This document shows, piece by piece, positions 1 through 61,702 of a DNA stretch of 61,702 bases. The notes beneath the pieces are model-generated. The model was given only the letters and a program-made list of their open reading frames with translations. It searched no databases and had not been told where the DNA came from. The stretch lies in assembly GCA_001662655.1 (NCBI GenBank), contig KV460281.1; one strand, written 5' to 3'. Every line of letters starts with the position of its first letter. Position 1 is the first letter of the stretch. The position numbers and the translations under genes are program-made. Source of the DNA: Pseudogymnoascus verrucosus (taxonomy: Eukaryota).

Positions 1-2768
1 AAAAAATCCCCTTTCGAACGTTAGAATTATTTTGCAAGAAGGATTTGTGAAATTAATATAACCGTCACGTGGTGTAAGAGTCATGAAATTAACATATCTG
101 TCACGTGGTGTAAGACGGGCTTGGCCGTTGCAAAACTTCAGGGTTCATGATTTTCCCCCAGATTTTGAGAAATTTTGGGGAGCGCGCGCTCGGCACCGTG
201 CGTTGCGTGGACTGCTTGGCCCCGTGCGCTTTTTAAGGGTTTCTGGGGGGATGCCGAGGCATGGCATGGGGAAATGAGGGGCCGTTCCGGGCGATGCGGC
301 TGAGGGAGCGAAATGAGATTAGCGATCTGGGAGGGAGCGAGAATCCGGGGAAAGGGATGGAGCGAGCAGGCAGGTGACTGTGTGTGACTCAGGTGACTGA
401 CTTGATTGCGGAAATTTGGTTTTGGATTTAGCTTTTTGTTGAGTTCTAAGTTTGGTGAGGCTTTAACACGAGTACGGGGTATGGACCACAAACCCAAAAA
501 GTACCAAGGGGCCACGATGCTTCTTTTGCGCCGAGGTTTGGTGTAAAGTCCAACAAAGAAGGTACACGCGGAGTAGTGTGCTCCCTTTGATGGACACGTT
601 TTAAGGCCCTGTTTAGAAAAACAGCCGAGACGAGAAAAGCCACACCATGGGGATCTCCCGAAGATCCCAACAGGTCACAGGCTGGAAAATGAAGCTCACG
701 ATGGGTCGGTGCACCGATGCGCTGGTGCACAAACTGAGTCATCACCTGATTTACCGCCACCGCCTCTTGGACCGCGGAATGCTGAAAAGGGGGAAGGCGT
801 TAACGCTGCCAAGGGCGTCCAGATCGCGTCTTTACTTTACGATGCAGCTGTAGAGGAGCAAGGAAGCAAGACCAAGCACGACCAAGACTAAGACCAGGAG
901 TAAAACAAGTAGCAAAGTAAAGTAACCTTGTAGTATACTTCGTACCTCTCCAATCCAACGTCTTTGTCGTAGTGCGTGTGAGCGTTTGGAAAGTAGAGTA
1001 GAGCCCAGGCCCAGACTCAACCGCCCGCTTACCCACGGGACCACCAGCGCTCCCCCTCCGCACTCCCAGTAAATGCCTCTCATGCCTCTCATCCCCCCAG
1101 AAACCCAGCATCCAAGCGGTCCGCCCTATTTTTAGTCACACTGCGTCTCCCAAGTCCCCTCGTACTCTGCGCACCCAAGCAGAGAAAACAGAGAACAGCT
1201 CATAAAAACTCAACTCACCGGGCCCGCACTAGTCCCACAACGGCACTAGCGTAAGAATATTCCAAGACCTTCCAAGACTCCCAAGCACCCGCTGACCTCG
1301 CTAATTACCCCCATTTTACCTAATAGTGACCAGGATGGCAACGACGAGGGGGCTGGATGCGCGACAGTGAGGGCAGGAGAGGCGGTTGTGAGGGCGCATG
1401 GCGAAATCTCTGCGGGCGTGGTGATGGGGAGTGGATGGCGTGTGGGTCTTGGCGGCAGTCACGGGGAGGGAGGAGGGGGGGGCGATGGAGGGATGACGGG
1501 AGGGGGAGGTGAGGGATGAGTGAGGAATGAGGCGATGAGACGATGAGAGACGGCGTTCAGGGGGTTGATGGTGAAGTTGCAGTGCAGGTACGGCGCGTGG
1601 TTTGTAACTGCACGATTTGCACGCTATTTGGGGCGGTGGAGAGAGGTAAGTTTGTAAAGTGTCTAGAGCGTGCGCAAGTGTATGCGGTGGATTGGAAGCT
1701 ATGAGGGTTTGAGGGTTTTTTGGAGTGGTTTGGTGATCATGAGCACCGTCGGCATAGGAACGTGAGGGCGTTGATGGGCTGGCGACGATGGAGAGGGGTC
1801 AGGGGCAGAATAGCGGTGGGTGGGTGTACAGTACGGTGTGTGTTAGTGTGTATTTGTGAGTGTATTTTGTGTGTTACTACGTGTATTTGGCTATTCTCGG
1901 TGTACTGACTGTACTGAACTGTACTGACTGTGCTGAGTGAGAGTAAATGAGAGTAAAGTAAATAAAATACACTCTACGGAGTACTGTACTGTGCTCTCTT
2001 AACCTCAATGTACCTTTTCTTGCCTTTCTCCGTTCCACCGCTTGTACACCTTCATGTACCTTCTACTAGGCTCACGTACCTTCTCAAACTTTCTACTACA
2101 TTTTACTACATTTTTCACTCTAGTCATCGCCACCACACCCCATACTAATATCATACTATACCATACTATACCACACTATTACTCTACTCCACGCTCAGTC
2201 ATCCAAGCAAAGCCTTGACAAACCTCACACACTCCTCAACCCATACGCCAATGATCGCCAAGTCAAAAATACATCATCGGTACTTGCCCCCCTCCAGTAC
2301 CCTCTCGTACCAGACAACGTTTTCCTCGGCGTGCTGCCCCAGGCGACGTGACTGGATTTGAGTTTTGCGTCATGGCCACAGCACCGAGAGACTTGTCTCT
2401 CTCGCTCTTGGTATATAGTCTCACTAGCCCCCTCAACTCTTTCGTGCCTGGATCATTATATTCTCTCTGCCATTATAAACAGACGACCTTCTTCAGTCAT
2501 CGTATTGTTGATCGCCAATTCGCTTCAACTATCATCTTCATCCTCACGCCGGCTCTCTCATACGCACCGGTTCTAAGACACGCAGCTTACCCCTGCCCAT
2601 CAACGATCGACTCGACCCATTTGCCACTTCAAAATCACGTGGAAGCCCCCAAGGTTACTCATCGACTCACCTCACGTGAAGACTCAAACACGAAGCTTTC
2701 ATATCACGTGGAGACCATCACGTGATACTCCTTCTCACATTACAACAACAACCCACACAACCGCCATC

Positions 2769-3908
2769 ATGGCGTCGACATCAACAGCGAGCACCTCCAC
2801 CCCTCCCCTCGCCGAAACCCTCCTCGCCCTCCCCATCAACACCCAGCGCCAATCACCCCTCTACGCGCTCCCCCAAGAGATCCGCGACCAAATCTTCGCC
2901 TACGCACTCACACCCTACACCCCCAAGGCACCTCCCCCACCCCCAAAGCCATCGGCGCTCTACCCTTCAACCAGCGCACCGCGCCCGCGCAAGCCGAACC
3001 CATGGAACCCTATCCGCGCACCCTACGACATCAACACCCCCTACTCACGCCCCGGCCAGCGCGCAAAGGTCCACCACCCCACGGCCCTGCTGCTGGTCAG
3101 CCGCCTCACACACCTCGAGACAGCGCATATGCCTGTCCCCTTAGCGACACATACTTTCTACGCCCCCCCTTCGAGCGGTCCACCAGATCTGTTGGCGTCA
3201 CCGGAGTACTTCGCTCGCATGAGCCCGGCGCAACAAGATACCGTTCGCCGTGTTCGTGTGTTTGCTGATGTGGCGTGGTTGCTTAAGGGGGAGTTGAAGG
3301 ACATGTGCGCGCATCCTGCTATGCGTGGTGTCACCGACTTCTCCCTCGTGGTTCGCTGGTGCGATTGGCGCGGTTGGGCATCGAATGAGGCGCTTAGCCT
3401 TGCTAGTCGTCCTCTGCCCTTGGTGCAGGTTGAGGAGGAGGAGGAGCGTTTACAAGACCCGGCCGAGCAGGAGATGGAGTTCTCTGCGCCACCAACACCA
3501 ATGGCCGGTGTCGAGATGGCTGATCCCATGGGGGCACTTGCCCAGGAGGGATGCGCCGATGCCCAGGAGGCGCTCGAGGCCGCGATGGCACAACTCCCGA
3601 ACTTGAAGTCTGTGTCCCTCTCCCTTGAGGCACCATACGTCAAGTCCGATGAGCTCGAGGCGCAACTCTCAGCTGCGCGCGAGTGGACCTTCCACCTCGG
3701 CGGCAAGGCTGCGAGGGAGGAGGAGAAGACCGTCAAAGGCGTTGTCTCTAGCGAGGCGGAGTGGGAGGCGCCCATGTGCGCATGGAGCGATTTCTGCGCT
3801 CACTGCGGCGGTGGAATCGGAGATGATAAGGCTTGCGAGGAGCGCAAGAGGCGCAGGTGCCGTGGTCTCGGACCGAGAGTCCTTGGTGGTGTTGTGAGGT
3901 GGTGCTGA
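2769..3908 (+). CDS. Hypothetical protein with N-terminal F-box-like motif (intronless)
   Basis: Long ORF; ATG at 2769 in good context (CATCATGGC); QSPLYALPQEIRDQIFAYAL F-box-like motif; GC-rich third positions; Cys-rich C-terminus. Confidence 0.75.
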   Translation: MASTSTASTSTPPLAETLLALPINTQRQSPLYALPQEIRDQIFAYALTPYTPKAPPPPPKPSALYPSTSAPRPRKPNPWNPIRAPYDINTPYSRPGQRAKVHHPTALLLVSRLTHLETAHMPVPLATHTFYAPPSSGPPDLLASPEYFARMSPAQQDTVRRVRVFADVAWLLKGELKDMCAHPAMRGVTDFSLVVRWCDWRGWASNEALSLASRPLPLVQVEEEEERLQDPAEQEMEFSAPPTPMAGVEMADPMGALAQEGCADAQEALEAAMAQLPNLKSVSLSLEAPYVKSDELEAQLSAAREWTFHLGGKAAREEEKTVKGVVSSEAEWEAPMCAWSDFCAHCGGGIGDDKACEERKRRRCRGLGPRVLGGVVRWC

Positions 3909-5593
3909 TCGGATCAGACCATCTGTTTTCCTGTTGGCTTCGGCCGTTTCTACTGCGGATTTTGCGAGGTGCTTGTTTCTGGAAGCGACAAAAAAAATTA
4001 TGGGCTTGTCTAATTGGGGGACGAACGGGATTTGGGATTTGTTTTTATTTTAATTCAGCGAACGGGATAAGGGAAAGGGAACAAACAAACAAAAAGTGCA
4101 GCGAATTAGGAAGGGGGGGTGATCATAGTGCATGAGGCCCCTGGCGACCCTGGGAGAGAATTAGTTAATACACACATCACACATACTTTGCATAGCGCCC
4201 AGGGATGGGAATGGGAAGGAATGGGGATATAGCATAGCTTAGCATAGCACCCAACTTCGGATGGAAGCGTCTGAGGACGGATAATAAGATACCATAATTT
4301 TTTTACCACACTATCATCTCTCAGCATACTTTGTGATTTATCGTGCAGCATACCATACTACATAGCTATAGTAACCAGTAGCTGTCATTCGTCATACGCC
4401 TGTCAGAGTAGAACAGCACTAACAGCACTTCCGCAATCCTACAGGGTAAGACTTACATCCACGTGAACGCACCCCCTACACCCTTCTAGCATTCCTTCTA
4501 TGCAAGTAGCCGCCTCCTTCGCGCCCCTCTATCCCGACCCCGAGAGCTGTACCCCGGATTTCTCGTACCCTGGACCCCACCTCAGCTCCCTTCTCCATGT
4601 TTTCATTTGGGCCATGGGGTAGGGGATTTCGGGGAAAGGATTTGGGTAGTGCGGGGAATTAAATGCAGCGAATGCGGTGATATTGGAGATATGATAGATG
4701 TGATCGATGTGATCGATGTGATAGACACCTTGCTTGGTGAAGTCATGATGGTATGTGTACTTGGCGAATATGAGTACCGCAGCGTTAATCTAAAGTGCCG
4801 GAATTCGCAGGCATCCCGCGCGCGCCCGTGCATATTGCTTAATCCCCCACGTTTATTAGCCTCTTCGCACTCTTCACTTCACAAATCATCAGTAAGTAAA
4901 ACACGCATTTAAATACCGTAAATAGCGACAGCGTACAACATAAAATACCATCAAAATAACTCCCAGTACACCACAGCCCAGCAATGAGGCTGTAATCGTA
5001 TCTCACCACCAACACGTGCGCACCCTCCACGTCCCCTCGGTCCTCATCCGGCTTAAATCCCCACCAACGACCTTAGCGCACCCGGGGCCACATTTCTCAG
5101 ATCGTCGATCTATTACCCGATCTAGCATTCCTCCCCACATTCGTCGCGAATAAGGACCCGTGAGTTATGACCGCATTAGGATGAGAGTGATAACTGGTTA
5201 GGAATGGACGTCAACGTTACACTTGGTGCGTAGGATGTTGCGAGCTGGAAGTGGTGGGAAGGTGTCGGGGGTCGGGGGGATGGGGACCGAGTGCGGTTGG
5301 GGGGAGGTGGAATTACTTATTGGGAGGGATGGGATGGTTGTTTTGTTGTTTTTGCATCTTCAATTGATGTTGAGATTGTGACTACGAATATATTGAAGGA
5401 AAGGAATGTAAAGAGAGAATTGGCGCTGGAATTGATAAATCAACGTCATTATATTGACGGTTTGCTCTGCCGCGTTTTTGGTTGATGTGAGAGCTGAGCT
5501 GAGCTGTTACACACGCCTTCGTTGTCAACTGTCGGCGTTGAAACACCTACGACACACCATAATTCACACACGCAAGAGGACCAAACCACCACG

Positions 5594-7292
5594 ATGGGTA
5601 CAAAACAGAGACTCAAGGGCGTCTTCAGTCGCAAAATCGCCGTCGAAGACAACACCATAACCTCCGCCGCGAACCTCACCCTCCGCCAATCCATCATCCC
5701 CAATCTCCTCGGTACGCCTATCTTACCACTCCCCCCCGCCCCCCCCCCTCTCCCCGTCCCTCCCAACTAACACCCCCCAAGTAACAATCCTCTTCTTCCT
5801 CTGGGGCTTCGCCTACGGCCTCCTCGACGTCCTCAACAGCCACTTCCAGCAACAACTCCACATCACGGCTTCCAAAGCCTCCGGCCTCGCCGCCGCCTAC
5901 TTCGGCGCCTACTTCCTCTGCCCCCTCACCATCTCGGGCTGGATCCTGCGCCGCTACGGTTTCCGCGTCACTTTCATGTCCGGGCTCTCCGTGCTGGCGA
6001 TCGGATGTCTACTCTTCTGGCCATCCGGGGTAAAACGCTCATTCGGCGGATTCTGCGGGAGTATGTTTGTCGTCGGCGCCGGTCTATCCACGCTGGAGAC
6101 TGCGGCGGATCCGTTCCTGGCGATTTGCGGACCGCCGAGGTATTCTGAGATTAGGTTGAATCTAGCGCAGGCGGTGCAGGGGGTGGGGAGTTTCGTGGCG
6201 CCGTTGTTGGCGGCGAGGGTATTTTTTCGGAATGCGGAGTCGGAGGCGGGATTGAAGAATGTGCAGTGGACTTATTTGGCTGTGGCGTGTTTTGTGGCTT
6301 TGTTGATTATTTTGTTTGCGGTGGTGCCGATGCCGGAGATTACGGATGCTGAGTGAGTTCCCCGATATCTTTGAGAGGAAGGGGAGCGGTCAGTGCTAAT
6401 GGAGTGGTAGTATGGCGGAGCAGGAGACGGAGATTGTGGGGGAAGATGTTGGGCCACTGAGGAAACAGTATAATCTCTTCCTCGGTGTGTGGAGCCAGTT
6501 CTGGTATGTTGGCGCGCAAGTCGCCATTGCCGGTTATTTCATCAACTACTGCAAGGAGGCTGGCAAGACCTCTGCACAGGGATGTAAGTCTCCAAACCCC
6601 TGAACTCCCATCCCGTTCGCCCAAACCCAACTAACACCACCCAGCCGACCTCCTCGCCGTCGCCCAAGGCCTCTACGCCGCAAACCGCTTCATCGCCGCG
6701 GGGCTCATGACTATCTCTTTCTTCAGGCCGCGCTTCATGTTAGCGGCCTACCTAGGTATGTGCGCAGTCTTCTCCATCGCTGCTATGAACACCCACGGCG
6801 ATGCGGGGATCGCGCTTTTCATCATGATCTTCGTGTTCGAGTCGTGCTGCTTCGCTACCATCTTTACGCTGGCACTTAGAGGGATCGGGAGGCATACGAA
6901 GAGGGGAGGGAGTTTCTTGGTTTCGGCGATTTCGGGGGGTGGTGAGTTTTGTACTCCTATTCTTGACTTATCTCACCACGTCCCATTCATGCGCTCCCCC
7001 CCAAAAAAAGGCAAAGCTAATTCAACCCCCAGCCGTCGTACCCCCAATGATGGGCGCGGTAGTAACAGCCCACAATGCTCACTTCGCCATGATCATCCCC
7101 TTCATGGGTTATGTTCTTGCCTACGCCTTTCCAATATATGTTAATTTCTTCAATAAGGACGCCATGGACAGCCATCGCGAGACGGACCTGAATGTTGTCC
7201 CCCGTGAGGATGCGGGTGGTGAGAAGGAGGCGGGGGTTTCGGAGGAGAGGGAGAATAATGCTGTGCCTCCGGCTTATGCGGGTAAGGAATAA
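5594..7292 (+). CDS. MFS sugar transporter, FHS / L-fucose permease (glucose/galactose transporter) family
   Basis: Five exons (5594-5711, 5782-6352, 6411-6583, 6645-6941, 7033-7292) splice in frame; motifs VTILFFLWGFAYGLLDVLN, LETAADPF, RLNLAQAVQGVG, FWYVGAQV, FESCCFATIF. Confidence 0.9.
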
Positions 7293-7673
7293 TGTATATT
7301 TGTGAGATGGATGGAGCTGGGGAAGTGGGGAGTGGGTCATAGTAACTGTTAGCTATCGAATGAAGGAGAGTTATATTATCCTCCACATGCCTTTGCTTAT
7401 TATTAGTCTGCCCCATATTGCATTGCCACGGTTTCTGAAGTAGTAACTTGATTTGACAGCGCGCCCCATTTTCTATTTTACAAGTGAGAGACGGACGTAC
7501 CATGCCGAGAAATGAGTCTATCACATAGCGCTGCCCATTTACGCTTATTGATCGTGCTGATCGAATAATCCAAGATACTAGTATAAACTATGATAGTTAA
7601 AATTTAGAAGGTGCAGCTAGAAGTGAGACTATGTGGTATCATCAGACGGAAGTACCTCTGAAGTATGCAGATA

Positions 7674-7759
7674 TGTTCCGGCACAACCGTGAGTTGTGCC
7701 CGGTCATGAGCTGACCGGCCAGCTCATGAGGGAGAATAACTCACGGTTGTGCCAGAACA
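7674..7759. repeat. Small foldback / MITE-like element
   Basis: 22-bp inverted arms, 21/22 identical (7674-7695 and 7738-7759), with internal palindromes (ggcacaac..gttgtgcc; ccggtca..tgaccgg). Confidence 0.55.
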
Positions 7760-8128
7760 AATATATGGACGCCCATGTTTCGGTGCAGAGCCTACCCCTG
7801 GAAAATAATTATTATATCCCAAACTCATTATTATGGATTTACTATGCCAGCGGATATTTGGCATGGTTAAATTAGTCAATGAGGATTCCGGAGGACTTCC
7901 AATCTTGTAGCTCATATTTAAATAAATGAAGTGACAGTATGTATCCTATTTCCGAAGGACTCAAATATATCGACAAATAGGTAGTTGAAATAGAATTGAA
8001 GATCCACGACGCTACATCACTTATATCCATATGCAACCATCTGGTTTAAGTGAGGCACATCTCGCACCGTTCCCTCTTTACCCAACCAACCAATCTGATG
8101 ATTAACCGGTCGTGGGCTGATCGCCACA

Positions 8129-11100
8129 CTATTTTTCGTCGGCGATTGTTTTAAAACCATGAGCGTTTTTTTCGTATGGCCACGAGTGACCATTCACCTT
8201 GTAAGTGGAACAAGATTCACGCAGGACGTAACTTAGGCAATCTAGGTACAGAGTCTTGTCGCCTCTATTCCCACCAATCCACTGGTATACGAAGCAAACA
8301 TCATTGCTCCATTTAAGATCAAGATCATTAAGATCGCAGACCGGAATGTTAACAAATAGCGGATATGATGACAGAGACTCCACATCTGGGCTGTTGGCTA
8401 TTTTTAGAAACATATCACTCATGACGCTGCTTTTGCGCGGTATGAATTCTTTCGCGGCCTCCTGAACCCGAACTGCGGAGATCACCATTTCGCTCTTGTC
8501 GATGCCGACTTGTGAGATTGTATCTTGGGCGGTGCCATAATCGTTAAACATATACTCGCGGTCGAGGTCCCAAGAAAGCTGCCACGGGTGTATGTTAGTC
8601 TAGAACAAAGCCATGGAAGAAGATTCGAGCTCACCAGTAAATAGTTGTTTTCGCCCATTCCTCCCTCGCCATGTGGACAGTAGTACTTCCCATTGAATGT
8701 CTCGTCATAGCTCACCGTACCATAGCAAGGGTCGAATTTGAAATTCCTGTGACTAATTGCTCCCTCTCATGTGTAATCTAACAATCCCTGTCTGAATTTA
8801 ACAATGAACATCCTTTGACTATTCCAAATTTCGCTGATGATTGGTGCTTTGATCATTTTGCGCATCAATTTGCGGTCAAACTCGACATATCCGGGCGTTG
8901 GATCCCTAATGCCTGTATCTGTATCTAGCATCCCGATATATTGGTTCGAAAATACGCCAGATTTTAGGATGTTAGAAAGTTGGGTACCTTGCTCAATATT
9001 TCCCGTGGCAGGATGAGCAAAGAACATTTTTTGGAAATAAATGTCAACCGTGTCCACAACCAGATCTTGCATGTCGCCAAACGTCGTGGACAAGTTAGCA
9101 AAACTAGTGAACCCCGGATCGTGGATCTGAGCAGCGCCATCAGCAAATGCACTGGCCATGCCGAAGATACCGGATGCTGCAGCACCAGCCATGCCACCGA
9201 ATCCAGGCATAAATGCTGTTATTGCAGTAACAGCGCCACCCGCCATGGTGAGCCATGCTCCATCACTTATGGCGAGGCCTTTGTTTTGTTCGGCAATCAA
9301 GATTTTCGCCATTGTAGGAAGATCGTAGGCGGTATTCCCTGCCTCAGATTTATATACCTTAACAAATCTCTGTATAAATCTAGCAAAATTGGCCATTGCG
9401 AATAGAGAGTAAGCTCGTTCCCAGTCGGTCTCACAGTTTTCTTTAAGATGGACGGCAAGAATGATGCATGTTTCTAGGATACTAAATAATGAATGTAGTT
9501 AGTAATGCCCATGTAACAATGCCGACATAGGATAGGCCGCTACTAGAACTCACCTTAGACAAGATGGAAGCCAGTTGAAAAACTCGTCCTCAGTAAGGAG
9601 TCTAAAATTTGAAATGACTCGAGGTACTCCAGCATCCCAAGAGTTGGTTTTTGGTCTAGGCCACCCTTCGGGTCTCCCGCTATACCATCGAGTTCTGCAG
9701 AATTAGATATGCTGAATGAAAATACAATGGAGATGCTAAACAGAATCTTACCTCTGGTCTAACCACGTCCCAACTTGTAGTTCGTTCCAAAGCTCCGGAG
9801 ACCAGCTTCCTTCATTCTTAGAGCAAAACTTATTGGCATTTACTTTGTCATCTGGGTCGGTTGGATCTATCGGACCACTTGGATTGTATGCGGGTAACAT
9901 AGGATCCGGGACTGGACCCTCGCCGTCGTCACCTCCCCCAGGGCAGCTATTGAACCATATAAATCCCTAACACGTCTTAATTAATGATATCATTGAAGGA
10001 GGCAAATTCAACGATAGATGTAAGGGTTCTTGCTTACTTTAGCTGTAGTTGGATTAACATCCACTATATCAGCTCGACCTACCCCCCCTATGTTTGGGAA
10101 GTGCATGTTAGATCCACGAGAGGATCCTTTATATACTGTCCCCTTAAGGCTCCAACGAAACGAGCTGCCTCCAACACGTTCGCCGTTGGGCAGCTCGCCA
10201 AGATTTTCCCAGACCTTTGTGTCGCCGTTGAACTTGTCTACCCAGAGAAAATCTGCCCTCCCGTCCCCTAAGCAGAAACTATAAGTACTCTTGCAATATC
10301 AAGTAGAATGAGACAGGCATACCGTTAACATCAGCAAAACGATGGTTTGCTCGGTCAAATTTTTCACTAAATTTAATCTGGCCGACAGAGCGGAGGTCTG
10401 ACCCATCATCGTTCAACCAAGCCTCCGTAGTCCCGTCAGGTTTCATACAAAGATAGTCAACCCGACCATTTCCACTATGTTAGACACAATTTGTTAGTAT
10501 CTGCAACTACATATGTCGTGACTGAGCGACTCACGTTAGGTCGGCAAAGATCACCCCAATGTCAAACAAGCCAACACCCCACCCCTGATTACACTTGCCG
10601 CTGTTGGGGATAACCTGTTTAGCGAATGAAAATTTATTCCCAGCATAGCTGGTCTTCCAAACTGTGACTGCACCACTCCCTTTTTCAACGGCAATGATGT
10701 CGGCCTTTCCGTCGCCGTCCCAGTCTCCAATATGCAAAGCTCGACGGTCATATCCGGTTTCAAGATTGACGTGTGCTGCGTCCCAGCCACCGCCTGTTTT
10801 GAATTTGGATGTGTCAGGAGGCTGATGAAGATTCCTAAAGATGGCAACTTTGCCATCGGGCGAGATCCAGACATAATCATCGTTTCCATTACCATCCATG
10901 TCGCCCCAGTGCGCGCCATCGCCTAGAATAATCAGCCTCTACTTCTTTAAGCATAACGTAAATCAACAGCCAAAAAAGGGGTAAAGGGCGTAATTGTTGC
11001 CTTGTTATAATTTACCTTTCTGGTGCTTGCCTCCACCACCATCGTTTTTCCAACACTTGAGGTCTTTGAACATAGTAAAAGGTTCATACGGCTGTTCAAC

Positions 11101-13313
11101 AAATACATACTATGAGAAAGTTAGAATCTTCTAGTGCGTGTTTTTTGTAGATGGCATATTGTACTTACGTCTGCACGCTCCCCATAAACCTGTCCAAAGA
11201 GAATGTTTTCATCCCGCAAAACGCCTTTTCCCATTCCGGCATGGGTCACAACAGCTTCTAACCATTTCGGTACAAGACCATCGCCATCGCCTCTCTGATT
11301 AATGTAGGTGACAACTTGGCCATATTTGTTAACCAACAGCCAGTCAGAACGACCACTATTACCTAGTTAAGACTGTCCATCCAAAGAATTGTTGCAAGAT
11401 AATGAAACTTACTCGCCGTTGATATCCACTATATTAGTTGTTAGCCAAACTTGTGAATAGATCGAACAAACTTTACTCACCAAATCTCCCTTTCTGGCCA
11501 TCCACGTATTTACTACCAGTGAAAACTTTTCCTAGATTTTGCCAGTATTCGGCTTTGTCACTTAGGCCGCCATTTCTCCAACACCAGACGTCATTGCTAT
11601 TGTTAACAACACAATAGTCCAATCTCCCATCGCCATCGATATCTATCAAATGCATTATAATAGTTAGCAGCCTATTTCCTCAGAGGATATAAGGGAGGGT
11701 AGAGTGACATACCACCAAGCCGAACATAATCGCGTGTATATCCTTCGGGGGAACTCTTATACTATATAGCATCTTGTTAATATGAGACACTTTTTTCCGC
11801 TCCAATATATCACTTACAATTCCGCCTAAAGATTTGAATGTGGGTGGGTTACCTCCCTGATTAATTGAAACGTACCTATATAAGAAAGTAAGTATTAATC
11901 ATTTTTAGTTTTGTTAGTAACCTACATATTTCCTGCTTCCCCAATGCAGATGAAATCATCAAGACCATCATTGTTCTATTTCAAATTAATATTTAATGAA
12001 CAACAATTAATAAACAATATACGTACCACATCGCCCCAACGAACCCCTAATAAGCCATTAGCACATGAAATTCTGAAATTTGTAGCAAAGGTAAAAGATA
12101 ATGATAGTTATCCAATGTAAGATGCACTAACCTGCTACCGGGCAGCTGTCATGGACGTCAATCTTCACTTCAGGGCCGAAAGTCCCATCGCCTTGGTTAA
12201 TAAACATCGTAATCTTCAAGGCAGATCCGTCGACATAAACTATATCATCACGTTCGCCGCCACGGCCTACCTTTTGAAGACTTACCAGCTGAGCGAGAAA
12301 AAAATCGGTGTTGCTAATGGCCTCTTTCCCAACGTGGCTGTGGATTACCCCCATTGCTGTAGAGCGATGCACATAGTTCCCATCATTATATATCAACCCT
12401 GAGTTAGCTGTGAGGATCTGCATTCCAGATCGAGGATCCGCAGATCCACTTCCTAAAACCTTCGGGCAGGTTTTTCCATAGGTTCCATCCTGGAAGGTCA
12501 CGTCGCTGCTTGGCTGCACAAGCCAGCCTTTTTTGTCCGCTTGGTTGATCGCATGATGCCAAACAGCCGCCATTTTCTGGTAGCCGCTTGGATTCGGGTG
12601 AGTTTTATCAAAGATCTCGTTTATGGATATGAATCCATCATCCATTTCGGCCAAAATTATGTGAAAGCCGTCGTTTCTAAACTTCGCTGCGATGTTCCGA
12701 TACTGGTCGTTAATTTCTGCCACTTTTCCGGGAGCTATTGAGTTGGGAAGGAGCGTTGATAGAATAACTACAGTGCTAGGAACCTTTATGAAGCAATTCA
12801 TAATCATGTCTTTCATGCGATCGCCGGCTGTGCTAACATCGTGATCTTTCGTTGCATCATTCGTGCCAGCATTAATCAAGACGGCGTTTGGTTTGAAGGT
12901 CGATAGGGCAAATTCTGCGTGTCCCGCAACCTCAGCGATTATCGCACCTGGGTAGCCTTCACTATCCTGTTGTTATTTAGCATCTAAATTTCTATAAGAA
13001 TCCAGAGTATTTATCATACGTTGTCTTGCATAGTCCCACCTGGTTGGCTGCCAACCATGTTTACTTGCCATCCGTCGAAACGAAGTTGGTCCCGTAAGAA
13101 TTTCCTATACCCATTGTTGTCTGCTCCTGGTACTCCTTGGCCCTTTGTTATAGAGGCTCCGAGGGGCATAATACGGAGATAGTAATTCGCAGCGCGGCGA
13201 CTGATGTCCTCAGGGAAACTCGAGTTTCCAGAATAGAACGGAATGGCCACGGTAGAAGCACAAAGAGAAATTAACACGCCGTACTTGGCATACGCAATTT
13301 TGAACGACACCAT
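8129..13313 (-). CDS. Large secreted protein: signal peptide + SGNH/GDSL (CE3-like) esterase + FG-GAP/VCBS-type repeats + uncharacterised C-terminal region; one in-frame TGA at 8767-8769
   Basis: RIMPLGASIT, NAGTND and HPNPSGY SGNH blocks; repeated D-x-D/N-G-D-G-R-x-D motifs; many short GT-AG introns splice in frame through to HGFKTIADEK*. Confidence 0.8.
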
Positions 13314-15157
13314 GGTCACTCCAAGACAACAAAGCTGTCTATCAAGCTTGTGAAAACGACTTCTTGTACTCTGGAAGTCTTGTGGGCGAAATGTACTTTA
13401 ATAATATTCCGTTAATCGTTTGTCCTCGGAGATGAGAATGCCAAACTCAACGCTACCGGGAGTTGGAAGAACTGTGAGCCCTGGCAATCCCATTCGAATC
13501 CATCGTCTCACTTGGCAAAGCAACCTAGCAGAGAAATCGGGGCATGGGATATTGGTTTGAATAATACTAGTTAAAAATCCTCCTCCACGAAGGCACGCTA
13601 ACAATACCAGCATGCGAAACACCACGAAGATATCTGCACATACTTCATATCAGTAAGCATATTATCACTCTGTACATATCTGGTACTGGAGTACATTACT
13701 TCGGGCCGTTACTATTATTAGTAATATCCCCTTCAAGTGACATAGTTGTAGTGCCTATCCTATGTGCCTGAATGTGTAAATACCGACTCCTATTCCTTCA
13801 AGTCTTTCGACTCCTCTATTTTTCGGGCTGAATTGTAGGATTGTAGGATTCGCCAGTGTAATTACAGACCTTGGCAACATATAGACCACTGAATATTCCT
13901 TGGCGACTCGGAGAAAGGTACAAATGACACCACAGGATTGACACTTCCGCTAACAGACACGGCAGGTTTAAACATGGATGATAGTCCTTTGATGTGGCCT
14001 AATACATAGGCTAGTTCCTCATTCGTATATATAGCGGGATAGGGCGGGTGGGTGTTGGGGGTGATGCGGGGATATTGTAGTTATTCAAAAACATGCCAGC
14101 TCGCACAATGAAATACCCTGGTTAACTTCAATAAGCATAACGTATAAACACCTTTCCGCGACCTACCTTCTAACCCCCAAGATAACTTACGTATAAATTC
14201 TATAGCACAGAGTGGCCTTCCAACTAGGTCACAGGGCGGTGGGTGTGATCCACGGTGCGGCATGTAAAAGCACCAGTCACGTCGGTATTTGCCCTAGTAA
14301 TGTAGTTAGTTTCTGAATGTCATTAATCATACTGTAGAGTAACTTATCCGGTTTAGCCGTGCTCTTCAGCTCGTGAGAATTGTCCCAATTGGGAGGTTTC
14401 TTTCTCCTTCTAATAAGGCATCCGTCTAGCAACGTGGGGGCTAAAGCTCGTACCCATAGGGCAATATGTCACAATACATAGTGGCTTCTAGATCTAAAAC
14501 GAGTGTAATAACGACGATATTTTGGTCCCTTCAATCGTCCTTGGTTTACCTACTCCCATTTACATGAGTTTGTTGTCTCATGTTTCTACCGTATATCACA
14601 GCACGTTATGCGATCTAGAGAGCAAAGATGGGGGAATCTGCCAAAGCGCACGACCATCATTTTGGGATCGAAAGGGTTGAAAAGTTGACGGTGGCGTTTA
14701 TGGAAGGACGATAAAATATTGTTTATTGTCAAGCACATCTAGGCCCAGTCGAAATCAAGGCTGGTAGTAATGCACAGATAAATGTGTATTTTTGGTGGTG
14801 AGGGTGTGGGAAACCACCACCATGTGGACGTTGCGGGGGTGTGCATTTATTTTGGGGGGTGTCCAAGGTTACTACTCATTGTTCGCGGTACTGACAGGGG
14901 GTTTTTCCCGCGATTCCTTCGTCACTCACACCTCCCGAATCTAGCTTGGCCTGCCATAATACCCTGACAACCAGATCCTACGGTGCCATTCTGCACAATC
15001 CTCCAAGCTCCCAGCCTTTGCCGGCGAATGCTTCCTCTCTGACATGCGCATAATAGCGCAACCGCAGTCGGCATTGGCGCGAGCCTGGAGAAAATTGACT
15101 GGGGCATCGGGGCAGCAAACAATCCTGCCGCGTGAACTGTGAGAAGCAGGAACTCAG

Positions 15158-16872
15158 ATCCCCGAAGAAGGGACAAACAACAACTACAGGTTATTTTGTC
15201 GCGTAAATCTGGGCGATAGATTTAATAATGAGAGATATATTACTTTGCGAAAACTTGGGTATGGCCAATACTCAACTGTTTGGCTGGCGCGTGACCTGAG
15301 GTACAAATCCGAACCACTACGATTCAATCGAATCCTTGGATCTGTCATTGACACACCCCTAACACCATACTAGGAGAGTGGCCGAAGGGTGGTTCAACTC
15401 CACCGTCGAAGCTCCCGGTGGCAAAGGCACCTCTCCTACGTATCACAGGAAAATAAAACAACTACAATGCTTCCAAATCCGAACCACTAATTTAAGGGGC
15501 TCTCAGTAAGCTAACAGTATGCACCAGAACGAAAACACACGTGGCCCTTAAAGTTTTAAGGTCGGATTGTTATAATGACAATCATGATATTTTCGAGCTT
15601 GAGATGCTACAGCACATCGAACATGAATCGTCCCTATCGACCCATGCCGGATAAAACCACGTCCTTCGGCTGCTCAACCACTTTCGCCACGAAGGAGAAG
15701 AGGGAACTCACGTATGTCTTGTGTTCCCCGTTTTGGGGCATCACCTAGGCCTTCAAATTGCCAAATTTGACCAGGGACGCATCCCAGTGGCTGTGATGAA
15801 GGAAGTAGCTCGGCAATTACTTCAGGGGTTGGATTATTTGCATCGAGAATGCGGCATCATACACACAGGCAAGGCGCTCAGTGCAAAAATAGCTTGAAAG
15901 AGTTAATAATTGACCAATCAAATATAGACCTGAAGCCATCGAACATACTACTCGAGCTGGATGATTCCAAGGCAGTTGTTTCGAGATATATCGAGCAAAC
16001 CCCAGTTCGAACCACAGAGACAGATGCTGGCAGCGAGGAAGGCGTAATTGCGACACCCCTGAGTGAAGTTATTACAACACCATTAATCTCAGAAATGGAT
16101 AATATTCGTGTGAGGATTATCGATTTTGGAGTCGGTACGGTGCCCCTGACCTCCATTGGGACCCCTTTGCAGCGGGGATGTTACTGACTTACTGTTCGCA
16201 GCATCTTGGGTGGATAAACATTTATCAGATCGGATCCAACCACCTCATCTGAGAGCCCCCGAAGTTACGCTGGGCGCTCCGTGGGGTACGGGTGTGGATA
16301 TATGGAGCTTTGGGTGTCTCGTACGTTACAGTTTCCAGACACATTTCTAGAAAGTATGCATTCAACAGGGGGAGAAATAATTAACATTGCTCTAGATTAT
16401 TGAGTTCGTGAAGGGCCATCTCCCATTCCCTGGGGCCGCATCGCGGGATGGAACATGGACAGCGGAAGATGACCGGCTCGCACAGCTCATCGAGGTTTTC
16501 GGGCCTTTTCCTAGGGCTCTTCTTGAACGAGGCGCCAGGCCTAAGGAGTTCTTCGATGAAGGTATGCTGGAACGAATGAGTTCCGCCAGCTGTCTTTGAT
16601 GTTCTTGGCGATAAATGCTAACCTCTCCACCAGGTAATTTGCTGCGTATCCCAAAGCTTTCGCCCGCGTCTTTCCTCTCATTGATGGATGGCGAGACTGA
16701 GGTCCTTCGAAGGCCGAAGGATATGCCGAAGGCCGAGGTGCCTGTCTTTGTCGACTTCTTGGAGAACGTGCTGGCCATTGATCCCGATGACAGGAAATCA
16801 GCGGCTGAGATGCTGAAGCACCCCTGGCTTGTTCCAGAAGCTGTGAGAACAGCTCCACCCGAACGCTCTTAG
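15158..16872 (+). pseudogene. SRPK-like (CMGC) Ser/Thr kinase pseudogene
   Basis: KLGYGQYSTVWLARD, HVALKV, IIHTDLKPSNIL, IIDFG, RAPEV, DIWSFGC; in-frame TAA at 15652-15654; GC-AG intron 15869-15927; start not resolved. Confidence 0.85.
15304..15489. mobile_element. 154-bp insertion flanked by a 16-bp direct repeat inside a kinase intron
   Basis: CAAATCCGAACCACTA at 15304-15319 and 15474-15489; removing the insert plus one copy shrinks the intron from 227 to a typical 57 nt. Confidence 0.7.
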
Positions 16873-18086
16873 CCCAAGCGCTTTTCTAAACCACCCTGCT
16901 TCTTTCCAATTCCAGCCACTTTGTATCGCTTCTGCCGATTACCACCCTTGTCAACTCTTGACTGGCGTTCATTCTGCCCCCTCATTTCCATCGCAAACAT
17001 TTGTCTCTCCACAGCCACCAATGCGAGTCGTTGGACTTCTGGGATACCAATCATACTGGTGGATGTACCGGCCCTTGCGATTAATCTCCTATCGAGCGTT
17101 GCCGGAGGCGTTGCCTCAGACTCCTCCTCATTGAGGAGGTGTCGGCGTAATGATGGCGCGGAGGATGAGCGCCTCTTGGAATTTCTATGAGTGCTGCGCG
17201 CGCCTGAGCGAGAACCAACGGTTTTACCCGATGGTAGGTGCAAGTCATCGTCGTCATCCGGAACCAAATTCACTCCTTGGGGCTCGTCCTGAGAATCGTC
17301 GACATCATAAAACTGCCAGAATTTATGTCGGTCGTTCGAAAAATCAAGTATGCAATGGCCTTTGCCACACATGTGATCTTGGACGGCGAGCCTGTTAGGT
17401 TTTAAGCTCCCGCAGAAAAGGCATTCGTGGAAAACTGATATTAGGGTATAGAGGTAACCGAGAAGAGAGTCGATGTCGGTGAGTTCTTCGGAATTGGGGA
17501 TAAAGAAGCTGTGGGCGTGAGACATGTGTGCGATATTAGAACCTAATGACGTAGATTTCACGTTGCAGAATAAACAATCCAGCGAACTGAAAGGTTTGGC
17601 TGGACTGGCCGGTTCATCTTCCTTGCGGGTGTTTGAAAGGGGAGAACTTGGTTCAGGGGTTTCGTCCGGCGAAACGGGCAATTTGGTGGCTCTCCTTGTG
17701 TGATTTCGTGATTTGAGATGTTCTTGCCATGCTTTTTGGTTCAGAAAATTCTGGCCACAGGCAGAGCACGAAAGCTGAAATCCTGAAGACGCGTCTGCCG
17801 CATCGGTTTCAGGAAGCACTTCCCCGTTGAATGTAGCCTCTGATATTGGAGGCAAGGCGTCTATGCGGCGCTTCAAGTTGCAGACGCTAGTTTTATTAAT
17901 ATTTCTAATAATAACTTGGCTTCGATTTGCCACTCACTGCCAATCATCTTTCATATGCGCCCTCTGTGTTTGCCTGTCGGTAAAATTGACACGGCATGCC
18001 GAACAACTATAGACTTCTTTGGCTGAATTTTCGCTGGTAGCAGAAGCAGCTGCACCAGATCCTGATCCGGATCCTGATCCGCTCAT
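16869..18086 (-). CDS. REI1/Reh1-like (TRI15-like) C2H2 zinc finger pre-60S factor
   Basis: Two exons (18086-17938, 17886-16869); CSAC..QRAHMKDDWHVCNLKRR, CLFC..HMSHAHSFFIP, ECLFC..VQDHM..KGHC, LHLPSGKTVGSR. Confidence 0.85.
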
Positions 18087-18304
18087 TGTAAATAATAAAA
18101 ATTTAATAAAGAACAATCAATAAAAAAACTGCTGCGTGAATAAATAGAGTAAATCTTCAAAAATACAGCAAAATAGCAGATGTACAAAATTAGAATGCAC
18201 TTATAGCCCGAAGAAAAGAATAAACCTGATCACTTATATATTAGAGCATATGCTGACTTGAAAGTATGAGCGACAAAATACGTAGATGTCGTATCCGTCA
18301 ATAT

Positions 18305-18502
18305 GCGCCGGAGGCGCCGAAAGCGCCGAATGCAATGATGAGCCATGATGACTCAGAATGAGTCGCGGATTTGGGGAGTGACAAGGGTGGGGTTGCAATT
18401 ACTCTTTTCACGAACACCAACATAGCAGCCATCAATGCCTCAATTCATAGCAATAGCATGAAATATTTCCGCTAGTACTTTATCATCGTCGCAATTGACT
18501 CA
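18305..18502. promoter_or_regulatory. Putative CpcA/Gcn4 (TGACTCA) sites and a triple GCGCCG repeat upstream of the REI1-like gene
   Basis: TGACTCA at 18349-18355 and 18496-18502; near-match TGAGTCG at 18359; GCGCCG x3 at 18305-18328. Confidence 0.4.
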
Positions 18503-18669
18503 TGTGATGTTTATAACGGTCTTTCCATGTTGAGGAATAGAAGGTTGATGATACTCGACAACAGCACATCCACGCTATACTAAATATAGATAGAGTTGCC
18601 ACTCAAGCATTCCAACATCATCATCGCTGTATCACTTGAGTCTTGAGTTCTCGGTGCGAACTGAAACCT

Positions 18670-19869
18670 TCAATCCCTAACTAATAACCCCCTTCGGTCA
18701 ACTCGCCACCCCACGTCGGCGCCCAGCATATAGCCTACCGATTCCTCCCACCGCTCCTGCTTCACCAAATCCGCTGGCTCAAACTCCTTCACGGATCGCC
18801 AGTTACCAGGGTCAACCTCGGCATCCGAACCGTCCCAGAGGAGATATTTGGCAAGGTGCGTGTAGCACTCCAATCGCTCCTGAAGTATGTTTTCAGCATA
18901 CTCGTCTTGGTAGAAGCCATCCTTGGGACCATCGGGGAAGAGCGCCGTAGATTTGGATTTCGGGCTGAGGTGTAAGGATAGGTGGTGTACGGCGGGTAAA
19001 TGATATGTCAGGGTTTCGAAGTGCGTTCGAAGGGGGAAGATGGCGACGTAGGTTAGTGTTGTAGCCGTGGCGGGGTATAGTGGAGTGATGAGGAGGGAAT
19101 TCAGGAGTGAAGGGGCTCGATGGTGGCGTGGAGCGTCATAGTTCAAGCTGGCTTCCATGTGGGATCCTTCGTTGAGGAGAACGGAAGTCCAGGGCCGGAT
19201 CTCGAGAAGTCCTTGGGGCTGAGAGACGGTAGTTTCGTTATTTTGTGGTTGATCAAGCTGCTTGGAAGACGCCAACTTTTCCACCGAGAGCTGTAAGATT
19301 TGATACTTGATATTAAACGCATCCGCGTCTTCCATATCAATTACACACCTAGTAAGGTCCCCGAGTAACCTCGGCGGGGCTACGATAGTGACAACCCGGG
19401 GGTTAATGACCTGGAATAAATCCGCCCAGACGCTTTGATACTCCTCGGGCTGGTAGCCAAGGACGCGCTGGATGGGTGCTTCATGGTTATAAACGCCCAG
19501 TATGAAGCTGGACACCACAAGATCGTGCGCTTTGAAGAGACCGAGAAAGGCATCCACGTTGCCCTTCAGATTGAAGCTGCATAGGTGGCTATCGCGGAGG
19601 ATGAGGCGAGTATGCTTGAAGAGAAGGTGGAGCGTAGAGCGACGCCACGTGCGGCTGACCAAGGACGCATTTTTCAGAGTTGTGCTTTCCGCGCTGGTAA
19701 TTGAAAAGCTAGGTTCTTGGCTTATGGCGTCTGAGAGGGAAAGAATAGGCCCCGCGGCATGATGAAAGATGAGGTCAAAGATCTCGCGAGGTAGGGACTC
19801 GATGGTTGTAGCTGTTGTGGGGTGGTCTACGGGGAGGGTCCTGGTGCCTTCCACGGCTGGTAGCTCCAT
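18670..19869 (-). CDS. F-box-like domain protein (399 aa, intronless)
   Basis: TIESLPREIFDLIF...LKNASLVSRTWR F-box pattern; PWTSVLLNEGS motif. Confidence 0.75.
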   Translation of the reverse strand: MELPAVEGTRTLPVDHPTTATTIESLPREIFDLIFHHAAGPILSLSDAISQEPSFSITSAESTTLKNASLVSRTWRRSTLHLLFKHTRLILRDSHLCSFNLKGNVDAFLGLFKAHDLVVSSFILGVYNHEAPIQRVLGYQPEEYQSVWADLFQVINPRVVTIVAPPRLLGDLTRCVIDMEDADAFNIKYQILQLSVEKLASSKQLDQPQNNETTVSQPQGLLEIRPWTSVLLNEGSHMEASLNYDAPRHHRAPSLLNSLLITPLYPATATTLTYVAIFPLRTHFETLTYHLPAVHHLSLHLSPKSKSTALFPDGPKDGFYQDEYAENILQERLECYTHLAKYLLWDGSDAEVDPGNWRSVKEFEPADLVKQERWEESVGYMLGADVGWRVDRRGLLVRD

Positions 19870-20331
19870 GGCTTCACCCGCGTTCTGGAAGGTGCTAATT
19901 ATTGGCGCCCAGTGTTTGACAGGTCTAAGCGGATCGTCACACAGGGGAACAAACTAGTTTCTTGCCATGAGTTTGCCGTGGATCGTGTTTTGTTGATGTC
20001 CAAGTTAAGTTCCGATGTAAGATTCTTAGTAATCATAAAATTGGAGCCTAACTAACTCTAAACCGTATTCCCGGTCCCGTCGCAAACAATCGTGTCGCCA
20101 TTTCTTCATTATTGTGCCCCTGGTATTTCCCCCCATCTAACGTATTAAATATGATTGTTTGTCGCAGTAGTTGAGGTCGATAATAGCAACAGACTATTGC
20201 ATGCTGAGTCTGCTGCACATGGATCAAGCCGGCTGAAAGAGCCAGCCACATGGGCCCTGACATGCGCCCTGGTATGGCGACAGAACCAACCCCAGAAGTT
20301 CACTCTGGAGATGCGGATTCTCGCGCAAACT

Positions 20332-20835
20332 CTACATCACAGAACAGCACAAACATGCTGCGCACCCTCCACAGCAACCAGCGAGACACGCATCTGTATT
20401 GCTACCACCGCCACCCCCCCCGCCGCCGCCGCCTCCACCGCCCGCTGCTGCTGCAGAAGCACTCGGTGCGTTATTGATGATAATTGTTGGTTGCTCTTTG
20501 ACCGGCGTCATCATAATGGGTTGCTGTGGCGGCGCCGCTACCGCCTGCATTGTGCCATTTGGTAGCTGGATGAAGTATTGCTGTTGGGGTTGTGCGAACT
20601 GAGGTTGTTGCGCAAACTGGCCTTGTTGGAAGTATGCTTGCTGAGGCTGCTGGAACTGAGGCTGTTGAGGCATCGGTGCCGCCGACGGGCTCGGCGCGTA
20701 TGCTGGCGGCAGCTGTCCCTCGTGCGCCTGCTGCATATGTATCGAATTGGGATCGGGGTGCTGGTACGAGTATGGTTGTTGACGGCTTGAATCACCCTCG
20801 GAGGGGATCTTCTGTTCTTTAAGGTTGTCTGCCAT
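20332..20835 (-). CDS. Gln/Pro-rich protein with Cys-rich C-terminal membrane anchor (CYSTM-like)
   Basis: Q/P/Y-rich N-terminus, poly-Gly linker, ACLAGCCGGCAACLCCSVM tail ending in CaaX-like CSVM. Confidence 0.75.
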   Translation of the reverse strand: MADNLKEQKIPSEGDSSRQQPYSYQHPDPNSIHMQQAHEGQLPPAYAPSPSAAPMPQQPQFQQPQQAYFQQGQFAQQPQFAQPQQQYFIQLPNGTMQAVAAPPQQPIMMTPVKEQPTIIINNAPSASAAAAGGGGGGGGGGGGGSNTDACLAGCCGGCAACLCCSVM

Positions 20836-21808
20836 GTTTAATGTTTAGGAACAGAGTAGACCAAGCTGCGAAGACAGCGGGGAATGGGCGGGAGATGAGG
20901 TATATGCAGCCTCATGGTGGTTTCGTGGTACACAGCTGCGCCCAAGGGCATACTGCAAGGCTTCACATCGATGCGGGTCATCCAGTTGGCCGATGCAACT
21001 TATTCTGAGTGATTGTGGCGCGGGATGGCATGGGATTTCATGCATGGCAGGGGGATGAAGGTCGACATGTGCCTGATAAAGAGTCCCAAATTGGGACTAA
21101 TGGGCTTGGTAGTGGTGGGGGCCCAATTAGAGTACGCGGGTTGGGCTGTGCAAGCGCTGTGGACATTTATTGTTTCAGGCGCTGTTGGTATCTACAATAT
21201 CGGCCGTTACAATATTGATTATCGCAACAATAAATAGGAAAGCACATACGAGGCAAGAGGAAAAGGGCTGTGGAACGGTTATTGTTAACACAGTATCTGC
21301 TATGAAAAGGGCCTAAGCTGTAACGGTGAAATATAAATATAATCATCGTGACCTACCTTGAGCTTTGCTCTAATTCCCTGTGGGACAGCCTTGTCAACTG
21401 GAGGCCGCCACTGACAACACTAAATGCGGCCGGTTCCATGAGGTTGGAGGCCTCCAATATCCAGCCTTTGCCAGCAAAGCAGACACTCGCAATTTACACT
21501 GGCACCGCGCTGATTGACAGACGTCTGATTGTATAGAGCCTTCATAGACTGCCCTCCAAAGTAATAGCAATGCCGTTCCTGATGGGTTCCAAAGAAATCT
21601 CAGAATAAGAGCGGGTAGCTCTACAATTGCTTTATATGTAGTGAAATATAATTACGTGAACCTGTTATCGTAAACAACTTTTAGAGAAATATTATAGATA
21701 CTATAAAAGAGTACTCTACACAACAAAATAACAACAATAATATGATATTTAATAGGAAGAGTGATGAGGTCGTAAATTATCACGTGAGTAAAACGATGGG
21801 GTGGTCGA

Positions 21809-22936
21809 ATGGGCCAGCCTTGGGAGCCCGTGGGAGCCTTGTACACCTTCACACGCAACCCGTGCGAAAGGTCGCACGCACTATCCGCACCAGCTATGGT
21901 CCACCCTAGGGACGGCCCTCTAGCGGGGTCACTTCCCCGTGCTGATCAGGGTGTAGAATATAACCACACTTCATACATCTGCCCAGAAGACTTAGACGTT
22001 ACTTTAAGCAACAATTGTAACAATCCATCCTCGGATGATATCGCATCTTTTCTGGAATATGCACAGTTCGATAGCCGTGACTCTTCTCGATACCATTGCG
22101 ATGAGGATCTTCGAGACATCATTACTCCTCCTCTGGACCTTTCCAGCCATTCGAGGACACCGCTCTCACCCCACATAATCCACAGCGATGTTTCGTCAGA
22201 CTCTCCATCTTCACCCGAAATTACTCAGTGGCATAATTACCATATTTAAGGTGATTTCTTGCCGTACATTACGCTCATTACCAAGACTAATCCTCTCTCT
22301 AGACCCGAACCGGCATCCATGTAGCCCTTCGCAGGATGTACCTTCCGAATTATCCCTCGGTCATTCGAGTCCTGCGCAGAGACAAACCACACCCACAAGT
22401 CACGAACGACATGAAACAGACTGGGAATACAATCACGATAACTCGACAAGTCTAGATTGTCCTTCCTCCCATGGTCCTCCATATCCCACAGTTCAACGAA
22501 ATATCGACACGCATCCCTCTATAGACTTTGGACAATTTATCCACTTTTCGCCAGAACCACCATTACCAGATGACATTCTGAAGTCAGCTCGCAAGCGAAC
22601 ATCAGGGAGGAGGTCACGGAGGAAATACCTACAGCTTGTCTGTGATTCTTGCCCAAAAGAATTCTCGCGTCGTTGCGATCTCAAGTAAGCAAGCCATATC
22701 CATACCAAAGACACACTATTGATGCTTTGCAAAGCAAGCACGCGAAGATACACGAACATTCTTTCAAATGCAATATTCCTGGCTGTAGCTTCACACAAGG
22801 ATTTGCTCTCCAGAAGGATCTCCGGCGCCATATTAACACCATTCACTGGCAGAGCACGTTTACGTGTCACGATTGTGGGCAGAAATTTTCAAGATCTGAC
22901 AATTGCCAGCGGCATGTCGAAGAGCAGCATTCTTGA
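21809..22936 (+). pseudogene. Three-finger C2H2 transcription factor, probably carrying a premature stop
   Basis: Fingers CDSC..H..IH, CNIPGC..HINTIH and CHDC..HVEEQH; introns 22251-22302 and 22685-22734 join the ORFs in frame, but TAA 22247-22249 lies just before the first donor. Confidence 0.6.
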
Positions 22937-23202
22937 CGTTCTCTACGATGTGCCTCATATCTATTTACCGTAAGGGGGTTAGATGCAAATTGGGGAGTAA
23001 GCTTCCTTCATGTTTTTCTTATGCCTATGGATTTCTCTGCGCTTCGGAGCTTCGCTTGCTGCACTTGCCCACAAAACATATCAACATTCCGGTCTACTTT
23101 ACTTTGTACTGCTAATTTTTCTCTATTTTATCTATAACTAAAATATATATAGTCGCTAGAGAATGCAGTAAATTTAGAGCCTGGTCATTATAGTCGTTCA
23201 GT

Positions 23203-25962
23203 TTATGAAATAGTCAACTCCCCACTCAAAGGAAGAATTCTGCTACTAGCACCAACCCAGACCGGATATTTCCCCTGCTGCAAGACCCAAGCTTGCTCGG
23301 CAACATTCCAATCCGATAAATCTCTTCGCAAAAGCGTGAACTTGACAGTCTCGGTCTGGCCGGGCGCAATCTCGACCTTATCGAATCCACGAAGCTGTCG
23401 CACAGGGCCGCCTGGGATGTTAACGTATAGCTGTGCTACTTCCTTTGCTGTGACATCGCCGGTGTTGGTGATTACTGCAGTGGCAGTTGCGATAACATCC
23501 CAGAGACTCTCCCTTCCGCCTTCGATGATGGGGGATTCGGGAGCAGCGCGGGATGTGTTCGCATTTTGGACAAGCGACACGCTGAGGTCCGAATATTCGA
23601 ATGTGGTGTAGGTCAAGCCGAAACCGAATTCGTATCTTGGCGTGATGTTCTTCCGGTCAAAATCGCGGTAGTCAATGTAGACACCCTCCGTGAAGTCATC
23701 TTGTGGGAAGAAGAAGAATTCGTCAGCTGGCTTGGCGATGGGAACGTTGTAGTCTGATTCGTTTCTGGCGACTGTGTAGCTCATTTTGCCAGATGGGGAT
23801 TCATCGCCGAAGAGAAGTGAGACGGCTGCGCGGCCTGAGTCCTGCCCTGGGAGATGAGCGAACATGACAGCGGTGATGTTGGGGTGCTCGATCCATGTGT
23901 CCACGAGGCGAATACCGGCGTTGTGGATGACAACGATGGTGTTAGAGCAAGCCGAGGCGACGTTGAGAATAATATCATCGGAGTAATCGTCTGTGGATTT
24001 CAATAATTAGCATATTCTGTTATGATATCTCTTGAGCGTGGTCACAAACCATGAAGTCCTTCTCTATCCACCCCCTCAGTGGCGAAAGCGTTGATGAAAA
24101 CTAGGCAGGTATCACTTGCTTGGTCAACAAGTGGCGCAGTCGAGTGGAAATCCCAGAGTAACTGGAATCCATCGGCGTAGGCTCTCTCTTGAAGAGCATC
24201 AAACGGAGCTGAGATGTACGCAGGAGCTGTTCCGCCACTACCCCCACCAACGATCAAAGTCCCGTTCGGACCGATCTGGCCAGGATTGGTAAATGGGGGT
24301 GCGAATGCGTCTCTCCAGAAGAAATCGGTGTTTGATAAGAATCCGAACTTGTAATTGAAGTTGGCATCGACAAGATTGACACGAGGCGGTGCCACTGCGT
24401 CGTAGCCAAATAGAGACAAAAGCTTGGGCTTCTTGAAAGGGAGGGCCTTGTTGACATTCTTAACAAGTACGTGTCCTTCGATTGCACCCTGAAGGAGAAT
24501 GGGCTTTGAGGCGGGATCGCGGGCGTTTACTGCTTTGTGTGATACGTTGTACTGAAGGGGCAGGCTAACTGGAGGGAAATCTCTCTATGGGGTGATTAGC
24601 GAAAAACTCTTTCGTTGGATAAGTAAGGACTTACGTCTTGACCGAGTTGATACCAGGCTGCGACAATTCTAGTTGCCACTGAAAACAAACAGTTAGTGAC
24701 AAATGCTGATGGGTGGAATAGTTGGAACTTACTATCGGTAAGACGAGCTTCCGGAATACTGCCATTCTTAACGAATGTTGTAAGGTTGCTGCCGTCTTTT
24801 CCCCAAAAGAAGCCACCATTAGGCATGGCCATGTCTAATCCTCCTTCCGCCGAAGCGATACCAGCATCTGGAATTGTTAGCAATATTCAAACCTGGGAAT
24901 AAGAGACAGCATACGCTGAGCACCCCAATCAGAAACAACGAAACCTTCAAATCCAAGCTCAGTCTTTAACAGGTCATTTTGGGTCTTCTGGTTGTGGCAA
25001 CCGTAAGTGTTGTTGATTCGCTGGTAGGAGCACATGACTGACGCGGATCCAGCATGGACGGCATCGGCAAATGGCCACAAATACAATTCGTGCATTGTCT
25101 TGTCGTCAATATTAGATGAGACAGATTCGACGGTCTGAGAAATATTCGCAGGATTTGACGAAGAAAGTCCACCACCACCAATCCCTCCACTGGCTGTGCT
25201 AGTTATTGGGTTGCGATTTTCTTCCTGCTCATTTCCAATGAAATGTTTTACAGAAGAGATCACACCCGCGTTTTGGATGCCCTTGATAGTATCATGGACG
25301 AGACTTCCCGAGAGATATGCTGGAAACCTGTTAGTTTGGTGTTCACTCATGCAAAGGGGAACAACGTACGGTCATTGCTAAACCCTTCCCAATTTCTACC
25401 ACCAAGAGCAACTCTTCCTAACGGACCTACCACAGGACCTAATAGAACATGAACTCCCTTTCTCTTGAACTCAGCTGCCATATGAGTAGCACGCTGCAGA
25501 GTCAGAGCTTTGTTCCAGCTCGTGCCCACACTAATACCCGCGGGATAAGCGTTGACAAAATCCGTGGCTCTCAATCCCTGGCCAGCATCTGCTAAACAGA
25601 GGCCTTCCCAACCCAGACGGGGTACGGTGCCAGTGACACCTGAACAGCCTGTTGACGGAGTGTAGCCCACAGTAATGTTGGCTCTCTCTGCAAGTGTCAT
25701 CTGAGAGACAAGGGCGACAGCTTTGGCGTGAGCTGTTTGCCATGATAGAGTACCAGGAGCCTCCGCTAATAAACGTTAGCTGTTGAAAAGCAATAAAACC
25801 AGAGCTTAGGTTGGGGTCAGTTATCTCACGGGAGGGTAAGACAGATGGCGACTGCCCATAGAAGTGGGAGTCATCGGTAATATTTTGACCAAAAGAAGTG
25901 CCAGCGAAGATACTCAGCGACAGATATGAGGCTGCCGTCACTCTAGCTATAAAGGAGACCAT
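23203..25962 (-). CDS. Secreted GH3 beta-glucosidase (BglM-like)
   Basis: Signal peptide; [43 protein letters not shown] nucleophile motif, EGVYIDYR, Fn3-like C-terminus. Confidence 0.92.
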
Positions 25963-27371
25963 TTTGAACTGCCTTTATCGAGATGGTGGTAGAGAAATTG
26001 AAGCATAGGACGAAACCCGCCTTTTGTATCCAGCTCAGATAACGACATTTCTCAACATCGGATTTATCTTTTCATGTCGGTGTAAATTCATTCTCTAATC
26101 GGACCTACTTTCCAAGTATTCCCTCCGCAACCTGTGACGATTGTGAAAACGTGCCCCTCAGCGAGTATGTTCCCGCTATCTCTTTGGCTGTCGTCGAGTT
26201 GCGAATCGTTGGGCAAGATCGTCCCTATGGGGAACGGAAAGTCACCTCCTGCGGAGGGGATCGCATGATCTCAGTCAAGCAGTCCACATAGCACTCCCCA
26301 GTCATTTGTTCAACAGACCGAGGTCATAGGGGCTTAGAAGACGTTGGAAAGAGCCAGTATTAAGACTCTTAACGGCGAAATAACCTTGACCGGGCTCTTG
26401 GCATCTATGCTCATCGCCGAGTACGTAGTCTCTCTACTGAGAGGCGTTTCCCTAGTATACGAACTGGCGGGAAGCCGGATCTGAGAAGTGCATATATGCC
26501 GTCTCTAAGAGCTGTAAGTAGGGAGTGTAGCTGTGCGGAGGGGTAAACTTCGGCTCAATCACCTCTCAGTCACCCGTCAGTCAGCTACTTTGCCCCAACT
26601 CGGCTTTTTCGTCCATACTTCTTCCGTGATGAAGCTTAACTACCTTGACCAACAGCCAACCAATCCTGGTATGTGGTGGGGTACAGCATTTTGGTGGGGT
26701 ACAGCGAAACCCCGCATTCTCCGCAACTACTAAAGTGCCTCCCCTCCTTCTCCATCCCCGATCTCGGGTTTCTTACATACAGAGTTATCTTTGTGCAGGC
26801 CTAGGAGCTTAATAATGTCACTGGGATCACGGAGATGGGCCGAAAGGGGAAGTCTTGACCAGCGCATAAGATGGGGTGTGATCGTCTCCCACTTGTGAAT
26901 TGCCGAAGTTTACCCTCAAGCCCCATAATTTGTTAATGTTTGCGAATACTCCCTAACAAGTGCCCTTCTCTCATCGTCCTTCTCCAGCGATTCTTGCTAC
27001 GTTGATAACACCGAGACCTCTACCTAACTCTAGAGCTTGATATAATGGGCTACTGCGTTCGAATGTTCACTCTGATTCAGGAGCGTATAGCTCTGCCGAC
27101 GTTTTCATCCCAAAGTTGATGGCCATGCCGAGGCTCCTATTTTTTTTAGGCGGGGTGGGTGAAGGGTCGATGCCACTGTCCATCTTCGTTAAATTGTCTA
27201 TCTAGGTCCGAGAAGTGGGGATGTAAAGATTGCAGCCTCTCCGCTTCCCCTCAGCGTTGTCAACCAACTACCGAACGCCGTAGAACGATATTTTCGTTTA
27301 TTTAGCGCATCCACATTGCGGAGACAGGCAAAAAAAAATTCAACCGCCATAATATGGAGATTGTACTGTAA

Positions 27372-27442
27372 TGCATCAGCCGTGAATCGAACACGGGGCC
27401 CATCGATGGCAACGATGGATTTTACCACTAAACCACTGATGC
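27372..27442 (-). tRNA. tRNA-Gly(GCC), intronless
   Basis: GCATCAG acceptor stem pairs with CTGATGC; D-loop TAGTGGTA; anticodon arm around GCC; TTCGATT T-loop; oligo-T terminator at ~27330-27338. Confidence 0.97.
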
Positions 27443-27981
27443 TTCTTGTTGTTGGCCATGGCGTATTGGCACATATGGTCTTTGGGCCCCGGATGCTCTA
27501 CACACACTCCGCTGCTTTTGCGATGCACCATTTTCGTCTTTTCGCACTTGCAAAAGCGGCTCCCCTTGCTGTTCCTCGAGCATGTGTGAGGTGTGCAGTG
27601 CAAGCAGAGTTCTACCCCTTCTCAGCCTAGCTGAGGGGCTGGGCGTCGTGCCTGTGAGCCTGCGATTCAGACCCCAGCTAACTCCAAACCTAGTTATGCT
27701 TTTAATCAGACTTCGGAATAGTATTACAACAGCGAAATTCCATAGCATTAACAATACAAAAGGATTGGAGTAGCCGTACAACAAAATTAATAGACAAAAT
27801 TTCAGGGACACATACACTAGCTACGTTAATTAGCAACTTGAACGTGGCATTAGATGTCAATGGGAGTATAAATGTCAGTCGGAAATTCCGATTAGAAAAC
27901 TCCGACCAACCGCACGTAATCCAAAAGAAGTATAGTGTAGGATGCTCTTAGGGTCGGATAAGCATAGATCTAACGCTAACA

Positions 27982-28049
27982 ACAGGATAACCCGTCATTT
28001 TGGGCGTAAAAACCGACCGTATCCCACGGGAATGTCCGTTTCCCCAACA
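27982..28049 (-). mobile_element. 5' fragment of a copia-like LTR (same family as 34482-34856)
   Basis: Reverse complement aligns to 34482-34550 with ~7 mismatches and 1 indel; begins TGTTGG. Confidence 0.7.
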
Positions 28050-28113
28050 CATATCAAATCAAAGGCACTAATTATGTCGTGAAAACCACCCTCCCAACTT
28101 AACAAGGACTAGG

Positions 28114-28436
28114 ATGCCGAGAGAAAGATATATGAGCATTTACAACGTGACAGCAGTTACCCAAGCATACTCAAATACTTTGGGAGGTGCCCCACTAAAT
28201 ATGAGCTGCTGCGACGTGGTCTGGTATTTGAATACCACCCACGTGGAACTCTTTTGGCTTCGTTTGAAAAACTGGATGGAATTGAGGTTTCTGAGAACGA
28301 TCGACAATGGTTTGCGGTCCCCTTTACCCTATTCGAGAAATTCGTATGCTGCAATACCGTCATGCTCTGACTTGTCTCTATTGGCTGGCCCTACCAGATT
28401 GTATCGGCAATAGACTTTATCCACCCATGCAGCGTC
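28114..28436 (+). pseudogene. Protein kinase-like gene fragment
   Basis: Frame not in the ORF track reads AERKIYEHL..YPSILKYFG..GLVFEYHPRGTL, then WPYQIVSAIDFIH; no catalytic loop follows. Confidence 0.55.
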
Positions 28437-28584
28437 AATCAGATAACTCATGCACTCATGGGCCATACATATCCCGCGCGAAGTGTCTCTTCTGGAAGTA
28501 ACACCACCGTGTGAAAACCCCCGGTCCAACAACTCCTGAGAGAGGCCAAGAACCCCAGATAAAGATCAACAATCTCTCGATTTC

Positions 28585-28755
28585 GATCCTCGCGCTCCGG
28601 TTCACGTTCCCGACGATTGCCTAGATGCGCTCCCCCCTGATCCTGCTCTCACTGAACTTGAGCAGAAGCGAGAGCAGTTGAAAGCTGGGACGTACAGAAT
28701 TCAGGGGACGAGCATCGAAGCAGAGGTTCGGCGACTTACCGCCGTAATCGGTAGT
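28585..28755 (+). pseudogene. Fragment resembling a DUF3435 ('FluG-domain' / Starship captain) tyrosine recombinase
   Basis: DPRAPVHVPDDCLDALPPDPALTELEQKREQLKAGTYRIQGTSIEAEVRRLTAVIGS matches from memory the post-catalytic segment of fungal DUF3435 proteins. Confidence 0.65.
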
Positions 28756-29196
28756 CCCTACCAATGTCGTAGTAGCACGGAAGGTTGAAATTCAATGTTC
28801 CGAGGTAGATTGGGATGTAATTTCCTTGAAGTGAGCGCAGTCGATTATAGACTTTCTCTCCTAAAGAATATCGTTCTCGTCCATCCCTTTAGCAACCAGA
28901 GTATACCCGTGTGCAGAGTGTCGGATTTTAAAGAGTGCTCCTCCAGCCCCTTTTAACGTAGAGCGGTTTACAGTCAGCTTGTTACTGCAGTCTCTTGCGA
29001 GCTGGATACGAATACAGCGGAGGAAGTTGCTTTTCTACATGTGTTAGTTTCCATGATATTTAAAGGTTGCGACGCCAGTCATCTAGAACGCCACCAAATA
29101 CTAAAGCAAACAGACACTTCTGAGTAAATAAATAAATAAAAGCTCTGCTCTGAGCTAGTCTAAAGACTATCAAGCAGTCTAGTATTCATGTCAGCT

Positions 29197-30917
29197 CTAA
29201 AGTCTATCCAATATCTCGAAACAGCATTGAAGCTGAGTTTGAGACACGCTCTCCAACCAAAGGAATTTTCGCAAGCAGTCCCTACACTGGTCTTGATTTT
29301 GCAGTTGGAGCGAGGCAGCTGTGCGCATGAAGTGGTCCATGTACCAAGGGCATAGCGGTCCTCCAATCGTTGCCGTGGAGCCCATGAACAGAACCCAGAG
29401 GAGTAGCTTAGATAGCATGCTCCATGAATAGGTGAGATCCGTTTCCTCTAGAGCCGCGCGGAGGCTTGCTCCGAAGGTAGTCAAGGTCGTTGACATCACA
29501 TGGGATTCTCCTAGCAGAACGGTCCTGATGAAGATCAAACATGAGATATGACAGCACGACAGAATTTGACAGTGATTAATAGTTGTGGTTGTGATTGTTA
29601 CCGGCGCAGAAAGTTTGCCCTCAATAGCGAGGCATTTTTCCTTGAACTGGGATGGCATTAAATTCAACTTGTCGTTCGACTGGGCTAGCCCAAGGCTCAC
29701 AATCAAGAATCGAAGCTCGCAAATTATGGAAATGAATTCGTCAAAGATGATAGATGTGTGCAACAAATCGGCGAATCCATGACCCATCAAGGCCATTTCA
29801 GTTCCAGGATAGATGTTTAGTGGAAGAGTATTCAGCACCGCTTGTGATCGCAGTAGCGTGAATTGCAACCTGCTACCAAAGCTACATGCACAGCAGAAGT
29901 CCGCCCTATTATCGAAGGTAAGTCAGCTTTTGTTAAAGCGTAGCTTGGTTGAACAGAGCAATATAATTATATACCAGAAAATAGTGTCTCGGACCACTGG
30001 GTTTAACCATGTCGCATCGAGGCCACCTCCCAAGGAGATCATTCGCCGCATCCCAGCCATGTGGATACGAGCTGCTTCATAATCCTTGTCGAATACCTAC
30101 CAAATCAGTCAACTAGTCTCCGTCATAGATAAAATAGCAACTCACAGCTTGGGTGAGGAGACCAAGCACAGCAGCCATTGTTATGTTGCTGATAGCTCTT
30201 GAGGAATCTTGATCCCGTAGCCGTTCATTCAAATGACTAATGCTCATTTGTGAATACTTTAATACTAGTGGACAAGCACTTTGTCGCCTCAGAGCCGCAA
30301 GCTGACCTGCTGACGAAGCCATTGCCCCGTATAATACAAGTGGATCCGATATTATCATTGGTAGCCATACATCCTTCATAGCGCTGTAACGTCCTAATGG
30401 TGCCAACGCGGGCTCAAGATTTGTCATGGCTGTGATCCTCTAATATCAGTCATCATAATACTAGGCTTCACTAGAAACAACTCATAATGTTTTGGCTAGA
30501 ATTGAGAAGAACATGAGCATGACTTACTATAATGCATGAGTAGTTTCATCTCCTGCTCGTGAAGGGGAACTGATAATGAATTAAATGGATCGCTACTACC
30601 AGCCCCGAGTCCTCTTAGTTGAATCTCGGACGTCTGCCTTTTTCGAGATTGTACTTTCTGTACAACTGCAGCAGTTTCATTGCGAAAGTTGAGATCGAGG
30701 TGATCCCGGTATTTCGGACAAACGTAGCCGGCCCTTAAGCATTGTTTGCAGCCCGAAATGTCTTGGCTACACTAATCGGATATGTTAGCGAGTGTTCTAG
30801 TACTGAGACACATGCCATTTCTTGTGTTAGGAATGAATATCATTAGGGGTGCCTAACCTTGATCTTTCGTTGACGGCAATTAGAGCAACCTTTGCTTGGC
30901 TTACCGCAAAATACCAT
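29197..30917 (-). CDS. Zn2Cys6 transcription factor
   Basis: MVFCGKPSKGCSNCRQRKIK/intron/CSQDISGCKQCLRAGYVCPKYRD; GAGSSDPF; C-terminal LLWVLFMG region. Confidence 0.85.
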
Positions 30918-31314
30918 GACGATTCGAGCAGCCGTTATTCGTAAGTAGTGTGTAGATCAATATGGCAGTTGGGACAACTGTTTTATAATAGTGCCTGATG
31001 ACCGACGTAAAAGCACGGGCCTAATGCCACGTGGCTACCTAAAACGGCAAATGGCACTAAGTTTCTATCAATAAGAAGCGAGCGCCTAGCCCTACACGGT
31101 ATGCATCACGTTAGCGCTTACTATGGGATGCTTATAAGTGATTATCTGATGTAAGAAGCAAGGGCTTGAATCCCCTAGACCGCTGTCACATGGGGGTCCA
31201 GGGGACTAGGGTACCATAATCCAAGCTAGTTATGTAGGGAGACAAAGCGATACCCTAGTAAGCCGACTATAATAAAGTCGATAAACTACCAGTCATTTAC
31301 TAAGCATTGCACTT

Positions 31315-32290
31315 TCATGATCCCTCGCTCAGCCTCCTCCACCTGTCTAGACTTTTGTCTGTAGATACCACGCTTTCCTTGATCAGCTTCCAAGCATCTT
31401 CGCCGACGGCAAGCCTTAGGGGTAAATCAGGGCTCCTGACAATATCGATAATTCTCTTCGCGACGCTTGGTGCAGTCGCCCAGTGTGCCCGTGCTTCCGG
31501 ACTTGCAAGGAATTTCTTTAATTGATTCGTTGGACAGCTGGTGTCAACATAATCAGGATGGGTCGCGGCATAGATGTAGTTGCTTCCTGCAAACTCAGTC
31601 TTGACACCCCCTAGTTCCAAAATGAGGTATTTGATGTTCCAGTCTGGATGGACTTCCAAGGACGCACACTCTGTCCAACCTTCGATGGCGAATTTGCTGG
31701 AATCAGAAAGAGGTTAGTTAGTGGTTTTCTCACAAAGGATGTTATTATGTATGAATAGTATCATTACCTTGCCGAATAAGACGAATTTCCTGCAAACCCA
31801 AATCGTCCTAGAAAAGAACTAATCTGAATGATCAACCCCCCTTGGCCCACCGGGTTGACCTGGCGAAAGGTTTTCATAGCCTCTAATGACATGTTGACCG
31901 TGCCCCAGTAGTTCGTTTCGAAGATCGCCCTCGCTTCTTCTTCTGTGATGCCTTCGGCATCGCCTAGAATACCATAGCCTGCATTGTTGACGACGATGTC
32001 AACATGACCAAAACGCGTAATAGCTTGTACAAAAGCAGCTTCAATACTTAGCCTACTAGTGATGTCAAGTTGTAATGTCAAGATAGATGGGGTGTCTGGA
32101 AGATCAGACAGTGTGGCGAGGTTTCTAGCTGTTGCTACGACGCAATGTCCAGATTCCAGAATCTGAGCGCTCAGGGCCGCGCCAATGCCTGAGGAGCAGC
32201 CTGATACTGGAACTCGCATTAAAAGACTATCCTCAATTTGATTAAGGAGAACTCACCCAGCCACACGAGCTTTTGACTTGCTTTCGCCAT
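31315..32290 (-). CDS. Short-chain dehydrogenase/reductase
   Basis: VSGCSSGIG, VVNNAGYG, YSASKFAIEGW (across an intron), PLRLAVG. Confidence 0.9.
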
Positions 32291-32926
32291 CACGATTGCA
32301 CCGTCGAGCTGATATGATGAGTTACTAGAGCAGCTATTAACCGTGATATTGAAAACGCTTAAAATATTCGGCGGGTGCTCATATAAAGTGCAGTCTTGTA
32401 TCCTTTATAGTTTTATATTCGTAGTAAGTAGCGCCTCATTGTGTTCATTTAAAAACGTAAAAGTCAGGTCGGGCTTATTTCTCATTAACTCGCATGGTCG
32501 GATTGGATACATCGCACTGGTATCCTTAAACGATGTTGCTCTAGTCTTTGCATTAATCTGCGGTTTCACAGTGGACTGCTGTTACTGCAAAAGCAAGAGC
32601 CTAACCGTACGTGGTATTAAATACGTTAGTGCCTGCTAGTTAAAAGCACAGCATGAGGCCGCATGGCAGTTGCCTCAAATAGCAAATAGACTAAACTTCT
32701 GTTATTACCATATAAATTGAAAGAATTCTATGCTCCATATGACTAGACTATTAACAACCTGTTAGGAAACCACGCCACCACTCTGGGTGGTTTTCCTTAA
32801 ATTTTGCATCTAACCCACGGTCGGGGGCGTGCAAAGATTTCGGACCCATGCAACCCAGACTGTCGGGGGCCTATGACGCACCCTGATTCTGCCTATCGTG
32901 CCATTCTATTCATAATTGTAAGGATC

Positions 32927-34008
32927 TCAATTTGCCGCGAACATTTCGTTGTTTGTTTCAGACCATGATGTCTCTCTTGGTACTGTGCTGTACTCAATTT
33001 TGTCGAAATTTCTCTGGAAGCCGAAGCCAGGGTGGAAAATGCAAAACGCGATGCTAGCGATTGTAACCATGCTACAAGAAATGTGTTAGGTACGGCCCTG
33101 CCTATAATGGTATGAGTAGATGACGACCTACCATGATTCGAGAATGATAAACAGGGTTTCGTTTCTCATAAGCGGATTGTCCCAGCCAGGACCCAGCTCA
33201 GCAACTCTGTAGACGCATCTTATAAATATTGATAATCCGAATACTAAGGCCATGATCAGGAAGCCTCGGAATGGCATTGAGCTGCGCATCAACTTGTATT
33301 TTGGATTCTTACGCTCTGGATAGCGACGAATACGGATGGCCAAATCTGCGCACATGCAACCAAATATGAACATGGTTACAACCTGCGTAATGAGGCCAAC
33401 CAACATGAGGCGATTGCCTAAGTTCATTGTAGAATCGGTTGTAGAAGACGACGCCAACCCACCACCAGCACCTTGCAATGATAGGGAAACCCAGTCGCAA
33501 AAGATAAAGAATTGAGAGTAGCGGATTGGTGCAATGCGTGAGAAGTCTCTTCCAAATATCATGATACTAAAAGAGTATGAGCATATATATAAGAGGTATT
33601 AAGGGCATGGTATTACATTCGCCCGAGACAGAGATATAGGGCCGCAGAATAGAATGCTGGCGCAGTTGTTAAACACACAACCTGCACCAAAAATCTGCAA
33701 AACTGCTCAGCAATCATACAAATCATCCTAATTATGAGAACATACGTGCTCAAGTTATATGGGTTCTTGTGCATGAATACGCGTCCCACATATCCGATGA
33801 CCTCAGTCATTGAGCCGAGAACCATACAGACCATAAAAGTCCATGTTCGATATCTGATGCCCCAAACAACATGCGCGATTAGAGACACAGCAAAGAGAGA
33901 GAGGAAAGCAATGCTCGCGGCCAAATTGGGTGCATAGCCTAGGGGAGACCCATCCGCTGGACAGTCAGGCCCAACGCCAATATTCGCGCAAGTAGTTAAC
34001 GACATCAT
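32927..34008 (-). CDS. RTA1-like membrane protein
   Basis: GYAPNLAA, EVIGYVGR, APAFYSAALY, FIFCDWVSLSLQGAGGGLA, IRCVYRVAEL, FHPG. Confidence 0.9.
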
Positions 34009-34481
34009 GAATGCGATTTACTAGAGACCGAGGTTGCAGGACCTATTGAACAAATTATGCTCAGTGACACGGTTGCGCAAAGTAAAAGAAAGGGAACGGG
34101 GATATATAACTAAGGAATGACAAAAAAAACAATACAACATTGTCGACAGGGAATATAGTTCCAGCCGCCCACGGCTCTGTATATACTGTAGGAGCTAGGC
34201 GCATGGATAATAATACGAAAACATGAATTGGCTGGCCAGGTCTTTATGAGCAAATCTACTCTGCCTAGAGAGCCTTGTCTAAGATTACTCAGGCGGGTCA
34301 CCTTCCTTCGTGCGCACCTTGTTTTAGTCTTTTTAGTAGCGTACGCGAGTATCTTCCGGGCAAATTGAGGAATGCGTGTTTGTAGAATAGAACTAACAAA
34401 TGTTACAGCGTTATCAGCTTTTTACTTTAGGGCAAATGATTAAGTATCTTTACCTATAAAATCAACTGCAGAGATACTTAC

Positions 34482-34856
34482 TGTTGGGGGAAACAAACAT
34501 CCCCGTGGAATACGGTCGGTTTTTACGTCCAAAATGACGGTTTATCCCGTGGGACCGTCCAGCTCCCAGCTGGGCTTGCGAGTGAGACAGTGGCGCCATT
34601 TGGAAGCCACTGATCCAAAGCCCAACTCAGCTCGGAAAGCCCAACTTGTCAGGGTTTTGGGGGGTTTCCCCCAGGACTACAAATATCGTACGTAGGCCCG
34701 TAGATTAGGTAGTAATCCAATTAACTTATATACTGTATTTACCGTGTTCTAGTGTTTGAAGCCTTCTGTTCTGTTGCGCCAAAGTAAAGAGTTCCGGCCA
34801 CCGGAGACACGGTACAATTCGTGTGTGGTCCCCGTATTCCGGTCCTCCCACCAACA
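34482..34856 (+). mobile_element. Solo LTR (copia-like), 375 bp
   Basis: TGTTGG...CCAACA termini; perfect 5-bp TSD CTTAC (34477-34481 and 34857-34861); related copies at 27982 and 43728. Confidence 0.85.
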
Positions 34857-34973
34857 CTTACGCTTAAATTGCTTACGTCACGTGACCAGTTTACTAGACC
34901 TATTCAATGGCCTAGGTATAAATCTAATTCTAGCGCATGCAATGGCGTGTTTGGTATGGAGAAGTAATCAGTG

Positions 34974-35184
34974 CCTAACCTTACATGGTATGCATCACGT
35001 AGAAATGGAAAAAAATGAAGACCTAACCCTATATGGTATGTATCACGTAGAAATGGAAAAACAATTAAGGCCTAACCCTGTATAGTATGCATCCTATACA
35101 GCCTAACTATACATGGTATATTGCGGTTGTGTAAAAAATATAGGGAACGATCGGAGCCTAGCCCAATGTGGTATGCGTCACGTA
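34974..35184. repeat. Degenerate tandem array of a CCTARCCYTAYATGGTATGCATCACGT motif
   Basis: About 5 copies, the first three at ~49-bp spacing; an additional copy at 31085-31111. Confidence 0.7.
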
Positions 35185-35444
35185 CAATCTAATTTGGACA
35201 AGGCTTCTACATAAAGAAAATGCAGGACATGACATGTGCTGTGTACAAATTAGACCGAGATAAACGGATAGAAAAGAATAGTATAATTAGTTCGAGACCG
35301 GGATGGGATTGCGTGGATCCATCTACATAAGACAACCCTACATGTCTTGTCAATCGCGCTGTCATTATATCAAGACGGGATACCTCTTTCTCAAATACAT
35401 ATCCTACTCTGTCAAGAGCAGCTCTTCTCTGTGCTGTCAAATCC

Positions 35445-36384
35445 ATGATGCTCGATTCACGTGGTGACCTCGCAGCTGTCGTCTTGGCTCTCTGGTGTCC
35501 ATTATTTCTTGTTGCAATCTGGGTTGTGAGACGCCATGGCTTCAGTCGCCAAGCTGGATGGATCTTCATCGTCTTCCTGGCTGCCATTCGCATCACTGGT
35601 TCAAGCATGGAGTTGGCCAGCGAGAGTACGCCTCAGAACTGGCTCATTGTGGCTTCTGCCACTCTTCAGTCGGTTGGACTGTCGCCACTGCTGTTCGCGC
35701 TCCTAGGCATTCTTTCTCAAGTGTACGTTGATATATCCATTAGTCTCTTCCCCTCCAGCTGCAAAGCTGTCATAATTATGCGGCGAATGCCTTTCCATGA
35801 ACATGGCTTAGGTTTACACAGTAGCTAATTTTGAATTGTGCTTCAGGTTCAAAGCTTCTCATCTAGGCCAGAGAGTGATAATAATTGGACTGAACACACT
35901 ACAATTGATAATCCTTACTGGATTCATCCTGGCCATTGTTGGTGGAGTAAAGGCATACGTACCTAACTCTTCGGCTTCGGACATCAGCTTGGGCAAAGTC
36001 TTGATCAAAGTTGCTGTCGGCCTTTTCGTAGCCTCATTCGTTGCCCAAGTCTACCTAATTGTCAAGAGTCGATATACAGCAGCTTTGTCCGGTACGCACA
36101 AAGCAACCGAGATCCGCCTTCTCGCATTCGCCGCTGCAGTCAGTGCCCCTTTTATAGCAACCCGAGTAGCCTACAGCGCAGTTGGGACGTTCTCGAACGA
36201 CTCGCCACAGTTCAACCCGGTTGCTGGTAATGTGGTTATATTGGCGTGTATGGCGCTATTAATGGAGCTCATCGCTGCTTGCATCTACCTCGCCATAGGA
36301 TGCTACATAGATCCTTCCGACGGATTGGGAACAGTAGAAGACTCAAGAAAGATGCCTCAATTTAGTAGCCTAGCAGTGGTCTAA
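35445..36384 (+). CDS. Multi-pass fungal membrane protein (DUF7702-like)
   Basis: RHGFSRQAGWIF, SVGLSPLL, PFIATRVAYS, MALLME; intron 35723-35846. Confidence 0.75.
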
Positions 36385-36465
36385 TCGGTTACTCTGCACG
36401 CATTATCTACAGAATTATAAATCTTAGCCTAATCTTATACTAGAGTTTTATAACGTATTTCACAT

Positions 36466-36966
36466 ACTGCCACTGCCACTGCCACTGTTAATGACACCAA
36501 CGTTGACAGATGCCCGTCCTATGCCCAGTCAGACTGGTGCGGTTTCACTACTGCTCCGCCGACAGGCGTCTTCCCGGCCTATTCGACATACGTCAGCCAG
36601 GTGTACTCATGGTGGATGGAGCATAGCTCCGCGCTCGTCTACATGAGGGACAATTGCCCTAATACTTGGGAGCATGGCCGGTGGCGTGATGGAGACGGCG
36701 AGCGGTGGATTGAAGACACCTTTGTCGTTGCTGCATGCTATGCCGAAGCGCTTACGACTGCTGAGCTGGCGTCGACGGGGCTGGCGGCTACGGGGGGGTT
36801 GAGCACGACGAAGCTAGAGGCTACGAGTCTCGCGAAAACGGCTGTGAGAAGCGCGACCCCGACATCGACGGACGCGCCGAGTGGTGGGATGGGACGCTTG
36901 GGCGCGGAGATGTGGATGGCTGCGCTTGCGGGGATCGCTGCTGTTGCGATAGGCTGCGAGTGGTAG
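36466..36966 (+). pseudogene. 5'-truncated Cys-containing, GPI-anchor-like cell-surface protein
   Basis: CPSYAQSDWCGF..YSTYVSQVYSWW..CPNTW..CY, Ser/Thr stalk, hydrophobic tail; no start or signal peptide, preceded by a TA-rich stretch. Confidence 0.5.
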
Positions 36967-37593
36967 GGAGTCTGCATATTTGTGGGAGAGGTGCTGTATT
37001 GTATAGTATAGTTAGATACCCTAATTGTTGCGTGATGTATGCGTTGCTACTCCAGATGCCTACGGTCCACAAGTACAAGGCAGGCGTTAAGGGATACACA
37101 TAAAGGGGTCAGTCACCCACATACTCACGTCCTCATTATAGAATAATACAACTGAAAATTAGATCCGCCGCTGGCTCATTGTATTCATCAACTCTCCGTT
37201 CTTGCTATTCTCATCTCGTCATACAATCCCCATCCCCTCATCCCCGCCGTGAGGCACCTCTCCAGCTGCTTCCTTCAGAAAATCTAAAGCTTAACTACTG
37301 GCTCCATGTACTCTTGCTCCTGTTGTTGTCCGCTGGTATGCATTACAATTATGGGCGCCCTACAATTATCCGCTAGGTTGGTCTAGCGCCTGATAGTCCC
37401 AAACGCTAACTGATGATGCAGTTTACTCCCATTACCCTTCTCTGCTTTATCAATATAATATATAGCTATATGCATATGTTGAAGTATGTAGGCAAAATAA
37501 ATCACATGCTATAAGATTAGTACAACTTGGTTAATATACGAATCCGGCTACCTATCTCCTATTACCTCTCTCTGATATATAATTTTTCTTCGT

Positions 37594-39992
37594 TTACTTC
37601 CAACTTGTTGAGACCAGTTGAGTACACATTCCATCTGTACCCGCTACTGTATCCACCCTATTGCTTCCACTTTCCCACGTCACTGCTCCTAAGCTACTAA
37701 CCATAATAAACTTATACTCAAAGTACGTTCCGGGTGCGAAGTTAATAGTTGCTGACCACAAAGGATTCGAACTCGTGTATTTGCTTGCACTCAACGGTAC
37801 TCCGTTCGCTGTATTCCAGCTCCCGAGGGCAGCGATTGACCCTACGATCTTGATATTGGTGCCATATATAGTTGTAACCAACTTATTAAATGTGACTGCA
37901 ACCGAAGAGCAACCTGTGGGCGCAGTGGTGCTTGTAGTCGGCGCAGTGGTGCTTGTCGTCGACGCAGTGGTGCTTGTCGTCGGCACAGTGGTGCTTGTCG
38001 TCGGCACAGTGGTGCTTGTAGTCGGCACAGTGGTGCTTGTCCTTCCTGAAGTCGTTGCCGTCGCTACAGTAGAGAACGTGGTCGATACTGTCGCACTAGT
38101 AGACGACACTACACAAAGCAGGGACTCGGTATCAGCACAGTTCTCACGACGGCTCCATTACGACGATTGTAGAGGGGTGGGAAGACAAACCAATCAACGC
38201 GCTGCAGATACCGCTCCCCGACAAGTTCGCCGAGGGGTAAAGCACGCGCGGCAAACCACCCGACATAGTGATAACGACATTCCCTGACGAGTCCGCAGTA
38301 TACGCCGGGCAGCTTAAAACCTCTATAACTGCCTGGTTAGCTGTGAATCCTGTATTCGCAAAGTTCAACGTCAGTGTATATGCAGAACTACTAGCGCCCT
38401 TATTAGTGAAAACGCCGACGGTCTGCGACCCAGCAGCCCCCTTCTTTAACAGCACCATCTGGGTATTCAGCTGGGTTGCCACAGCCACATACGTCACCTA
38501 TGAGCTGTCCCTGGCTATTGCAAAGTTGCGAATTTGGTTCACCTGCTTCACAAACCCGTACTGTACGCTGCCGGTATTGTATCCACTCAGCCAGGTGGCT
38601 TCGCGGTCGGACGGCACGGCGCCGCCTCTGTACCCTTGTTCTTGACCAGCGTTGATGATGGGAATACCATCCATGAGCATAGTGAAGGCAATGGCATTCT
38701 TCTGAAGTGACAAATCCGAGGTCAACGAGGGAAATCGTGCAACGTCGTGATTTTCAAGGAAAGATCCTAAGAGCGTGGTGTCGCTGCACGAGAGTTTCAT
38801 GGTGTTGATGCCGTTTACTAGGTTCGAAATGGAGCCTGAGGTGGATTGGAAACCCTGCGTTATCCAATAGTATCTACGTCACTATTAGTAATGAAATGGC
38901 TTCGTGGTAAGTACGTTGGAGAGTCAAACGCTGGGAAATTCATCAGTCCTGTCATAGACGTTTGGTAGGGACAAACATAGGCTGGATCGCCATTGAAGAC
39001 CTCGCCTAGGACGTGCATGCCACCAGCGGCAGCCTGGAAGGACGGCCAGAAGTTATTGTTGACTTGCTGTACGGAGTCGATGCGTAGGCCATCGATGGAA
39101 TAGTCTGACACAAGCTGCATAATCCACGCATAATCCACGCATTGAAGATGGATTGGACATCTGAATCTTCCGTGCGAAGATCGGGGAGGGACACGGTATT
39201 ACTGCCCTCCCAGCAAGTCTTGATGCTGTTTATGTCACTGTAGTTTATGAGGCAGAAAGGATGGAAGTAAGATTGCTGTAGATTTATTAACTCCTGTCTC
39301 TATGAGGCAAACTTGGGTGCACAATAGCGTACCGAGTTGAAAGGGCTAAGGGTGCTGTAATCGACACAGGCTCCACAGCCAGCGTAAGCCATGTGGTTCG
39401 TCACAACATCGACCATAAGGTACTACTACTGTCAGCTGTCATAAAAAATACAGCGCGTCTAGAGCAAGAGCGTGAGTCACCAGCCAACCGCTACCTGTGA
39501 CAGCGCTGTCATTGCTAGGAAACTTACCATCCCTCTTGCATGGAGTGCCGCCGAAAGGTCCTTGAGATCCTGCACGGTTCCAAATTTTTGATTCAGCTGG
39601 TTAATATCCGCGCCCAGTAGCCATGGTACGAAGAGCCATCGCTTGTCTGTGCCGAAATCTGCTTAACAACTGGGGAGATCCAGACCTGTATTCTATATTA
39701 ACTTTGTTCACTCGAAAATCCTAAACGGGAGGGAGTAGCACACAGCTGTAAAACCCATTCCCTGAATGTAATCTAGGTGGTTCACAATGCCTCTCCATGA
39801 CCCGCCACAATAAGCCTGAGCCGCAGTATTACAGGCCGCAGTTGTAGAACCATCGGTCCGCGCAAAGCGGTCCGTTAGGACCTGATAGATGGACTGGCTG
39901 CGCCACTGTGCAGGACTGTGCGCTTGAACTGCTGCTAGGTCAAAGACAGAAAGGGCGGCGAGGGTCAGAGGAGCGAGGTTGCGGAAACGCAT
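37594..39992 (-). pseudogene. Alpha-amylase (GH13) with CBM20, pseudogene
   Basis: [36 protein letters not shown]20 LGSWN..WESGSNR; -1 frameshift at ~39610, 11-bp duplication at 39118-39139, in-frame TAG at 38498-38500. Confidence 0.9.
37920..38040. repeat. 21-bp coding tandem repeat (TTSTT[VA][PS]) in the amylase linker
   Basis: About 6 units of (g/a)cagtggtgcttgt(a/c)gtcg(g/a)c. Confidence 0.85.
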
Positions 39993-41599
39993 GGTCGTGT
40001 AAGCACTTTGTAGAATCGGAGTTATATGCCCTGTGCTGGGTTTTGGCGTTTTGGCGTCTTGGCAAATAAGCAAAATTGAGATGCAAGTTCTCGGGAGCCA
40101 TGACCTACGAGGGGAGTTGAGTGCTTTTTATACATGCTCTATTACACTATACCCACATGTGGTATATCTTTGCCCTACGTACTCAAAATTTTGCTGCTTT
40201 GTTTTAGAATAAATACTGTCCACAATATACTATGTTTGCTAGTTGGGATTCATGAGCAGAGCCTAGGAAGGGGGGTAATAATTGTTTTGGTGGTGAATTG
40301 AGAGTGTCGCCCTTCATTGACCACTTCTCAATTTAATGTAGAGTATATTCAGATCGGCCCGTACAGAGTTCTGGACTATCCCTAGGGCATGAGTGGATTG
40401 ATTTAAAGAGGCAGAGTAATTTATCTTCAGTATCGCGAAATATTAGCTCCGAAGCTGCAAATTCGGTCCTTTTACAGTTTCTCTCCGGCTGCCCCAACTT
40501 CTCCATTTTCCAACCCGCCATGTGATGGTATGCGGCACATCATACGAGGAAAATGGCCCGTGCAAAACAGGGGTTGTCCCCGCTCCCCCATTCTTCCCGC
40601 TGTCGTTAATTAAGTCTGGTTATCCTGGTCACTTGAATGGCAACCACTGTGTAGCTCAGCAATAATGGGGTTAACCCCTCCGACTCCCTCCCCCGCAAAC
40701 CTTGTCTCGTTCTTATGCACCTTAAGGCCGTTAGTAAGGACAACAGCACTAAATACGAGAACAGGGCACTAGATCGACATCCGTTCACAAAAAAGCATCT
40801 GTTGAGCCTTTCCCATTTAAACGGTAAATTAAGAGTCTAGAACTGCGTCGCATTGACGGTCACACCCATCTCAATGCTTTTGAATATCGTAAGGTTAAAA
40901 GGTTACCACCAAAGGCGTGCCGTGCGGAAATGATTTTTGTCTGGTTTAATATCCCGATGGACGGCATTAAGTTGCACCGTACTGCCGATGGCGTGCCGAA
41001 AGAGTTCCTTGGCTGTATAGCTAGACATTCCGGAGTCAATCGTGTGCCACAACCTTAGCCGGCGTATCTAGGGCTGGGTCCTAATACGGACAGCGACCTG
41101 TGCCATGTTAGGGGAACACGTGTGCCATAGATGTGAAAAATGTTATTGAACGGTGGACCCTTTACAACAGTACTCTGTATCCTACGGAGAGATATTTAAT
41201 TGTGCCGAAGCCACATAGGTGACCTCAAAAGGCCAAAGTGGCGCCAGTTAGAGCTGCTTCCTTTGTGCGGCGTCACTAGATCATTTCCAAAGGCCCGATC
41301 AGATGATGGCATGGCAACTAGTGAGGGTAGGTTTACGACTGTCGCTCAGCAAGTGAGACTAGACATTACCTTGGCATATGATATTGTGAAGTTTTTTTTT
41401 GCTCTCTCTACTATCAGTTCTCTGTTGTTGGTCCTACTTTGCGGCTACTTTGCGCCTCCGCCGGTCTCTGTGTCGAGGCATCTAAGACTCTAAATTTCTA
41501 TATAATCGCCATGAATTCCCGCTTTATCTCCCTTTTTCATCCTCACCATCATTCTTACCATTCTTTCGTCCTTGTCTAAAAGTTGGCCTTTACTCCATC

Positions 41600-43705
<2,106 letters not shown>

Positions 43706-43727
43706 ATTGCCTAACAAATGTACCTAG

Positions 43728-44106
43728 TGTTAGGGCTAACCCGGTTGCTTACGGTCTCTTCCCGCTTTTCGGTGGTTCGCAAAAGCGTCGCCTTTGGCGT
43801 TTGGCTATGCTCCCCAGTTGGCTCGGGTTCGGTTGGTGGCTTTGGGCAGAATGCAGCCACCGAATTCTATCACATCTGAAACTGAGAGCCTTCAGCTCGT
43901 CAAGGTTTCTGGGCCCCCCGAAACCTATATTATACAATACGTACGTAGGCCCGTAGTTAGTGTAGAAATTCAATCGATTCATTTATTCTATATAGTATAG
44001 TCTACTGTTGATCTTTCTGCACGTTGCACCAAGAGTAAGAAGTTCCGGCCACAGGAGATACTCGCAATTTGTGTGTGATCCCTGTATTCCGGTGCTCTCT
44101 CCAACA
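43728..44106 (+). mobile_element. Diverged solo LTR of the 34482 family
   Basis: TGTTAG...CCAACA, 379 bp; shares cgtacgtaggcccgtag and agttccggccac..gtattccggt blocks with 34482-34856; no TSD. Confidence 0.7.
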
Positions 44107-44950
44107 GAAATTGATGGGGCGGAGGAAGAGCCTGAAACAGGGGCTGTCCACATTCTTGGCACTGCTGTGATAAGTGCCACACTTGCAATGCTTGACTTGT
44201 ACTAGTATACTCTAGAGTACGATGATATACTTTGCACCCTGCTCACTGCCAAAGTATGCTCGATAAACTGATTTTATTGTTCATACAATAAAACAAACTA
44301 AAGGTAGGCGTGTCCGGATTGTATTGTTGTCACGAAAGTTGACCGTAGTATGTGCATAGAAAGGCTATGGCTATGACCCTCCTTGGAACGCTTCGCGAAG
44401 ACAAACGACAAACCTTCGTTTGTCTTCACGTGGGTGCATAACAGGTAGGTACATACTGTACGGGGTGACGAAAGTAGTGATGTGCTGATGTACTAGTGAA
44501 TCCTAACCAGACCGGTGTGCTCGCTCCCGACTAGTTTCCGTGAGGCTGAGAGTCTCCTCCTTGGCATCGAGAGGCAGTGGACGCGCTGGATGTTGTCCGT
44601 TAAGTCAGACAGAAGATGAACAAACTAGCATTGGGAGTCCATTAATAACTGATTCAATTCTCATATTACTTTACGAATACTTGTGCTGCTCGGAAGACTA
44701 CTGTACTGTGCTGTACTGTACAGATCGGTATTGTATTCTACTGAGAGGCGGTGCTTCCATTCCAGCTGCTTTAACTTGCCTTACTTGGTGTGTGCCAGGG
44801 TGATAGATTCGTTCGGCTTGGAGGGTACGGGTGATTACGCCACAATGTTGGTTGGTAACTGCGGCTATTTACCAAATCGTAGACTCTTCATAATGGAGCA
44901 TTTGCCAACTTTAAAAGCCAGCAAGTACGCTCTAATCTCCGTCTCCAAAA

Positions 44951-46790
44951 ATGGCTTCTTCTTAGTTCACGTACAATATTACACACCCTTATCCTTTCAG
45001 ATGGTTTACCCCCTTGGTTGTGATATGCAGCATCCTTGCCTTGCTATTAGTCACAATCCTGAATCTGGTTACAGCTGGCTACGTTTTAAGGTAGGTGTAT
45101 TACTGTCTGGAGAGCACCATACTGACTGAAGTTTAGCACAGAATCTTCGCAGAATCTCAATGCGACCATTGCTGCTAATGGCCTTTGGTTCCGAACCTGG
45201 CCATCATATTTTTCTAGCAAAGTATTAGCCTGATTCTGTTCGGAAAACTAGCCCTTTCATACTAAAGCTGGTTTTTAGATGCAACCATCTTGCGAACCTG
45301 TTACTCTACCAGTTGGATCTCGTAGGTTACTCTCTTCTCTACACTGAGTAAGTGAGCTAACGAGAGGAACAAGGTTTTTTTACAAACCATACTGGTCTGA
45401 CTTACACATTAGTTAGCGTGACAGACCCCCCAACAGGTGCTGTTGGTGGTGCTATGTCACCTTCACTAAGCTACTTGAATCAACCCCTTGAGAATTGTGA
45501 GGTCAGCTTGGTTCAGATAGAAGTGTCTAGCGCAGATAGAACTGCATGGCAGTTTGCAACAACGCCATGGGGATCAGCCTCGCGAGTGGGTTTCCTCATT
45601 TATCACTCTACCAAGCTCTTTGTAACACCCGGGTTCTAGGTATTCATTACTTGCGGCGTATTTGGCCCAAATGGGTTCACATCACTTAACCTTACTGTCG
45701 AGTATGATCTTCTACCAACAAGCATGGCAGGTTTCAATCAAGGGACCTTCAAGTTTCTGCAATCGGATAAGCAAAATGGTGCTGCTTTGTGGTGGGGAGA
45801 ATCGCTACTGTAAGCTGCCTATCTCAGTACTATATTTCTACTTGTTAATCGTCAGGTCAATATATTGGAATGAAGTTTCCTATACGATGTAGAGTATCCG
45901 AGATGAAGAAAGCAAGAAGGGCAAAGGGATCTTAAGGAAAGGCTCGATTGGTACTTTCTCCATTCTCCTTGCAATATTCGGATCCCACCATAACTGAACA
46001 TCCTTGACCCCTAGCACTACCCAGCGCGACATCACCCAGCTGGACTTTTTTGATCTCAACTATCGTTTCATCAAGGACAGCACCTACGAATTGTCTTACA
46101 CCCAGGCGGGAATAAAAACGACATTAAGGATTCGAGCGCTAAAAATGAGTACCCAAATATCTGGCTTCTCGCTGACAATCTCGGGAAATCCCTCTTCTCG
46201 GTCGCTCTCTTAGACCTGGGACAAAAAGCATCCAGCATCCTTACAGATACAGCAGTTTTTCAGAAGTATACAGAAGAATTCCCTGAACTCATATCCTTGC
46301 CCGGGATGAATGTCGCAACGGGTCCCGCAAAAGCCAGCTATGAAAATCTAAAGAACAGTACGGGGCCACTGGAAACCTCACCAGCTATCATCTCAGCGAA
46401 GTACTTATGTCAAGTGCCACGGAGGAGGGCGATGGGAACGCTCATTATGGCACTCATTCTAGCGAATCTAGTCTTGCTGCGCGCGTCTTGGGCGCTGCTT
46501 ACATTCTTCACTTCGTTCTATGTGGCACAATTTGATCCGGCTGGTACGTGACTTCCACAATATCGCTACGACTAAAGACAAATGGATCTAACGGGGTTGT
46601 TTGCTATAGCGCATCATTGTGTAGGGTGTATTAAACAAACTATAAGTTCCCCAGTAAGTAGAAGAAAACCAGTTGCAGGAAAGTTTGAACAAACGACAAG
46701 GGGGATCTATGAGCCAGTAAGAGGGAGGACATAGAGCATAGGAGAGCAGGTTAGACGTAGAACGAAATGGCATGATATTTAATAGCCGGG
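44951..46790 (+). pseudogene. Fungal transmembrane hypothetical protein pseudogene
   Basis: MASS*FTYNITHPYPFRWFTPLVV..NLVTAGY; later LLWWGESLL and AKYLCQVPRRR..LILANLV; several in-frame TAG stops; 3' end approximate. Confidence 0.65.
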
Positions 46791-47026
46791 TAGAATGATC
46801 AATTTGACACGCACCAAGTGAAGCAGCCGGATAGGGCCACACTAACGTAGAGTACTGTAGTTAGAATAGCATAGTCGACTCGATTGATTAAACTAAAACA
46901 TAAACCAGGTGTCCCCGTAATAGAACCTACCTGTATTTGAGGGCCAGAAGTTGCTGCTCTTTGAGATTCACAGAAAGGGAAGTTGAGGAACATAAACCAA
47001 CATTACAGGGACAAAAAAAAATTATA

Positions 47027-47061
47027 GCAACGATGGATTTATACCACTAAGCCACTGCTGC
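47027..47061 (-). pseudogene. tRNA-Gly 5'-half relic with homologous flanks
   Basis: gcaacgatggatttataccactaagccactgctgc vs 27409-27442; flank similarity runs ~47000-47250 vs ~27310-27640. Confidence 0.8.
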
Positions 47062-47563
47062 TAGATTGTTGTTAGCCAATCGTGTATTGCCGTATATGGA
47101 CTTTGGAGCACGTTTCCATGATGTTGATCGCAGCATTCACAACTCGCTGCTTTTGCCATGCGCCATTTTCATGTTTTCGCCACTTGCAAAAGCAGCTCCC
47201 CTTAGGCGTTGGTCGAAGTGGGCATGCAACTAGGGTTCTGCCCATCATTAGAGGGCTGAGAACCGAAAGTAACTACTATATGGTGTAGGGTGTTTTGTTT
47301 TAGCCCTCCTACACTCTGCCTAGCCTAAGGAGGAGCCAGAATAGGGGTTGAATGAACAGAAGATGGCTAATTGCGCTAGTTCTAAGGTCACCGCTACAAA
47401 TGGACCGTCGGCATTATAATTATCTGCTACGTTTGTCGGACGCTATTTGTAGTAATACTTTAGTAGCTCACTCGCCTGTGTGGCACAGTCGCATGTGAAA
47501 TACGTTATAGAATTTGTTCTAGAACTAATAAACGATAGAACAGTTACTCTCTAATTAGTCGCT

Positions 47564-48702
47564 TTAAACGCCAACAGTCTTTAGTGAGTTGACAGTATCA
47601 ACGATAGTCTTCTCGAATGGGGTAAACTCAATACCTAGGACCTGCTTTGTCTGGCTGTTGTCAAGTTTATACACGCCTTCCGCTGGGTAGTCACCGCCCT
47701 GGTCCTGAGGACCCGGCAACCTATCGTTATATTCGGGGAAGTTTTTCCTAATAATATCTACCATCACCTTGTTCGTGAAGTATCCGGCTGCGAAGAAGAA
47801 CCTCTTGCCGCCCGCCTCTGGCTTCTCCATGGCTAGGACATGGCCAAGGGCGAGGTCGCGTACATCAGTCCAAAGGAAGGTTATAGTTGGTGGGATCCCG
47901 TCCTTGTAGCTGCCTTGAACAAACCCGTTGATAAGCTGATTCGAGGTATTGAGGGCATTAAGTGAGGTAAGATTGTGCGTGACGGGCCCGAAGACAAATG
48001 GAGGGGCCAACGTCGCGAGGGTGAAGTTGGGCTTTTCCTTCTCGACAAAGTCCCATGCGGCGCGCTCTGCGAAGAGTTTACTGCCTGTAGTTTTTAATTA
48101 TCAGATCTATCCTTGAAGTAGAAAGGTAAGCTACTGAACACACCTGTATAAGCAAAGGCGGCGTTCATTAACGCCTGCTCATGCGTCATGGGATTCCAGT
48201 CAACCTCAGAGTATGTGTGCTCTGGCCAATTACCCTTAAACGGGTTCATGATCGCGGCGAATGACGAAGTAATTACAACCCTTTTCACTGTAGGAGCGCT
48301 CTTCTTGATCGACTTAAGGATACCAGCCGTGCCAAGAATGGCGGGATCTAGCAGTTGCTTCTGCACATCCGTAACATTGAAGTGGAAGGGACCGGCGGTG
48401 TGAATAACGGCTTCAAACGGTGGGTCTGATTTGACGGCATTGTCAAATGCGCCCTCAACGGCAATATCCTCGACAATGGAGAAGTCGAGCTTGTCCTTGC
48501 CAAAGCTAGAGTGCGCCTTCCTGATCTTGTCTGCCTTGTCTTGGCTGCGAACAGTGGTCACAACGGAGTGACTATGTAGAGAACACATTAGAGGCTTTGT
48601 TTGCCTAATTGGAAGTCCAAACACCTACCCCTGCTTAAGGAGGACATTGAGGACGTGAGTGGCAATGAAGCCGCTACCACCGGTAAGCAAGACGCGAGTC
48701 AT
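47564..48702 (-). CDS. NADPH-dependent aldehyde/methylglyoxal reductase (GRE2-like extended SDR)
   Basis: MTRVLLTGGSGFIA, VIHTAGPF, VVITSSFAA, YTGSKLFAERAAW, DVRDLALGH; two introns. Confidence 0.9.
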
Positions 48703-48921
48703 CGTGGAATTGGGTCGTTGGAAGCGATATCTAGAATAGAGAGGAGGCGATAGAGTAAAGTCTCGGCGTTTTCAAGTTATAAGATATAGACTCGACACTC
48801 ATGGGTGATCGCTGTGCTTTTTAAGTGACGAAATCAGTTGAACCCACCCGGAGTTAGCCTAATCACCGTTAACTATGCATTGATGTGAAAAGCAGGGTAA
48901 ATAATAGGGCATGTATGAAGT

Positions 48922-49777
48922 ACACACTCCGTCTCTCGCAACCGTAGTTTGACTTAGCGCTCATGCAAGCTCTACTAGTACGAAGTAATCAGTAAGGGAT
49001 ATGCTTACTACTATATTTGTACGACATGCTTCTAGGCTTATTCTATAAAATAATTGTGGGCATAGACCATGTCAGCCATTCTTAGCGTTCACGTAAAAAT
49101 GCACTCTGTTGGACTCAACCTAAGTCACCCAAGTCGTGGTTTCCTGATTTGGCAACGCATCACCGTAGCTCCAGCACTAGGTACAATAGCTTCCGAGACG
49201 AGCATCCTTTTGATGCTCTTCAATCAATCAATCAATCAATCAATTCAAGACTATTCAATGCATCGATGCCCTAATAAGTGACCTACCTCGGTCAACGCGC
49301 TCGTCGAGTACAACTATGTTCAGTTCATAACCATAAAGCTGTACTATACATACCCTTGCGATACAAAGGCTTCGGCATCCATGGCTTGCTATGTCTGAGT
49401 TGAAAAGCAGATCAGGGAGATGGATCGGAGTATGTTGGTTGTGAGTACCTCCCTCTCCTCTGATATCACAACCTTGTCTCGTAATTAGCGGCAGCTGCGC
49501 CAAACTGATCACCCAATAAACGAGCATAGCGACCTGAGAATGCCAAATGCCTGAATGAATTGTATTGAACTAAGTATAGCGGGTCATTAGGCACAGTTAG
49601 CTAAAAGCTCTCTAGCCTCGATACTTGTATTTTGAGTGGGAGTAATCGTCAGTTCGGTTGCAGATCCCTCCTTAAACTCGCCTTTGTAGATATAGTAATA
49701 AGCTTACCTCTTACTTTGTTAGTGGTAAGCTTACGTGAGCGCCAAGTCAGACTACGGTTGCGAGAGATGAAGTGTGT
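48922..49777. mobile_element. Element bounded by ~90-bp imperfect inverted repeats
   Basis: 48922-49017 vs reverse complement of 49690-49777 (core tctctcgcaaccgtagtYtgacttRgcgctcaYgYaagct); no TSD seen. Confidence 0.6.
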
Positions 49778-50334
49778 GATTAACGAGGAAGAATCAGAGT
49801 CAGAGAAACAGAGCTTACTATTCGCGGTCTATCCAAGTTCCGAACCTTTCAGATAGGTTTTAAATTCACGCAAAAGCCGCCACGGAGCCAAGAAGGCGGG
49901 ATGACGCAACCCCTAGCAAAGTGGCACGCTGTTCGGCCCCTGTTAATCAGGACTCGCCGCCCCCACTTTGCCCCGCATCCATTAATTCACCCATTATAGT
50001 ACCCACCTGCATCCTATGGTTCTGATCATCCTTCACCCGAATGGTCTCGATGATCTCTCAACATCCGATGGTCTCGATGAACCCTTACTAGGTACCTCTC
50101 ATTAATATATGAAGCTGACCTGATATTACCGTTGCTTGTTGTTTGTGCCACCTTCCCTACAGGGTCCAATTGGTTGAATGCGGCCCAGTCCGGGCCAATG
50201 CGGGCAGCCTTCTAGGTCAACGTGAAGGTAGGAGCAGCCCGAGAAATAAAATAAAAACAAACAACAAGCCAAGCAAGAAAGTCTATACACACCTCACCAT
50301 ACCTCAGTTCGTAACTAACCCTACAGAATCAATT

Positions 50335-52025
50335 ATGGCAGATATCATCATCGTTGGTGGCGGCATCGGCGGCGTCGTGCTTGCCTCAAGACTCCACCAA
50401 CGTAAGCCGGAGCTGTCCATCCTCCTCATTGAGGCAGGGCCCGATGTCACTGGCAAACCTCACATCTCTATCCCCGCCGAGGCTGCCCTCTTGCACTTCT
50501 CAGACCTCGACTATAAATACATGACGGTTCCCCAGAAGCACTTGAAAGGCGCGCTAAAATACAATTGCGCCATCAAGGGCCTGTCGGGCGGCACGATCAT
50601 CAACACTGGCGGCTGGATCCGTGGAGATAAACTCGACTACGACGAGTGGGCACGTGAAGTTAAGGACGACCGATGGAGCTACAATGGCCTGCTCCCTTAC
50701 TTCAAGCGGTCCGAGAAGCATTTCGATCCGAATGCGGACCCGGAGCAGCACGGCTTTGATGGCCCCGTCATCACTGCTTCCGTCAGCTCATCTGGCCGCA
50801 AGTTTCCGCTGCGTGACCACATCTTGAAGCTGTGGTCTAACCTTGGACTCAAACACATCCCTGATGCGAACAACGGCCACCCCCAGGGTATCACCGACCT
50901 AGTCGAAAACTGGAAAGACGGAAAGCGACAGATTGTCACTGACACATATCCTCTGGCCGGAGTGAAGGTGCTCACCGACACCCTGGTGCGTCGCGTCATC
51001 GTCAACGACGAGAAGGTTGCCATCGGTGTTGAACTAGCTAGCGGGGAGAAGCACCTGGTCAAGGAGGGAGGCCAAGTCGTTGTGTCTGGTGGCGCATATG
51101 GAACTCCCAAGATCCTCCAACTTTCTGGTATCGGAGACCCGGCCCTTCTTTCCCAGCATGGCATTACCACCGTCGTAGACCTGCCTGCAGTTGGCACCAA
51201 CTTGTTTGACCACCTGATGCTGTTCCGGTACTGGAAGCTGCGACATCCTGAAAAGGGCCTCTCCATTGGATCGCTACTCTTTGGTGGTCCCAACTACGAG
51301 AAAGGGGGACCAGTCGACTGGCTCGTCACGGTCCCAATCCCAACTGCGCCGCTCATGGCTGCGCTCGAGAAAGACGAAGGCCAGGTGTCTGACGACCATC
51401 CACTGCTCCAGAACCGCAGTCATCTAGAGATGAATCTTCTGTACGCCGCAATGGCTTCTGAAACCCAAGGACTCGCTGTTCCCATGGACGGAAACTCCAT
51501 CATGACTTTCTACATGGGCTGTCTGCCGACTTCGCGAGGTACCGTCACTCTAGGCTCAAGCGACCCTGCAGCGCCTCCCTTTATCGATCCCAACTACTAC
51601 GCCACGGAGGCGGACAAGCATGTCATGCGCGAGGGCTTCCGCATGCACTCGAAGCTCATGTTTGACACGCCTGAAGGCAAGGAACTTGTCGTCGAGGAAC
51701 ACACTCCTCCCGGTCACGCGGTTGCTGGTCTGGATGCTTCGGATGAGCAGATCGACGAGCGCATCAAGTTGGGAGGATCGACGGTGTTCCACCCTGGAGG
51801 TACGGCTGCCATGGGCAAGGTTGTTGATGCATCGCTCAAGGTTTACGGCGTGAAGAATCTTCGCGTTGTAGATGCCAGTGTGGTAAGTACTTGCTTATTA
51901 GATTTGACATGTTTCTGCAATGACTGACGACATCGTAGATTCCGCAACCGATTGCTTCGCACTACCAGGTCGCCGTCTATGCGATCGCTGAGCAGGCCGT
52001 CGACATCATTTTGGGCGAGCTCTGA
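50335..52025 (+). CDS. GMC oxidoreductase (intracellular, His/His active site)
   Basis: DIIIVGGGIGG, LSGGTIIN, PKILQLSGIG, VGTNLFDH, FHPGGT, LRVVDASV, SHYQ; intron 51883-51938. Confidence 0.92.
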
Positions 52026-53272
52026 AGTACCCCAGTGGAGTACTATCAAGTGTGATTATGGAGAAACGTGAGGTGACATCTGTCGCGCTCGCACCACTGA
52101 TGCTAGTTTCTTGTTAGCTGCCGGCGTATTCCAATTTAGGACTGGCTACTTTTACTACCATTTTTCGGCTTCGCGACAACGCAGAAGCAGCTGCTAGTTT
52201 CTTGTCCCCTGTTTCTATTTCTATAGCATCCTATATAGAATCGTACTCTTTTTTTTATTAGCTAGCCCTTAGTGGGATGATAGTATCAACTTAAAATCTC
52301 CACCTCGATTAATATTCGACTTCTAATATTGTCCCTGCAAACCTGCAAACTCTCCCGAGATCTACGAGTTAGCGTTCGATCTAGACCCGTCACTATGTTT
52401 ATAGTCATCATAATCGTTAGGGTGATTACAGTGTTCACCTTCGTTTACTATTACGCATTGCTACATATCGTACCACTGACTCGTCTAACTAATCCGCCTA
52501 GACTACATAGTCTTAATAACTTGCCTTTTAGGAAACTGCCTCTGGAGCTAGTAGGATACATAGCTAAATTCATGCTTCCCTTAGCTACTACATCGTTTAC
52601 TTTAACCTAAAAGTCTATATAGTTCATCTTAGGGAACTAATATCTCAACTAGCTTTAGGCAAGAAACTTTAAGCCTAGTAGGTGTATATTCCTAAAGCTC
52701 CTTAATAGGGATCTACCTTACTACGTTATATGCTTTCATTATAACAAACTCTACTATAGCACTATAAAACCAAAACAGCATTATAGCCTACTATTGTTGC
52801 TTTATAGCAAAGGGCTATAGTATAAGGTTGCTAATAAGAAGTAAGAAGTGTATTAATATAGTAACCTAAACTTTAACTATGTTTTATTCTAATTGCTTAT
52901 AAAACTAATTTGCTCTAACCATTATTAAGACTATAGATTAAAGGTTAACGAAATGATTAAATTTAAGAATAACCTACTTAGTTATAATATATAGTTTAAT
53001 TATAATACATACATCTATTAGAAAAGGTCTTATATCCTACTATTTAAAAATTGATTCCTATACTATAGACAAGACTAGCTTTGATTTTGCTATTAAGACT
53101 GTTTTATATTTATAAATAAAGACTGTATTTACTATAGGGGTAATAAAGACACTGTTTTAACTATCTTACTATCTCTAGTAGTTTGCCTACATCTATAATG
53201 CCTAGTTAAGAAATGTACCTCTAAAACTAAATTTAAGGCTATAATAACATACTAAGTAAGACATTAGAATAA

Positions 53273-53753
53273 TGTTACGGCTGAAACATGCAACCTATAT
53301 GCCGCAAGATAGAATAATAAGGTAAAATAGCTTGTAGCTAATTAGCAGCAGGAAATAGACGTAGAGATTGTAGGTAGCTTAGTTAATGAGGGCACCTTTA
53401 GGAAAAGGTACCTTTCTTAGAAGGTACCTAGCAAAAGAAAGGTGCCTATTAGGAAAGGCACCTATGTAGAGCAAGGTGCCTCCTTAGAAGGGCACCTATG
53501 GGAATCGGTACCTGCAATAAGTGTAGCACCTCTTATAGGACACACACGTGATTAGATTAGTAGGAATAGTGAGNNNNNNNNNNNNNNNNNNNNNNNNNNN
53601 NNNNNNNNNNNNNNNNNNNNNNNNNNNNNNNNNNNNNNNNNNNNNNNNNNNTGTTTTACAAAAGCCTTTATGTCTGATCCCCTACCTCCTCTATTAAGTA
53701 AACTAACGTAACGAAACCTCTATAAGTCTTATAGTTTAAGACCTAGCGTTACA
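53273..53753 (+). repeat. 5' LTR (contains assembly gap)
   Basis: TG...CA; matches the 3' LTR apart from transitions. Confidence 0.93.
53574..53651. other. Assembly gap (78 N)
   Basis: N run; the equivalent 3' LTR segment is 126 bp (60063-60188). Confidence 0.98.
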
Positions 53754-56700
53754 CTTTAAGCACTACTTCTACAAGGTACTAGCTTATACATAAGCAACAT
53801 GGCTAGAAACGATTTAGCATCTAACGTGGGGTTAAAGGGCAAGGCAGCTGTTAAGCCTATCCCGTTACCTACTACTACACCTACACCTAAGGGACTACAC
53901 CCCTTAGACAAACTTAAGATTGCATTCCTAGACACCTTTAATGGGGACTATAAGAAGCTTAAGAGCTTCCTCATCTAGACGGAACTCTAGATGGCCTTTA
54001 ATGCTAAGCACTTTGCCTTTAAAGTATAGTAAGTCCTATAGGCAGTGGCCCTCCTAAGGGGCTCTACCTCTAACTAGATTGCTAATTACCTAACGGACTA
54101 CATAAGCTACTAAGTAGCTAACGGACAAGTTACTACAACGGCTAACTAAGGCACTAAGGATATCTTTATTACTTAGGCTAGCTTCGTTAAGCAACTTAAG
54201 GTGAACTTTAGGGACGTTAACGAAAGAAGAAACGTAGTGCGAGCCCTTAAGGCCCTTAAGTAGAGGGGGTTAGCAGTTACATATACTACTAAGTTCTAGT
54301 AGCATGCCTCCCTTACTAGTTAGGGAGACGAGGCTATATGCAACTAATACTACAAGGGGCTAAAGGATCATGTAAAGGACAAAATCTCCTAGTTAGACAA
54401 ACTAGATGACCTTAAAGAATTAATTAAGATGGCCTAGAAGATCAACAATTGTTACTACGAACGCTAACTCAAAAGGAAGGGAGGAACAACTAGCTACTAA
54501 TGGACCTAAAAGAGGAGAACTTAGAAGAGTCATTAGCCTTAGCCTATAGAGCTTAACGCTACGTTTAAGCCTAGTAGGAGACCCTATAACCTAAACAAAG
54601 AGCAATAGCTTAAGGAGCAGTTGTGTTTTAATTATAACAAGCTAGGCTACATAGCCTAAGATTACAAGCAACCTAAGAAAGGGAACGGAGGACATAAGAA
54701 GTTTAGGAGACAACTTAACGCTACTTAGAAGGGACAGTTAAATGCTACGTTTATAAATAAACCTAACTAGGGAATTACTAGCGTTAGCACCCTAGAAGGA
54801 GAGAGCTTAGGCAACGAAGATCTTAACAACTTCGACACATTACTTAAGAAGGAGAACGAACTCCTAAATAGGGGATTAACAGAATCCTAGAAACTCTAGC
54901 TAAAGGAGTTTAAAGAAGATGCAAAGGAGATTGCATTTAAGGAGAATCTACTAAGAGTAGTTAACGTCTATAGACAGGCCATGCTCTAAAAGGGAACTCT
55001 AAGAGCAATTCCTATACTACTGCCCCTAACTAGCTAGTAAGGTACCTAACAAGACTAGGAAGTTGCAATCTATATAATAAGGTGCTACCCTAGGTACCCG
55101 TTTAGACGAGAACCTAGGGGAGCAAATCACACCTTAAGTAAGGCTATAATGTAGTTAAAATATAAGCTTGTAGAATACAACGTGCAAGACGAATAGTAGG
55201 AGAACACTTAGGGACCTAAACCCTAGGAACTATAAGTAGACTAAGCTACTATAGACTATAAACCTACTAATAGAGACGTAGAAAGGTTACGTATAACTAA
55301 GGAGAAATCTAAGCTCATAGGCAAGACAAAGGAGGAATAGGAATTAACAAAGTTAGATGCATTAAGGATTAATTACCCCTAGTACCCATATATATTCTAA
55401 GAACACTATAAGTACGATGACTACGAGAGTTACCTACGGAAAAAGACCTAGTATTAACTATTTCTAAAAATTGCACCTTAGGTCTACTTTACGGATATAG
55501 ACTAAATTCATGCCCTTAGACGAAGTTAGTCTAAAGGAGAACTACCGTTAAAGAAACAATAATAGGTATATAAGAAATACCTACACCTACTAGATGAAGT
55601 AGAAGGATAGGGAGGACAATCTTCCTAAGGACTACCTATAGAGGATGATGAACATTACTATTACTCCTTAGACGAGTTAAAAAACTAGGAGTCCTTAACG
55701 GTAGGCTACTAGCAAGTAATAAAGAGAGGCTTAGTACAAAGTAGCTATGTGCCATAAGAGGCAGTATACAGCTATATGTAGTTGCTAAGATATAATAGCA
55801 ACACCTTCGAGCTATGATTAACTTAGGAGCAACAGGCAACTTTATAACAAAGAAAGTAGTAGACACTTAAGGTTTTAAGACGTAATTGAAAACCGATCCT
55901 TACCTGTTAATGGTAGTAGATAGAGAGCCCATCTTAACTAATAAAGGGATGGTAACCTATAAGACAGCCCCATTAGAAATGGTCATGCTACGTAGACATA
56001 AGGAAACGATCTAATTTAATATCGTATACATGGACAACTATGCATGTATCCTTAGTATGCTATGGCTTAAGAAACACAACCCCTAGATTAACTAGTAGAA
56101 CAAGAAAGTTGTAATGAGCTAGTGTGCGTGTAAATAACGAACGGATACGCTATAATAGGAGAAACCCTCCTAGGGCTAACGTAAGGTATATGCGACCTCT
56201 ATAGAGCCTAGTGACCTAGCCTAGGCACCCTTACTAACGAATATACTAGTAGAGTATAAGGAATACAAGCAGCTATTCTAGGAAGGCCCTAAGAACGAGG
56301 CGCTTCCTAAGTACTAACCATAGGATCATGTAATACCCTTAGAAGAAGGAAAGAGTCTACCGTTTAGACTAATATACTAGATGTTAGTAGATGAGTTGAA
56401 ACTACTAAAAGAATATATTAACGATAACCTTAAGAAAGGATTTATTAGACCGTCTAAATCTCCTATAGGAAGCCTAATGTTATAGGTTCCTAAGAAGGAT
56501 GGAAGCAAACGACTATACGTAGACTATTAAGCATTAAACAACATAACGATAAAGGATTAATACACCTTACTGTTAATTAATGAGTTACACAACAGATTCT
56601 AAGGAGCTAAGATCTTTACTAAGCTAGATCTACATAGCGCGTATAACCTAATCTAGATAGCTAACAGCAAGGAGTAGAAGATAGCATTCTACACCTACTA

Positions 56701-59239
56701 TAGCCTATTTAAATATTAAGTCATGTCCTTTAGGTTAACTAACGCCCCTACATCTATGTAACGCTTAATGAATGACGCTTTACATAAATATCTAGACATA
56801 TTCACCATCGTTTACTTAGACAATATACTAGTATACTTAGCAAACAAGGACAAACATGCTTAGTATGTTAAGCTCATCCTCTAGAAGCTAAAGGAATACA
56901 ACCTACTATTAAAGCTAGAGAAATGTAAGTTCTATAAAAACCAAGTTAAATTCTTAGGCTACATTATTAGAACGCACAGCATTAAGATAGACTAAGCAAA
57001 GGTTATAGCAGTGTTAGAATGGCTAATACTAACTATGGTTAAGGAAGTACAAGCCTTCTTAGGCTTTGCTAACTTCTACCGTTAGTTCATTATAGGATAT
57101 TCTAAAGTAGCTCAACTACTTATAGAGCTTACTAGGAAGGATCTCGTGTTTAAATGGATAGACAAAGTAGAGACTACCTTCTAGGAACTTAAGACAAAGT
57201 TCATAGAGGCACCTATCCTTACAACATTTAACCCTATAAAGAAGATTGTCCTTAAGACAGACGCTTCTAACTTCATAATTAGAGCATGTCTAAATCAGCT
57301 AGGCGAGAACGGTAAGTTCAAACTAATTACATACTACTCTAGGAAACTGTTACCTATAGAGCTTAACTATAACATCTATAATAAGGAGCTACTAGCTATT
57401 GTCGTTGCCTTTAAGTAGTAGCACGTATATCTTAAGGGATCTACCTACACTATGTAAGTGTAGATAGATCACAAGAACCTTATATACTTTACTATAACTA
57501 AGGTTTTAAACTGTAGACAAGTCTACTAGGTAGAAACCCTTATAGCCTATAACTTCATAATAACCTATCGTAAAGGCTCTAAGAATGCAAGAGTAGATGC
57601 TCTTAGTAGAAGGACTAACTACATCGGCCTAAAGGAAGAAAGGCCTAGAGTAATATTAAAGAAGATAGACGTAGGAATGTAATACAACGAACTAATAGCT
57701 ATAATTGCCATTATAGAAGACATAGAACTTAAGCAGAGACTTAAGAACGCTTATGTAATAGACGAAATAGCAAAGCGAACCCTAAACAAAGTTAAAGGAA
57801 ACTTCTCTATTAACGAACAAGGGCTAATCTAATTTAAAGGATTAGTGTATGTCCTAAGTTAAATGAGACGCCTACTAGTACAAGAACAACACTCGTTACT
57901 AGCACATAGTCATTAGGGAGTAACATAAACCTTTAAACGAATTACACGACACTACTACTTCCTAGGTCTAAGGAAGTAGGTAGAAACAATTGTGTTAGGA
58001 TGCAACATTTACTAGAAGTTAAAAGCAAATAGACATATACTATATGGACTTTTAAAGTCCCTACTAACACTAAAACGAGCATAGTCCTTAATAGCAATTA
58101 ACTTTATTGTTAAGTTGCTATTATTAAAAGAGCTAATAATAGGATTTGTTATAGACTCTATTATGGTCTCTAACTATAGGCTTATAAAAGAAGCACACTT
58201 TACGCCGTTTAAAGAAGCGTTAGACGTGAAGGCGTTAGCATATATCTTTCTAAAAGTCATTGTCATAGCGCATAGGCTACTAGACGAGATAATTTCAGAT
58301 AGAGATAAGCTCTTTACATCTAAATTCTAGTAGACAGTCATAGTGCAGCTTAGAACAAACCATAAGCTGTCTATAGCTTTTCATCTATAAACGGATGGAT
58401 AAACAGAACGAACTAATTAGACGTTAGAGGCGTATCTATAAAGCTACGTTAATGCTAAACAGGACAACTAGGTCTAGTACCTACATTTAGCAGAGTTTGC
58501 ATATAATTCGTTACTATTAGAGGTAACAAAAGTCTCACCATTCTTTACTAATAACGGATGGCAACTAGAGGCGTATAAGACGCTAAGACTAGATAAATTT
58601 CGCTCTAAGGAAGGAACGTTAGAAGTATTAAAGATACTTTCCTTCTAGAAACAACTAGCAACGGACATCTAGTTCTTAAATGAACGATCTACTACATATG
58701 CAAATAGGAAGCGTAGTATAGAACCTACCTTTAAGGAGGGGGATAAAGTATACCTACTCTAGAAAAACATCAAAACGAAACGACTAAGTACAAAGTTAGA
58801 CTTTAAGAAATTAGGACCATTTAAGATATTAGAGAAAGTTAGCTTAGTTAATTATAAGCTGTAGCTACCTAAGAACTCTAAACTCTATCTAGTGTTTTAT
58901 GTCTCATTATTAGAACTAGCAAGAGGGGATGCCCTAATTACAATAGATACTAAACTTTAACCTAAAAATGAGATCATTAAATATAAGGTTAAGGCGATCC
59001 TAGACAAAAGGTTAGTAGGACGCTAAGAAGAGTTTTTAATAAAATGGAAAGGTTACGAACCTATAGACAACTTATAGGAGTTAAGGGGAAACCTTAGCTG
59101 CCTAGAGTTGCTAGTAGAGTTCTACTATTAACACCCTAACGATTAAAGAACCTAGGGGAAAGGGCTAATAGGTAGTTGTACTTAGGGACGGTACTCCTAG
59201 GGTTAGTTATAGAAGGACTAGCAAGGTAACTATAGGCTT

Positions 59240-59648
59240 TAGCTTCTTACTACTTACGTTCTTCTACCTCCTTTAGTTCGTTAAGGGTCTTTAGACTATA
59301 GTAAAGCATCTTAGTACCTTAGGTCTTAAGGAGATCCTACTGCTGCTTAAGGTGGTTAAGACGGGCTATAGTAGTTGCTATAGCCTCATAAGTCATGTAA
59401 GTTTTAAGTTAAAGACGGTCCTCTTCTTTCTATAGCAACTACTAGTTACTAGTAGAGGGACTAGAGACATTACAGTTGTAGGAATTTAAACGAATACATT
59501 CATTACATCGTTTTAAGGATGTAGAAGCAAGGTAGTAGAGACCTCGTTTCTCGTAGTAGGAACAGGAAGGCATTTCAACCCCTTTATAGGTTATATAGTT
59601 AGTAAGTAGTTTACGTTCTTTGATTTTTAAGTGTTTAGAGGAAGACAT
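59240..59648 (-). pseudogene. Antisense Cys-rich ORF relic within the retrotransposon
   Basis: MPSCSYYEKRGLYYLASTSLKRCNECIRLNSYNCNV followed by a charged helical tract with RIP-type stops; 3' end approximate. Confidence 0.6.
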
Positions 59649-59761
59649 AGTTGTGGCCTTACCTACCCTACGAATATAGGGGACCTACTACGCTTAAGTA
59701 GGCTAGTAGATTCTTAGTTAGCATTAGCCTATAGGACTAGGCCTTAAGGGAGGGGACCTAG

Positions 59762-60290
59762 TGTTATAGCTAAAACATGCAACCTATATGCTATAAGATA
59801 GAATAATAAGGTAAAATAGCTTGCAGCTAATTAGTAGTAGGAAATGGACGTAGAGATTATAGGTAGCTTAGTTAATAAGGGCACCTTTAGGAAAAGGTAC
59901 CTTTCTTAGAAGGTACCTAGTAAAAGAAAGGTGCCTATTAGGAAAGGCACCTATATAGAGTAAGGTGCCTCCTTAGAAGGGCACCTATAGGAATTAGTAC
60001 CTATAATAAGTATAGCACCTCTTATAGGACGTACACGTAATTAGATTAGTAGGAATAGTGAGAATAGTTAGAGAGTCTACTATTCTAACTATTCCCTTTA
60101 GCACGACGCTACTATATAAGTAGATAGATAGTTCTTAGATAGGAGCTTCATGCTCAACTTAATATAGTATTTGTTATATACTATAACGTGTTTTATAAAA
60201 GCCTTTGTGTCTAATCCCCTGCCTCCTCTATTAAGTAAACTAATGTAATGAAACCTCTATGAGTCTTATAGTTTAAGACCTAGCGTTATA
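59762..60290 (+). repeat. 3' LTR (529 bp)
   Basis: TG...TA (terminal CA mutated); followed by AATAA. Confidence 0.93.
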
Positions 60291-61619
60291 AATAACACCT
60301 AGTATAATAGGAACTATCTAACCTACTTAGGCCTATACTAATGTAAAATCTACCTAATAGAGTTTTAGCTTAATACTAAGGTCTTTAGTTTCTTTAGTAA
60401 TAGGCTAATCTTAATATAATAGTTAGATCTAGGTAAGGGTATAACTCCTAAGGATCCTAAGTAGACAAGCTATATTAAGAAAGAAAATTAAAGTTAGGAA
60501 ACTCTAATTCCTTTTAAAGCTAGATTAATTAAAGCTATTTATTAAAAACAAGGTAACGTATTTTATATATAAGTTAGCTACATAGACTAGTTAGCTACTA
60601 AAACACTAAAAACACTAAAATGTGTTAACTAGACTATAATTAACAATGCTATAACTAATATAAGCCTAAGACTCTAATAAAGAGGATAGAACACTAAAGG
60701 CTATCTAAGTAATTAAAAATAGACACTTAAAGAGTGTCTGCTAAGCTATAGATGTTATAGGTATAGTAGGAGGCCTAACTTAGGGGCAACGTAGGCCTAG
60801 GGATTAGGGCTAAGGGACTAGTGCCTTAGGCATCCTATAGTAGTTGCACCTATATACCTATATGCCCTATGCCCTATAGCTAGTAGGATAGCATGTACTA
60901 CTAACCTACTACTAAGTTAGTAGGGACCTAACTATAAAGCAGTAGATAAGAGTAGCTAAGCCCCCTATAGGAAGGGCTTAGAGATTAGTCTATTAAATAC
61001 CATTTCTATTACTAGAGTCTATAGCTATAGCACGCTTCTACTAAACCCTTATAATAGAATTATATAATGTAACATTGTTAACCCTTAGTAATAGAATGAA
61101 TAGAATGCCTTCCTAATGTAATTCTACCCTTAGTATAAAGACATAGGGCACTATATTATAAGGAGTTACATATAGGAGTATAAGTTAGATATAAGTTAGT
61201 ATAATCCTATAGGTCTACTATAAAGGATATAAAAAAGATAAAGGTGTAACCCTATATAGCTATTCCCTTAAAATACCTAAAACTACTCTAACTTTAGCTA
61301 GCTCCCTATTTGCCTAAGGCTTCCTTACATTATGTGCCTAAGGCTATTAGTTACAACTAACCTATAACAGCCCTAAGTCTTAATAGTGCTATGTAATAGC
61401 TATAACTACCCTAAGTAAGGAGGCATCCTTATACTTAGCTTATAGAAGTTAACTCTATATAAAGAGTTAGCTCTTATTTAGTATATCCTTAATCTAGATT
61501 TATATAGATTTCTACCCTAGCTATAAGCTATATAAGAAATAGTAGACCTTCTACTTTCTAAATAAGGTAAGAGTCCTATTAAAAAGAACTAGACTACTAC
61601 CTTTATTAAGCATTATATA

Positions 61620-61702
61620 ACGTATTTCCCGTACGAGTGGCCCACCCGAACGAGTGGCCCACCAAAACACCAAAATTGACTATTACTGCCTACTACTACA
61701 CC
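61620..61702 (+). mobile_element. Terminal inverted repeat of a Tc1/mariner (Fot1/pogo-like) transposon, cut by the window end
   Basis: TA then ACGT start, with internal direct repeat ACGAGTGGCCCACC x2. Confidence 0.55.

What the first reader, a model, noticed from the sequence alone, without database searches (positions are those of the whole stretch)
27310..47250. ~19.5 kb accessory block bracketed by an intact tRNA-Gly and a broken direct-repeat copy, with a captain-like recombinase relic at its left end
Seen: tRNA-Gly (27372-27442) and ~200 bp of upstream flank recur in the same orientation at 47027-47250, and that copy stops in the anticodon loop. About 1.1 kb inside the intact tRNA is a DUF3435-like fragment, followed by cargo-type genes (TF, SDR, RTA1, amylases). 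Known: Starships carry a DUF3435 tyrosine recombinase at their 5' end, and prokaryotic tyrosine integrases often recombine at tRNA anticodon loops. Inference: this may be a derelict tRNA-anchored fungal island. Caveat: the downstream flank (catt..gac..A9tt) also seems to be present at ~47000-47023, which fits a whole-locus duplication followed by an internal deletion equally well or better.
Basis: partly seen in the sequence, partly recalled or inferred. Interest (0 to 1): 0.75.

Follow-up and report, generated by a model that had tools for sequence, protein, structure and literature searches.

The report
Duplicated tRNA-Gly locus with decayed copy
A fungal glycine tRNA gene and its surroundings occur twice about 19.6 kb apart, the second copy being a broken leftover of a whole duplicated gene unit rather than the scar of a mobile island, so the feature is most likely ordinary.

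Summary
The window is from Pseudogymnoascus sp.. It holds one tRNA, Gly-GCC at 27372-27442 (-). Its 5' half and about 180-200 bp of upstream flank recur in the same orientation at 47024-47243 (75.6% over 180 columns, E 1e-24).

The distal copy also keeps the terminator run. The only two A>=9 runs on the + strand of the 61.7-kb window are 27330-27338 and 47013-47021, each with the same few flanking bases. So the distal copy descends from a whole tRNA transcription unit that later lost 65-68 nt. It is not a half-site made by a crossover in the anticodon loop.

The DUF3435 relic is genuine but tiny: 63 codons at 28567-28755, profile positions about 264-330 of 418. There is no other DUF3435 piece in the window. 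It sits among unidentifiable fragments.

The 19.4 kb between the copies carries apparently intact ordinary genes, with no Starship hallmark genes, no compositional shift and no RIP.

Synteny and empty sites could not be tested, because no fungal genomes were reachable. The island reading is therefore disfavoured but not excluded.

The parts
27372..27442 (-). Intact tRNA-Gly(GCC), 71 nt
   Evidence: ARAGORN; Rfam RF00005, 57.1 bits
27330..27338 (-). T9 run on the tRNA strand, 31 nt past the tRNA 3' end; presumed Pol III terminator
   Evidence: Sequence; one of only two A>=9 runs on the + strand of the window. The terminator role is inferred from general knowledge of Pol III.
27324..27617 (-). 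Left (complete) copy of the repeated tRNA-Gly unit: terminator run, 3' trailer, tRNA, about 175 nt of upstream flank
   Evidence: Self-BLAST; alignments and shuffle tests
27341..27405 (-). Segment with no counterpart in the distal copy (tRNA positions 38-71 plus 31 nt of trailer), i.e. the 65-nt deletion
   Evidence: Gapped alignment; coordinates read
47005..47243 (-). Right (decayed) copy: terminator run 47013-47021, junction, tRNA positions 1-37 at 47024-47063, upstream flank to about 47243
   Evidence: Not recognised as a tRNA by ARAGORN or Rfam at E<=10.
28567..28755 (+). DUF3435-derived relic, 63 codons, matching Pfam profile positions about 264-330 of 418, truncated on both sides
   Evidence: Pfam E 0.032; 64 homologues, 36 of 45 scanned carry DUF3435; tblastn of all 64 hits maps only to 28458-28851
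28100..29050 (.). Patch of short ORF fragments on both strands around the relic. They look kinase-like by eye only; identity is unconfirmed.
   Evidence: ORFs. No Pfam hit at E<=10, no PDB hit, only a weak Atlas lead (PF07714 in 16% of one rank-15 cluster).
29197..30956 (-). Zn2Cys6 / Fungal_trans_2 transcription factor gene
   Evidence: Pfam PF11951 E 2e-5; Cys-rich motif split over two exons, read by eye
31315..32252 (-). Short-chain dehydrogenase gene
   Evidence: Pfam adh_short E 1.3e-28
33128..34017 (-). RTA1-like membrane protein gene
   Evidence: Pfam RTA1 E 1.3e-40
35331..36966 (+). DUF7702 gene (35331-36384) and DUF7735 gene (36454-36966)
   Evidence: Pfam E 2e-25 and 6e-32
37594..40127 (-). 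GH13 alpha-amylase with domain C, Thr/Ser-rich repeat linker and CBM20
   Evidence: Pfam; translation; 21-nt tandem repeat
41600..43702 (+). GH15 glucoamylase with CBM20, three exons, apparently intact
   Evidence: Pfam; 99% to named Pseudogymnoascus proteins; exon map
45361..46551 (+). ORFs of an uncharacterised Ascomycota-type protein next to the decayed copy
   Evidence: ORFs; no Pfam hit; Atlas nearest clusters are unnamed Ascomycota proteins
23206..25962 (-). Left flank: GH3 beta-glucosidase gene
   Evidence: Pfam; 92-95% to four Pseudogymnoascus clusters; exon map
47567..48702 (-). Right flank: GRE2-like NAD(P)-dependent reductase gene
   Evidence: 97% to a Pseudogymnoascus sp. WSF 3629 protein; exon map

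Best explanation
The two ends of the 'block' are paralogous copies of one complete tRNA-Gly(GCC) transcription unit: about 175-200 nt of upstream flank, the gene, a 31-nt trailer and the T9 terminator. The unit was duplicated as a whole in an ancestor of this Pseudogymnoascus strain.

The left copy stayed functional. The right copy lost 65-68 nt, from the 3' edge of the anticodon loop to just before the terminator. That removed the B-box half of the gene, and the copy then drifted to about 76-85% identity. It is a dead tRNA pseudogene, not an attachment-site half.

The 19.4 kb in between is ordinary chromosomal sequence. It holds apparently intact genes (TF, SDR, RTA1, DUF7702, DUF7735 and a starch-degrading amylase/glucoamylase pair). 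Just upstream of the live tRNA there is a roughly 1-kb patch of pseudogene debris that includes a 63-codon piece of a DUF3435 recombinase gene.

Shown: the repeat, its extent, the deletion, the identity of the relic and of the genes. Inferred: that the duplication was of the whole unit, that the relic is unrelated to the origin of the repeat, and that the block is not itself a mobile unit.
For: Both copies share sequence on both sides of the break. These are the upstream flank plus tRNA positions 1-37 (E 1e-24; 135 of 159 aligned bases) and ACAGG..C-A9-TT (2 of 1000 shuffles reach its score). The window's only two A>=9 runs on the + strand lie exactly at these two places.

No T4+ run lies between the intact tRNA and its T9, so T9 is part of the transcription unit.

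Substitutions between the copies show no RIP-type bias (11 transitions, 13 transversions). RIP has clearly acted nearby (52-61.7 kb: TpA/ApT 1.96). The divergence therefore looks like slow ordinary decay.

The DUF3435 piece is 63 codons, and no other piece was found when all 64 homologues were run by tblastn against the window.

No DUF3723, ferric reductase, patatin or NLR domains were found in 51 ORFs of the block and its near flanks or in 44 of the 48 ORFs of at least 100 aa listed for the rest of the window.

Block composition matches the flanks (GC 0.469 against 0.494 and 0.501). The glucoamylase maps full length at 99% in its last two exons to an annotated relative.
Against: How the duplication arose is unknown. 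tblastx finds no other shared coding sequence between the two halves, so a simple large tandem duplication leaves no other trace.

Apart from the A-run and about 8 neighbouring bases, the downstream similarity is not significant, so the 'whole unit' inference rests on a short stretch.

A DUF3435 relic pointing inward about 1.1 kb from the tRNA is what a decayed captain could look like.

The glucoamylase is a second paralogue (63% to another copy in sp. 24MN13). Among named Pseudogymnoascus clusters it has 99% matches in two, 82% in one and at most 66% in the others, plus an unnamed 93% cluster. That is compatible with an accessory region.

Two further repeat pairs subdivide the block, showing rearrangement history that I cannot explain.

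Synteny in relatives was not testable.
Confidence: 0.6

Rival explanations
1. The 19.4-kb block really is an insertion, but not a site-specific one. DNA was inserted next to the tRNA-Gly unit by break repair, or after a small tandem duplication. This left a long (~300 bp) target duplication comprising the complete tRNA unit on both sides, and one copy later decayed.
For: The topology fits: unique flank, copy, block, copy, unique flank, with both copies covering the same content from terminator to upstream flank. The glucoamylase has a patchy identity distribution among relatives. A RIP-degraded AT-rich region lies 5 kb away, suggesting a dynamic neighbourhood.
Against: There is no independent sign that the block is foreign: composition matches the flanks and the genes are ordinary. 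The repeat could equally have been two neighbouring paralogues from the start. No empty site has been seen.
Confidence: 0.17
2. The two copies belong to a dispersed family of tRNA-Gly(GCC) loci that share conserved flanks genome-wide, for example through a conserved upstream hairpin element. Their being 19.6 kb apart is incidental and they delimit nothing.
For: The best-conserved part of the flank is a hairpin-forming stretch 60-125 nt upstream, present in both copies. This could be a family-wide element.
Against: It cannot be checked without the genome. The window holds only this one tRNA. Hairpin stability is unremarkable in 3 of the 4 folds (z -0.25, -0.90, -1.14; only one fold at -4.46).
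Confidence: 0.12
3. One reading: a derelict cargo-carrying element of the Starship or tyrosine-recombinase kind that integrated at tRNA-Gly. The DUF3435 piece is the remains of its captain at the 5' end, and the half-tRNA marks the far junction.
For: The relic is truly DUF3435-derived. It is on the + strand pointing into the block, 1.1 kb from the tRNA. The break in the distal copy falls at the anticodon loop. Starships are known to target another small Pol III gene, 5S rDNA, at 23% of 222 curated sites (PMC11162782, section 23).
Against: The terminator run and neighbouring bases are present beside the half-tRNA, which a crossover does not explain. The repeats are 239-294 bp and 76-85% identical, against reported Starship direct repeats of at most 6-16 bp. 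Only 63 codons of DUF3435 remain; the sequence where the N-terminal ~260 residues should lie holds other ORF fragments and gave no tblastn match. No hallmark accessory genes were found. In the Starship papers I read (passages of PMC9156397; passages and section 23 of PMC11162782), tRNA genes are mentioned only as targets of bacterial elements and as something screened for at insertion sites.
Confidence: 0.08

Closest known systems
tRNA pseudogenes and paralogues made by duplication of a whole Pol III transcription unit
   Same: The two copies share the upstream flank, the gene body and the terminator run. The copy has lost its 3' half and is no longer detected as a tRNA.
   Different: Only two copies are visible and the mode of duplication is unknown. 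The 65-68-nt deletion happens to start at the anticodon loop.
Starship elements (DUF3435 'captain' tyrosine recombinase plus cargo) and their 'Derelict' remnants (PMC9156397, passages; PMC11162782, passages and section 23)
   Same: A DUF3435-derived sequence lies near one end and points inward. The block contains metabolic, cargo-like genes. The element family is known to favour a small Pol III gene (5S rDNA).
   Different: Only a 63-codon internal fragment remains. There are no short direct repeats, no DUF3723/FRE/PLP/NLR genes and no demonstrated mobility. At 19 kb the block is small; my recollection that described elements run to tens or hundreds of kb comes from no call.
Bacterial genomic islands and ICEs integrated at tRNA genes by tyrosine integrases (cited in PMC9156397, passage; details recalled)
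   Same: An intact tRNA lies at one end and a partial tRNA copy at the other, in direct orientation, with the break at the anticodon loop.
   Different: In those systems the repeat is confined to the segment from the crossover to one gene end. Here similarity extends about 200 nt beyond the gene on one side and resumes at the terminator on the other. There is no intact integrase, and the host is a eukaryote.
Pol III-targeted retroelements such as Ty3/Ty1 of yeast that accumulate upstream of tRNA genes (recalled, no call)
   Same: Mobile-element debris sits within about 0.7-1.6 kb upstream of a tRNA gene.
   Different: No retroelement domains were detected in the debris. The identifiable piece comes from a tyrosine recombinase gene.

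Membership tests
Starship (captain-led cargo element) | Full-length DUF3435 tyrosine recombinase encoded at the 5' end | tested here: not met
   Only 28567-28755 (63 codons, profile positions ~264-330 of 418) matches. tblastn of 64 homologues finds nothing else in the window. In homologues P0007 and P0002 the RRG and AYIN motifs, which I take from recall to be recombinase catalytic motifs, lie upstream of the part retained here.
Starship (captain-led cargo element) | Short direct repeats (a few bp, longest reported 6-16 bp) and sometimes TIRs at the element boundaries | tested here: not met
   The bracketing repeats are 239-294 bp at 76-85% identity against the lengths given in PMC11162782. 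A 68-nt inverted pair at 27982-28049 / 34482-34550 exists, but I saw no flanking target duplication by eye.
Starship (captain-led cargo element) | Presence/absence polymorphism with an empty site in a relative | not testable with these tools
The named hits for GH3, glucoamylase and reductase came from different strains or from short contigs, so locus tags gave no adjacency.
Starship (captain-led cargo element) | Conserved accessory genes (DUF3723, FRE, PLP, NLR) often present | tested here: not met
   None were found among 51 ORFs of 23.2-51.9 kb or 44 of the 48 ORFs of at least 100 aa listed for the rest of the window. Short exons could have been missed.
tRNA-integrating island (tyrosine integrase, att-type repeats) | Repeat limited to the tRNA segment on one side of the crossover, with unrelated sequence on the other side | tested here: not met
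   Similarity lies on both sides of the break: flank plus 5' half, and ACAGG..C-A9-TT.
tRNA-integrating island (tyrosine integrase, att-type repeats) | Integrase gene next to the tRNA junction | tested here: not met
   Only a 63-codon fragment lies 1.1 kb away.
tRNA pseudogene from duplication of the whole transcription unit | Copy shares 5' flank, gene body and terminator with a functional paralogue | tested here: met
   The terminator part rests on about 19 nt.
tRNA pseudogene from duplication of the whole transcription unit | Copy has lost features needed for function | tested here: met
   Positions 38-71 are missing, which includes the T-arm/B-box region (B-box placement recalled). The copy is not detected by ARAGORN or Rfam at E<=10.
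tRNA-derived SINE | Similarity starts at the tRNA 5' end and continues into a 3' body; the upstream flank is not shared | tested here: not met
   The shared part is the upstream flank plus the 5' half.

The most novel reading that the evidence does not exclude
The block, or its 6.5-kb sub-block bounded by the 68-nt inverted repeats at 27982-28049 and 34482-34550, carries the DUF3435 relic near its left arm. It could be the eroded remnant of a tyrosine-recombinase cargo element that used a tRNA-Gly locus as its landing site. That would be a first tRNA-associated lineage of Starship-like elements in a Leotiomycete.
Probability: 0.07. Interest if true: 0.65.

Novelty: new member of a known kind. 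Interest (0 to 1): 0.2.

Why it matters
If the island reading were right, it would extend the target range of fungal cargo-carrying elements from 5S rDNA to tRNA genes and tighten the parallel with bacterial genomic islands.

The evidence here instead points to an ordinary tRNA pseudogene plus a scrap of a recombinase gene. The main value is as a caution. An intact tRNA paired with a half-tRNA repeat is not by itself an integration scar. Checking for the terminator and for similarity on both sides of the break separates the two cases.

Tried and rejected
**Empty-site and synteny test by locus tags.** I searched the GH3 flank, the glucoamylase and the reductase flank, hoping to find the same strain in all three lists.
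- The named representatives came from different strains: 05NY08, VKM F-3775, VKM F-4515 and 23342-1-I1 for GH3; 24MN13, VKM F-103 and VKM F-3775 for the glucoamylase; WSF 3629 for the reductase.
- In VKM F-3775 the two genes lie on 6.8-kb and 16.8-kb contigs.
- No adjacency could be read.

**Large tandem duplication.** tblastx of 20-37 kb against 37-53.5 kb found only the non-coding repeat at 34.7/44.0 kb. I rejected this as a visible explanation.

**RIP as the cause of divergence.** Rejected: 11 transitions against 13 transversions.

**5S rDNA or other RNA genes as targets.** Rfam at gathering score found only the tRNA. Low-threshold scans of both ends gave only chance-level rows.

**Identity of the fragments beside the relic.** There was no Pfam hit at E<=10, no PDB hit, and only a weak Atlas lead. 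The 'kinase-like' label is by eye only.

**ORFs at 44.5-46.9 kb.** No Pfam family. The Atlas gave only unnamed Ascomycota clusters.

**Literature.**
- Starship + captain + tRNA + target site: 5 papers.
- DUF3435 + tRNA gene: 5 papers.
- Pseudogymnoascus + Starship: 1 review, seen as a listing only.
- Five locus tags: 0 papers.
- A general search on tRNA gene duplication in fungi gave nothing usable (listing only).
- In Leushkin et al. 2015 (PMC4438637, passages) I found nothing about this locus.

Full report
**What the window is.** The best named matches of three genes are Pseudogymnoascus proteins.
- The glucoamylase exon is 99% identical to proteins of sp. 24MN13 and VKM F-103.
- The GH3 exon is 92-95% identical to four Pseudogymnoascus clusters.
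- The reductase exon is 97% identical to a WSF 3629 protein.

So this is a Leotiomycete fungus. The right end of the window (52-61.7 kb) is AT-rich (GC 0.358) with strong RIP-type dinucleotide indices: TpA/ApT 1.96 and (CpA+TpG)/(ApC+GpT) 0.53. The block and both flanks are not affected.

**The observation.** ARAGORN finds one tRNA in the window, Gly(GCC) at 27372-27442 on the minus strand. Rfam at gathering score finds the same gene and nothing else, in particular no 5S rDNA.

A self-BLAST of the window pairs 27406-27567 with 47024-47203 in direct orientation at 75.6% over 180 columns, E 1.2e-24. Leaving gap columns out:
- the tRNA part matches at 32 of 34 positions;
- the proximal upstream flank matches at 102 of 124;
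- the two together match at 135 of 159.

A weaker stretch extends the match to 27617/47243; 21 of 1000 shuffles score as well. The distal copy covers tRNA positions 1-37, through the last base of the anticodon loop, with the third anticodon base changed. With only two matching bases after that mismatch, the breakpoint is uncertain within positions 35-37.

**What lies after the break.** On the tRNA strand the intact gene is followed by a 31-nt trailer without any T4 run, then by T9, which I take as the Pol III terminator from general knowledge. In the distal copy the half-tRNA is followed, after two bases, by the same T9.
- In plus-strand terms, both places read ACAGG, then one or three bases ending in C, then A9 and TT (27324-27340 and 47005-47023). 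This scores 27, and 2 of 1000 shuffles reach that.
- More tellingly, the whole 61.7-kb window has only two runs of nine or more A on the plus strand, and they are exactly these two.
- Beyond this short stretch, downstream similarity is not detectable. With the run removed, 1738 of 1996 random window pieces score as well. Further downstream, 883 of 1000 shuffles do.

The simplest reading is that the distal copy once held the entire unit and later lost the equivalent of 27341-27405 (65 nt, or up to 68 given the breakpoint uncertainty).

**Why this argues against an integration scar.** In site-specific integration at a tRNA, the two junctions share only the segment around the crossover. The arms on either side come from different parents. 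I rely here on established knowledge of bacterial islands, which Gluck-Thaler et al. also invoke (PMC9156397, passage). In this window the two copies are alike on both sides of the putative crossover.

Starship boundaries do not fit either. The starfish paper describes direct repeats of a few bases, the longest being 6-16 bp in the 5S-rDNA-targeting families (PMC11162782, passages and section 23). The repeats here are 239 and 294 bp long and well diverged.

The differences between the copies show no transition excess (11 against 13). RIP therefore did not inflate the divergence, and the duplication is probably old.

**The recombinase relic.**
- The ORF 28540-28788 (+) gives only a sub-threshold Pfam match to DUF3435 (E 0.032, 13.6 bits, profile 264-306 of 418).
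- A full HMMER scan of 1.84 billion representatives gives 64 matches at E<=1e-3 and 10 at E<=1e-10.
- I scanned 45 of the 64 against Pfam. 36 carry DUF3435 at E<=1e-3 (32 above the curated cut-off), 6 have no family and 3 have unrelated families. So the fragment is truly DUF3435-derived.
- It is very small. tblastn of all 64 proteins against the window gives matches only within 28458-28851, with a 63-codon core at 28567-28755.
- In the longer homologues, the motifs that I recall as the recombinase's second arginine and tyrosine regions (RRG, AYIN) lie upstream of the retained part.
- The sequence where the N-terminal ~260 residues should lie (about 27.8-28.5 kb) holds other short ORFs. They resemble kinase N-lobes by eye but match nothing in Pfam or PDB and give only a weak Atlas lead.
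- 49 of the 64 homologues are under 300 aa, and the longest DUF3435-bearing one is 469 aa. The fragment's nearest relatives in the library are thus themselves mostly pieces.

**The block.** Between the inner edges of the repeats (27618-47004, 19,387 bp) lie:
- the debris patch;
- a Zn2Cys6/Fungal_trans_2 factor, an SDR and an RTA1-like protein;
- DUF7702 and DUF7735 proteins;
- a GH13 alpha-amylase with CBM20 and a GH15 glucoamylase with CBM20;
- ORFs of an uncharacterised Ascomycota-type protein.

The glucoamylase maps over its full length to an annotated relative.

None of the Starship-associated accessory families named in PMC9156397 (DUF3723, FRE, PLP, NLR; passages) was found. I scanned 51 ORFs of the block and its near flanks and 44 of the 48 ORFs of at least 100 aa listed for the rest of the window. 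GC content is 0.469 in the block against 0.494 and 0.501 in the flanks. tblastx shows no other coding similarity between the left and right halves. A large tandem duplication has therefore left no trace apart from the tRNA unit.

**Hints in the other direction.**
- The glucoamylase is a second paralogue, 63% identical to another copy in sp. 24MN13. Its close matches among named Pseudogymnoascus clusters are few: 99%, 99%, 82%, then at most 66%.
- The reductase just outside the block has its nearest non-genus matches in Botryosphaeriales (70-75%) rather than in Leotiomycetes (about 63%).
- Two more repeat pairs subdivide the block. A 68-nt inverted pair (27982-28049 / 34482-34550, 88%) encloses the debris, TF, SDR and RTA1. 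A ~200-nt direct pair (about 34645-34858 / 43899-44108, 76-79%) encloses DUF7702 through the glucoamylase.

These show a history of local rearrangement, or dispersed short repeats, that I cannot resolve.

**What could not be done.**
- The three protein searches did not return the same strain for flank and block genes on long contigs.

As a result, the empty-site test, genome-wide tRNA-Gly flank comparison and a survey of intact captains near tRNA genes all remain open.

**Verdict.** The repeat is real and non-random. It is best explained as a decayed paralogue of a complete tRNA-Gly transcription unit (confidence about 0.6). The rivals are a non-site-specific insertion with a long target duplication (0.17), a dispersed tRNA-Gly family with shared flanks (0.12) and a derelict tRNA-anchored recombinase element (0.08). 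The feature is ordinary in kind, so interest is low unless comparative data reveal an empty site.

Noticed in passing
window 52000-61702: AT-rich region (GC 0.358) with strong RIP-type indices (TpA/ApT 1.96; (CpA+TpG)/(ApC+GpT) 0.53). It holds an internal repeat 53270-53573 ~ 59759-60062 (92%) and 53652-53751 ~ 60189-60288 (93%), and an N run at 53574-53651. Only one ORF of 100 aa or more. Probably degraded transposons.
   Followed up: partly
window 27982-28049 and 34482-34550: A 68-nt inverted repeat (88%) encloses 6.5 kb containing the debris patch with the DUF3435 relic, the TF, the SDR and RTA1. I saw no target-site duplication by eye. These could be TIR-like arms or two copies of a short dispersed repeat.
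   Followed up: partly
window 34645-34858 and 43899-44108: A direct repeat of about 200 nt (76-79%) brackets DUF7702, DUF7735, the alpha-amylase and the glucoamylase. The second copy starts about 200 nt after the glucoamylase stop codon.
   Followed up: partly
window 34974-35196 and 31085-31124: A roughly 40-48-nt motif is repeated 2.5 times in tandem in the RTA1/DUF7702 intergenic region, with looser copies at 35157 and 31085. A CACGTG palindrome lies nearby at about 34880. These are possibly regulatory sites.
   Followed up: no
window 27512-27560 and 47147-47197: The best-conserved part of the tRNA upstream flank can form a hairpin with an 11-bp stem in both copies. One base differs between the copies and keeps pairing (G-U against A-U). 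Stability is unremarkable except for the + strand of the left copy (z -4.46).
   Followed up: partly
window 47567-48702: For the GRE2-like reductase on the right flank, the nearest matches outside the genus are Botryosphaeriales (Neofusicoccum 75%, Saccharata 73%, Diplodia 70%), ahead of Leotiomycetes (about 63-65%). This could mean paralogy or transfer.
   Followed up: no
window 37919-38041: A 21-nt tandem repeat (5.9 copies, 94% matches) encodes a Thr/Ser-rich seven-residue repeat linker between domain C and the CBM20 of the alpha-amylase. This is an ordinary glycosylated-linker type.
   Followed up: yes
window 41600-43702: The glucoamylase is a second paralogue, 63% identical to another glucoamylase of Pseudogymnoascus sp. 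24MN13. Near-identical matches occur in only two named relatives' clusters and an 82% match in one more.
   Followed up: partly
window 48922-49016 and 49690-49777; 7671-7762: A short inverted repeat (78% over 95 nt) lies between the reductase and the GMC oxidoreductase. A 92-nt palindromic self-match lies at 7671-7762.
   Followed up: no
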